Source: Azolla caroliniana (Eukaryota > Plantae > Polypodiophyta). From it: DNA of 64,000 nucleotides. The stretch lies in contig JBHGNT010000014.1 of the NCBI GenBank assembly GCA_043228905.1, positions 13,454,001-13,518,000 on the forward strand, given 5' to 3'. Shown here piece by piece: positions 1-64,000 of the stretch; position 1 is the stretch's first letter; the number at the start of each line of letters is the position of its first letter. Position numbers and translations under genes: made by a program. The notes below the pieces were generated by a model. It searched no databases and was not told the DNA's origin. It saw only the letters and a list, made by a program, of their open reading frames with translations.

Positions 1-683
1 CTTCATTCACATCCGCTCTATTACCTTCATCGTCGAGGTGATCGAGGTCAGGATCCTCGTCTTGTCTTTTCTTGAAAATCTTTACTCTTTTTCCCGCAAT
101 GGGTATGGCCAGCCTTGATCCATCTAGCTCCACAAGGTGGTATGTTGCATTGTCATTGGCACTTATCACTATATATGGTCCGAACAATCTTCTTGCGAAC
201 TTCCTTGTTGTACTGTGTTGATTGTCAAGGCTTTTTTCGTAGACCAATACCCAATCTCCTTCTTCGATCTTCTTGGGATGCAGTCGATGCGTCTTATCGA
301 ACCGAATTTTGTTCTTCACTCGAGCTACCTCCATCATTTTTTGCGCATGTTCTAGATCTTCAGGTCTCCTTTCAAGTTGCCTTATCCGTGCCACTAATAA
401 TTCTTCTCGGCTCATCTCGTTCTCCTATGGTATCACTACCCATGAGGCGATCGTCCTTTCGATGGGCATCACCGGCTTTTGTCCATACATAAGCTCCGTT
501 GGCATCTACCCTGTCACCGAGCTGTGTGTTGTTCTGTCGGCCCACAAGTCATAGGGTAATTGTCATGGCCAATTCTCGACTCGACCGTTGCATGCTCGTA
601 CGATGGCTTTGACGATAGGTCCATGCCCTCGCTCGATCTTCCCATTCGCTTCTGGATTGTAGGCAGTCGTGAGGGAGAGCTTC

Positions 684-787
684 TGTCATGAACAATACTG
701 AGACAGAGAAGGAATTAGTACTACACGAAGGATTAGTACTATGAGAGGTGTGGAACTTCTTCGAGAGAAGGAAGAAGTGAGCGAGAC

Positions 788-821
<34 letters not shown>

Positions 822-1123
822 TGAGTGATGATAAGAAAGATATTTATTATATGAAGAGAATATACAACGGTGGCTAAAAGGCTTAAGACTGGCGTTGAAC
901 CAATTTGGTTCAACATAATGCCTAGTGCCCTCTTTTATAGTGTTTTCAGGAGTAATCCGGAAGCTTCTAGAATGTTCCAGAGAAATCTGGAATATACACT
1001 AATTTCCTATAATAAAATGTAAATGAAAATAATATCCTACATATTACAATAGATGGTCTAATGGTCAAGAGCTCGACCCATATAACCTAAGGTCATGGTT
1101 TCGAGTCTTGCCATATCATGACA
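684..1123 (-). repeat. 3' LTR of chromovirus A (same family as 46384-46825 and 57570-58013)
   Basis: TG...CA termini, adjacent PPT, reverse-complement match to the B LTRs. Confidence 0.95.
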
Positions 1124-4100
1124 CTATCCCCCCTTTAAAACGACGAGTGTCACGAGTCGTCTTGGATTGAGGACCCGGTTTGTGTGGATATTGACGATGG
1201 AAGTCTTCAAGAAGAGCACGAGCATTGGTTACATTCTCGATCGGTTCCCAAGTACGTTCGCTGGGACTATAGCCTAGCCAATCGACTAGATAGTAGAGCT
1301 TGTTGCGAACAATCTTGGAATCAAGGATGGTGGCAACCTCGTACTCCGGCCTATCTTCAAGCTCGATCGGGGGTGGAGGTTGGATAAGACGTTCTGGGAT
1401 GCTGCTCTCGTGGTAGGGTTCGAAGAGAGAACTATGAAACACCGGATGTATTCGAAGTTGAGGAGGTAGATCGAGACGAAAAGCGACATCATTAATCTTT
1501 CCAATAATACGGAAAGGACCTAATCGCCGATAATCCAACTTCTCACATGGGCGAGTAGTCTTGATGTGTCGTCGTAGTAGCCACACCCGATCTCCAATAT
1601 TAAAACTCGATGGAGGTCGATGACGATCCGCGTAGACCTTGTGTGTTTGTTGAGCTTGCTGGAGATGAGTAGATAAATCCGCTTGTATCTTGCGTAACCG
1701 CTCCAAACGATCCTCGCACGGATTTGTGGACACCTCTGGGGTTTCAAGTACACTCCACCGGGGGTGACATCACGTATAAGCATAAAATGGCGTAACTTTA
1801 GTGGATGCGGGGATAGAGTTGTTATAGGCAAATTCGGCGAAGTGGAGAATATCTGCCCAGTCGTCCTGATGATAGCTGAGAAAGCACCGCAGATACTGCT
1901 CCAACGTTTGATTTGTTCGTTCAGCTTGGCCGTCAGTTTGTGGGTGGTAGCCGGAAGAGAGGTTACAAGTGACCTTGAGCATATTAAAAAGGTGCTTCCA
2001 GAATTTTGACACGAACTGGGGTCCACGGTCGTTGATGATACTATCGAGGAGTCCATGATGCCGACATACTTCACGCATGACAATTTCGGCAGTGTCTTCA
2101 CTGGAGATCTCCTTAGTACATGGCAAGAAATGAGCCATCTTCGTATATCGATCGACCACCGTTAGAATCGCATTGAACCCCTTAGAGACTGGAAGATCTG
2201 TGATGAAGTCTAGAGCAATGGATTGCCACGGCTTGCTTGGAATTGGTAATGGTTCTAATAAACCATATGGATGATGCCTTGGCATTTTCGCTCTGCAACA
2301 TGTATCACAAGTCCGAACAAAATCCTCGACAAATTGTCACATACAAGGCCACCAGAATGATCGTTGTACTAAATGTAATGTTTTAGTACTACCAAAATGC
2401 CCAGCTGTATATGTGTCATGACAGTTTTGTACTACTCGAAGGCGGCAAGAACCATTAGGAATATACAAAAGTTCTTTAAAGAAGAGTAATCCATCATGGT
2501 ATTTGAATTGCCGATAGTCCGTACCTGGTGGTTGCGACTGTGAACACGACGCTCGAGAGGGATCAATTTGTGCTAGTATAGCTTGGGCGAACGTATCTGT
2601 CTTCAAGTCTTCACGTATGGTATCGATAACGTGGGAATCCATAGGCATGTCAAAGATTTGTGTTGCTTGTAGTCGTGCCGGTCCCAAGATGACTTGTTTT
2701 TGGTTATCGAAAGCTGGCTCGCCGGGACGGGGTGCTAGATACGAACGCCGTGATAATGCATCTGCCTTCCCTTGGTGCCTCCCCGGACGATATGTAATTT
2801 TGAAGTCGAAACGCGTGAGGAAGTGGGCCCACCGAGCTTGACATCGATTCAACACACGAGCATCCTGAAAGTAGGCAAGATTCTTGTGGTCACTAAATAC
2901 GGTGACTGGATGAGAGGATCCCTCCAGAAAATGCCTCCATTGCATAAAAGAATCCACTATTGCCAATAGCTCCTTATCATGAATTTCGTAGTTGATTTCG
3001 GCGGCATCAAACTTCCGTGAGTGAAAAGCCACAGGATGTAGCTTTTCATCATTCCCTTGTTGTGACAGAATGCTCCCCAATGCAAAATCCGATGCGTCAG
3101 CTTCGATAATGAATGGTTTCTCCGGATCGACATGAGCTAGAATTGGAGCCGATGTAAATGCTTTTTTAAGACTCTCGAAAGCCATGTCCGTTTCTTCAGA
3201 CCAGATGAACGGTTGTCCCTTCCTGGTAAGTTGTGTGAGAGGTAGAACGATCTTTGAGTAATCTTGTATGAACTTCCGGTAAAAATTGGCAAAGCCTAAG
3301 AAGCATTGCACATCCCGCACCGAACGCGGAGTCTGCCATTCTACCACCGTTTTGACCTTAGCTGGGTCCATGGAGATGCCTTCTGACGAAATGATGAAGC
3401 CGAGAAATTCCACTTGGTTGCACCCGAAACTACATTTTTCTAGCTTTACATACAGACCATGTTCTCGAAGTCGTTTTAGTACTAATAGTACATGAGAATC
3501 ATGTTCTTCTTGGGTCTTTGAATAAACCAGTAGATCATCCAAATAGATGATCAAACAATCATCCAATAGATCTCGGAATATATCATTAGCCATGTGTTGG
3601 AAGACTGTCGGCGCATTAGTGAGGCCGAACAGCATGACAGTATACTCGAAGTGCCCATATCTGGTGCGAAACGCGGTCTTCCATTCGTCTCCTGGTCGGA
3701 TCTGTACGAGGTTATATGCTCCCCGTAAGTCGATCTTCGTGAAGAACCTGGCACCATTGATCCGTTCTAAAAGACTTGAGATAAGGGGAAGAGCATACCT
3801 ATTCCTGATTGTAACCTTATTCAAGCCATGGTAATCTACAATGAGACGAAGCGATCCATCTTTTTTCTTGACGAAGAAAATGGGCGCACCGGCTAGAGAT
3901 TTCGAATGCCGAATGAAACCATTTTCCAAATTCTCCTCTATATAGGTCCGAAGGACTTCCAGCTCGGTTGGTGACAAATTGTAGATCGGTCCCCATGGCG
4001 GCTCTTTTCCCGGTTGTAAATCGATGGGGCAATCGTACGGTCGATGATGAGGAAGTGGGTTGGCTTGTACTTTATCGAACACATCGGCGTAATGACAATA

Positions 4101-4720
4101 CTTCTCGGGAAGTTGAACGGTGGATTCTTCTTTAGTGGTGTTGGAGGGGTTTACTGATATTGCAAAGAGGAACATTCCCTCCTTGTGCCCTTCTTTACGC
4201 AACTGACGTAGCGAAATGGTTGCCATCTGCTGAGTTGACCCTTGGGTTTGTCGACACCGGATTTCTCTTGTTCTCCAATCTATGTCAGGGTTATGTAACT
4301 CGAACCACGGTAGTCCTAAAACTATAGGATGTTCTGGGATACTAATAATATTAAATGATACTACACATGCTAAGTTATCTAGGACAATATTAATGGGCTC
4401 TGACTCTTCTAGGATATTTCCGGAAGCAATGGGACGTCCATCAATGACTACTACAGAGGCTGGACACTGGAGTTTTCTTAGGGATATCTTATGAGCTTGA
4501 GCAAATTTCTTATCCATAAAGCAAGAGTTAGCTCCGGAATCTAGGAGTGCTAGGACATGTACTGGAGGGGTACTTTTAGTACTAACTATTACTTGGGCTA
4601 CGAACACATCACTAACTTGCTTAGAGGGAATGGAACCACTAATGGGTTGCACAGATCTAGGGTTGTCCAACCAAACGGCTTCTATTTTGGCTGGACTTAA
4701 TCGTTTAACTCTTCTTCTAA
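1116..4720 (-). pseudogene. pol: Chromovirus pol (protease, RT, RNase H, integrase, chromodomain) with in-frame stops
   Basis: LLDSGA, YLDD, EADASDFALG, GPF, YLVDWLGY motifs; split into ORFs 2337-5009, 1770-2285 and 1116-1733 by TGA stops. Confidence 0.93.
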
Positions 4721-4722
4721 CT

Positions 4723-7700
4723 AAGTACTTCATTTGTCCCACTCCCATTGGTATTGAGACCAGATCCACCATCCATTTGAAGTGTATGGTGAGCGGGTAT
4801 GTCAGTCGTAGCTCATCACAATGACATATATTCGAATGTACTTGGCATGTTTCGCATGTGGACACGAAATGAAGTACATCTTTGTACATGCTTGGCCACC
4901 AGTACTTCTCCTTCAACTTCTCGAACGTCACCCATGTTCCTCTATGACCTGCCCAGGCACTCTCGTGGAATTCGTTCATTAGCGTCACTTGCTCTTCTTT
5001 CTTCACCACTACTCAACGTGGTATTTCTGTCCTTCTTTTTGGGTGTCGCCAAAGGAATCCTCCCTTCAAGAAGTATTGGTAGGCTTTCTTTCGGATTCGT
5101 AGGGCCTCGTCCTTCGTCAACGAAGCATCCGTCGTCATCGTTCTTAGGAATCTACGATTAGTAACCACTCCCCTTCATACTCGTCCTCGTTGAAGGCGTG
5201 GAGGGTTAGTGTGCCCTTGTCTTCTACTGATAGTGGATCCATCTTGAAGAAGTTGAGGGTGACGTCTTCATCTTCCGAAACCATGTCACCTTCATTCTCA
5301 AATATTTCCCTCGACAACATTTCAGCCATGGTGTTTTTCTTCCCTGCAATATGGCGGATCTCTGGGTTTAAAGACTTGATATAGGCGATCCACCTTAGCA
5401 TAGCTAGATCTGGTGTCGCACATCCTGAGATCATCCCGAGGATTGGGAGACAATCTGTCTCTATTATCACTTCCGACCCGATCAGGTAATCTTTGTCCGT
5501 CTTCACTTCCGACACAATACCCTAAAGTTCTCGCTTGACTTGGGCGTATCTTTGTTGTCGTTCGTTGAGAACTTTTGCTCCGAACCGGATGGCATACCGC
5601 GCATTATCTTCTCCTTCTTGGTTGATGACCCACCCAATTCCGGTTGGGCTCGTATCTACAGTCACATAAATCGTCTTTCCTTTGGTATGGTCGGCCTTTC
5701 TTAGTGTTGGGGCTTCAAGAAGTAGTTTCTTCAATCTTCGCATTGCGTTCGTGTGCTCGTCATGCCATTCAAACTTCACTCTTTTCTTTAGCAATCCATA
5801 TAATGGCTCGGTGACATGAGCGTAGTGCGGAATCCATATATGGTCAAATGCACATGCTCAAAGGAACCTTCGAACCTCCATTTGGTTTACGCATTCTACT
5901 TTCATATCTTGGATCGCGTTCACCTTGGATGGCGAAGGCTTCTGGCCGTATGCTCTGCACAAGTGACCTACCACCAAGATCTCTGATTGCCTGAAAGCGG
6001 ATTTTTCTCCCGAAAATGTCAAATTCGCATCTTCGAGCCTTTGAAGAACCTTCTCGCAATCTTTCATATGATCTACGACGAACTTTCTACACCCTTCCTT
6101 ATCTTTCGATTCATCTTTCTCCTCATCCGAACATCCTTTTATCGGAATATCATCCAAGAATGGCATCATGATGTCTGGGATGTAATCCTTCAAGACCTTG
6201 TTTATGGCATTCACCATATGAGCCACTGAGTTCGTTGCACCTTCAGGTAAGGTACACATCCGCACGAGCCCGATCGGAGTCCTCATGGTTGTAATGTCAC
6301 GACTGTCGATTGCCAATTCGAATTGGTCATATCCGGAGTAGAGATCACCAATGGAGTAGATGAACCGGCCCGCAAACACCTTGGCAAATTCGTCCATGCT
6401 CGAACCAATTCCAGCATTTCGAATTGTCACCTTGTTGACGGGTTGAAGATCTTGGATGAATCACAATGATCCATTCTTCTTCGGCACCGTGAACCACCTA
6501 TTAGAGTAAGGAGCATTCGACAGTTCTAGAATACCCATATTCACCTTCTCCTTTAAGAGCTCAATCAGCTTCGGTAGGTGTGCTCTCGGAACCAGTATCG
6601 GTTTCAAATTCCAAGGTACGTGCGGCACCGTCAAGATCACCATTGGCTCTATCATCCTTGGATCAACACATCCAATTTCTTGTGGGAAAAATGTGAAAGC
6701 CTTCGCATGTCGCGAAACATTCGCTCTTCTACAGGGAGGAGGAAATCCTCCCTTCCAACTCGTAACTTCCCCTTCGTCTCTTCGGTGAAGGTATGACCTA
6801 TCGTCTTCGGATCTCTTAAGCTTGGATCATTAGCGACTTCCTTCATCTTTTGCCAGCTATCTTCCGGTAGCGGAACCGCAACTGGCTTGATCTTCTTATC
6901 CACCGTTTTATATTTTGTGTTAACTTCAGCTTCCTCCATCAAGATGCCACAATAGTATTCATCGATGATAGCGTACATGTTGACGGAGTTAACTGAAATC
7001 ACGCGTTGGTCGTGAAGATAACTCAAGTCCACAACGTCCTCGATTTCGCCGATCGTGTCATTAAATGAGGCTTCTTCCATAATATGAGTCACGAACTCTT
7101 CTTCTTCTATTATGTTTTCTTCTTTCAGCATCTTCTCGAATTCTTGTATCCGACGCTTGTCCTTCTTGTCGGGTAGTACTAGTTTACATGTGCCACTAGG
7201 TGTGACACATGTTGCTTCTCCTCGCAATCCACGCTCTCTTCTTTCTTGTGGGGACTTGTGATCGCTCAGACTAATAGTGCCCCATGCTTCAATAGTCCAC
7301 TCTAAAAATCCGAGGATTCGCCTCCAAGACTATCTCGATTTTTTTCATGATTAGCTCACACCATTAGGAATTGAACAGATCTTTGGTTGTCAAGACTCTT
7401 TATTCGAGCAAATGCCGCACCATTGTCGAACACTTTGGTTTCCATCCGAGATGATGTGATATACGGTTGTCCTAGGATAACAGGATGCGATGCCGATTCT
7501 TGCACGAAGAAGTGTTGATCCATCTCCACATCCCCGATTGCGACTTTAACATTGGGACAAGCTCCGTACAAGTCCTCCGTAGTCTTTGTTGCCGCGCGAA
7601 TCTTCCATCCGTGATTTGTATTGATTGGCCATCTTCCTTTTTGTAGAAGTCGGTTGACATGAGGTTGATCTCTGAGCCGTGGTCGATCAAGGCTACCACG

Positions 7701-9502
7701 GTCTCTTTCTTCTCCCCGATCTTCACCGGCATCTCCGTTGTTGCTCTGCCCAATGAGGTCGAGTATAGTGGTTGTCCACCATTTCTTCATCGACTTTGTC
7801 TCTTGCCATCGTTATGGCATTTGCTTTCGCTTTTAGTGGCTTCTCTTCTTCTTCATCTGATTGTTGCCTTTTTCTCTTTACAAGGTCCACGATCGTGTCG
7901 TGGAACTCCTTCTTCGTAATGTTGAGTAATTCCCTCAAGGAAAAAGTCACGTGGCTGCCAAGAACGCGTTCGTCAAGAATCTTCTTCAGGTATGTTGTTT
8001 GCTCTATGTCCGACCTTAGCTTATAGGTAGGCATAGTCCTTGTCTTTCGAGCAGGGTCTTCGACACCAATCTTCACGGGCCGAACCGTTTCTTCGACTCG
8101 TTTGCTCGACTCCGCTTTTCGGCTTGCGTCTCCTTCCTCCATTTGCAAGGGTCGACTTGACTCTACATCATCTTTCTTTTTCGCGTTCCTTGTTTCATGT
8201 CTTTTTTATGGGCCTTGATCTTCTATTCTTTTTCTCTTTTCTTCGACGAACACCTCGTGGTTGTCGCACATCACTTTCGTGAGTATGGTGTTGTCATCCA
8301 CCGGATCCGACCACCTGGTTATGTTTTGCACACTTCGGTCCGCAAGCTCTACCTCGTTCGATGTGACCTTCCCCATCTTCTCATACTCAAGAACGGAAGA
8401 CCAAAACTTTGCTCCTATTTTCACAACTTCATTTTTGTCTTTCCTGACTCTTATTCCGGTCGTTGCAGCATAGTGCATCGCATCCACATGAGTCGCATCA
8501 GCATCTTCCATAGACTTCTTCATTCCCCCTCTTTCGAAATTCACCCGTAGGGGTCTTCGAGTTTCAGTCGAGCAGATCATGTTGTCATCTATGTATACGA
8601 TATTTTGTCGGATCGCCTCTTGAAGGCTCGCGCAATCCCTTCTCATGTGGTCCATGCTATCGCACCACACGCATCGAAAGGGTTCTTTTCCTTTGGAGCC
8701 CCGACAATTCGTGTTGGCTAGCGTGACCGCCTCAAACTTCTTCGCCAGTTCTTCGATGATGTCATCACCAATCTTCTTTTCTTCCACGTTACTTTGGTTT
8801 GGTGGCTCGGCTACTTTCAACATTCTTGTTTTCTCCGTGATAGTCAATCCCGTCAAGTCAGTGTCATCAACCCATTAGCGACGCTTCTCGAGCCTATTGC
8901 ACGCCCGCTTCACCGCGATCCAATCCGCTACAAGCCCATTTGCTTGGGTATCATCTTCGAGAGAGTCCCCAATTCTCATCTATCCTACATATCCACAGCC
9001 TTTAGGAAGTACAAAGTTTTGTCCTCCTCAAGTAGCACTTGGTCTGTGGCGGGGAGACAATGAAACATTTGGTCAAATTCGTCGTACACCCTCAAAGCGC
9101 TCATCTTCTTATTCTTCTTTTCTATCCACTTCATCAAGGCATGTCGAGTCATCCTCGACAAATCTTTCGTCACGAACTCCGCTAATATCGCTTTCTCGAT
9201 CTCGACCACGTTGTCTTCCCTTCTTGAAGTTTGATGACGCGCCTTTGGATGATGATGGCGACCAGTCTCTTGAAACTTGTGATTTGCCGCGTTTCAGACA
9301 CGTCCCTTTGATTCATCTCCCTTTTGTATGCATCAAGGAACTTCGTAATGTTCCTTCCATCAAATTGACCCTCGAGCTCTACGATATGGTCTACGGCCTT
9401 CTCCACGCTCGCATCGTTGTCTCGAGATCTCATCATTTGTTTGACGATCAACATCATCCTTTCGAAGTCTCCCGCTTGATTGCTTGAGGACGCCATCTCC
9501 AA
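4723..9502 (-). pseudogene. Disrupted gag-PR-RT-RH-INT region of the host non-chromovirus Gypsy element
   Basis: Collinear ORF fragments with retroelement motifs, many stops and frameshifts. Confidence 0.88.
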
Positions 9503-9538
9503 GTTTTGGTCTCGACTTGATCCTTCCTACCGCCTCTT

Positions 9539-9555
9539 TCACGTTGGGTTCACCA
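9539..9555 (-). promoter_or_regulatory. Primer binding site complementary to the tRNA-Trp 3' end
   Basis: Minus strand TGGTGAACCCAACGTGA, 8 nt from the LTR; same motif at 22064-22080. Confidence 0.75.
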
Positions 9556-9563
9556 CTTAATTA

Positions 9564-10717
9564 TGTCGTGAAGATCCGTCACTACGTGCGGATCACGAGG
9601 CGGAACCGCCGTGTTCTGGACCGGAAGGATTTGAAGTTGCACTAGCTTTAGCGAGAAAGGAATTAAGATATATTGGAAGAGAGAGAGATTGAGATAAGAT
9701 AGAATGCTTGATTTTAGATTGACAGAGTTAAGATTGGACCCTTGACTTTAGGTTTAAGAAACAAGATACACCATCAATTGGAGAACAAATTTCTTCTTCT
9801 TAAATTCTTGACTCATACACAACATACCTTTGATCTTTTTCATCCATCCTTTTATAGATGCTCCCATGCATATGATGCATGCGGGTACAAGGCATGCATA
9901 CAATGCATGGAATGCATGTGATGCATGTTTGCCATTTGGCGCTCATGCATCACATGTCATTCAATCAAGCTCTAATATGAGAATTTACATGTAAAACTAT
10001 AATGATATGAAAAACATTTTTAAAGAAATGACATAGCCTAGTGGTAAGTCTATAGACTCTTAACATGGAGGTGCAAAGATCAAGTCTTCACTTGCACTCA
10101 TTTTGAATTTACATTATATATATATATATATGTTTATTATTAATGTATTTTTACAAGGCGTTTCTCTGTCCGGTCGTCGTTTCGCCGGCTCCGTCGGTCG
10201 CCATCGTCGAATCCATCGCCAGATGCCGGATTCCACCGGTTACCGTTGGTCGCCGTTGGTCGGTTATCGTCAGTCGGTTACCGTTGTCGGTCGCCCGTCG
10301 GTCGATCACCGTCGCTGGATTCGTCTAAAACAAATAGTTATATGCATTTGGCTACATCCATTCGTTAAGTCATACAACTTAACCTTTCTATGCTCCACAT
10401 ATAAACACAAAGATAATAGCTTTTGCTCTACCTTATATATGGTGGGATCTTTATTTGTCCTATCTATGTGGGATACATATTTTTCTCTTCTTCTTTGCAA
10501 ACTTTATACCCACATAACTTGACCCTTAGATGTTTGTTTCCTACGTAGTAAAGTACATTCAGAAGCTCTTCAAGACCTCCATCTTTTTGTACCAAGATAT
10601 TAAAATTATTTAAAATAGTATCTTTACTATTATTGTTTTATATTTCGTGAGAAGAACTACACTCGATTTCGTATGTTCCTTACAAGTTTCACACTATCTC
10701 TGAAAATCTTCACGACA
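9564..10717 (-). repeat. 5' LTR (~1154 bp) of the non-chromovirus Gypsy element
   Basis: TGTCGTG...CACGACA termini; TATAAAAG on the minus strand at ~9849-9856; interrupts a Copia RT at the LRYVSGT motif. Confidence 0.85.
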
Positions 10718-12289
10718 GTGTGCCACTCACATATCGCAAGATTCGATGGGTGCACTAAAGGTGGTCGATCGTCGTCTGCGACATAAACTGACTTGTCAAT
10801 CTGATCGGATAGCTCAAGTCTAGACCAATGATGGGTCTAGAATTCCAGCTATTTATCTGAACCGTGTCGAGTCGCATTTTGTTCTTGACTCGGCATGAAG
10901 TTTGAAATTTTGGTTCAGAGGAGTCAAGACGGCTTTGTAATCCGTCATTTCGAACTTGAATAGCATACTCAACACATAATGTCTTTGGTTGATTAGTACA
11001 CCTTCGGGGTTGTGGATCACTTTGATCCCGGGGAAGTAGTGAAGGTCCCCCAGATCCTTTATCTCAAATGATGCCGCTAGCTGAGACTTTACATAGCTGA
11101 TCTCCTCTAGATTGGGGTTGGTGATGACCAAATCGTCAACATAAAGTAGAACACCTACTGGCCCATGCCGACCCTACCGGATGAAGAGTGAGGAGTCTTA
11201 TTTCGATATAGCAAATCCCATATGACACAGTCACTATATGATGTTTGCATTCCAAGCACGCGAGGCTTGCTTTAGTCTGTATAGGGACTTCTTCAGTTGG
11301 CAAACAATCGATGTATTCAATCTGGACTGAAATCTGGGGGGTTGCACCATATACACTTGTTCCTCAAGCTCTCCTTGCAAGAGCGTGTCCTTCACGTCCA
11401 TCTGGTGTAGGTGTCATCCCTTCACGGCCGCTACCGCTAGTAGCACCCGGACGATTGTCATCTTGGCAACCGACGCGAATGTCTCATTGTAGTCAATGTC
11501 GTACTGTTTTTGCGTAACCTTTGGCCACTAGTTGGGCCTTGTACCAGTTAACGAAGTTGTCAGCGTTGTACTTGATCTTGTACACCCACCTACACCTGAT
11601 CGACTTCACACCCTTGGGGGTGTCAACTAGGTCCCATGTTTCATTTTCCACCAGTGCGTGCATCTCTTCCTCCATAGCGGCACGCTATTTTGCATCCTTC
11701 GCCGCCTCTGTGTAGCTCTCCAACTCACGCACTTCCGTCACCTTTGCCATATATGCATAGTGATGCGCCATGTAGTCGTTGTACCCGTACCGAACTACGG
11801 GGTTCTTCTGCTTTGCCGATTTCATGGCCCTCTTGGCCCACTCCGTCCTCATCTCCGGAGGTCCATCTTCGCAGCCAATCACTTTGGATTCACTCCGGTG
11901 TCGTGAAGAATGTGCAACACACTCTTCACGACACCGGTCTAATGCGCCAGCCTTCGTGCACGTAAGCAATCTCCTCGGCTTCTGACGCAAGGACTGCACG
12001 GCTGAGTCACCACTACTCACCAATTCAACATCTGACTGGTTGTTCCAACTCAATCTCTCATTCGGCCCACTTAGCCATAATGAGATTGGACTCTCCTCTT
12101 GAGTTCCGATTTTATCTTCCTCACATGCCTCGTCTCCAGCAATCGGATCAGAGTCTTTGGGGGTTGGAGACAGAAGGGAGTTCCACGACCCTGATTCGTC
12201 AAAGGCGACATTGCGGCTTGCGGCTCACCTGCACTTGCTTCGTCCGGGGGTTGTAACACATGTACTCCTTCTTCTCGTGCGAGTAGCCG
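10718..12289 (-). mobile_element. Ty1/Copia internal fragment (integrase C-terminus, linker, RT), degenerate
   Basis: ENETWDLV, CRWVYKIK, LYVDDL and KDLGDLHYF motifs; related to the Copia at 41359. Confidence 0.9.
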
Positions 12290-12333
12290 TGTAAAGAATC
12301 AGATATGATTCTATGCAGCAGAAGAGATGTGTG

Positions 12334-12379
<46 letters not shown>

Positions 12380-13420
12380 AGAGGAGAGGAGAGGAGAGGA
12401 GAGAAACATAAGATAGATAAGAGAAATGAAGTACTCAAGAAGAAGATGTATATTAACAAGGAGAATATCAAGTACAAAAATGTAGCATTACAAGGGAGAA
12501 CAACTGGCACTGTATGGAGTAGGAGGAGGGTGCTTCATATAAGGTCACCCTCTCTCTTCATTAACTCACTACAACACCCACTCTCTCTCTAGAACCTTGG
12601 GGAATGTGAAGACTCATTAGTTATGTGTCCTAGAATATGATTCTGTGACACATAGTTAATGTGTAGAGAGTAGTGGTGACTTTTGACCTTTGAGTGCTCA
12701 TAGATTCTCAAAGGGTGTGTTCACACTAGGCTAGGTTGAGCTTGATTCTCAACAAGCCCCCTCAAGCTTAACTTGGATTGGCTTCTTTCGATTGATGTCC
12801 GCTTCGGTTGGTAACCGATTCGGACGGTATCCGATTCGGACGGTATCCGATTCTCTCTTGTACTCCCCCTCAAGCTTGGCAAGTCAAGGATCGTCAATCC
12901 AAGGTCTGACATGAATTGCCGAAGCTTGTCTACTCCTAGGGCTTTCGTGAAGATGTCGGTTGTTTGAAGATTCGTGTTTATGTGTTGAAGGTCGACGTCT
13001 CCAGTCTTAACGCGCTCTCGGATGAAGTGATAATGCAGTTCAATATGCTTCGTGTATGCGTGGAACACTGGGTTCTGAGCCAGATAAATATTGCTCATGT
13101 TGTCGCAATAAAAGGGAGTCAGATCCTAGATGGGAACGCCATGATCTTTCAAGATTCGCTTCAAACAAATGGCTTCACATGCAGCCACAACTGCGCCCTT
13201 GTATTCAACCTCTATGCTCGAAAGTGCAACAGCCAACTGCTTCTTGCTACTCAAGGATATTGCTCTGTTGTAGAGGGAGAAAAAAAATCCAGAGGTCGAT
13301 CAGCGGTCGGCTTTGTAACCGGCCCAGTCGGCATCTGTGTACCCCTCAAGTTGAATTGGTGTGGCCGATTTGTAGAGAATGCCACAATCCATTGTGTCGC
13401 TCATGTATCGTAACACTCGT
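12290..13420 (-). mobile_element. 3' end of a second Copia (RNase H, PPT, 3' LTR 12290-12754), truncated at the hAT junction
   Basis: NPVFHA.TKHIE.HYHFIRE motif; PPT at 12755-12764; LTR termini match the family at 41359 and 58168. Confidence 0.9.
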
Positions 13421-15106
13421 TGGTTGGTCAAACACTAGAAATAGACCAATCATTAATGTTTTAGCTTCTTTATTACATGGCACGATGTTTTTGAAATCAT
13501 TAGATACAAGTGGTCATGTCAAGACAGGTCATACATATTTAAAAATTTGAAGGATGTTATTCGTGAAGTTGGACCATCGAATGTAGTTCAAGTGTGTATG
13601 GATAATGCTACACATTGTGTCGCTACAGGACATATGATAGGAAATGAGTGGCCATCAATAGTTTACACTAGATGCACTTGTCATTGTGTTGATTTGTTGT
13701 TGGAAGACATTGCCAAATGTGCTTGGATTGAGGCTATTTTGCGATCAGCTATGAAGATTAGTAGCTTCATAACTAGAAAACAATATGCTTTGGCCATGTT
13801 TTGCACGTTTAATGGGAAAGACTTGCTTTAAAAACCTTCTACAACCAGGTTTGCTTATAGTTTTATTGTGTTATCAAATTTGTTGGATGATAAAGTATAT
13901 TGTGGTTTAAGAGGAATGGTGGTTAGTGAACAATGGTGTAATTGGAATGGTGCTAAAACACAGAAAGCTAAGAAGATGGTTTCAATTATATTGGATGCTA
14001 ACTTTTGGGCAAATGTAAAGATGGTTGTGAAGGTATGCAAACCAATTTTAAAGCTTCTTTGTTTGACTGATAGGGAAGGTGCTACAATGGGATTGATTTA
14101 TTGATTTAAACAACAAATGTTGACGGAAATAAACAATATGGCAGAAGTTGATCCTATCAAGCTTGATGAGATAAAAGATTGTTGCATAAATAGACTAACA
14201 ATGTTGGAATCTCCATTGTATGCAACATGATATGTCTTGCATCCATTATGGACAGCAAATGGTCAAGAAATAGATCATCATCTACAAATGGGTCGGATGA
14301 AAACAATCATGATTTATGCTAGTGGTAATATGGTTTTGCAAAATGCTTTGTTAGATGAGTTTTATGCATATAGAAAACGAGCATCATATTTGTTTCAAGT
14401 TCCATTTGCAAAGGATGTTAATAGATTAAGCAAACCAATCAAATGGTGGGAAACGTTTGGAGCATGCACTCCCAATTCGATAAAACTTGCAATAAGAGTG
14501 TTATCTCAAGGTACAAGTGCATTGTCTTGTGAAAGGAATTGGAGCACATTTTCATTATATACATATTAAAAGGCAAAATAGATTGAGTTCAAATCATGTG
14601 CAAAAATTGGTTTTCTTGCACACAAATCTTCATCTTCTTAAGAAGATTAAAGAAAGAGGTTTCAATCCTATTGAGATTACTATTGACATGATTGAGAAAG
14701 AAAACGATGAAGAAAGGTTATTGGTGTTACAAAGTGAACAAGAAGTTAAAGAAGTTGATGAAAATGAGAGCTTCACCAATGTTGATGGCTCATCTTGATG
14801 ATAACACACAAGATGAAGATGAAGATTTTGAAAATGGCGATATCAACTTGGATGAAAATTAGGAATGTTCGTTTTGTTGAAACAATTCATTGAGAATTTT
14901 TATGGAAGATTAGGCATTTTGGATATTTGCTACAAGAATTTATGAAAAAAGTGTGTTATTATTAAGAAATAATGTCTTTTTTGCAATTTTGTTAATTTTC
15001 TTTTACCTTATAGTAAGTAATGAGTCCAAAAGTATAGTATTTACCATTCTTCGAGGGTGTTTATCATACTCGAATGCGAATGCACGTATGATACATATGC
15101 TTCATA
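13421..15106 (+). mobile_element. hAT DNA transposon relic (DUF659 plus hAT dimerization domain transposase pseudogene, ~13421-14860)
   Basis: GWSNTRNRP, VVQVCMDNA, CTCHCVDLLLEDI, WWETFG, LAIRVLSQ, CERNWS, RQNRL motifs; 5' half missing; right end approximate. Confidence 0.85.
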
Positions 15107-15112
15107 TTATGC

Positions 15113-15339
15113 TTCTAACAACTTACACCCACTCTACAACACTCTTCCATTTTTGCACACATGCACACAAATGTGTATGTGTTTAGAGATATCAATATAC
15201 TCTCATACTCACTTTTGTGCACACTTGCACATACACTTACAACATGACTTTTCATACAAAGACTAAATTACACTTATCCATCCATGTACTATCACAATTA
15301 TACATTCCTTTACGTACAATCCTACATATAACACATATG
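15113..15339 (+). repeat. ~225-bp CA-rich dispersed repeat, copy 1 (copy 2 at 28131-28346)
   Basis: Direct alignment from TTCTAACAACTTACACCCAC to ACACATATG. Confidence 0.85.
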
Positions 15340-18300
15340 GCACGCCCGTGGGACAGTGTCTTGCACGATTGAACACACATGACTTTAAAAAACATGAACA
15401 ACAGTCCTTGGACCGGAACTCAATCGATCAAAATTCCCTCGATCTTCTCCTATCTCGTCGATTGGAAATCCCTCGACCGGAACACGCGTAACACGAACTT
15501 ATATCTCAACAACACAAACCTCTCGTTCGGGCGGCACATCCCCTACGTAGTAACTTCGGTACTCTCTTTTAGGTCTTAAAATGATTTTGGGTGTGTGTAT
15601 ATGTGTTTTTTTTCCTTTTATTGCATTTTGCGTGAGCAATCTCGAATTTTCAAAATTTTGGTGATGCCCTTTGGTTTTCAAATTTCTATTAGTTGCCCTC
15701 GAATTTTTGAAATTTGTCGCACACCCCTCTCTTTGTCATCTCTTCTTTTCTTCTTTTTCTTCTCTGCACACAAAATCTTTCACAGACCTTGTTCAATCTA
15801 CTTTCTGGCGTCCCTTTCTTCTTCTAGTTCTTCGTCCTACCTGTAAACAGAGCTTCTTGAAGAGATCTTCTTTCTGTCTTTCTTTCATTCACGCTTTGGA
15901 TCCTTATTCCTTCTTTCTTGCTTTCTTTGTCCTTCTTCTTCTCCTTTTGCTTCATATGAGCTTCGGTTTCCACATCTTCTTTGGTATGTATGTATGCACA
16001 GAGAGACAGACAGAGAGAGCTTCTCAAAGGATCTTCGTCTTGGTCTTTCTTCTTCTTTTCTTGGCTTCTTCTTCTGCTTCTTCTTTTCTTTTTGTTTTTC
16101 TTCTCCTCCTCAAACCTGAACCTTTTCTCAATGATCTTCTCTTTGACTAGTTGGGCAACAACCGCATCATTCCCATACAGATTTTCTTAGCATAGTGCTT
16201 TTCGAAGCCTTCCTCGTTTTTCTTTTCAGATCCTTTCTCAGCACTGTTTTCTTTTGATGCATCCGTGTGTCATGTTCATTTTCAGATAATCCACTCTTTG
16301 ATAGATAGTGAGAAAGGCCAAAAGGGTAACTCTCACTATTTATCACAAAGGTATATAAGTTAATAGAAACTAGGGTTAGGGTTTTTTGTGTGCCCCCAAA
16401 TAATTTTCTGTGTGTCTTTTCTCTTGTGTTGTCTTGTGTTGTCTTTTGTGAGGGTTGCTCTCTTGCTTTCTATGCAGGAAAAACAACATCTTGTTCGTTC
16501 CCATTGCTCCTCCAATAGTGCTATCAGAGCGCAAGACTATGTGAAGACATTGTGTGTGGTAGAAATAATTCGATTTCCCTGTTTTTGCCCCTCTGCATGT
16601 GCCTTTTTTCAAGAACTCGTCCAACAGAGGTAATATCCAGTACTTGCTTCTGTTGAAACTCATTTTTCGAGCCTATTTTTTGGGGGAAATAGACCTTTGA
16701 AAGGTATCTTTGCTTCTCTAAACCTAGAAACAGAGAGGACTCACTATTTCTAGTATACAAAAGAGAGGATTTACACGTTAAATGCTTGCATTTGTTTTCA
16801 ATCTTTGCTCACTTGATAGGAGATTGCGACAATGGAAGTTGCGTCTTAGTCGCATTCCATATGCCTTGGCTGATATAAGAGTGAAGTGTTGTTCTTAGAC
16901 GAACACACATACATACCCTAAACAGGGTGATAGTTGTACTTGAGACCAGCTACTGAGTAGTGTCTCAACTATCATTAGGCGCTTAGATTTGCAATCAACT
17001 AAGCTTACTTACCACCCAATGGCCTCTAAAATGTCCGAGTTTTTTATTACCTCACATGGTGGTTACTTTAATTCCTGTAGAAATCACTCTACGAGCGGAA
17101 AATACCACCTTGAGATCCATAAATTTGACGGATCCAACTTCTCCTTGTGGAAGAATAAGATGAGAGATGTTCTGATTCAAAGAAGGCAAGTAAGACCATT
17201 AGGTGGTGAAGCCAAGAGACCTGAGGGCATGACCAATGACGATTGGGAAGAGCTCGATCTCTTAGCAATGTCTATCATAAGATTGCACCTAGCCAACAAC
17301 GTATACTTCATGGTTTTGGATTGTGACTCAACCGAAATGTTATGGACTAAACTATGTAGTACATACGAAAAAGAGATCGCATCAAATAAAGTTTATTTAA
17401 TGAGAAAAATTTATGATCTTCAAATGAAGCACAACAATAGTGTCACTTCTCATTTGAATGATTTTGATGCACTATGGTCACAATTACAGGCTCAGAAAAT
17501 TATTATGGACAATGAGCTAAAATGTGTATTTCTATTATGCACTTTGCCTAGCTCATGGGACACTTTTTGCACTGCTATTAGTGCTAGTGCACCAAATGGG
17601 AAATTGGTCTATAATGGCATACGTGGAGCACTATTGGGTGAAGAAATTCATAGGAAATCTGTGATTGCATCACATAATGGAGATGCATATAATGTTTATC
17701 ACGTTGGTTCTCGCAAGAACCAACACCGTGGTAGGAGCCAAACAAGAAATAGTAGTGGAAATGATAGAGGTAGAAGCAAATCTAGGAAGAAAAATATGGA
17801 GTCTCATTATTGCCATAAAAAGGGACATCTTAAGAAAGATTGTTATGCCCTACAAAATAAGGAGAAAGATAGTGCAAAATTTAGAGGTGATGGGCATGGA
17901 AGACAATCAAGTGGTTCCTCTTCTTTCGTGGAAATAGAGGAAGTAATTGCAACATGTGATGAGACAGACATCTTGGTCTTAGATGATATAGCACACATGT
18001 TGGGGTGAATATGGTTTTTTCTCCATCACATACATGGTTGTTGGACTTCGGTGCATCATTCCATGTGACTCCACATAGAGAGTGGTTCACATGTTATGAA
18101 GCCAAGTCACTTGGGAAAGTTAGACTTGGAGACTCACATCAGTGTAATGTCATTGGCATTGGAAATATCTCAATTCACTTTAGTGATGGTTCTCATCTTA
18201 CCATTAAAGATGTATGCCATGTTCCCCAACTAACCTGTTGTCTAATGTCCGTTGGTCAGCTTGATGACAACGGATATAAGGTGATATTTGCTTCCCAATC

Positions 18301-19408
18301 CTTTCGTATAATTAAAGGAAATATGATTGTTGCAAAATGGAACAAAGTTGGTTCCCTCTACCCTCTATTTGTTCATAAAAAAGAACATTTGTTGGCTGAC
18401 ACAAATTAGCCAATGACGAGTATTTGGCAAGGGCATTTAAGCCACATGTCACGAAATGGCATGGAAGCTCTATCTCATTATGGTTACTTACCTAAGTTGT
18501 CATTCTCTGATTTTGCATTATGTGAACATTGTCAACATGGTAAGCAAACCAGAAGTGCACATAAGACCAATGTTAACTCATCCACTAGACCATTGGAGCT
18601 TGTTCACATGGATGTTTGTGAACCTATGCCCACAAGATCTTTGGGTGGTGCATTGTATTTTGTTACTTTTATTGATGATGCCACTAGGAAAGTTTGGGTT
18701 TATACGATTAAGGCAAAGGATGATGTATACCCTACTTTAAGGAAATGGCTTAGTTTGGTTGAGTTGGAAAAAGACGTAAAGCTTAAGGTTTTAGTTCGGA
18801 CAATGGAGGTGAGTATACCTCTCACGAATTTGGTGACTTTTCTAAGTCTAGAGGCATTCAGAGAGAGTTTACAGCTCCTTACACCCCTGTCCAAAATGGT
18901 GTGGCTGAGAGGATGAATAGAACCATCCAAGATAGAGTTGTCTCTATGTTACACCATGCAAACGTCTCGCAAGGTTTTTGGGCAGAAGTTGTTTTAATAG
19001 TCCATGTGATTAATCTATCACCGAACACAGCCATAGGTCTAAAAGTGGCACAAGAGTTGTGAACAGGCAAGACACCTCATTATGCTCATCTTAGAGTTTT
19101 TGGATGCGAAGCATATGTACACATTCCAAAAACTTTAAGAAAGAAATTGGACTATAAATGTAGAAAATGTATATTCCTTGGTTACGGAATTGATGGGCAG
19201 ATTGTGTCACGGACACACCAAGAGCGGACTAGGACGGAGCACGAATGATGGGGCTATGAGAGACGGATGAACTTGGAGCTAGATGTGACAAGGCTAGGAA
19301 CTCTAGATGTTGTGAGTGACATTAGGGCATGAAGACAAAAATAAAGATCAAGGACACAAATATGAGGCAAAATGAGAATACTAGATTGATGTGTCAATGG
19401 TTGGTGTT

Positions 19409-19828
19409 TGTCATGATATGGCAAGACTCAAACCCATGACCTTATGCTACATGGGTCGAGCTCTTGACCATTAGACCATACATTGTAATACATAGAATAT
19501 TATTTTCATATATGTTTTATTATAAAAAATTGATGTATATTCTAAATTTCTTTGGATCATTCTAGAAACTTCAAGAGTACTCTTGAGAACACTATAAAAG
19601 GAGGCACAAGGCATTATTTCGAACCAAATTGGTTCAACGCTAGTCTTAATCCTCCTAGCTACTATTGTATACTCTCTTCACATAATATATATCATTTATC
19701 ATCATTCTCTCTCTCTATCTCTCTCTCTTGCTCACTCTTTCCTTCTCTCGAGAGTTCTACATCTCTCTTAGTACTAATCCTCATCTTTTAGTACTAATTC
19801 TTTCTTTGTCTTAGTACTAATCTTGACA
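19409..19828 (+). repeat. Solo LTR of the chromovirus B/D group
   Basis: TGTCATGATATGGCAAG...CTTGACA; flanks GTGTT/GTGTG. Confidence 0.88.
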
Positions 19829-20148
19829 GTGTGGAATCCTTTGATACAAGTATTTATACTGTGAGTTGAAGTACATGCATTAGAATATTCTAGGGAATAT
19901 TTGAGAATATTCTAGAACCCTCTAGAACCTTCTAAAAACTCATAGAATGTGAATAGATAATCTACGAAGATATACATAATATTACCATGTACTTGGATGT
20001 GTTGGTTACAATATAACACTTGACTATAATACAAGAGGTCAAGAGTTCAAATCTTGACATAATTGTTGTCATGTTTGTGACATTATCCTCCCTTTACGAT
20101 CGTCTTTTCGAAAGCACGGTGTAGGGTTGAATAAGAAGTGGTGGGCAT

Positions 20149-20568
20149 GAGAAACCATGTGTTGTCCTCATTGGAAACACGAACACCAACGGTCGTGAGC
20201 GATCATGTGCAGTACTCATCGGGAACATGAACAGGCGTGAGTGACCATGCGGTCCTCACCGGGAACATGAACATGAACTAGAGTGAGGGAACTGGAACAC
20301 AAATGGGAGTGAGCGACCATGCAGTCCTCACCGAGAACTTGAACACGAACATGTGTGAGCAACCATGTATGGCCCTCACTCGGAATCGGAACATGAGCGA
20401 CCATGTGCGGTCCTTGTCGGAAACAAGAATAGGCATGAGCTACCATGTGGTCCTCACCGAGAATTTGAACACGGAAGGGAGTGAGCGACCATGCGGTCCT
20501 CACCGAAACCTGGAACATGAACGGGAGTGAGCGACCATGAGGCCCTCACCGGGAACTGGAACACGAAC
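20149..20568 (+). repeat. Degenerate ~40-48 bp minisatellite, ~9 units (GAGCGACCATGCGGTCCTCACCGGGAACATGAACACG...)
   Basis: Units visible directly in the sequence. Confidence 0.85.
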
Positions 20569-21330
20569 AAGCAAAGGGGTGCTGAAAATGATGATGTCAA
20601 AGGCAAGGATGTTGATGACGGTAACTCTAGAAGCAAGGACGGTGATATGATGGTAACTCTAGAAGCAAGAGTGATGACGAAGACAGGTGATGCTTCCAAT
20701 TGGAAGGAATTCAAGGATGTTACAAGTATTTATACAATTTCTGAGATTGAATATCTCTAGAATATACTCGAGAAATATCTCGAGAATATACCCACCTAGA
20801 ATACACCACAAAATAATTCTAGAATATTCTCGAATGTACTATACACTAGACTCTACAATATATACAAGTTCATAATCAAATGTGGATAGTTCACAAGAGT
20901 TTCCATATGGTTAACCCAACACCATGTACTGTGTATTAAAAGTCAGAGGTTCGAGTCTAGAATGTGATAGTTTGGATATCACTTATGGGACCCTAACACA
21001 CGTACTATGGTTAGAAGTAGTGATGTTGTTTTTTATGAGAACAAAATGCATAAATAGTCCGTAGAGGAGGTAGAAGTGAGAAAGGTTGTGTTTAAAGATA
21101 TTATGCCTTTAGTTGATGTAAAACAAAAAAATCTTATTGATGTAGATGCTTCTACATGTGGGCAATCATGAAAAATTGTTGTTGGTCAGTATGATGATGC
21201 CCAAAATGATGATGCTCAGCACAATGATGGGCAAAATGATGATTTTCAGCAAGAATATGCTCAGAATGATGTTTCTCATGCACAACCTGATGGTATTCAG
21301 GTTCAGGAAACATTGAGGAGATCCACGCGT

Positions 21331-24300
21331 TGTCGTAGTGTATTTTGTACACTACGTGAAAAACGTATATAGTATTAGATTCAATAAAAAATGAAGAAAT
21401 AGAAGAAAATAGCAAAATAAATGGAACATGCATAGGGCAAGATTCGAACCTTGCACCTCCATGTTAATAATGTAATGTCTTACCATTACACTAGCATTTC
21501 ATTAGTGTTAAAGCATAGATGTCCCACATAGAAAGGTAAATTCACGCTAGGATAAACATTAGAAAAACGCATAACAAAAGAAAAAGCTACACATACACAT
21601 CTAGCGTGCATGATAAAAAACGCACAAGTTAGAAAAAAAGCATGATCACTTTAGATAAAGCATATAGTCTATCTATAGGAAAAGCATGGGGTCTATAGTT
21701 AGAGAAAAAGCATGGATTACTAAGACTTCCTCATCACTACATAAGGATGGGAGCACAATGTAATTGTGTGTGAAAAATATTTGGAAACTGGATATGTTTC
21801 TAAAAAACACCAATTAATAAACTATACTCGTGGGATTCACGAGAATTCTATATCATTCTCTTTCAACCGAAGTTTATATTCTTATATTCATATTGATTAA
21901 TCTAATACAATACACTCGTGGGATTCACGAGTTTGCTATAACTCTTTCTTACAACATATTTATATTCTTATTAGCCTTAAAACTCTCTTCTTCCTAGTCC
22001 AAAACCCCAGTGGTTCCCACCCGACTCACGCAAACGATCCGGAGCCGAAAGGCACGACACAGTTGGTGAACCCGACGTGAAGGCGGGTGGCAAGGAGATG
22101 GAGAATCAACAAGAGGCGATGAACATGATGATGATAATGTTTGAGCGGATGCAACAAGAACAACGTGCGATGTCGGAGATGAAGGCGGCAGTAGAGCGGC
22201 TTCTGCGACGAAACGGGGAATTCAACGGTAAGGGTGTGTCACGCTACCTACGTGAATATAAGGCGGAGATGATGCAATATCGGATACCGGAAGGATTGCA
22301 AGTGATATCCTTTAGTCGGGTGGCCTCGGACGAACTACAAGAGAGAATCCACAAGATACAACAACAAAACTCGACATGGGAGTCCTTTGAAGAAGCTTTA
22401 CGGGAGGCATATGACTATGAGAGATGGACGGGACGAGATCGACGAGAATTCGACGAATGGGTGGCGTCGGAGAAGACTCACCGAAGTGCAACGCAAGCGT
22501 TCCTAGAGTTCGAGCATCGTTTTGCTCGACTCTCGGAGCGGGAACGAAGATTGGTGGGAGGAGATAAAGTCTTAATGTTCGTAAGATCGATCGATCAGAA
22601 AGAAAGGATGGACATTGGGATCGAACTCGAAGATGATGACGGTGCGAACGGCCTTACCGAGGATTGGGCTAAAGTCGAAAGGGTATGCCGAAGACATGAT
22701 GAAAGGAAGCTGAGAATCTCGTCAACAACGACATGGCCCATGAAGGATGGTCGATTGAGGAAAAACGATGAAGCCAATATGAAGGCCGAAATACAACATG
22801 ATGGTACCACGGGAGAAAGAGTGGAACAAGACACCCACTCGTCTTGTGAAAGAACGATGGCGAAGGATAAGGCCGATAATTCAAGTGTAGAAGGAAATTT
22901 CGGGATACAAGTGCCCGAGACATCGGGTCAAAAAGGGGTAAGCATAATAGATGTTTGCATAATTGATGCAGATAAAGAGTGTGAAGCGGATGTGATTAAG
23001 GAGGTAGCCACAAAAGACGAAATCGAATCGGAGGTGGCTATGGACGAATCAATGGCGGATTGCCATATTGAGACTTCCCCACCACTGATTCCAGAGACTC
23101 CGGCGGTTGCGATCGAAAGGCAACGTGAGACCGAAGAGACGGAAGGTGGCGGAGAGAAAATGAATGTCGAAGCCGACGAATACGATGAAGAGATAGCCGA
23201 GAAGAATGCTAAGGGTGAAACTACGAAAGAAGGTAATACCGAGGATTCATGCCAACAATATCTAGAGACTTCGGCGGTTGTGTCCGAGAACCAACGTGAG
23301 ACCGGAGAGACGGGAGATGGCGGCGAGGAAGGTAAAGTCAGAAGTCGGTTCGGATGGAAAATGATCCATCCGAAATTCCAATCTAAAAGAAAGTGCGACA
23401 ATGCGGAGGTCGGGTCTACGACGGGAGAAGCGCGTAATACAGAGCACGCTCTACGGCGAATAAAGAAACGCGTGTTATGGCGAATAAAGAAGCACGCGCT
23501 ACGGCGAGAAAAGAAGCATGCATTACAACCACACGAGGACCGAACAACGAGCACATATCGGAGGACCTACGTAGCGAACAACGGAAAGAAGTGCCGAAAG
23601 TCGAACCGGACAAGGCAGGTGAAAACGAAGAAAAGAAAGCAAATCCGGACGAAAAGAAAAGAAAAGAAACCGACCCGAAAGAGCACTGAATCGGTAAAAA
23701 CCGATCAACCGAGTCCGGATCGACCGAATACAAATCGGAAAGGAAGCCGAACTAAACGAAAGACGATCCGACGAGACCGAATCGGAAGTAAGCTAATCCG
23801 ACTAAACCGAAAATCCGAAAAGAAGTCGAGATTGATGAAGAAAAGAAAGAGGGCAAGAAAAGATACTACCGCGGATGACAAGGACCAAGCGGGCCATGCA
23901 AAAAGCGAACGAAGACTATGGTGGATCGGATGTCGACAATGGTTCGGGTGGAAAGAATGGATGTGCTCCAAATGGAGAGACAAAGTCAACATAACAAGAG
24001 AAGTCGAGGGTACTACGAGCCGGCAACGAAACCAATCGGGTAGAGACCGGACGGAGGAGACTAACAAACACCAACAACTTCGGCACATACCGGAGGATGT
24101 GCGGGTTTGGAGGGGGTGAGTGTCGTAGTGTATTTTGTACACTACGTGAAAAACGTATATAGTATTAGATTCAATAAAAAATGAAGAAATAGAAGAAAAT
24201 AGCAAAATAAATGGAACATGCATAGGGCAAGATTCGAACCTTGCACCTCCATGTTAATAATGTAATGTCTTACCATTACACTAGCATTTCATTAGTGTTA

Positions 24301-24849
24301 AAGCATAGATGTCCCACATAGAAAGGTAAATTCACGCTAGGATAAACATTAGAAAAACGCATAACAAAAGAAAAAGCTACACATACACATCTAGCGTGCA
24401 TGATAAAAAACGCACAAGTTAGAAAAAAAGCATGATCACTTTAGATAAAGCATATAGTCTATCTATAGGAAAAGCATGGGGTCTATAGTTAGAGAAAAAG
24501 CATGGATTACTAAGACTTCCTCATCACTACATAAGGATGGGAGCACAATGTAATTGTGTGTGAAAAATATTTGGAAACTGGATATGTTTCTAAAAAACAC
24601 CAATTAATAAACTATACTCGTGGGATTCACGAGAATTCTATATCATTCTCTTTCAACCGAAGTTTATATTCTTATATTCATATTGATTAATCTAATACAA
24701 TACACTCGTGGGATTCACGAGTTTGCTATAACTCTTTCTTACAACATATTTATATTCTTATTAGCCTTAAAACTCTCTTCTTCCTAGTCCAAAACCCCAG
24801 TGGTTCCCACCCGACTCACGCAAACGATCCGGAGCCGAAAGGCACGACA
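21331..24849 (+). mobile_element. Young non-autonomous gag-only (TR-GAG-like) Gypsy LTR element
   Basis: 729-bp LTRs at 21331-22059 and 24121-24849 with no difference seen by eye; 4-bp TSD GCGT; tRNA-Trp PBS 22064-22080; PPT at ~24109-24120. Confidence 0.93.
22098..24119 (+). CDS. Gag-like capsid domain followed by an acidic region and a long Arg/Lys-rich tail (~673 aa from the first ATG)
   Basis: Uninterrupted ORF; N-terminus (GEFNGKGVSRYLREY...DKVLMFVRSID) resembles the gag at 9502-8985 (GQFDGRNITKFLDAY...DKTLYFLKAVD); no pol motifs. Confidence 0.8.
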   Translation: MENQQEAMNMMMIMFERMQQEQRAMSEMKAAVERLLRRNGEFNGKGVSRYLREYKAEMMQYRIPEGLQVISFSRVASDELQERIHKIQQQNSTWESFEEALREAYDYERWTGRDRREFDEWVASEKTHRSATQAFLEFEHRFARLSERERRLVGGDKVLMFVRSIDQKERMDIGIELEDDDGANGLTEDWAKVERVCRRHDERKLRISSTTTWPMKDGRLRKNDEANMKAEIQHDGTTGERVEQDTHSSCERTMAKDKADNSSVEGNFGIQVPETSGQKGVSIIDVCIIDADKECEADVIKEVATKDEIESEVAMDESMADCHIETSPPLIPETPAVAIERQRETEETEGGGEKMNVEADEYDEEIAEKNAKGETTKEGNTEDSCQQYLETSAVVSENQRETGETGDGGEEGKVRSRFGWKMIHPKFQSKRKCDNAEVGSTTGEARNTEHALRRIKKRVLWRIKKHALRREKKHALQPHEDRTTSTYRRTYVANNGKKCRKSNRTRQVKTKKRKQIRTKRKEKKPTRKSTESVKTDQPSPDRPNTNRKGSRTKRKTIRRDRIGSKLIRLNRKSEKKSRLMKKRKRARKDTTADDKDQAGHAKSERRLWWIGCRQWFGWKEWMCSKWRDKVNITREVEGTTSRQRNQSGRDRTEETNKHQQLRHIPEDVRVWRG

Positions 24850-26744
24850 GCGTGTCTTCAAAGCACCTAGTAAATTTGCTGATTATGTAATGCTAACAGA
24901 TGCCGGTGAGCCTTCATGTTACAATGAAGCCATATTTGTTCACGATCATGCTAAGTGGAAACAAGCTATGCAAAATGAGTTGGATAGTATCCATAAGAAT
25001 GAAACTTGGGATTTAGTGCCTTTGCCAAAAGGTAGGAAAGCACTACCATGTAAATGGGTGTATAAATACAAATACACATCTGATTAAGTGTTCATCCCAA
25101 GTATAAAGCTCGCATTGTGGCAAAAGGTTTTAAACAAGAACAATGAGTCGATTTCGATGAAATCTTCTCTTCGGTAGTCAAGATGACTACGTTACGCATG
25201 ATGCTTGCATTGGTTGCTAAGAATTATCTTGATTTTTTTCAAATGGATGTAAAAACTGCATTTTTGCATGGAGATCTCGATGAAGAAATCTATATGGAGC
25301 AACCAAAGGGTTTTGAAGTTTATGGAAAAATGCCTTTGGTATGTAAACTTAAGAAAAGTTTATATGGTCTTTATGAGGTCCCAAAGTTATGCTAGGAGTA
25401 ATGAAGATTCATGCTTATATACGAAGAAATGTATAGATGACTCATATGTGATTTTGATACTCTATGTAGATGACATGCTCATCGCCGATAAAAACAAGGA
25501 TGAGTTGCCTAAACTAAAGAAAAATTTGAGTCAAACCTTCGATATGAAAGATTTGGGAAATGCTAAACACATCCTTGGAATGTGTATTACTCGAGATATG
25601 AGTGATGGATGTATTTATTTGTCTCAATCAGAGTATATATGCAAAATGCTCAAGAGGTTTAATATGGAGAATGCAAAGCCTTTGAGCACTCCATTATCTT
25701 TGCATGTTAAGTTGAGTAAAGATGAATGCCCCAATTCTAATCATGAAAAGGAATTCATGAGTAAAATTCCTTACCAGTATGTTGTTGGTAGTCTTATGTA
25801 CGTTGTGATAGCGACTAGGCTAGACATTGCATTTGCAGTGGGAGTTGTGAGTATATTTTTGTCAAACCCCGGTAAGAAACATTGGGAGGCAGTTAAAATG
25901 ATATTAAGATATCGGAGTGGCACTAAGAATAAATGTCTATGTTTAGGTGGCGGAAATGTATCCATTATAGGATATACATACTCTAATTATGTTGGCTATT
26001 CTGACAGTAGAAAATCCACTTCCGGTTATATTTTTCAATTTATGGGAGATGCCATATCTTGGAGATCTCATCTCCAAGAATGTACTACTTTGTCCACTAC
26101 AGAAGCAGAGTATGTTGCAACTAGCGAAGCATGTAAGGAAGTTGTATGGATGTCCAGATTAGCTTGTGACATGGGCATACCTAAACTTGTACCCATATTG
26201 TTTTGTGATAGTTAGAGTGCCATTGCATTGGCTAAAAACCTAGTATACCATGCAAAGACCAAGCACATTGGAGTGCGATATCACTTCATTCGAGAATGCA
26301 TAATTGCTAGCTACATCAGTCTTGAGAAAGTTGTCTCTCAAGAAAATGTCGCAGATGCATAGCTCTACCGCATGATGCGATAGAGCATTGTTGTCACTTG
26401 GTGGGAATTACTTAGGTTTTCAGGTTACACACAGTTTTTGTATATTGTGTAACATACTCATCAAGTAGGATGTGTAGGTCTTGTCCAATCTTCCCATCAA
26501 CTTTGTTGATCCCTTGTTTGGCCTTTAGTGGGAGATTGATAGATAGTGACAAAGGACAAAAAGGTAATTCTCACTATTTATCACTAAGGTATATAATTTA
26601 ATAGAAACTAGGGTTTTTTGTGTGCCCCCAAATAATTTTCTGTGTGTCTTTTCTCTTGTGTTGTCTTCTGTGTGGGTTGCTCTCTTGCTTTTTGTGTAGG
26701 AAACACAACATCTCGTTCATTCCCGTTGCTCCTCCAACACTCTT

Positions 26745-27700
26745 ACCCCCATCCTTAGAATCTTTATCTTCATCTTTATCTAGTAAATCTTCCTCCAACA
26801 CTTCTTTTTGAGATGCTACACTTCCCTTCTTAGAGAGGTCTTTCTGAATAGCTAGCCTCCACTTGAGGAGATGCTTGAAGTCTTGTTTTCTTAAAACCCG
26901 AAGATCTTTCACATAGCAATTTCACTTCATCTGTTGTAAGCTCATGATCTTTTATGGTGGCGCAACCAGGATTATTGAATCCTATTGAAGTAATCGTTCC
27001 CAATCATTCCAATGGCTTCTTAGTCCATATAAAATCTGAGGCTAAGGCTTCTTTTCGAAATGTCGTATTCCCTTCTTCATAGCCTTCGTTATGACACTTA
27101 TGCTTGGTGCCACTCAATACATCGACCACCTTCGGATGCTCCACAATTTCTTGAAAGAGATGTTTAACATCCAAGAGACGAGGATGAATTTTGGTAGGAG
27201 CACGATATCACAAACAGACCACATATATTTCAGCTGATGTGGATTGATTGGCTACAGGTTTTGTCACCTCTACTTTCTCAAAGAGCTGCTTGAATCCTTG
27301 AAAGCATACAACAAGGAATTATAATCTTGAGACCGAAACAACGTGATAATAAAAGCGCCTTTTGAGGCCATGAATCAGTAACAAGGCACAGGGGATCAAG
27401 CACAAGGGAGGCCTGAGAGGTGGCTTCCTTAGACCAAGCACCACCAACAGTGGGAGAACCATACTGCCCCCATCGTCTAAAGATGCATACTCAACTACTT
27501 CTAAATCCTTCTTTCCCTTCATAGATGTTAAAGAAAACAATCCCCCTTCTAAATAACCATCCTCCATGACATCAACTTGCATTATTGTTGCACTACAAGC
27601 TTTTGCCTTTCATTTTCGCTTTGTAACTATTTTCTCCTTTATCTTTTTCTTTGCATCCATAATGTCTTGAAGATCTCGACATATAAGAAACGCCATAGCC
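26745..27700 (-). pseudogene. SPB1: Fragments of pre-rRNA 2'-O-methyltransferase Spb1/FTSJ3, decayed and rearranged
   Basis: GSPTVGGAWSKEA, FRSQDYNSLLYA, FKQLFEKVEVTKP, SAEIYVVC, PRLLDVKHLF, DLRVLRKQDFKHLLKWR and MEDGY...LFSLTSMKGKKDL motifs. Confidence 0.85.
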
Positions 27701-28130
27701 AGACATACAGGTTATTCTTCGCAAGGCAAAAAGAGATCTTCTTCTTCTGTTTACAAAAAATTGACTTTTGAAATAGATTTAAATGGCTATATCCTATGTC
27801 CTTGAATTCTCTTTGTTCTGAATCAAGATGTTTGCCATGTCTTCACTTGATCATGAGAACCTTCAAATAAATCTCTGCATTTCTTTAATGCCATGACATT
27901 AGATTCAGGACAATCTTTTTCCTCACTCTCTCATATACTTCCGTCGCATGTAGTTCCTCGACTTCTTCTTCGAGGGGGTCGGTTGTAGGGTATGCCAAGT
28001 GTCGATGGGTGGGGAGTGGAGCCATTCTATTATCATTTATGCCTATGTTGGCGTTATATATGGAGTACATGAGGGTCACAATCCAAGAAAATATAAGGAG
28101 TCTGGAGACATGTAGGGTAGTTACATACCC

Positions 28131-28346
28131 TTCTAACAACTTACACCCACTTTACAACACTCTTTTATTTTTGCACACAAATGTGCATGTGTTTATGCAG
28201 ATATGAATATATTCATACTCACTTTTGTGTACACTTGCACATACACTTACAACATGACCTTTCATACAAAGACTTTACACTTATCTATCCACATACCATC
28301 ACACTTATAAACTCATTTATGTACAATCCTACGTATAACACATATG
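28131..28346 (+). repeat. CA-rich dispersed repeat, copy 2
   Basis: Matches 15113-15339. Confidence 0.85.
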
Positions 28347-29099
28347 AACATGTGTGAACCTCACTCATGGTAACAAAAGCAAGATACAATTTGAGCAAGA
28401 CTCAGCAACAACTCGGCAAGATGAATTAAAGGATGAAATTACCGTTATGCAATATTGACTCAACATCGGGGAACAAAAGATTCAGGCAATCTTAGGCAGA
28501 TACAAGCAAAAAATGCACCAAAAAATTATCGAGTCTTTGGAAAATGGATGGAAGATTTGGTCGACTCAAGCACCATAACTACAACTATTTCGAGCGGACC
28601 AAGAGAACAGGAAAAAGGAAGGCCACGGTTCATACAAGATGGATGAGACTAGCATGACAATCGTTCGGGATGAATTGTCGGAAGATTTCTACGAGTTGAC
28701 AACCTGACATACAACTGAGATAACCAAAATGCTCGAGGAATACGATGACAATCAATTACAACTAGCCCTTGAACTTGAGTCCTACGAAAAGAATCGACTT
28801 CAAGAGGACGGTAAATAAATGGAAACTGAAGTCGGAGAAGGGAGGACAAAGCAACAAGCAGAGGAAGATGATACCTTCGAAGAAGCCGAGCAGATAGGGC
28901 AGAAGTAGGAGCAAGCTGAGCAAGCACCAGATTAGGAGGATACTAAGGAAGAGCAGTCACACGATGAGCAATACAACGAGCCTAGGATAGAGCAAGTAGT
29001 ATAGTCAGAGGACCTACAACATACGGGCACAAAGGAAGATAATTGTTCAGAATCGACTTTGCAAGCCAAGCAACTACAAGAGACGGTAGATATCTCTTA

Positions 29100-29745
29100 T
29101 TTCACTAGATGCCACTATGGAATGTAAAGGTCCATGTAGCTCTTTCTCTCTCTTTCTGTAATTAGCTTACCCTAATGGTAAGTTGTTACACTATTAGCAC
29201 TATGTCTTGGGTTCAAAACCCAATTTCTCACCTCTCTATTACTCCATATATATATCTCTCAATTTTACTAGAGATGCCACTATGGAATGTAGGGGTTGAA
29301 CACATGACCACCTAATCTCCATTGGGCAACCTTACCAACTGAGCTACATCCATGTGGGCTCTCTCTCTCTCTCTCTCTCTGTAATTAGCTTACCTTAGTG
29401 GTAAGTTGTTACACTATTAACACTATGTCTTGGGTTCGAAACCCAATTTCTCACCTCTCTATTACTCCATATATATCTCTCAATTTTACTAGAGATGCCA
29501 TTGTGGAATGTAGGGGTTGAACCCATGACCACCTCGTCTCCACTCACTGGGCAACCTTACTAACTGAGCTACATCCATCTAGGCTCTCTTATTTTATCAT
29601 AATTACCTTACCCTAGTGGTAAGTTGTTAGCACTATAAGCATTGCGTTGTGGGTTCGAAACCCAACTTGCTCACATCTCTATTATATACTTCTTATATAT
29701 CTCTTAATTCACTAGATGCCATTGGGGAATGTAGGGGTTGAATTC
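29100..29745. repeat. Tandem array (~3 x 220 bp) of units with two convergent tRNA-like A/B-box modules (SINE-like)
   Basis: Plus strand CCCTAGTGGTAAG...GGGTTCGAAACCC and minus strand TAGCTCAGTTGGTAAG...GGTTCAACCCC; further copy at 40425-40592. Confidence 0.75.
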
Positions 29746-29989
29746 ATCTGGGCTCTCTCTCTCTCTCCAATCTCGTATTCTCTCCATGTGTGTGTGTGTG
29801 TGTGTGTGTGGAGGAGGGGGCATATTATGGAAATAAGGAGAAGTTAGGAGAGGGGCATTTTTGGGAATTTAATTATTATATCTGATACTTTATGGAGGGG
29901 CACGTTTGAATTTCCCCCATTTCTGCTCGACACTTTGAGGGGGGGGGGGGGGGGGCGACGACGCGTGACGCAGAGAAACAGGAGTCGCC

Positions 29990-30084
29990 ATGGCTGCGCA
30001 GCTCCCTTCCTCCGAGCCCCAGCTCAGAGCCCTGCTCTCCTCCGCCGTATCCTCCAGAGCTCATCACATCAGAAAAGATAAAGA
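29990..30084 (+). CDS. HIRIP3/Chz1-like histone chaperone, exon 1
   Basis: GCCATGG start context; MAAQLPSSEPQLRALLSSAVSSRAHHIRKDKE; phase-2 GT donor fits exon 2. Confidence 0.75.
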
Positions 30085-31654
30085 GTATGCGAAATTTCTC
30101 TCAGCTCCCTCCTTTCTTCGAACCCCTTCCTAAGAAGTTTGAGAAGAATTTGTGTCTTTTTTCTTTCTTTTTTTTTTCTTTCTTTTCTTTTCGAAGCATT
30201 CATGTTAATTAATATATGGAAAATTCTCAACTTTCTTCCTCTCTTTTTCGTTCTCCATTCTCTTTTCTTTCCATTTCTTTGCCTTTCCGTTTTTTGAATG
30301 TCACAGAAATCTGAGCATTTTGGAAAAGTGTTAATGCTTATCATGTTGAAATTCGTTCTTCTTTTGAAAGACTTGATGTTTAATATCTTGCAATATCCAA
30401 GATCCATATAAACGAAATTTGTGGCCCTAAATGCTGATCTGATTAGAAAGGTAAACAGTATGAAAGCTCTTTCTTTTCTTTTCTTTGGGATTCCTTCAAA
30501 ATTTGAGTTTTTTTGGTAGACTTCATTTTTAGTATGCTGAAATATATGTAATATGCTTTCATGAGACTATATCAATGATATATGCAATTTTTTTCTTCTT
30601 TTCTTTTCTTTCTTGTTTGTTTTCCTTGAATTCCCAAAAACTTTGAGACTTCAAGGATTGCATGTACAATCAGAACTTATTAACGTAAATGCAATTATAT
30701 TTCTTTTGGAATAAATTCATTCTTATCACACATTGCATTCAATTCTCTACTAGAGAAACAATATTTACTATGGGTTGAAATGGTGTTTCATATGGGGAGA
30801 ACCAATCCTTTCATATAGAAACAATGCTTTGAACTTTTTAGAAATTTGTTGATTACGAAATATTATCATCCTTCTCTTCATCTGAACTCGAAATTAGAAT
30901 TTGGCTTTAGCAAATCACGTACCTTGAACTTCTTTTTGCGTTTCTGTGGCATAGAACTGAACTTTAGTCCGAGTTTTTAAGATGGCTCAAATCTGGACAA
31001 GTATATCTGGTTTGAGTATGTATGGCATAGTGCAAGGATTGGCCTTCATTTTATCTGCTTATTAACATAAAAAGACTTCTGGATGTTTTCTTTGTTTTCT
31101 AATTTAGAGGAAACTGGTTTTTTATAGTGTGTGCCAGATTATATTGTTTAAAACAATGTTTCTACTTGCTAGTAATGATTTGGCTGTGTTTAAAGAATGG
31201 AAGGTCTAAATGTCTACAGTTTAAATGTTTTCTCCTAATAACCCTGAATACTATAAACTGTGCATAGAAAATTTTGAATCCCGACCATAACTATTAAAAT
31301 TGTGAGTGACCTTAATTCTACCCATGCTGTTTGGTCCATCGTTGGTCTAGCACAATGGGGTGAATAGTTATAAAATAGTGAGCTGATGTGATCCATGATT
31401 CTTAGATAGATTTCCAATTTTCATTTCGAACATGATTTCATTGGATTGTTTTTTATTTTCCATTTCATGTAAAATTTTCATTCCCTTCTATCTAATGTTT
31501 GATTCTGTTTTCAGTAGGATTTTCTATGTCATTATGTAAGTTGCCTAATTGAGTTTGTAGACTCTCCACTTTCTGATATGAAGGCCTTTGTCTTATCTAC
31601 CTACCCAAATAGATTCTGTTGATACATATTTAATTCAAGATATCTATTGACCAG

Positions 31655-31760
31655 GACTATCACGATGGCAAATGTACGGAGGCTGCTTGAAAATGACCTT
31701 GGCCTTGATAAGTTTGCACTTGATGCACATAAATTGATACTCAATCCACTTGTTGATGAG
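31655..31760 (+). CDS. HIRIP3/Chz1-like, exon 2 (DEK_C-like domain)
   Basis: AG/GT borders; TITMANVRRLLENDLGLDKFALDAHK. Confidence 0.88.
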
Positions 31761-31837
31761 GTGAGAGACATGCTACTTTATACGATTACAGGTGTCTCTC
31801 TTTATTTAACCGAAAAATGTCATTTCTGAAAGCACAG

Positions 31838-32167
31838 GTTCTTTTGGGTGCTGACAATGGAGCATCAGAAGAGGAGGAGAAGGAAGAGGACGATGGTGAG
31901 AATGCTAATGACGTTGATGAAACTCTAAAGGGAGCGTCATCTTCAAAAGCCATAAAGAAAGCTTCACATAAGAAGGCTAGAGCAGAGGAGTCATCTGAAG
32001 ATTTGAATTCACAGGAAGATTCACACATTGAGGCACCCAAGAAAAAGAAACAGAAGAAGACAAAGAAAGAGAAAGTTCAGAGTAAAGAGGCACATGGGCA
32101 TGATAGTGATAGCCATCCTGATGTCTCCGAGGATAGTGATGTGTCCGAAGTAAAAAAGCCAAAGAAG
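31838..32167 (+). CDS. HIRIP3/Chz1-like, exon 3 (acidic and Lys-rich)
   Basis: CAG/GT borders, 330 nt in frame. Confidence 0.85.
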
Positions 32168-32244
32168 GTGACAGATTCATCTCCTAAAAGTTAGGAAAAA
32201 AGAAAATATATTTTCTTCTCATGATCTGACATCAGTTACTTTAG

Positions 32245-32327
32245 GTTGCCAAGACTGAAATTGTGAAGACTACACAAGACAAGAAAATTGACCGTCTACG
32301 AAAAACTATCAAAGCATGTGGACTGGG
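32245..32327 (+). CDS. HIRIP3/Chz1-like, exon 4
   Basis: TAG/GT borders; KIDRLRKTIKACGL. Confidence 0.88.
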
Positions 32328-32407
32328 GTAAATGTGATGTTTCTTACAAACCTCTTTCTCGTAAGTATATGAGAGGAGAATTATCTAACGCCATAGCTTT
32401 TCTGTAG

Positions 32408-32532
32408 TGTTCCACCTTCCATATATAAGAAAGCAAAGCAGTTAGATGAAGATAAACAGAATAGTTTCATTATAAAAGAGTTGGAAGGGATTCTCAACCG
32501 GAAAGGCCTATCAGCAAATGCTACAGAAAAAG
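32408..32532 (+). CDS. HIRIP3/Chz1-like, exon 5
   Basis: TAG/GT borders; VPPSIYKKAKQ...IKELEGILNRKGLSAN. Confidence 0.88.
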
Positions 32533-34439
32533 GTGCTCTTTTCTCGATCATTCCATTTTAATTTCAAAGAATATTAGGCTGTTCAAACAATCAATGTGAT
32601 GAAACACTGCAAACTTTTTCTGGTCATCGTAAACACAAGGAATAAGTCTCAAAGAAGTGAAACTGGGTGTTTTGATGAGTTAACTATGCATGTGCATAGC
32701 CCACAGAAGAGGCCACACGTTTCATGCCAATGGCATGGTGCAATTCTCACCTTTATGAGGTATATTTATTGTATATAAGATACACGATTTCAAGTTGAAA
32801 TGCTGTATAAATGAGTACAAGGGAGAGCCCTATTAATAAACCCATAAAAACTGAAAGCCAGCTGGATTGATAATATTATTTTTAAGGATATGAAAAAAAT
32901 ATTGTTTTTAAGGATTTTGTCGCAGAATTTTATTTTGCATTTAGGCAATGAAGAGAGCTAGAATTGGCATCTTTAGCAAGTTTTATTTATAACAAGAATT
33001 AAAAAATGATTAACCATGGGAACAAAGGCCTTCTATTGCCCAGTTGGCTACATCAGAGAAAATCTAATTGGTGCTCAACACTATAATTCTAAATCTTGCA
33101 ATGCTAGGTATGTAGTTATGTTGCTAACTGACGACAAGCTGATAATGAATGACAAAGATTCTTGACTAGTGTCATCAGCCATGGCTGGTAGAGCTGTAAA
33201 AACTCCACAACATTAGGTATGGGTTCATTTGACAGAAGATCATAAGATGAAGAGCCTTGACTTATCTTCTTCGTTCAAATGGAAAGTTTACCAGATAATG
33301 ATCCACCGAAGGTTGAATACCTCAGTCCTCCAAAGCTACAAATGGTTTCTTCTGCATATGCACATACACACATACAGAGACAAAATAATGTCACCTACGG
33401 TGGTTTCTTGCACACATGCACACACACATGATACTTAATACTTAACGTCTTTTAAGAGGCCAAAATGTCCTAAGACCAAATAAGAGATTACATCTTAAGT
33501 GTTGTCTCGCCTTTGAGAACAACAAATCAAAATAAATAAATGTTACTAAGTGAAAAAAAGTAAATAAGATACAAAGAGACTAAAGAATCTTGTTATCGGC
33601 ACATGAAAGATTCTCAAATCAGATATATTGTACATTTTTTCTCCAAAAGATCTCTAGCATAGGTCGATCCAGAATGGAGAGGTCTCCAAAGTGAGGGAAG
33701 CACCTGCGATGGTGGGAGATAATAGCATTTCTCTGTCGATGACGGGGATGGTGAGATCATGGTTCATGAGGCCAAGGTCTACGTGCATGAAAAATTGCTA
33801 TTGCCCGATCTATTGTAACCCCTTTGTTATGTCCTGGTGGGAACCCATTTGTGTAGCCCGTGATTGACTTGTAGCATTAGTAGGAGTGATGGGACTAAAG
33901 AAAGTTGTGATTGGATTGTGTGGCTGTACTATTGTCCTTCAACAATTTTTCCATGTGTCTCTTGAGTTCTAGCAAGTAAAGTCCCAAGCACTGTTGGTCC
34001 GCAAAAGCCTTGTTTAAAGAGGCAATGGTATCTCCCTCTCATTTTATAAAAGACACTACAGTGATAAACGTAATGTTCTTCAGATTCCACTCCCTTAATG
34101 ACACAATTAGAAAATACTTTCTTCTAGAGGTATTCGTGCATATCTGCATACCTCAGTCTCTAGCTGATGTGATGAAGTTTGCAGCTGCCCTATCACTCTG
34201 TGCAGCACATGTGATAGATTTATGCCCATATAAGATGTTCTGATAATGAACCCATCCTCTGATGTGTGTAAATAGTGAGTCTTATAGCGGGCCATCTTCG
34301 CACCAAGTGATATTTTGGGGCTGATCCATGTTGTCTTGTTTTCCAAGTTAATAATATCAGTTTGGATCACTCTATTCTTTTCCACTTTGGTTAATGTTTA
34401 GATGGGGACAGTCCAAGCTATATTGGAACAGGGGTAGTG

Positions 34440-35650
34440 CTATTATGCTTATGCCATGTTACTCGAACCATTGCTGCATTTCAGCATACCAATAATGAAT
34501 GTCTCCATGTTCAGCAAGTTGTCTTGATGACATAAGTGCCAACCTTGAGTACCTTCCTTTAGGGAGCTGGCAAAGTCGTTGGATACAGGTCACCGATTAG
34601 AATATGCCTTGATGATTATAGGGGCTGCTCCCATCTCTGCCCTTGGTCCCCATGTGTATACTCCATAGAGAAGAGTTGATGTCACGAGTGTATCAAATGG
34701 CCATAGTTTAGTTCATGGCTCTTGGAACTGCAAATGTGCACATTGTCTTTTGAAGCCTCCATAAGGAGAACCTAAGTGTTAGTCCTAGGTATGCCTAGGA
34801 GCGTGTGTATTCCACCTTTTCCTCTCCTAAGAAGAATTCTGGTTCTGATCTTATTACCCATGCTTGAGTGGTGTTAAACACCATCCCTTTAATTTTATCC
34901 ATGTTAATCAATAAACATTTGTCCGTACAAAATAGTTTAAAGGCATTTAGATGTCTTTGTAATCCCTCCACAGAGTCAAAATCAGCACAATATCATCAGC
35001 ATATATTAATATAAGTGTATAGCTATACCCACTAGGCATGCTTCTGAACCCCTGAATCTTCCTATGTAATGTGATACCTCATCTATATGGAGACTGAAGA
35101 GAGTGGGCAATAGTGGGCAACCTTATTTTACTCTGATTGTGCTAGCCATTGCCTTTGACAAACCATTGGGAGACTGCACTTTTCTTGACATGGATTCATA
35201 TAGTGCATAAATTCCTCATTGCATATCTGTAGGGACACCAACGGCTTTGAGCCGTTGCATAAGCTGAGCACATGGCAAGTGTCAAAGGCTTTTCGGAAAT
35301 CGACAAAGCTGCAATACATCCTCATATTATTGGCTCTGCCCTCCTCAATATGGGCTTGGATGATCAATATGTCAATCAAAGTTGTGAACTGCTTCCGAAA
35401 GCCTGCCTGTCCAGCTGAATGGCAGCCACTTCGCTCTGCCCATATATGCAATTCTGACTCTAGAATCGAGCCATATAGTTTAGCCAAGTAATGGCCAATC
35501 ATGATTATCCTATAGTTGCTTGGCATCATGGGGTCTCTACTCTTGAGGATTGGCACAATGGTAATGTTCTGTCCATCCAGTAGGGAAACCTCACACATAG
35601 CTCTATTAAAGACATGTGCTAACAATGGGAGCAAGATGTCACGCGCATAG
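34440..35650 (-). mobile_element. RTE-clade LINE reverse-transcriptase relic in intron 5
   Basis: QAGFRK, FVDFRKAFD and YADD motifs with frameshifts; boundaries approximate. Confidence 0.8.
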
Positions 35651-35946
35651 ACATCTGGACGGCGCTTGGAAGATTGCAGTCCTTCAGAAAGTATCTTCTT
35701 AATGTTTCTAGAAACTACTACATCTATTTTTATGTACTATGATTGCCAATTTAAAAGGATTGTAGATTCAACTAATATATAACCTCTTAATTTTTCAATC
35801 AAGCGAAGTTGAAAGCAAGCATACTCCAATTTTGGAGAAATCATACATGGGCCAGCCAAAAGAATTGTGTTTTCAGTATCATTTTTGTTTTTAGCTATTA
35901 TACGGAAGGATGACAGAACTTCCAAGTCTTAATTTTCAACGGGAAT

Positions 35947-36472
35947 TAGCAATCGGCAATGGTTTGGTTTGAACTGAACCGAACTGTGAAACCACGGCTT
36001 AACCATTCAATGGTTTAAACAGTTCGATTTTGGTCCGGTTCAGTTTGAGTCTTTATCTGTTTAACGGTTTCCGATTAAAACGGTTTGAAACCATGGTTTT
36101 AATGGGCTGGCAGTTTAGGTTTGACACTTGATTATTTTCTTAAATATATATTTTAACAACCTTTTAACTTTTAAGCCTAATTTTGATATTTTAAGAAAAA
36201 TCTTTAAATTTTGAAAAATTAAAATTTGAAAATTTTGAACTTTGACCTAACTTGAAAACCAAAACCGAATTATGAAACCACTGTTTCAATGGTTTGAATA
36301 TCTTTAAATCCGTTTGGTTTGAGCTTGAATTTTTTGTAACGGTTCGGTTTGACCAGATTTGGTTTAAACAGTTTCATTCGGCTCGGTTTAAGTTTCCATT
36401 TTTTAAATGGTTCAGTTTTAAATGGTTTTAGTTTGACACTGTCGAACTGAACCGAACTATTGCCGATTATTA
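35947..36472. mobile_element. hAT-type MITE in intron 5
   Basis: TIRs TAGCAATCGGCAAT / ATTGCCGATTATTA; 8-bp TSD ACGGGAAT/ACAGGAAT; many (A)AACC(G) subterminal motifs. Confidence 0.82.
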
Positions 36473-37092
36473 ACAGGAATGAACAAATGGTCAACGAAGG
36501 ATGTAGTTACTAGCCTGCAGCACAAAATTAGGAACTTGATCAATATCCTCTAGAGTAATGTGGATTCTTCTCGCATGTAGGAAAGATTGCAAGCAGCACA
36601 TGCAATAATCTGTCACCTTATCAATAATAATAATAATATATTCAGAGAATTTCTCAATGAGCTTGTAAGTGTATTTTTTGTTTTTGGCCAAGTTTACTTG
36701 GATTGGGCTATTATTAGCTAAGAAATGGTTAAAACAAAATATCCTACTCAGTACGATAAAATGCATAGGCAATATTTAAGAAATTATCTCTTACAAATGC
36801 CGCATGATTCCCCGTGGCTGCTGAAGATTCTTTCATCAGTTATCATCATCATCATCATCATCAAAACTCTATTCTGAGATGCAAATTAGCAGTGACCAGC
36901 TTGATAGCTATGCTGCTATAAACAATCATTGTCTGTGTCATTTAATTTTTTTTGGAAAAAGCTTATGTTTGCCCTTCCCATGGAAGCATTTTGAATATTA
37001 TAATCTTTGTGATTCACTCATTCTCTTTTGAAGGGTATGGTTAGCATGTTGAAGTGAATTTTTTTAATGTAGTATGTGTGATGAACTCACAG

Positions 37093-37335
37093 AGATCAAA
37101 GCTGTTAAGAGGAAGATAGCAAGGGAGAAAGATTTAGAAGGCATTGAAATGACAAATATAATAACAGAACCAAGGGGCAGAAGAGCTGCATCTCAGCTAT
37201 TCTCTCCTGTATATAGGCCACCGAAGCCACCTATCAGGGAGCAAGAGAGTGAGAGTGAGAGTGAGAGAGAAAGTGAAAGTGGAAGTGAAAGTGAAGAGGA
37301 TGCAAAGAAAGAAGATGGTGCAGAATCCTTTGAAG
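37093..37335 (+). CDS. HIRIP3/Chz1-like, exon 6 (CHZ domain)
   Basis: CAG/GT borders; EIKAVKRKIAREKDLEGIEMTNIITEPRGRR; phase matches exon 5. Confidence 0.88.
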
Positions 37336-37417
37336 GTATCTTCAGTGTTATGTCTATGTTTATGTTAATTCTCTTTGAAGATTATATTTAACTTGAGCCT
37401 TCAATTCCACTTCGCAG

Positions 37418-37605
37418 ATGATAAGAAAAAACCTGATAATAACAAACAACCCAATGATGATAAAGTACCTGATGATGACAAAAAACCTGACGATAACAAA
37501 AAAACCGATGATGACAAAAACCCTGATGATGACAAAGAACCCGACGATGACAAAGAACCCGACGATGATAAAAAACCCATCAATGACAAGTGTGCTCCAG
37601 AGTAA
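37418..37605 (+). CDS. HIRIP3/Chz1-like, exon 7 (18-nt tandem PDDDKK/E repeats), probable stop
   Basis: CAG acceptor in the correct phase; the TAA overlaps a GTAAGT donor, so the true end is uncertain. Confidence 0.7.
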
Positions 37606-38944
37606 GTGGGAATAAACTGATTGAAAATGGGTTTCTGTACCATTAATTACCTCTCTTGCAAACACAAAGAAGCCACTATCTTATTACAACATCCTTGTTG
37701 CAGTATTAGCTATTTGCAGTCCTTGTAACAAGGTTAGTAATATGTCATGTATTTGTGACATTCAAAACCTCTTATACTTCATATTTCAGAGGCAAGATTT
37801 ATCCTATGCAAACATTACAGGGTAGCTTGATGTCTTCATGTTAATGGTCTTGGTGAATAGCACTGTGATTCTCTATGCAACACTTAAGTGGGATCACTTG
37901 ATTTGATTATGTTAAAATGGGGTTCATACAATTACCACTGTCACAAAATCAAAGAAGCCACTATCTACCTATCTATCATTTTATTACAAATTTTGAATCC
38001 CAGTAACAGGGTATTTGTCATGAAATTGTACTATTTGGTTTAAGCGTCTTTGTCTCTATTGTCACCATTGTGTAGAGCCAATTATTCATTTGTATTGCCA
38101 TTCAAAACAATAAGCATAATGTTAATGAGTTGAGAAGCTCCTCTTTTAACAAAAATAAGGTTTTGGATTAGCTAAATCAAATTGTGTGAGTAATTATGTG
38201 CACATTATCTTATTACTCTAAATCATAGCCCCATGTGTTTGAATTGTCTAAATCTAGAATAAGAAATTATATGGCAATTTCCCATCCGTGAATCAATGAA
38301 TAAGAAGTGATATTTATAGATGAAGCGCAGGAATGTGAGTTTTCTTTAGTAGATCCCCTATTTATAAAATAGGGAGTGATTGATATGTGTGGTTCATGCA
38401 CAAGCCCTTGTTTTCTGGATTTCACCTAAAACAACATATACATGTAAGAAAGAACTAGTGCGATTTACCAATGTACCCTCGAATTTTTGGAAGTACCATC
38501 TACCAAAACATTGTTTGAGATGAACTCTAAAACATAAAAAATTGGCAATTTGACTTAATGCTTGGGATAGGACAAGAACAACATAATGGAATTTAAAATA
38601 ACTTTATGCTTAAATATCCTTAGGGGAATGTAGCAAAGGAAAAACATAGGAGACCATGTACAAAGCTATACAAGGTCAACAATGTGCAGATGGGAAATAG
38701 TGGGAAAGAAATGTGAGAATGGTCCTTGAGAGGCAATGAGGGCCTATATCTCCTTTCTGTGAGAGTGACTTGGTCAAAAGGGATTTTGCGGAAGGAAGCA
38801 TCCTAGTGGCATGTGTCAATGGAGAGCTTTTGTGGAATAACTTGGCTCAGACACAAGAATAAGCAAAAGGAAGCATCTCTCATATGGATGAAGAGATTGC
38901 ATTTCACCTGTGATAGCAATGCTCATGTCTCTCTCTCAAAACAC

Positions 38945-40424
38945 TTTTAAGTAACATGGGGATTAGTCAAGGATGTCGATTATCACCTACACTCTTTGGT
39001 TTATGCATTGATAAACCCTAAACCCTGGTTAATATGGTTGCAAGAGAAGACGGATTAGATGCCCCAAAACTAATGCAACAATTTATCTTATTGCTTTTAT
39101 ATGCAGATGACGTGGTTATATTTTCATATGATGTTGATGGTATGCAACGTTTACTTGGAGCATTAGAAGCATTTTGCCATAGTAGTGGACTAACTGTAAA
39201 TTTGGATAAAACAAAATGGTGGTAGTGTGAACCATCCACCCTCACCAATACCCTATGCTTACATATAAGGGAGAACATGTACAATTTGTACAAAGCTTTA
39301 AGTATCTTGGTATTGATGTACCTGCCATGAATTAAATGGAGTGTATGCTTTGAGTCTAAACTTCAAGTTCGTTGGAAAAGTTATTATACGTTGGAAAATA
39401 AATGTAACCAAAGTGATAGTCATGGATGGGAAGTGAAACTAATGTTATTTAATGCCATGGTAACACAAGTTTTGCTTTATGAAGTAGAAATGTGGGGAGG
39501 CTCTATCTCTCTTAATGCATGGAATGAGGTTGAGAAGATTCAAAAGATGTTTTTAAGGAGACAACTAGGAGTAAAATCCACCTATCAAGTTATCTCTTGG
39601 AAACTGGGAGTTTGCCCAATAGAGATATTGGCACTATAGAGAGGATATTAAAAAAGTCAAGAAAATACAAATCATACATTACCATATCTTGCTGGGAATG
39701 TTGAATGTAGACTACAAAAGAATCACAAGAGCAAAATTCTCTCATCCGGTTGGGTTGTTGACATCAAAAAATGGTTCAAAAGATGGGATGTGTAACATCG
39801 CTTAGAGCTTTCAAGTGATGTTATGAAATATGTAGTTATTGAGGAAAGGTTAATGGACCCACTAAGGAAGAAGTGGAAAGATGTAAAAGGACAAAATTAG
39901 GTTATTATATTGCAAATAATCAATCCCGAATGTTGGGTTCTATATAAGGCAAGAAGGCCTATTGATCGTATTCAACCTTACCTCATTACTAACATGAGTA
40001 TTAACTCTCGTAGAACCCTAACACTCCTTCACACTCGATCACATAACCTAGGTATTGAAGTTGCATTATGGAATCAAAATCAGCCAAATATAAAGACATG
40101 TAAGGTATGCAAGGAAGGGCTAGTAGAGGATGATTATCACTTGCTTTTTACATGCTCTGCATATAGTGCAATTTGTGAAAGCTATGATGATATATTGAGA
40201 GGGGGCGATGACTTAAGTATCATGTACTAAAGAGAACATCTAGAAGGTTGAGCTCATATGTGTATGCCTTATTTGCTCATCGAGACTTGGTGCTTCAAAG
40301 TATGAATATCTCTTCTTAGGAAGAAGACACACATCAAGATAACTTTTGTACTTACGTCCTATGGGTCAATATTGGCTTCTCTATGGATGCTGAAAATAAA
40401 CAAATAAACAAATATCAATCAATC
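38945..40424 (+). mobile_element. 5'-truncated RTE LINE (3' half of RT to the tail)
   Basis: LLYADD, VNLDKTK, FKYLG, RSHNLGIE, CKVC...EDDYHLLFTC; tail of AATAAAC/CAAT repeats. Confidence 0.85.
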
Positions 40425-40592
40425 GTAATTAGCTTACATGTTACACTACTAGAACTACATCTTGGGTTCAAAACCCAATTTTCTCACCTCTCTATTACTC
40501 CATAGATGTCTCTTATTTCATTAGATGCTATCGTGGAATTGTAGGGGTTGAACCCATGACCATCTAGTCTCCATTGGGCAACTTTACCATCG
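40425..40592. repeat. Single degenerate copy of the convergent tRNA-like unit
   Basis: Matches the units at 29158-29745. Confidence 0.75.
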
Positions 40593-40629
40593 GCCCAATG
40601 AAGCTAAGTGTCACCTAACTATCTCCCAT

Positions 40630-41358
40630 AGCCCAGTTGAGGTGGTTGGATTATATGTCTATCTCGGAGTCACTTTCAGTGCCTGCTTAGGTAGATTTTC
40701 GATGACACAAGTAGCGAAGGATAGACTTAAAAGAGGACATGCATCCCTCTCACTCCTCAAGAGACAATGCCATCAAGCATACTTTCAAGAGCCACGGACT
40801 AAAGGGTGGCCCTTTGACTCATTAGTGACTCCCTCCCTCATGTGTGCATCAATGGTTTGGGCTCTAGGACTACCATCTTTCATGTGGACGCAATTAGAGA
40901 GACCATTGGTGATAATGTTATCACGCCAACTCCGAAGCAAATCGACAGTACCACATGACATTATTAGGGCTGAATTCACTTTACCCCTGATGTTAGTAGA
41001 GACACTTTTTCCACTTGTAGTCTTTATCCACAGGATACATAGCCAACCACATGATACAATATCCCATCAAGCCTTTATGGCCTCTCGATCACTGTAAGAG
41101 TCCGGCTATACTAGCTCATGGTATGACATGATGGTGAGTTGGCTTCTTGTGAACGGTCTAGAAATTAATAACCTCCCTCCCTTAGGTACAACCATGCGAT
41201 TGATAACACTTTAATATCTCATGAGGGCCGCAATAAAGTAATACGCCAAGAAATATGGCAAATTTACACTCGGTATAAATGGATCACCCCTCTAGAGCCA
41301 CTCCCATCTAAAATGTTGTAATATAAGGAACACTTCATGCACTTTTCTAAGTTAGGTT
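40630..41358 (+). mobile_element. Second RTE-like LINE fragment, continued at 58581-58758
   Basis: YVYLGV.F and FQEPRTK motifs; resumes after the Copia TSD with SHQL.MRMV...ERVCRLC. Confidence 0.7.
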
Positions 41359-41908
41359 TGTTGAGAATCAAGCTCAACTTGGTCTAGTGTGTGAACTCAC
41401 CTTGAGAGTGAATAGACACTCCAACGGTCAAGAGTCACCATTATGTCACCACTTTGTATTCTAGCATTTAGTGTGAGTCATAGAATCATATTCTATGACA
41501 CATAACTTATGAGCTTTCACATTCCCCATGCTCCATGAGTCTTGTAGTTAATGAAGAGAGAGGGTGACTACATAAAGCACCCTCCTCCCACCTTGTATAA
41601 TGTTGAGTCTTTCTCCTTTGTCAATATACTTTTACCTTGCGTATTCTCTGTATTTCACTCTCTCTCTCTCTCACTCACACTCTCTCTCTCTCTCTTACAC
41701 ACACACACATAACTCACATCTCTTCTGCGTCACAAGAATCTATCTCTTGATTCTTTACATGGTATCAGAGCGATTTGGTAGCTCAATCTAGCCCATTCGC
41801 CTCATTGTGATCGTGTGTTGTGCTCTACGCCGACGCCCAAGAATCGGCTCATAGCTCGCTACATAGCTCGCATTCGAAGAGAGAAGAAGAAGAAGAAGAA
41901 TCGACATA

Positions 41909-44900
41909 ATGAATACTCAAATGGGGAGCGCTCTCCCTACCGAGAAGTTGGATCGAAACAACTTCGCATCTTGGGAGTACAAGATGCACCAATACCTTGT
42001 TGGACAAGGCTATTGGAGCTACATCAAAGGAGCGCATGAAGACCGACCCGCCGAAGCGGCTCCCGGATACGCGACATGGGAGCAAGCCGCAAGCCGCAAG
42101 CCGCGTGATGTATTGTTTGGCGACATGTGTTCATGACCACATGCTCGGTTACATTCGAGAAGCCAAGATGCTGAAGGAAGTGTGGGAAAATCTACGAAAG
42201 ATTTTCGCCGCCAACACGGCCGCGAGGAAGCTTCAACTCCGCCAAGAGTTGAACAACATTCAACAAAAGGACATGTCCATCACGACATACACCTTGAAGA
42301 TCAAGGAGCTTTGCGACTCGCTCGGCTTAATAAGTATAAGTATAGATGATGATGAGATGGTGCAAATAGGCCTCGGTGGTCTCGCACCACGGTTCGGCGC
42401 GATGCGAACCGCCGTTCTAGCACGGGAGAAATCTCCCTCCTTCTTCGAGCTCCAATCAATGCTATTGGTCGAAGAAAACCACGTGCGTACAAGGAGCAAT
42501 GAGTCGGAAGGCCACATGCTCTACACGCACTCTAATGGAGGAAGAGGATGCGAACGAGCGAGAGGCCGATTCGGCCAAGGACAAGGCGGACGAGGTCCGA
42601 CCTACGACAACAACTCCCAATTTCGGCCGCAAAACGGAGACCAACGAGGAACCTTCGCAAGAAGGGGGAGCTTCCACTCCGGCCCGAGCCGTCAAAACGC
42701 AACCGAATGCGGATATTGCGGAAAGCTCGACCACCACGAAGAAGAGTGCTGAAAGAAGATGCGTGAATCGACTTCCACAAGCCAACAACTCACGAATTAC
42801 GCGCACAATTCCGACTACGAAGAGTATAGCGGAATGTACAAGCACAACTCCGACTACAAAGATCGTGGCGGAATGTACGGGCACAACTCCGACTACGAAG
42901 ATCGTGGCGGAATGTATGTGCACAACTCCTACCGTGGCGGAATGTTCATGATGAAACATAGAGCAAACTCTATGTCGGCCGCTACCTCAACTAGTGCCTC
43001 CGGTCCGGAAGACGTATGGTTCGTCGATTCCGGTGCCTCGAACCATATGACATCGCATCAAGAATGGTTCCGAGAACTTCGAGAGCCGGACTGACCCGAC
43101 TATGTTGAAACTGGAGACGACACTACGCACCCGATTCGGCACATTGGCAATGTTCCGTTCGGAAAAGAAGGTAAGCAAAATTACATTAAAAATGTCTTAC
43201 ATGTACCGACCATTACGAAGAATTTGGTCTCCGTCGGCCAAATTGTAGAGCAAGGGATGCAAGTTCGATTTAATCAAGGTGGTTGCTTCATCGAAAAAGA
43301 GGACCGACTCATCGCACGCGGACGAAGAGAGGGACGGATGTTCATTCTCGATTCATGCGAGATGAAATCCGCCATGTTCGCGAATAACACGAAAGCCAAC
43401 TCCGACATAGAGCTATGGCACAAGAGAATGAGCCACATCAATCTCAACAAACTCAAAGCAATGAAATTGAAAGGAGTCGTCATCGGACTCCCGACATTCA
43501 AAGAGAAGGAGATTGAAGGTGTATGCGAAGCGTGCCAATTCGGCAAGCAACACCGACACTCATTCCCGAAAGAGCGGAACGTGAGCAAAGGTCTGCTCGA
43601 CGTAGTCCATTCCGACGTATGGGGACCAGCGCAGACGGCTACATTCGGCGGATGCCGATATTACGTGCTCTTCATCGATGACTTCTCTAGGCACACTTGG
43701 ATCTACCCAATGCGGCAAAAGAGCGAAGTGTTCAGACACTTCCAAAACTTCAAGAATGAAGTCAAGAAAGCCATGGGCCGACATGTACAATTCCTTCGAT
43801 CGGATGGCGGCAAGGAATACTTCTCGGACGATTTCACGGCGTATCTCCGAAAGGAAGGAATTCGACGAGAATTCACTTGCTGACACACTCCGCAACAAAA
43901 CGGAGTAGCCGAGCGCAAAAATCGGCACATCCTCGAAGTAGCGGGGGCCATGATGAACGAGAAGCATATGCCCAAGTGATATTGGGCCGAAGCTGCAAAT
44001 ACGGCCATCTACCTAATTAACCGGTGCACAACATCCAGCGTGCACGAGGTCACTCCGCACGAAAAATACTTCGGAAAGAAGCCGGACTTATCGCATATCC
44101 GGATATTTGGCGCGATAGCGTACGTGCACATCCCCGACGAGAAGCGCCAAAAGCTTGACCCGAAGTCGGAGAAATGTATCCTCGTAGGATACTCACTGGA
44201 GCAAAAGGGGTACAAGTGCTACAACCCCTCAACTCGAAAATCTCGAGTAAGTCGAGATGTCATTTTTGACGAATCAGTATCCTGGTACGCACCAGAGACA
44301 ACTTCAACTCCGACTCCGCTCGACCTGGAATCCGCCGAACAAGAGATAGAGGATGAAGATCGCCTTACGCGCATGATAGAAGAAAGTCTGATCATGAACC
44401 GACTGAGCGAACCACAAGAGCCTTTGAGCGATCAAAGCACATCACGGCCTAGCTTGAAGATGGACAAAGGCAAGGCGAAAATGGCGGAATACGCAGATGA
44501 TTGCATCGACGACGATGAGTCAACTCACTCACTCGATAGTGAGTTCGGCGGCTTCGATGTCCCAATCGGAGCTAAGAAAGCCCTCATCTCTGCAAATGAA
44601 AAGCTCTATCGATCCACCCGTGAAAAGAACCCCGTAAGCCGATTCGGCTACAACGATTATATGGCGTACCATTACGCCTTTATGATGAAGGTAGCGACAA
44701 TACGGGAGCCAGAAACCTTTTCCAAAGCCGCGAAGGACTCGTGATGGATCGAAGCAATGAACGAGGAGATGCAGGCACTAAGGAAGAATGAGACGTGGGA
44801 TCTCGTTCCCACCTCACCACACAAAAAGGCAATCGGATGCAGATGGATCTACAAGGTGAAGTATAACGCCGATGGCTCCGTAAACTGCTACAAAGCTCGA

Positions 44901-46271
44901 CTCGTAGCGAAAGGATACACTCAGACGCATGGCGTCGACTACGAAGAGACCTTTGCCCTGGTGGCAAAGATGACGACGGTATGGACCGTAATTGCGATTG
45001 CCGCGGCGAAAGGGTGGCATCTCCATCAAATGGACGTCAAGAATGCCTTTCTACAAGGCAAATTAGAAGAGGAGGTGTACATGATCCAACCACCCGGCTT
45101 CAACTCGAGTAACCATCTGAAAGCCGTTTGCCGACTCAAGAAGCCACTCTACGGCCTCAAGCAAGCACCGCGTGCTTGGCATTCGAAGATAACGCAATAT
45201 CTTCATCAAATCGGCTTCTATATGTCAAAATCGGACAACTCTCTCTACATACGAAGCGATTCCGCAAGTCCGATCGTCATCATTTTATATGTGGATGACC
45301 TAGTCATTGGAGGTGAGCATCTCGTCGAAATCAATAAAGTCAAATCCCTCCTTTCCAACAAGTTCGAGATGACGGACATGAAGGAGCTCCACTACTTCCT
45401 CGGCATCGAGGTAATTCAGACTCCGGCCGGAATCATGATCTCTCAATGGCACTACATGCTCAACTTGTTATACAAGTTCGGGATGGTTGAGTGCAAATCC
45501 GCGGCAACCCCGTTCGATCGCAATCTCAAACTCAATGCGAACTCCGACACCAAAGCGTGTGAGCCGACTCAATATCGGCAACTCATCGGGAGTCTCATCT
45601 ACCTCACGATCACATGACCCGATCTTAGTTATCCAGTCGGTCTCCTTAGCCAATTCATGCAAACACTGCGTGATAATCACTTGGATTGCGGTAAGCGAGT
45701 TCTACGATATGTGAGCAACACAATGGATTGTGGCATCCTCTACAAGACCGTGATGCCAATACGACTCGAGGGTTACACAGACGCCGATTGGGCCGGCTAC
45801 AAAGCCGATAGAAGATCAACCTTTGGATTTGTTTTCTCCCTCTGCAGCGGAGCAATATCCTGGAGTAGCAAGAAGCAGCCTACTGTTGCTCTTTCGAGTA
45901 CGGAGGCGGAATACAGGGGTGCAGTCGTAGCTGCATGTGAAGCCGTATGGCTCAAAAGGATACTCAAGAATCTGGGCGTACCCATCAACGATCCGACTTC
46001 CCTTTACTGTGACAACATTAGCAGTATCTATCTAGCTCGGAACCCGGTGTTCCATGCGCGGACAAAGCACATCGAAGTGTACTATCACTTCATCCGAGAG
46101 CGTGTTCTAGCTGGAGATGTTGACCTACAACACATTAGCACCAATCTTCAAACGACCGACATCTTCACTAAAGCCTTAGGAGCCGACAAGCTATGGCAAA
46201 TCATGACTGATCTCGTATTGACGATTCGTGACCTGCCAAGCTTGAGGGGGAGTACTGAAGACATTACGTAG
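41909..46271 (+). pseudogene. Copia gag-PR-INT-RT-RH polyprotein with one small duplication frameshift and several TGA stops
   Basis: CGYCGKLDHHEEEC, WFVDSGAS, VHSDVWGP, QMDVKNAFL, LYVDDL and TDIFTKAL motifs. Confidence 0.93.
42801..42945 (+). repeat. In-frame 39-nt tandem repeat (~3.7 units, HNSDYEDRGGMYx) between the gag zinc knuckle and the protease
   Basis: Visible in the DNA and in ORF 42759-43094. Confidence 0.85.
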
Positions 46272-46673
46272 TGGATTCCGCAAACCACGCACACTACGCA
46301 ATAATGCGTGGATTTCGCAACCACGCAACGAAGCCGCGAAGAGCCGATCCACCGCGCAAAGCCGCGAAGAAAGACGCAAGCCGTGTCGTGATATGGCAAG
46401 ACTCGAACCCATGACCTTAGGTTATATGGATCGAGCTCTTGACCATTAGATCATCTATTGTAATACGTAAGATATTATTTTCATTTACATTTTATTATAG
46501 GAAATTAGTGTATATTCCAGATTTCTCTGGAACATTCTAGAAGCTTCAGGATTACTCCTGAAAACACTATAAAAGAGGGCACTAGGCATTATATTGAACC
46601 AAATTGGTTCAACGCCAGTCTTAAGCCTTTTAGCCACCATTGTATATTCTCTTCATATAATACATATCTTTCT

Positions 46674-46723
<50 letters not shown>

Positions 46724-48027
46724 CTCGCTCACTTCTTTCTTCTCTCGAAGAAGTTCCACACCTCTCATAGTACTAATCCTTCGTTTAGTACTAATTCCTT
46801 CTCTGTCTCAGTACTGTTCCTGATAGTTTGAACCAATTTTTCCTACCTTCTGTCTCTCTCATTTCCTACTAATCTTTTATTCCTCTTTTCTTTCATCCCA
46901 TGGTCACTGTTAGTGCTGAAGAATATCAATCTGTTTTCTCGGAATTTCAATGCTTGAAGGAGAAGTTCCATGCTTTGGAACAAGAAAACCAACGGTTGCT
47001 GGGGGATCTTCAACAAATCTCCTTAGAAAAGCAGCAAACGCAACAACAACATGGGGAACTTGCGTTACGCGTGCAACAACTCGAAGCAACCATCGTAGTG
47101 ATGCAACAACAAGGGCCCGGAACACAAGGGATTCATAAAGAACCCAAGATTGGCCTTCCCATGAAGTTCAATGGAACGCGATCGCAGTTTAGAGGGTTCC
47201 TTAACCAGGTACGATTAGTTATTCAAATGCATCCTTCCCGATATCCCACCGATGCATCACGAGTGGGTTTAGTAGGCACTTTGTTAAGTGGCTCAACGTT
47301 GTCATGGTTCGCTCCACTATTAGAAAAGGAATCTCCGTTACTCAACAATTTTGAAGAGTTTCTAGGTGAGTTTAAAGCATGTTTCGGAGATACTGATAGC
47401 ATCAGGACCGCAATCAACAAAATCCGGCGATTACGCCAAGGTGACCGTCCAGCCTCCGCATACGCTGCAGATTTTCGCCTACTCGCTGTCGTGACTCTTG
47501 AGTAGGAAGCAGAGAGAGAGCGATGGCGATAGAGATAACGATAACGATAGAGATGGCGAGAGCGGTAGAGATAGCGATAGTGATAGCAAAAGAGAGTGAA
47601 AAAGGGAGAGAGTGCGAGAGAGAGAAAAGTATAAGTGAGAGATAAGAAATGGGAATGAGATTATATTATGAGAAAGAAGATTACAAGGAGTAGGCTAAGG
47701 GCTAAAGACTGGTGTTGAACCGAATGAGTTGTGATGAGTGTATGGACTCTTATTTATAGGCCCTTATGGAGTATTCTAGAATGTTCTAGAATATTTTAGA
47801 TATTTATGAATAATAATAATAATAAATATAATCATGAAATATTCAAGAACATTCTAGAATAATCTAGAATGTTCTAAATATCTCGTAATAACTAAACATA
47901 TAATTATTATGATTACATCTCACATATGTTATTACAATGGTTAAAGTACAATATGTAAACCAAGAGGTTATGGGTTCGATTCCTGGTTCGCCAAGATGAA
48001 TGTCATGATAAGCCAAGATGTATGTCT

Positions 48028-51000
48028 TCATGACATTATCCCCCCTTTTCGATGACGAGTTGCACGAGTCGGAAGAAAAGAGTTCAGACTTGGTTTATGA
48101 GGATATTGGTTGTGAAATGCAACAACCATGTCGGAGGCATTGGCAAGATGTTCGGCAGGCTCCCATGTTCGATCATTAGGTGTATAGCCTAACCAATCAA
48201 CCAAGTAGTATAGTTTGTTGCGAATGATCTTGGAGTCGAGGATAGCGGCAACCTCATATTCAGAGCCATTGGAAACGTCAATTGGAGGTGGGGGAGGTGT
48301 AACACGACCCGGAATAGAGCTCGTTGTGTAGGGCTCCAAAAGTGAAACATGGAAGACCGGGTGAAGACGCATATGAGGAGGAAGATCAAGACGAAATGTC
48401 ACATCATTGATCTTACCACTTATGACATATGGGCCAAAACGTTGATAATCCAATTTGTAGCAAGGTCGGGTCGTTTTAATGCTACCTTGTAAGAGCCATA
48501 CACGATCGCCTACTTGAAATGTAGTCGATGAATCACGCCGATGACGGTCAGCAATCTTCTTTTGAGTGTTTTGGGCTTCACATAAATGATGCAAAAGCAT
48601 ATCCTGAACTTCTTGGAGTCGAGTGAGCCGATCTTCAGCAGCTGGGTTTTTTGGGAGTTCAGGATGTTCAAGCATCGTCCAACGAGGATGGTACCCAATG
48701 TTTGCAAAAAATGGGGAATATCCAGTAGAAGAATGCTCGGAGTTGTTATAAGCAAATTCTGCCAAAGGTAGTAAATCCACCCAATCATCTTGTTGATAAT
48801 TGACAAAACAACGTAGATATTGCTCGACTGTTTGGTTGGTGCGCTCACTCTGCCCATTAGTCTCTGGATGGTAGCCGGAAGAGAGTTTACAAGAAGTATG
48901 TAAGAGTTTGAACATGTGCCGCCAAAATTTCGAGATGAATTGGGGACCCCGATCACTGATAATATCATCCGGAAGACCATGATGGCGAAACACCTCCCGC
49001 ATGAGTAAATCAGTTGTCTCTTGACTAGTAATGGTCTTTGTGCATGGAAGGAAATGTGCCATCTTCGTAAAACGATCGACAACCGTGAGAATCGAATCAA
49101 ATCCCTTGGAAGGTGGAAGATCCGTAATAAAGTCCAAGGAAATAGATTTCCATGGGCTCTCCGGAATAGGCATTGGCTGTAATAAGCCATATGGATGATG
49201 TCGAGGCTTTTTTGATCGGCAACATGTATCACAGCTACGAACATAATCCGTAACAAAATGGCGAAGCCGTGGCCACCAATATCGGCGAGAAATCAACTCA
49301 AAAGTCTTGTGGATGCCGAAGTGTCCCGCCATTGGTGTGTCATGACATTGTTGCATGACTTTGAGTCGAGAAGGACCGTCAGGCACATACAAGAGAGTTT
49401 GTCGAAAAAGTAACCCATCATGCCAACTAAACTGGGTGTAGTCTAGACGAGGATTTTGAGTTTGGGAGCTAGATGCACGATTTGGGATAATATGGCTCAA
49501 AACCTCTTGGGCGAACGCATCAGTCGCAATCTGCTCACGAATGGAATCAAGAAGCCTTGAATCTCCCGGTGTGTTGATGGTATGCATTGCCATTATTCGT
49601 AGACGATCAGGACCTAAGAGGATTTGCTTTTGGCTTTCAAATGCGGCCTCTCCAGGTTGAAGTTCCATATACGAACGTCTAGATAAAGCATCTGCTTTTC
49701 CTTGTTGCATCCCAGGGCGATATAGAATTACAAAATCGAAACGAGTTAAGAACTGCGCCCAACGAGCTTGTCGTCGATTCAAGACTCGAGCACTTTGAAA
49801 GTATGTTAGATTTTTATGATCATTGTAGACAATAATCTGTTGAGAAGAACCCTCCAGAAAATGACGCCATTGTTGAAAAGAATCCACAATGGCAAGAAGC
49901 TCTTTGTCGTGAATCTCATAGTTGATTTCTGCGGCTTCAAATTTTCGTGAGTGAAAAGCCACCGGGTGCAGTTCACCATCATCACCAATTTGGGATAGTA
50001 CACTTCCGAGTGCGAAATCCGATGCATCAGCTTCAAGTATAAAGCGCCTCATTGGATCGACATGGATTAAGATTGGTGCGGATGTAAATGCTTGCTTTAA
50101 ACCCTCAAATGCAGAGTTCACATCTATACTCCATACAAATGGTCGATTCTTGTGCGTCAGTTGAGTGAGGGGCAACACAATTTTTGAATAATCTTTGATG
50201 AACTTGCGATAAAAGTTTGCGAACCCCAAAAAACATTGCACATCTCGCACGGACTGTGGTGTTTGCCAATCCAAAATTGTTCGAACCTTTGATGGATCCA
50301 TAGAGATGCCATTTGAAGAGACTATGTACCCCAAAAACTCCACTTGACATTGGTCGAAACTACACTTCTCCAATTTTGCATAGAGACCATACTCTCGTAG
50401 CCGTTGCAAAACTTGGCGAACATGTATATCATGTTCTTCTTGAGTTTTTGAGTAGATCAAGATATCATCCAGGTAAACAATGATGAAGATATCGAGGAAG
50501 TCTCGAAAAATATCATTCGCCATATGTTGGAAGACTGCTGGTGCATTCGTGAGGCCAAAAGGCATCACTGTGTACTCAAAATGACCATAGCGAGTGCGGA
50601 ACGCCGTCTTCCATTCATCCCCAGGACGAATTCGAACAAGGTTGTAGGCACCTCGAAGATCTAACTTCGTGAAATACTTTGCTTCACTGAGGCGTTCTAG
50701 AAGGCTTGAGATCAATGGGAGAGCATATCGGTTTCTAACGGTCACTTTATTCAAGCCTCGATAATCCACGACCATACGAAGCGTACCATCTTTCTTCTTA
50801 ACGAAAAAGATGGGTGCACCAGCAGGAGATTTTGAATGTTGGATAAAACCATTTGCCAAGTTCTCATTGATATATTCTCGAAGAACCTCTAACTCCGTGG
50901 GCGAAAGATTATAAATTGGTCCCCATGGAGGCTCTTTTCCTGGCTGCAAATCAATTGGGCAATCATATGGTCGATGCTCTGGTAGTCTATTAGCCTTCAC

Positions 51001-51672
51001 CTTATCGAACACATCGGAGAATTCTATGTACTTCTTTGGTAGTTGGACCCCCAATTCTTGTGAGCTAGATGAGGGAGTTGCTAAAACCGCAAATACCATC
51101 ATGTCTTCCTTTCTTCCATCCTCTCGTAATTGATGTATAGAGATTGTTGAAATTGTGGGGGATCCTAGATCCTTAGTTGGAGCTTCAAGAGACTTGGATT
51201 GTACGGTGACCTCTTCAATAGTTCTTTTTCTCCAATCAATGGTTGGGTTATGTAACTCAAACCAAGGAAGACCAAGAACTAGAGAGTGCTCCGGACTACT
51301 AATGATGTTAAATGAGATGACACTAGCCAAATTACCTAGGACTACACGAATTGGTTCAGACTCTTCGACTATATCTCCTGATGCTATAGGGCGACCATCG
51401 ATGACTCCTACAGCTACTGGGTTTGGGAGTTTTTTCAAGATGATGTTTTGAGTCAATGCAAACTCGCGATCCATGAAACAAGAATTGGCTCCGGAATCTA
51501 GGAGGGCAGAGGCTAGGGCGCGATGACCTGTAGATGTGCTAAGCTCGACTTGTGCAGAAAAAACTCTACTAACTTGATTTGATGAAATGGAACCACAACT
51601 AGGTACTGACTCTACATAACTAGGATGGTCCAACCAAATGGCTCCTATTTTGGCCGGACTTATTCGTTTAAC
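48028..51672 (-). CDS. pol: Pol of chromovirus C (PR-RT-RH-INT-chromodomain), probably entered by -1 frameshift
   Basis: Open frame of more than 1200 aa with LLDSGA, YLDD, ADASD, HHCC, D-D-E, GPY and chromodomain motifs; overlaps the gag end in the -1 frame. Confidence 0.95.
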   Translation of the reverse strand, partial: VKRISPAKIGAIWLDHPSYVESVPSCGSISSNQVSRVFSAQVELSTSTGHRALASALLDSGANSCFMDREFALTQNIILKKLPNPVAVGVIDGRPIASGDIVEESEPIRVVLGNLASVISFNIISSPEHSLVLGLPWFELHNPTIDWRKRTIEEVTVQSKSLEAPTKDLGSPTISTISIHQLREDGRKEDMMVFAVLATPSSSSQELGVQLPKKYIEFSDVFDKVKANRLPEHRPYDCPIDLQPGKEPPWGPIYNLSPTELEVLREYINENLANGFIQHSKSPAGAPIFFVKKKDGTLRMVVDYRGLNKVTVRNRYALPLISSLLERLSEAKYFTKLDLRGAYNLVRIRPGDEWKTAFRTRYGHFEYTVMPFGLTNAPAVFQHMANDIFRDFLDIFIIVYLDDILIYSKTQEEHDIHVRQVLQRLREYGLYAKLEKCSFDQCQVEFLGYIVSSNGISMDPSKVRTILDWQTPQSVRDVQCFLGFANFYRKFIKDYSKIVLPLTQLTHKNRPFVWSIDVNSAFEGLKQAFTSAPILIHVDPMRRFILEADASDFALGSVLSQIGDDGELHPVAFHSRKFEAAEINYEIHDKELLAIVDSFQQWRHFLEGSSQQIIVYNDHKNLTYFQSARVLNRRQARWAQFLTRFDFVILYRPGMQQGKADALSRRSYMELQPGEAAFESQKQILLGPDRLRIMAMHTINTPGDSRLLDSIREQIATDAFAQEVLSHIIPNRASSSQTQNPRLDYTQFSWHDGLLFRQTLLYVPDGPSRLKVMQQCHDTPMAGHFGIHKTFELISRRYWWPRLRHFVTDYVRSCDTCCRSKKPRHHPYGLLQPMPIPESPWKSISLDFITDLPPSKGFDSILTVVDRFTKMAHFLPCTKTITSQETTDLLMREVFRHHGLPDDIISDRGPQFISKFWRHMFKLLHTSCKLSSGYHPETNGQSERTNQTVEQYLRCFVNYQQDDWVDLLPLAEFAYNNSEHSSTGYSPFFANIGYHPRWTMLEHPELPKNPAAEDRLTRLQEVQDMLLHHLCEAQNTQKKIADRHRRDSSTTFQVGDRVWLLQGSIKTTRPCYKLDYQRFGPYVISGKINDVTFRLDLPPHMRLHPVFHVSLLEPYTTSSIPGRVTPPPPPIDVSNGSEYEVAAILDSKIIRNKLYYLVDWLGYTPNDRTWEPAEHLANASDMVVAFHNQYPHKPSLNSFLPTRATRHRKGGIMS

Positions 51673-52787
51673 ACATCCTCTAATTGGCTCAAGACATCAA
51701 ATCTATTCTCATGGCATGGGCTATTAGGCTTAGTACTTAAGTTATTAGAAGTGATAGTAGAACTTGATGTAGGGTTGTCATGTGCACTTACTTGGTAAAC
51801 TTGACGCCTGGGTTTATGTGGACAATTCACAGCTATATGTCCTGGACCACCACAGTAGAGGCATAGGCGATGCGCCCGACGTCGTTGTTTCTCAGCATCT
51901 GATAAGGGCCCTCGACGTTGTGTCGACTCTATTTCCATCGGAGTGGGACCATCCCTCGTAACGGGTCTAGAACCTTGTGGCGGTGTGGCGACTATAGAAG
52001 CGTATGTCTGTTCCGGTTGGCGGCGTAACATTTGTTGACGTTCAGAACGTCGCTCAAATAGGCGATTATCACATCGCACAGCTCGGCTAATAGCTTCAGT
52101 AAGAGACTTTGGATCTTCATGGAAAGTAAGAAGAAGATCTTTGACATCGTTACGCAAACCCTGACGGAATTGATCCATTAAGGCTGCCTCATCCCAAGGG
52201 ATGTCGCATGCCAAGAGACGGAAATCTGCGGCATAAGCTGAAGCGGGACGATCTCCTTGTCGGAGTCTTCGAATCTTGTTTATTGCAGTCCTAGTGCTAT
52301 CCGTATCTCCAAAACTAGCTTGAAACTCCTTAACGAATGCCTCGAAATCCTCCAGTAATGGTGATTTCTTCTCAAGAAGTGGTGCAAACCATGCTAACGC
52401 TGTACCGCTTAGCAAGGTTCCTATTAATCCCACACGGGCAGCATCAGTTGGATACCGATTGGGATGTAACTGAATCACCAAACAAACTTGATTCAGGAAA
52501 CCTCGAAAGAGAGATCTGGTACCATCAAACTTGGCAGGGAGGCTAATCTTTGGTTCCCTTGGGGAGTTTTGAACCCCCGCCGCTTGTTCTCGTAATGTTA
52601 ATATAGTAGCCTCAAGTTGATGAACCCGTTGTGATAACTCCTCATATTGATGAGCTTTCTCAGTACTGACTTGTTGAAGATCCCCGAGTAGCCTTTGATT
52701 TTCTTGCTCTAATGCCACAAACTTAGTGGTGAGCATATCGAGCTCCGAAAGGACACACATATACTCTTGCTTGCTGACCGACTCCAT
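51660..52787 (-). CDS. gag: Gag of chromovirus C (coiled coil, capsid, CCHC knuckle)
   Basis: 375-aa ORF; LRQG, PMEI and CLYCGGPGHIAVNC motifs. Confidence 0.95.
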   Translation of the reverse strand: MESVSKQEYMCVLSELDMLTTKFVALEQENQRLLGDLQQVSTEKAHQYEELSQRVHQLEATILTLREQAAGVQNSPREPKISLPAKFDGTRSLFRGFLNQVCLVIQLHPNRYPTDAARVGLIGTLLSGTALAWFAPLLEKKSPLLEDFEAFVKEFQASFGDTDSTRTAINKIRRLRQGDRPASAYAADFRLLACDIPWDEAALMDQFRQGLRNDVKDLLLTFHEDPKSLTEAISRAVRCDNRLFERRSERQQMLRRQPEQTYASIVATPPQGSRPVTRDGPTPMEIESTQRRGPLSDAEKQRRRAHRLCLYCGGPGHIAVNCPHKPRRQVYQVSAHDNPTSSSTITSNNLSTKPNSPCHENRFDVLSQLEDVLNE

Positions 52788-53978
52788 AACCGCGGGGGAA
52801 AAAGAAAGAAGGATAAAGAAGAAAGCTTGCTAGGGTTATTGGAGAAAGGGAAAAGAAATATTCGGTTCAAACTGTCGTGACTCTTGAGTAGGAAGCAGAG
52901 AGAGAGCGATGGCGATAGAGATAACGATAACGATAGAGATGGCGAGAGCGGTAGAGATAGCGATAGTGATAGCAAAAGAGAGTGAAAAAGGGAGAGAGTG
53001 CGAGAGAGAGAAAAGTATAAGTGAGAGATAAGAAATGGGAATGAGATTATATTATGAGAAAGAAGATTACAAGGAGTAGGCTAAGGGCTAAAGACTGGTG
53101 TTGAACCGAATGAGTTGTGATGAGTGTATGGACTCTTATTTATAGGCCCTTATGGAGTATTCTAGAATGTTCTAGAATATTTTAGATATTTATGAATAAT
53201 AATAATAATAAATATAATCATGAAATATTCAAGAACATTCTAGAATAATCTAGAATGTTCTAAATATCTCGTAATAACTAAACATATAATTATTATGATT
53301 ACATCTCACATATGTTATTACAATGGTTAAAGTACAATATGTAAACCAAGAGGTTATGGGTTCGATTCCTGGTTCGCCAAGATGAATGTCATGATAAGCC
53401 AAGATGTATGTCTTCATGACACTCGCCGCCGATATCCCTTGGGATGATCAAGCGTTGATGGAGCAATTCCGTTATGGTTTACGCAACGACGTCAAGGATT
53501 TAATCTTGACCTTCCCCGAAGAGCCAAAGTCCTTCACAGAAGCAATCAGTCGCGCGGTGAGATGTGACAACCGCCTCTTTGAGCGACGTTCGGAACGACA
53601 ACTACAGATGCCGAGGGCAAGATCAGAGCCCACCTACGCCTCAGTGGTAGCAAGACCTTTTCCGAGGGAGTCATATAATGCGCCTCTAGCGAATACTCCG
53701 ACTCCGATGGAGATTGACACTACACGTCGTCGAGGGCCATTATCCGAAGAAGAAAAGCAACGACGCCGTACAAATCGACTATGTCTTTACTGTGGTGGAC
53801 CAGGACATATCGCAATAAATTGCCCCCATAGGCCAAGAAGACAGGTAAACCAAATAGTCGCTAGTTCTAATTGTACTAAACCCGAGCCTATTTCAGTAGG
53901 GATATCTGATAGTCCTAATAGTACTAATATCCCAGATCTAGCAAACAAATTTGATGTCCTTAGTCAGTTAGAAGAAGA

Positions 53979-56900
53979 GTTAAACGACTAAGTCCAGCCA
54001 AAATAGGAGCCGTTTGGTTGGACAGCCCTAGATCTGTGCAGCCCATTAGTGGTTCCATTCCCTCTAAGCAAGTTAGTGATGTGTTCGTAGCCCAAGTAAT
54101 AGTTAGTACTAAAAGTACCCCTCCAGTACATGTCCTAGCAGTCCTAGATTCCGGAGCTAACTCTTGCTTTATGGATAAGAAATTTTCTCAAGCTCATAAG
54201 ATATCCCTAAGAAAACTCCAGTGTCCAGCCTCTGTAGTAGTCATTGATGGACGTCCCATTGCTTCCGGAAATATCATAGAAGAGTCAGAGCCCATTAATA
54301 TTGTCCTAGATAACTTAGCATGTGTAGTATCATTTAATATTATTAGTATCCCAGAACATCCTATAGTTAAATAGGATTACCGTGGTTCGAGTTACATAAC
54401 ACAAACATAGATTGGAGAACAAGAGAAATACAGTGTCGACAAACCCAAGGGTCAACTCAGAAGATGGAAACCATTTCGCTACGTCAGTTGCGTAAAGAAG
54501 GGCGCAAGGAGGAAATGTTTCTCTTTGCAATATCAGTAAACCCCTCCAGCACCACTAAAGAAGAATCCACCGTTCAACTTCCCGAGAAGTATCGTCATTA
54601 CGCCGATGTGTTCGATAAAGTACAAGCCAACACACTTCCTCATCATCGACCGTACGATTTCCCCATCGATTTACAACCGGGAAAAGAGCCGCCATGGGGA
54701 CCGATCTACAATTTGTCACCAACCGAGTTGGAAGTCCTTCGGGCCTATATAGAGGAGAATTTGGAAAATGGTTTCATTCGGCATTCGAAATCTCCAGCCG
54801 GCGCGCCCATTTTCTTCGTCAAGAAAAAAGATGGATCGCTTCGTCTCGTTGTAGATTACCGTGGCTTGAATAAGCTTACAATCAGGAATAGGTATGCTCT
54901 TCCCCTTATCTCAAGTCTTTTAGAACGGATCAATGGTGCCAGGTTCTTCACGAAGATCGACTTACGGGGAGCATATAACCTCGTACGGATCCGACCAGGA
55001 GACGAATGGAAGACCGCGTTTCGCACCAGATATGGGCACTTCGAGTATACGGTCATGCCGTTCGGCCTCACTAATGCGCCGACAGTCTTCCAGCACATGG
55101 CTAATGATATATTCCGAGATCTATTGGATGATTTTTTGATCATCTATTTGGATGATCTACTGGTTTATTCAAAGACCCAAGCAGAACATGATTCTCATGT
55201 ACTATTAGTACTAAAACGACTTCGAGAACATGGTCTGTATGCAAAGCTGGAAAAATGTAGTTTTGGGTGCAACCAAGTGGAATTTCTCGGCTACATCATT
55301 TCGTCAGAAGGCATCTCCATGGACCCAGCTAAGGTCAAAACGGTGGTGGAATGACCGACTTCGCGTTCGGTGCGGGATGTGCAATGCTTCTTAGGCTTTG
55401 CCATTTTTTACCGGAAGTTCATACAAGATTACTCAAAGATCGTTCTACCTCTCACACAACTTAGCAGGAAGGGACAACCATTCATCTGGTCTGAAGAAAT
55501 GGACATGGCTTTCGAGAGTCTTAAAAAGGCATTTACATCGGCTCCAATTCTAGCTCATGTCGATCTGGAAAAACCATTCAATATCGAAGCTGACGCATCG
55601 GATTTTGCATTGGGGAGCATTCTGTCACAACAGGGGAATGATGAGAAGCTACATCCTGTGGCTTTTCACTCATGCAAGTTTGACGCCGCCGAAATCAACT
55701 ACGAAATTCATGATAAAGAGCTATTGGCAATAGTGGATTCTTTTATGCAATGGAGGCATTTTCTGGAGGGATCCTCTCATCTAGTCACCGTATTTAGTGA
55801 CCACAAGAATCTTGCCTACTTTCAGGATGCTCGTGTGGTGAATCGACGTCAAGCTCGGTGGGCCCACTTCCTCACGCGTTTCGACTTCAAAATTACATAT
55901 CGTCCGGGGAGGCACCAAGGGAAGGCAGATGCATTATCACGGCGTTCGTATCTAGCACCCCGTCCCGGCGAGCCAGCTTTCGATAACCAAAAACAAGTCA
56001 TCTTGGGACCGGCACGACTACAAGCAACACAAATCTTTGACATGCCTATGGATTCCCGCGTTATCGATACCATACGTGAAGACTTGAAGACAGATGCATT
56101 CGCCCAAGCTATACTAGCACAAATTGATCCCTCTCGAGCGTCGTGTTCACAGTCGCAACCACCAGGTATGGACTATCGGCAATTCAAATACCATGATGGA
56201 TTACTCTTCTTTAAAGAACTTTTGTATGTTCCTAATGGTTCTTGCCGCCTTCAAGTAGTACAAAATTGTCATGACACATATACAACTGGGCATTTTGGTA
56301 GTACTAAAACATTACATTTAGTACAACGAACATTCTGGTGGCCCTGTATGCGACAATTTGTCGAGGATTTTGTTTGGACTTGTGATACATGTTGTAGAGC
56401 GAAAATGCCAATGCATCATCCATATGGTTTATTAGAACCATTACCAATTCCAAGCAAGCCGTGGCAATCCATTGCTCTAGACTTCATCACAGATCTTCCA
56501 GTCTCTAAGGGGTTCAATGCAATTCTAACGGTGGTCGATCGATATACGAAGATGGCTTATTTCTTGCCATGTACTAAGGAGATCTCCAGTGAAGACACGG
56601 CCGAAATTGTCATGCATGAAGTATGTCGGCATCATGGACTTCCCGATAGTATCATCAGCGACTGTGGACCCCAGTTCGTGTCAAAATTCTGGAAGCACCT
56701 TTTTAACATGCTCAAGGTCACTTGTAACCTCTCCTCCGGCTACCACCCACAAACCGACGGCCAAGCTGAACGAACAAATCAAACGCTGGAGCAGTATCTG
56801 CGGTGCTTTCTCAGCTATCATCAAGATGACTGGGCAGATATTCTCCACTTCGCCGAATTTGCCTATAACAACTCTATCCACGCATCCACTAAAGTTACGC

Positions 56901-57577
56901 CATTTTATGCTTATACGGGATGTCACCCCCGGTGGAGTGTACTTGAAACCCCAGAGGTTTCCACAAATCCATGCGCGGAGGATCGTTTGGAGCAGTTACG
57001 CAAGATACAAGCGGATTTATCTACTCATCTCCAGCAAGCTCAACAAACACACAAGGTCTACGCGGATCGTCATCGACTTCGATCCAGTTTTAATATTGGA
57101 GATCGGGTGTGGCTGCTACGACGACACATCAAGACTACTCGTCCATGTGAGAAGTTAGATTATCGGCGATTAGGTCCTTTCCGTATTATTGGACAGATTA
57201 ATGATGTCGCTTTTCGTCTCGATCTACCTCCTCAACTTCGGATACATCCGGTGTTTCATAGTTCTCTCCTCGAACCCTACCACGAGAGCACCATCCCAGG
57301 ACGTCTTATCCAACCTCCACCCCCGATCGAGCTTGAAGTTGGGCCGGAGTACGAGGTTGCCGCCATCCTTGATTCCAAGATTGTTCGCAACAAGCTCTAC
57401 TATCTAGTCGATTGGCTAGGCTATAGGCCCAGCGAACGTACTTGGGAACCGATTGAGAATGTGACCAATGCTCGTGCTCTTCTTGAAGACTTCCATCGTC
57501 AATATCCACACAAACCAGGTCCTCAATCCAAGAGGACTCGTGACACTCTTCGTTTTAAAGGGGGGATAGTGTCATGA
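53979..57577 (+). pseudogene. pol: Pol of chromovirus B, disrupted
   Basis: ORFs 54018-54374, 54464-55354 and 55370-57577. Confidence 0.93.
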
Positions 57578-57864
57578 TATGGCAAGACTTGAACCCATGA
57601 CCTTAGGTTATATGGATCGAGCTCTTGACCATTAGATCATCTATTGTAATACGTAGGATATTATTTTCATTTACATTTTATTATAGGAAATTAGTGTATA
57701 TTCCAGATTTCTCTGGAACATTCTAGAAGCTTCAGGATTACTCCTGAAAACACTATAAAAGAGGGCACTAGGCATTATATTGAACCAAATTGGTTCAACG
57801 CCAGTCTTAAGCCTTTTAGCCACCATTGTATATTCTCTTCATATAATACATATCTTTCTTATCA

Positions 57865-57908
<44 letters not shown>

Positions 57909-58471
57909 CATCTCGCTCACTTCTTCCTTCTCTCGAAGAAGTTCCACACCTCTCATAGTACTAATCCTTCGTTTAGTACTAATTCCTTCTCTGTCTCAGT
58001 ACTGTTCTTGACAAGCCGAAGCACAGACTTCGCAACTACGCACAACGCAAGCTGGAGCACGGATTCCGCAACTCCGCATAAAGCGAGTCGATGCGGACTC
58101 CGTAACGCGAGTCGAAGCGGATTTCGGATACCATCTGAAACCGACCCGACTTGAGCTTGAGGGGGCGTGTTGAGAATCAAGCTCAAATTGGTCTAGTGTG
58201 TGAACTCACCTTGAGAGTGAATAGACACTCCAACGGTCAAGAGTCACCATTATGTCACCACTTTGTATTCTAGCATTTAGTGTGAGTCATAGAATCATAT
58301 TCTATGACACATAACTTATAAGCTTTCACATTCCCCATGCTCCATGAGTCTTGTAGTTAATGAAGAGAGAGGGTGACTACATAAAGCACCCTCCTCCCAC
58401 CTTGTATAATGTTGAGTCTTTCTCCTTTGTCAATATACTTTTACCTTGCGTATTCTCTGTGTTTCACTCAC

Positions 58472-58519
<48 letters not shown>

Positions 58520-59247
58520 ACACACACACATAACTCACATCTCTTCCACTTCACAAGAATCCATCTCTTGATTCTTTACAAGGTTTTATTACGCGGCCAA
58601 AATATCTAGATGTATGCTTACCACATGCACTAAGGATTGCCATTGGACAACTTAGAATATCATCTCACCAACTTGAGAATGAGAATGGTCGTACTAATGG
58701 AGTCCCTAGGGAGGAAAGGGTATGTAGGTTATGCCACATAGAGATAGAGGATGCATACTGTCATGGCAAGACTCGAACCCATGACTTTATGCTACATGGG
58801 TCGAGCTCTTACCATTAGATTAGGAATTGTATTTTGTAGGATATTATTTTCATTTATACTTTATCATAGAAAATTGATGTATATTCCAGATCTCTCTGGA
58901 ACATTCTAGAAGCTTCAAGATTATTTCTAAAAACACTATAAAAGGAGGCACAAGGCATTGTTTTGAACCAAATTGGTTCAACACCAGTCTTAAGCCTCTT
59001 AGCCGATTTGTACTTATCTTTCATATAATATAAGAGCTGCTGTCATCATCCTATTTCTCTCTCTCTCCTCTTCTCACTTCCTCTCTCTCGGGAATCTTAC
59101 GCAGTCCTGTCTTCTTAGTACTAATAGTACTACTCTTCTTAGTACTAATTCCATCTCTGCTTTAGTACTATTCCTGACAGTTTGAACCAATTTTTCCTTT
59201 AGCCTACTTGTCACTCTCCCTCATCCTCCTACCCTTTTCCCTATACT

Positions 59248-60405
59248 ATGGCTACTGTTAGCGCCCAAGAATACCAATCCGTTTTCTCCGAGCTACAGTG
59301 CCTAAAAGAAAAGTTTGTTGCCCTGGAACAAGAAAACCAACGGCTGATAGGGGATCTGCAACAAATCGCTCTAGAAAAACAACAAACGCAACAACAACAT
59401 GGGGAGTTAGCGTTACGGGTACAACAACTCGAAGCAGCGTTGCAACAACAAGGATCCAGTCCCCAAGGATTTCATAAAGAGCCCAAGATTGGACTTCCTG
59501 TGAAATTTGATGGAACGCGTTCGCAATTCCGGGGATTCCTTAATCAGGTACGCTTAGTCATCCAGATGCATCCTTCCCGATATCCCACTGATGCATCTCG
59601 AGTCGGCCTAATAGGCACGCTACTTAGCGGCTCAGCCTTGGCATGGTTTGCTCCGCTTCTAGAAAAACAATCACCCTTACTTAATAACTTTGAAGATTTT
59701 ATTGGTGAGTTTAAAGCCTGCTTTGGAGACACCGACAGCATCAGGACGGCGATCAACAAGATCCGGCGATTGCGTCAAGGCGATCGTCCAGCCTCTGCCT
59801 ACGCGGCGGATTTCCGCCTACTTGCTTCAGATATACCCTGGGATGATCAAGCACTAATGGAGCAGTTTCGCTATGGCTTGCGAAACGATGTCAAAGATCT
59901 ACTTCTAACTTTCCCCGAAGAACCAAAGTCTCTTACGGAGGCAATCAGTCGAGCAGTTCGATGTGACAACCGCCTTTTTGAACGGCGTTCAGAACGTCAA
60001 TTACAGATACCACGCTCTAGGCCAGAGCCCACTTACGCCGCAGTCGCGGCTAAACCGTTTGCACGAGACACACCTCAAGCAAATACTTCGACACCGATGG
60101 AGATCGATACCATGCGTCGACGCGGCCCGTTATCGGAAGAAGAAAAGCAACGACGACGTGCCAATCGATTATGTCTTTATTGCGGTGGACCAGGACATAT
60201 CGCCATCAATTGTCCCCATAGGCCAAGAAGACAGGTAAATCAAATCGTCGCCTGTACTAAACCCGAGTCAATTCTTCCCTTTGGAGTGTCTGATAGTATT
60301 AATAGTACTAATAGAGTGTCAGATAGTATTCATAGTACTAATAGCCCAAGTATCTCAAATAAATTTGAAATCCTTAGTCAATTAGATGAAGAGTTAAACG
60401 ATTGA
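59248..60405 (+). CDS. gag: Gag of chromovirus D
   Basis: 385-aa intact ORF with CCHC knuckle. Confidence 0.93.
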   Translation: MATVSAQEYQSVFSELQCLKEKFVALEQENQRLIGDLQQIALEKQQTQQQHGELALRVQQLEAALQQQGSSPQGFHKEPKIGLPVKFDGTRSQFRGFLNQVRLVIQMHPSRYPTDASRVGLIGTLLSGSALAWFAPLLEKQSPLLNNFEDFIGEFKACFGDTDSIRTAINKIRRLRQGDRPASAYAADFRLLASDIPWDDQALMEQFRYGLRNDVKDLLLTFPEEPKSLTEAISRAVRCDNRLFERRSERQLQIPRSRPEPTYAAVAAKPFARDTPQANTSTPMEIDTMRRRGPLSEEEKQRRRANRLCLYCGGPGHIAINCPHRPRRQVNQIVACTKPESILPFGVSDSINSTNRVSDSIHSTNSPSISNKFEILSQLDEELND

Positions 60406-62492
60406 GTCCAGCCAAAATAGGAGCCATTTGGTTGGACAGCAGCCCTAGATCTGTACAACCCATTAGTGGTTCCATTCCTTCCAAGCAAGTTAGCAATGTG
60501 TTCCTAGCCCAAGTCATTGTTAGTACTAAAAGTACTCCCCCAGTACCCGTCCTAGCACTTTTAGATTCCGGAGCTAATTCCTGTTTCATGGATCGAAATT
60601 TTGCCCAAGCTTCTCAGATATCCTTAAGAAAACTTCCTTGTCCCGCATCTGTAGTGGTCATTGATGGTCGTCCCATTGCTTCCGGGAATATTGTAGAAGA
60701 ATCAGAACCCATTCAAGTTGTCCTAGGTAGTTTTGTGTGTATAATATCATTTAATATAATTAGTAGTCCAGAGCATCCCATTGTCCTAGGATTACCTTGG
60801 CTTGAATTACATAATCCAGCCATAGATTGGAGAACAAGAGAAGTCCGATATCGACCACCCCAAGAATCAACTCACCGAGTTTCGACCATTTCACTCCATC
60901 AACTACGCGAAGAAGGACCCAAGGAGGCAATGTTCCTATTTGCCATATCAGTACATCCTTCTAGCACTATTAAGAAGGACTCCTCAATACAACTTCCGGC
61001 AAAATATCATCCTTATGCCGATGTATTTGACAAGGTAAAAGCCGGTACCCTTCCTCATCACCGTCCCTATGACTGTCCCATCGATTTACAACCAGGAACC
61101 GAGCCACCATGGGGACCAATTTACAACTTGTCACCCACCGAGTTAGAAGTCCTTCGAGCCTACATAGAGGAGAACTTGGCAAGCGGGTTCATCCGTCATT
61201 CGAAATCTCCGGCTGGTGCACCCATCTTCTTTGTCAAGAAGAAAGACGGCTCACTTCGTCTTGTCGTTGATTACCGCGGATTGAATAAAGTCACCATCCG
61301 GAATAGGTATGCACTTCCTCTTATATCAAGTCTTTTAGAGCGAGTTAATGGTGCCAAGTTTTTTACTAAAATCGACCTACGAGGAGCGTATAATCTCGTG
61401 CGGATCCAACCGGGAGATGAGTGGAAGACCGCTTTTCGCACGCGGTATGGGCATTTCGAGTATACTGTTATGCCGTTTGGCCTAACCAATGCACCCGCAG
61501 TCTTCCAACACATGGCAAATGATATATTCAGAGACCTCTTGGATATCTGTTTGATCATTTATCTGGATGATCTCTTGATTTATTCGAAGACCCAGGAAGA
61601 GCACGATTCTCATGTACTATTAGTACTAAAGCGACTCCGCGAGAATGGTCTTTATGCCAAGCTAGAGAAATGTAGCTTTGACTGCAAGCAAGTGGAATTT
61701 CTAGGCTACGTCATCTCCTCAAAGGGCATCGCCATGGATCCAGCTAAAATCCAAACTGTACTAGAGTGGCAAATTCCACGGTCGGTACGAGATGTACAAT
61801 GTTTTCTAGGCTTTGCTAACTTCTACCGTAAGTTTATACAGGATTACTCGAAGATTATTTTACCTCTCACACAACTTACGAAGAAGGGCCAAGCATTTCT
61901 TTGGTCCATCGAAGCAGATATGGCTTTTCGGCATCTTAAGAAAGCCTTTACATCAGCACCGATTCTAGCTCATGTGGATACAAGCAAACCATTCATCATG
62001 GAGGCCGACGCATCAGATTTCGCCCTCGGTAGCATCCTTTCTCAACAAGGCGATAAAGAAGAGTTGCATCCGGTGGCTTTCCATTCGCGCAAATTCAATG
62101 TCGCAGAAATCAACTACGAAATACATGACAAGGAGTTATTAGCCATCGTGGATTCATTTGTACAATGGCGGCATTTCTTAGAGGGCTCTCCACATCAGGT
62201 CATTGTCTTTAGCGATCATAAAAATCTTGCTTATTTTCAGAACGCTCGCGTACTAAATCGACGGCAAGCTCGGTGGGCGCAATTCCTCACGCGTTTCAAC
62301 TTCGAAATCACATATCGACCGGGGAAGCAGCAAGGAAAAGCAGATGCACTATCACGGCGTTCATATCTTGCACCTCGTCCTGGTGACGCAACATTTGATA
62401 ATCAAAAGCAAGTAATCTTGGGACCAACACGATTGCACACGACGCGGATTTTTCACACCCCGATGGATTCACGGATTACCGATGACATACGT
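60393..62492 (+). pseudogene. pol: Pol of chromovirus D (PR-RT-RH), interrupted by an insertion
   Basis: ORF 60402-62672, of which the last ~60 aa are read-through into the inserted LTR. Confidence 0.9.
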
Positions 62493-64000
62493 TGTCGTGT
62501 TATTACGCAAGTGCGTGTGGAAACGAGGCGGGACCGCGGGGGTCTCGAACCAAAGAGCAAGCGAGGGAGGAGAAAGAGAGAGAACCGGCTACGCAGGACC
62601 GGGGATACACAGGGACACGGCCCTTCAGCACGGAGAACGCGAACGAACACCGACACAGACAGATGCGAATGACTAAATATATATATCAAGAATGGCTAAC
62701 ACGACTACAACCCTCGATGGGGCACAGGTTGGTTACAACCGAACAGGCCGGCGAACAGATGCCGATGCCTGTTCGCTTCAACGCACAAAGGGGTTGCCGG
62801 TCGGAGGTGCTGCCGGAAGCACTCGGGCGTTCCTCGAAACAGCGCAAGCCTCCTCGGAACCCTGCACAGAAAAGCTATGGAGCTCAAGAAGGAAGGAAAC
62901 AGAGGGCGAAGCGTCCAGAAACGGTCCGACAACACTTCGTCCTCTCCACGCGAGATCCCCCTGCAATAGCTCTTTCCTGCTCCTTATATAGGCCGACGAG
63001 CAGGCCGTCACGTCAGCTTTATTCCCTGTCCCTTTTGGACAGGGATTCGCTTCGTCCTTCACGCATCCGCGTAGTTACGCCGCCGACTCGTACAGTTCCT
63101 TCGCTTGCGCGCGCGACCGAAAAGACTGTTCGCGCGGTCTTTGTCTCCACTCGTGTTAGGGCCCGTTCCCGCCGATTATCCTCCTAATTCGCTTCTATGT
63201 ACAACTCGGAGCGTGCGCGCGTGAAGAACCGGTTCCCACGCCTTGGTGCGCCGATTCCGCCTATGGACGGTTTTCTTCACGACATCCGCCCCCACCTAAC
63301 CGTGCATCCTCCGGTATGCACCAAGAGAGTTGGGACGGAGAAAACCGGCCCGTCTTCATTTCTTCGCCCGTCGGTTCTTCCTCGTTTTCGGATCTTTCGT
63401 CACTGCTGACTAGGAGAGCTGGGTCTGGCTCGTCGTCGTGTCGCTTCTTGAACGCTTTGATCCGCTTCCCTGCAACCGGTATCGCCATTCTCGTGCCGTC
63501 TAGTTCCGCCAGGTGATATGTTCCGTTGTCATTGGCGCTCCGCACCACGTAAGGCCCGAACCACCTTTGTGCGAACTTCCGTGTAGCTCGGTGCTGGTTG
63601 TCGAGGCTGCTGTCGTAGACGAGCACCCAGTCACCTTCGTCGATTTTCTTCGGTCGTAGCCGGTGCGTTCGGTCGAACCGGGCTTTGTTCTTTGTCCTCG
63701 CCACCCGGAGCTTCTCCGTAGCCAGTGCCACGTCCTCCGGTCTCCGCTCGAGCTGTCGTATACGTGCGGCCAACAACTCCTCCCGGCTCATCTCGTCCCT
63801 CCAGTCGACCGTTGCCCACGAGGAGATCGTCCGTTCAATCGGCATGATCGGCTTCTGGCCGAACATGAGCTCCGTCGGCATGTACCCGGTTACCGAACTG
63901 TGCGTGGTCCGGTCTGCCCACAAAGCATAAGGTAGCAGCCGCGGCCAGTTACCGACTCGGCCTCCGCATGCCCGAATCAACGCCTTGACGATCGGTCCGT
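62493..64000 (-). mobile_element. 3' end of non-chromovirus Gypsy element E: 3' LTR 62493-63284, PPT, integrase C-terminus
   Basis: TGTCGTG...CACGACA termini; minus-strand PPT AGGTGGGGGCGGA; open ORF with WPRLLPYALWADRTT and WFGPY, no chromodomain. Confidence 0.92.

Follow-up and report, generated by a model that had tools for sequence, protein, structure and literature searches.

Antisense tRNA-like A-box/B-box modules in the U3 of Gypsy LTRs, a candidate Pol III promoter placed upstream of the Pol II TATA

tRNA-derived promoters have been described in the LTRs of the Helenus TRIMs (TRIMp3; Kojima 2024, PMC10886601). Helenus is the closest known case to the modules described here, and it was missed in the original prediction, which had named Cassandra. 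In Helenus the tRNA-derived sequence lies inside the LTRs, is conserved around boxes A and B and is mostly non-functional as a tRNA, and the insertion of a SINE into an LTR has been proposed as its origin (PMC10886601). The same source, whose analysis covers TRIMs only, states that "not a few LTRs" in Repbase contain part of a tRNA, and argues that autonomous partners need Pol II promoters. Helenus elements, however, are non-autonomous (311-1263 bp), and in three LTRs of the supplement, including the Selaginella family, the module is in sense orientation and is thought to make the element's own RNA. On the contrary, the modules of the window (i.e., the whole stretch of 64 kb that was analysed) lie in antisense, ahead of a Pol II TATA, and protein-coding elements are among their carriers: element C is 5.9 kb long with a gag and a pol frame, and elements B and D encode RT/RNase H.

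Three other systems are comparable in part. Cassandra TRIMs are non-autonomous elements with a 5S-derived promoter, which drives their own transcript, and with a terminator in the 3′ LTR (PMC10886601), whereas the window modules are tRNA-derived, antisense and have no conserved terminator. At tRNA genes and ETC sites, A/B boxes recruit TFIIIC and a role as barrier or nucleosome-free placeholder has been proposed, the known cases being host loci in yeast and mammals and ETC having a B box without TFIIIB (PMC12409998). The window modules differ in that the A box and the upstream AT zone are kept and that they are carried inside a transposon. Finally, in the bipartite primer-binding site of Ty3, also a Gypsy element, a U3 sequence is complementary to the T and D arms of a tRNA (PMC5371799). 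Ty3 is primed by a tRNA and its U3 matches its own primer; by contrast, Tcn1-type carriers self-prime, and conservation in the window modules follows the promoter boxes at their native gene spacing.

In the literature search, no antisense tRNA-type module was described for the LTRs of autonomous plant Gypsy elements, although subscription papers, Repbase entries and bioRxiv supplements may mention one. Term searches within the text available from PMC2864245, PMC6317226, PMC7466625, PMC13578239, 10.1101/827881 and 10.64898/2026.03.01.708851 found no such module named. What seems to be new is the form of this apparent capture of a Pol III promoter by LTR elements, namely in antisense and within autonomous Gypsy LTRs.

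Carrier elements and distribution of the module

The window is a nest of LTR retrotransposons, in which elements A-D are Gypsy of the chromovirus type. The carriers which could be delimited are the following:

46384-58013, plus strand: element B, a Tcn1-type chromovirus with a 5-bp target duplication, LTRs identical at 434/445 positions and element C nested in its gag
47487-53421, minus strand: element C, with identical 550-bp LTRs and an open pol frame of 1222 aa with chromodomain
683-1123, minus strand: 3′ LTR of element A, which carries a module
21331-24849: gag-only Phygy-type element, with identical 729-bp LTRs and a 4-bp NCGN target duplication (GCGT on both sides)
about 9544-10717, minus strand: LTR of the host Phygy-type Gypsy

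A PF00385 chromodomain is found at the integrase C-terminus of A, B and C, and D ends before its integrase. A self-priming site replaces the tRNA PBS in B, C and D. Behind both Phygy-type 5′ LTRs there is a tRNA-type primer site, which may be of the tRNA-Trp type, and the host Gypsy has its primer-site type and part of gag in common with the gag-only element. The Tcn1 lineage comprises self-priming chromoviruses of mosses and club-mosses (PMC6317226; see also Novikova et al. 2010, PMC2864245), and the moss Phygy lineage non-chromoviruses whose target duplication is 4 bp long (NCGN) and whose primer sites mostly correspond to tRNA-Trp (Neumann et al. 2019, PMC6317226). By these features, elements A-D are classed as Tcn1-type and the gag-only and host elements as Phygy-type, and the host is likely to be a moss.

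The identity of their LTR pairs indicates that both C and the gag-only element are young. The latter, very young, has an open frame of 712 aa which runs from inside the 5′ LTR to the 3′ LTR, has no Pfam match, and belongs to an element with 20 relatives in metagenome assemblies. An old non-coding element at 19206-20981 (minus strand) consists of a pair of diverged LTRs with a purine tract like that of Tcn1 and, internally, repeats of 46 nt in an array; it is probably a miniature Tcn1 derivative with a solo LTR nested inside.

The window was scanned by position weights with a two-box profile (A box and B box at tRNA spacing). The profile was trained on 122 phage and bacterial tRNAs called by ARAGORN, none of them from moss; they are neighbours of the search pattern rather than matches to it and, being unrelated to these LTRs, avoid circularity. 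A set of 122 held-out tRNA loci had a median of 33 bits. Sixteen window sites reached at least 18 bits, whereas 100 block-wise dinucleotide shuffles had 0.07 such sites on average and never more than 1. Of these sites, ten are modules in Gypsy LTRs (20.4-27.3 bits) and the other six belong to a separate repeat (29168-29662 and 40544-40597). The LTR modules, together with two degenerate ones, are:

46399-46453, minus strand: module of the element B 5′ LTR, tRNA positions 8-62, LTR position 16-70, 22.9 bits
46442-46453 and 46399-46409, minus strand: A box and B box, respectively, of this module
57585-57639, minus strand: module of the element B 3′ LTR, 21.2 bits
47930-47983, plus strand: module of the element C 3′ LTR, 26.4 bits
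53316-53369, plus strand: module of the element C 5′ LTR, 26.4 bits
1054-1108, plus strand: module of the element A 3′ LTR, 21.3 bits
19424-19478, minus strand: module of the solo LTR at 19409-19828, 20.7 bits
58769-58822, minus strand: module of the element D 5′ LTR, 25.0 bits, with a TATAAA 36 nt upstream of the A box
21440-21493, minus strand: module of the gag-only element 5′ LTR, 27.3 bits (RF00005, 13.4 bits)
24230-24283, minus strand: module of the gag-only element 3′ LTR, 27.3 bits
10034-10087, plus strand: module of the host Phygy-type Gypsy LTR, 20.4 bits, with distances of 632 nt to the LTR start and 177 nt to the TATA
19996-20064, plus strand: degenerate module, A box lost and B box kept, in an old minus-strand LTR with a Tcn1-like end (RF00005, 21.4 bits)
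20901-20958, plus strand: degenerate module in the other LTR of this old non-coding element, B box 16 bits

An antisense cassette in the U3 of nearly all Gypsy LTRs had been predicted, and among the 13 Gypsy LTRs of the window 10 have full modules, two old ones have the B box only and LTR E has none in its U3. The described sequence was present at every coordinate cited, on the strand opposite to the element, and the gag-only 3′ LTR module (24230-24283), absent from the earlier list, is one more observation of the same kind. All 12 modules are antisense to their carrier and upstream of the Pol II TATA. In the LTRs at about 20000 and 20930, the B boxes score 13 and 16 bits, and the two-box totals are 0.2 and 3.5. 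The predicted absence from the Copia LTRs and from LTR E was borne out, the U3 of LTR E and all five Copia LTR regions scoring below 2 bits in the two-box profile.

LTR E (62493-63285, minus strand) is GC-rich, and the DNA of its integrase region shares about 71% identity with the integrase region at 46-622; on its sense strand, a 15.8-bit match at 62541-62596 is probably due to chance. It represents a Phygy-type family able to lack the module, which is therefore dispensable in at least one family.

The modules might also serve as a mobile target or decoy for elements which integrate upstream of Pol III genes. This seems very improbable, since no insertion of the window lies immediately ahead of a module (the solo LTR comes closest, at 174 nt upstream of the A box at 20003) and being a target brings no obvious benefit to the carrier.

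Outside the window, 63 metagenome loci were taken from a protein-based scan irrespective of the presence of a module. A Tcn1-type 3′ LTR was found behind the integrase in 16 fetched loci, and 15 of these carry the antisense module (15.8-28.1 bits). In the sixteenth (L007) the contig breaks off within the module. One further locus (L021) contains an inserted LTR of the gag-only family with a module of 18.4 bits. These relatives come from one assembly series, which may include the window's own species, and thus they count as extra families and not as independent hosts. In the integrase-end tree of 15 rows, the nine module-bearing rows form one clade (support 100/100) and the six others have no module.

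Among 38 more distant loci, many of whose contigs may end before the LTR, an antisense match of at least 16 bits within 1500 nt behind the protein match occurs in a single case, L050 (1381-1435, minus strand, 23.5 bits), where a TATA follows about 370 nt downstream of the module. The integrase of L050 has relatives with PITA_ names at 60-84% identity, presumably loblolly pine gene ids, and by this similarity L050 is classified as a conifer-type Gypsy. The similar loci L048 and L049 have no module within the available sequence. L050 suggests that the design of the antisense module is not limited to mosses. Regarding the "unrelated lineages" of the original prediction, two lineages (Tcn1-type and Phygy-type) do share it, but beyond them there is just this one conifer-type LTR. 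The two-box scan, the positions and the between-clade identities (see below) all agree with a tRNA-derived module common to a chromovirus and a non-chromovirus lineage.

At L051:195-248 (minus strand), an A/B-box module of 20.6 bits lies in AT-rich DNA upstream of a decayed Tcn1-type pol. Module-pattern scans of viral and prokaryotic collections returned three loci which resemble ordinary prokaryotic tRNA-type sequence, and a second protein scan, of viral contigs, found nothing.

Conservation and structure of the module

Between-clade identity was calculated from 70 pairs of 13 families. The A-box core reached 0.92, the whole A box 0.70, the B box 0.77 and positions 44-48 0.78. The anticodon arm was at 0.36, the upstream flank at 0.37 and the downstream flank at 0.33. 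Accordingly, the boxes are kept while the anticodon arm decays (0.92/0.77 vs. 0.36), as predicted, and they are better kept than the neighboring U3 (0.33-0.37). Length is also nearly constant, positions 8-62 spanning 54-55 nt in 22 of the 23 modules which score at least 15 bits.

The U3 sequences around the modules have diverged much further. Between Phygy-type and Tcn1-type LTRs, the U3 from module to TATA aligns at z of 2.8 at most and the modules at z 2.0-5.5. Between the 729-bp and the about 1175-bp Phygy-type LTRs, the module is the only significant match (E 7e-8). This interval is mostly unalignable between Tcn1 subclades too, with B vs. C reaching a z of about 5. The view that the LTRs are largely unalignable thus stands for Phygy-type vs. 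Tcn1-type, but not for A, B, D and the solo LTR, which form one alignable group (78-98%), nor entirely for B and C, whose U3 are weakly alignable. Likewise, the constant position in U3 that had been predicted does not apply relative to the LTR end, the distance from module to LTR start being 10 to 632 nt (10-53 nt in Tcn1-type LTRs, 110 or 632 nt in the Phygy-type); it is fairly constant relative to the Pol II TATA (114-244 nt).

Variation among copies was examined in assembled contigs of two DNA runs aligned to the B module, with variation of at least 10% counted. None of the 15 A-box-side positions varies, against 17 of the 39 other interior positions (p 0.002), the classes having been set post hoc and the B box lying probably in an edge zone with few variants listed. 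Positions 9-12 vary among family B copies, and the summed contig depth of the two runs peaks over the B box. On these sequence comparisons, the module is real and apparently under selection.

An old SINE-head or tRNA relic, passively carried or kept for the chance binding of a Pol II factor and having no Pol III-related role, is an improbable account of this pattern. It would suit the absence of the module from LTR E, the changes of CpG decay seen in several B boxes and the similar modules which exist outside LTRs in the window (29168-29662 and 40544-40597) and at L051, which show that such heads are common here. Nevertheless, passive carriage leaves unexplained the box identity of 77-92% and the native spacing despite an unalignable U3 and replaced enhancer repeats, and a Pol II factor is not expected to need both boxes together with an upstream AT zone.

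The module is no tRNA gene, and its cloverleaf is lost. ARAGORN called no tRNA in the window and, in 60 fetched loci, one real tRNA-Asp (L008:128-201) and no module; the L008 module, the most tRNA-like one (31.1 bits with the model of this study), was still uncalled. The relaxed RF00005 search that had been suggested does not detect a tRNA gene: against the gathering score of 29, it gave 21.4 bits at best (19996-20064) and 13.4 bits at 21437-21493, and the B module was unmatched at E ≤10. Stem pairing in the 13 families, which exclude L025 because of its 2-nt insertion as well as the conifer-type, old-LTR and repeat modules, did not exceed column shuffles for the acceptor (34/91, p 0.12), the D stem (36/52, p 0.13), the anticodon stem (25/65, p 0.63) or the T stem (42/65, p 0.82). 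With a covariance model built from 69 real tRNAs, the highest ranks went to the repeat-family, 20000 and gag-only modules, and B, C and D reached only 7-8.5 bits (E 1.6-4.8); at E ≤10 there was no match for A, for the solo LTR, for the B 3′ LTR or for the host module. Structure-aware models therefore under-detect the module.

Two cloverleaf-related candidates were also rejected. The trailing CCA of B and C, considered as the 3′ end of a tRNA or as an additional primer site, is 9 nt (B) and 4 nt (C) off the 74-76 register and has no acceptor stem. In 17 Tcn1-type modules, 57% of the cloverleaf cells are paired vs. 54% in shuffles, and the double changes (18 vs. 10.9, reached in 7/500) show a slight excess of a kind that relatedness can produce.

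A different fold, absent from the original prediction, is a Tcn1-specific hairpin over the B box. It bears on the possibility that Pol III makes a short antisense RNA, folded as a rod-like hairpin, which regulates the element, for example as the precursor of small RNAs or through pairing with the genomic RNA at its U3/PPT end. In B, D, L020 and L012, the module folds as a long hairpin (z −4.1, −6.2, −2.8 and −1.5). In 14 Tcn1-type modules, 89 of 112 cells are paired between positions 29-36 and 55-48, with 17 other registers at 26-53%, and the same helix stands at 81.6% when slid registers give 24-46%. Furthermore, G-U pairs outnumber A-C pairs 21 to 3 on the tRNA-sense strand. On the other hand, the 3′ arm is the fixed G/T-rich B box, so that transitions in the 5′ arm keep G-U pairs and wobble pairs persist without selection. 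Covariation is not above column shuffles (159/500 reach the paired percentage), RNAalifold found no consensus structure on either strand, and the helix is at chance (27/64) in the Phygy-type, conifer-type, old-LTR and repeat modules. There is also no conserved terminator, the first T4 being at +0 to +70 nt in the LTR rows and absent within 120 nt for B5, A3 and D5, which argues against a defined RNA product. A regulatory RNA as the function of the module consequently looks improbable. The helix itself is treated here as a real feature of the Tcn1 clade; it would keep alive both this explanation and one based on cDNA.

In the latter, the module on the genomic RNA would be the complement of the D and T arms of a tRNA and would anneal a host tRNA, or a hairpin in the minus-strand cDNA would help plus-strand start near the PPT. 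Annealing of a tRNA predicts the constant antisense orientation in U3, the T and D arms of the Ty3 primer tRNA do pair with U3 (PMC5371799), and the Tcn1-type module lies within 10-53 nt of the LTR start. However, Tcn1-type elements self-prime by a 12-nt complement (PMC6317226) and need no tRNA primer, the Phygy-type module is set back from the LTR start by 110 or 632 nt, and conservation follows the pattern of the boxes, with positions 9-12 variable within family B. A role in reverse transcription is thus given little credence, slightly less than the regulatory RNA.

Promoter anatomy and proposed role

The modules have an A box and a B box at workable spacing, as in a type 2 Pol III promoter. 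In LTR B, they are accompanied by the following features:

46474-46493, minus strand: AT-rich zone (90% AT) 21-40 nt upstream of the A box, the predicted landing zone of TFIIIB/TBP
46529-46548, plus strand: palindromes resembling heat-shock elements, between module and Pol II TATA (from sequence and motif counts)
46568-46575, plus strand: Pol II TATA box, 114 nt from the A box of the module
46601-46612, plus strand: predicted transcript start region, complementary at 12/12 positions to the site behind the LTR
46828-46839, plus strand: self-priming site behind the B 5′ LTR

The TATA and the self-priming site downstream of the module place it in U3. In 20 of the 21 moss-type LTR rows, the 20 nt from −40 to −21 relative to the A box have an AT content of at least 80%, which falls to 40-55% farther out in L008-L012; the gag-only LTR has no AT peak. 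A TATAAA stands at −36 of the A box in D, L008, L010 and L011, i.e., at −29 from tRNA position 1, which is inside the TATA-like range of −34 to −29 of tRNA genes (PMC3082873). A perfect TATAAA occurs within 70 nt in 7 of 28 rows, all in AT-rich DNA. The AT-rich zone at the expected TFIIIB site speaks for a complete Pol III promoter facing outward rather than for a B box alone, although the DNA is generally AT-rich.

The enhancer-like repeats of U3 differ between Tcn1-type families, and the module, the TATA and the self-priming site are retained. In the U3 of B and C there are TTC/GAA palindromes (46529-46548 and 47769-47914), and in that of L008-L012 CATGCA repeats and G-box-like sites. We take these repeats to be heat-shock-like in B and C, and RY-like in L008-L012 and the host.

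The reading preferred here, at slightly less than even odds, is that the module acts as a Pol III promoter which faces outward, upstream of the Pol II TATA, and that the factors bound to it would keep the LTR promoter open in silenced chromatin. By analogy with tRNA genes, TFIIIC would bind the B and A boxes and then load TFIIIB/TBP onto the AT-rich zone, which separates the module from the enhancer repeats specific to each family. On the outer side of the Pol II promoter, the complex would maintain a nucleosome-poor patch or a barrier. A Pol III transcript, if made, would be a by-product extending outward as far as the first chance T-run. The origin could be a tRNA gene or a tRNA-SINE head which entered an ancestral LTR, after which each retrotransposition would have copied the module into both LTRs.

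The barrier step is inferred by analogy with yeast and human tRNA genes and ETC sites, which act as TFIIIC-dependent heterochromatin barriers (PMC12409998). For plants, a review of barriers, in its text available to us, cites barrier activity of tRNA genes/TFIIIC for animals and yeasts only (PMC9540200). A barrier of this kind would suit elements which reside in heterochromatin and yet are transcribed, such as RLG1 of Physcomitrium, a moss chromovirus transcribed though its copies concentrate in heterochromatic islands (PMC7466625). Two features go beyond the promoter model. Yeast TFIIIC tolerates spacings of 32-93 bp (PMC12409998), so the model calls neither for a fixed spacing nor for the retention of positions 44-48, and it does not explain the Tcn1-specific helix over the 5′ half of the B box.

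If the model is true, very abundant moss retrotransposon families have in their LTR a functional Pol III promoter of host type, which serves for something else than producing the element's RNA. It would offer a testable mechanism for the transcription of heterochromatin-resident chromoviruses and a plant test case for chromatin barriers of the tRNA type, and the many TFIIIC sites could shape chromatin genome-wide. Precise gene targeting is possible in Physcomitrium.

A broader proposal is that a tRNA-gene promoter was captured repeatedly by autonomous land-plant Gypsy elements of separate lineages (Tcn1 and Phygy in mosses, and at least one family in conifers) and placed back-to-back with their Pol II promoter, as a portable TFIIIC-dependent anti-silencing boundary. 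From the sequences at hand this is possible but rather doubtful. Were it true, it would explain the continued transcription of elements which land in heterochromatin and would represent a cis-encoded counter-silencing device of transposons, built from the host Pol III machinery, with very many Pol III factor sites scattered through moss heterochromatin.

Some further repeats were observed. A 230-bp AT-rich direct repeat (15112-15339 and 28130-28346) is 85% identical, with internal palindromes and no tRNA-like boxes. In L008, the real tRNA-Asp gene at 128-201 is followed by partial copies of its 5′ end at 425-470 and then by a Tcn1-type pol fragment. The repeat of about 221 bp (29087-29742 and 40420-40600) is a short tandem array with two facing tRNA-like A/B-box modules per unit; six of its modules score 18-24 bits each. 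With no obvious LTR around, it may be SINE-derived or a miniature element, and a possible source of such heads.
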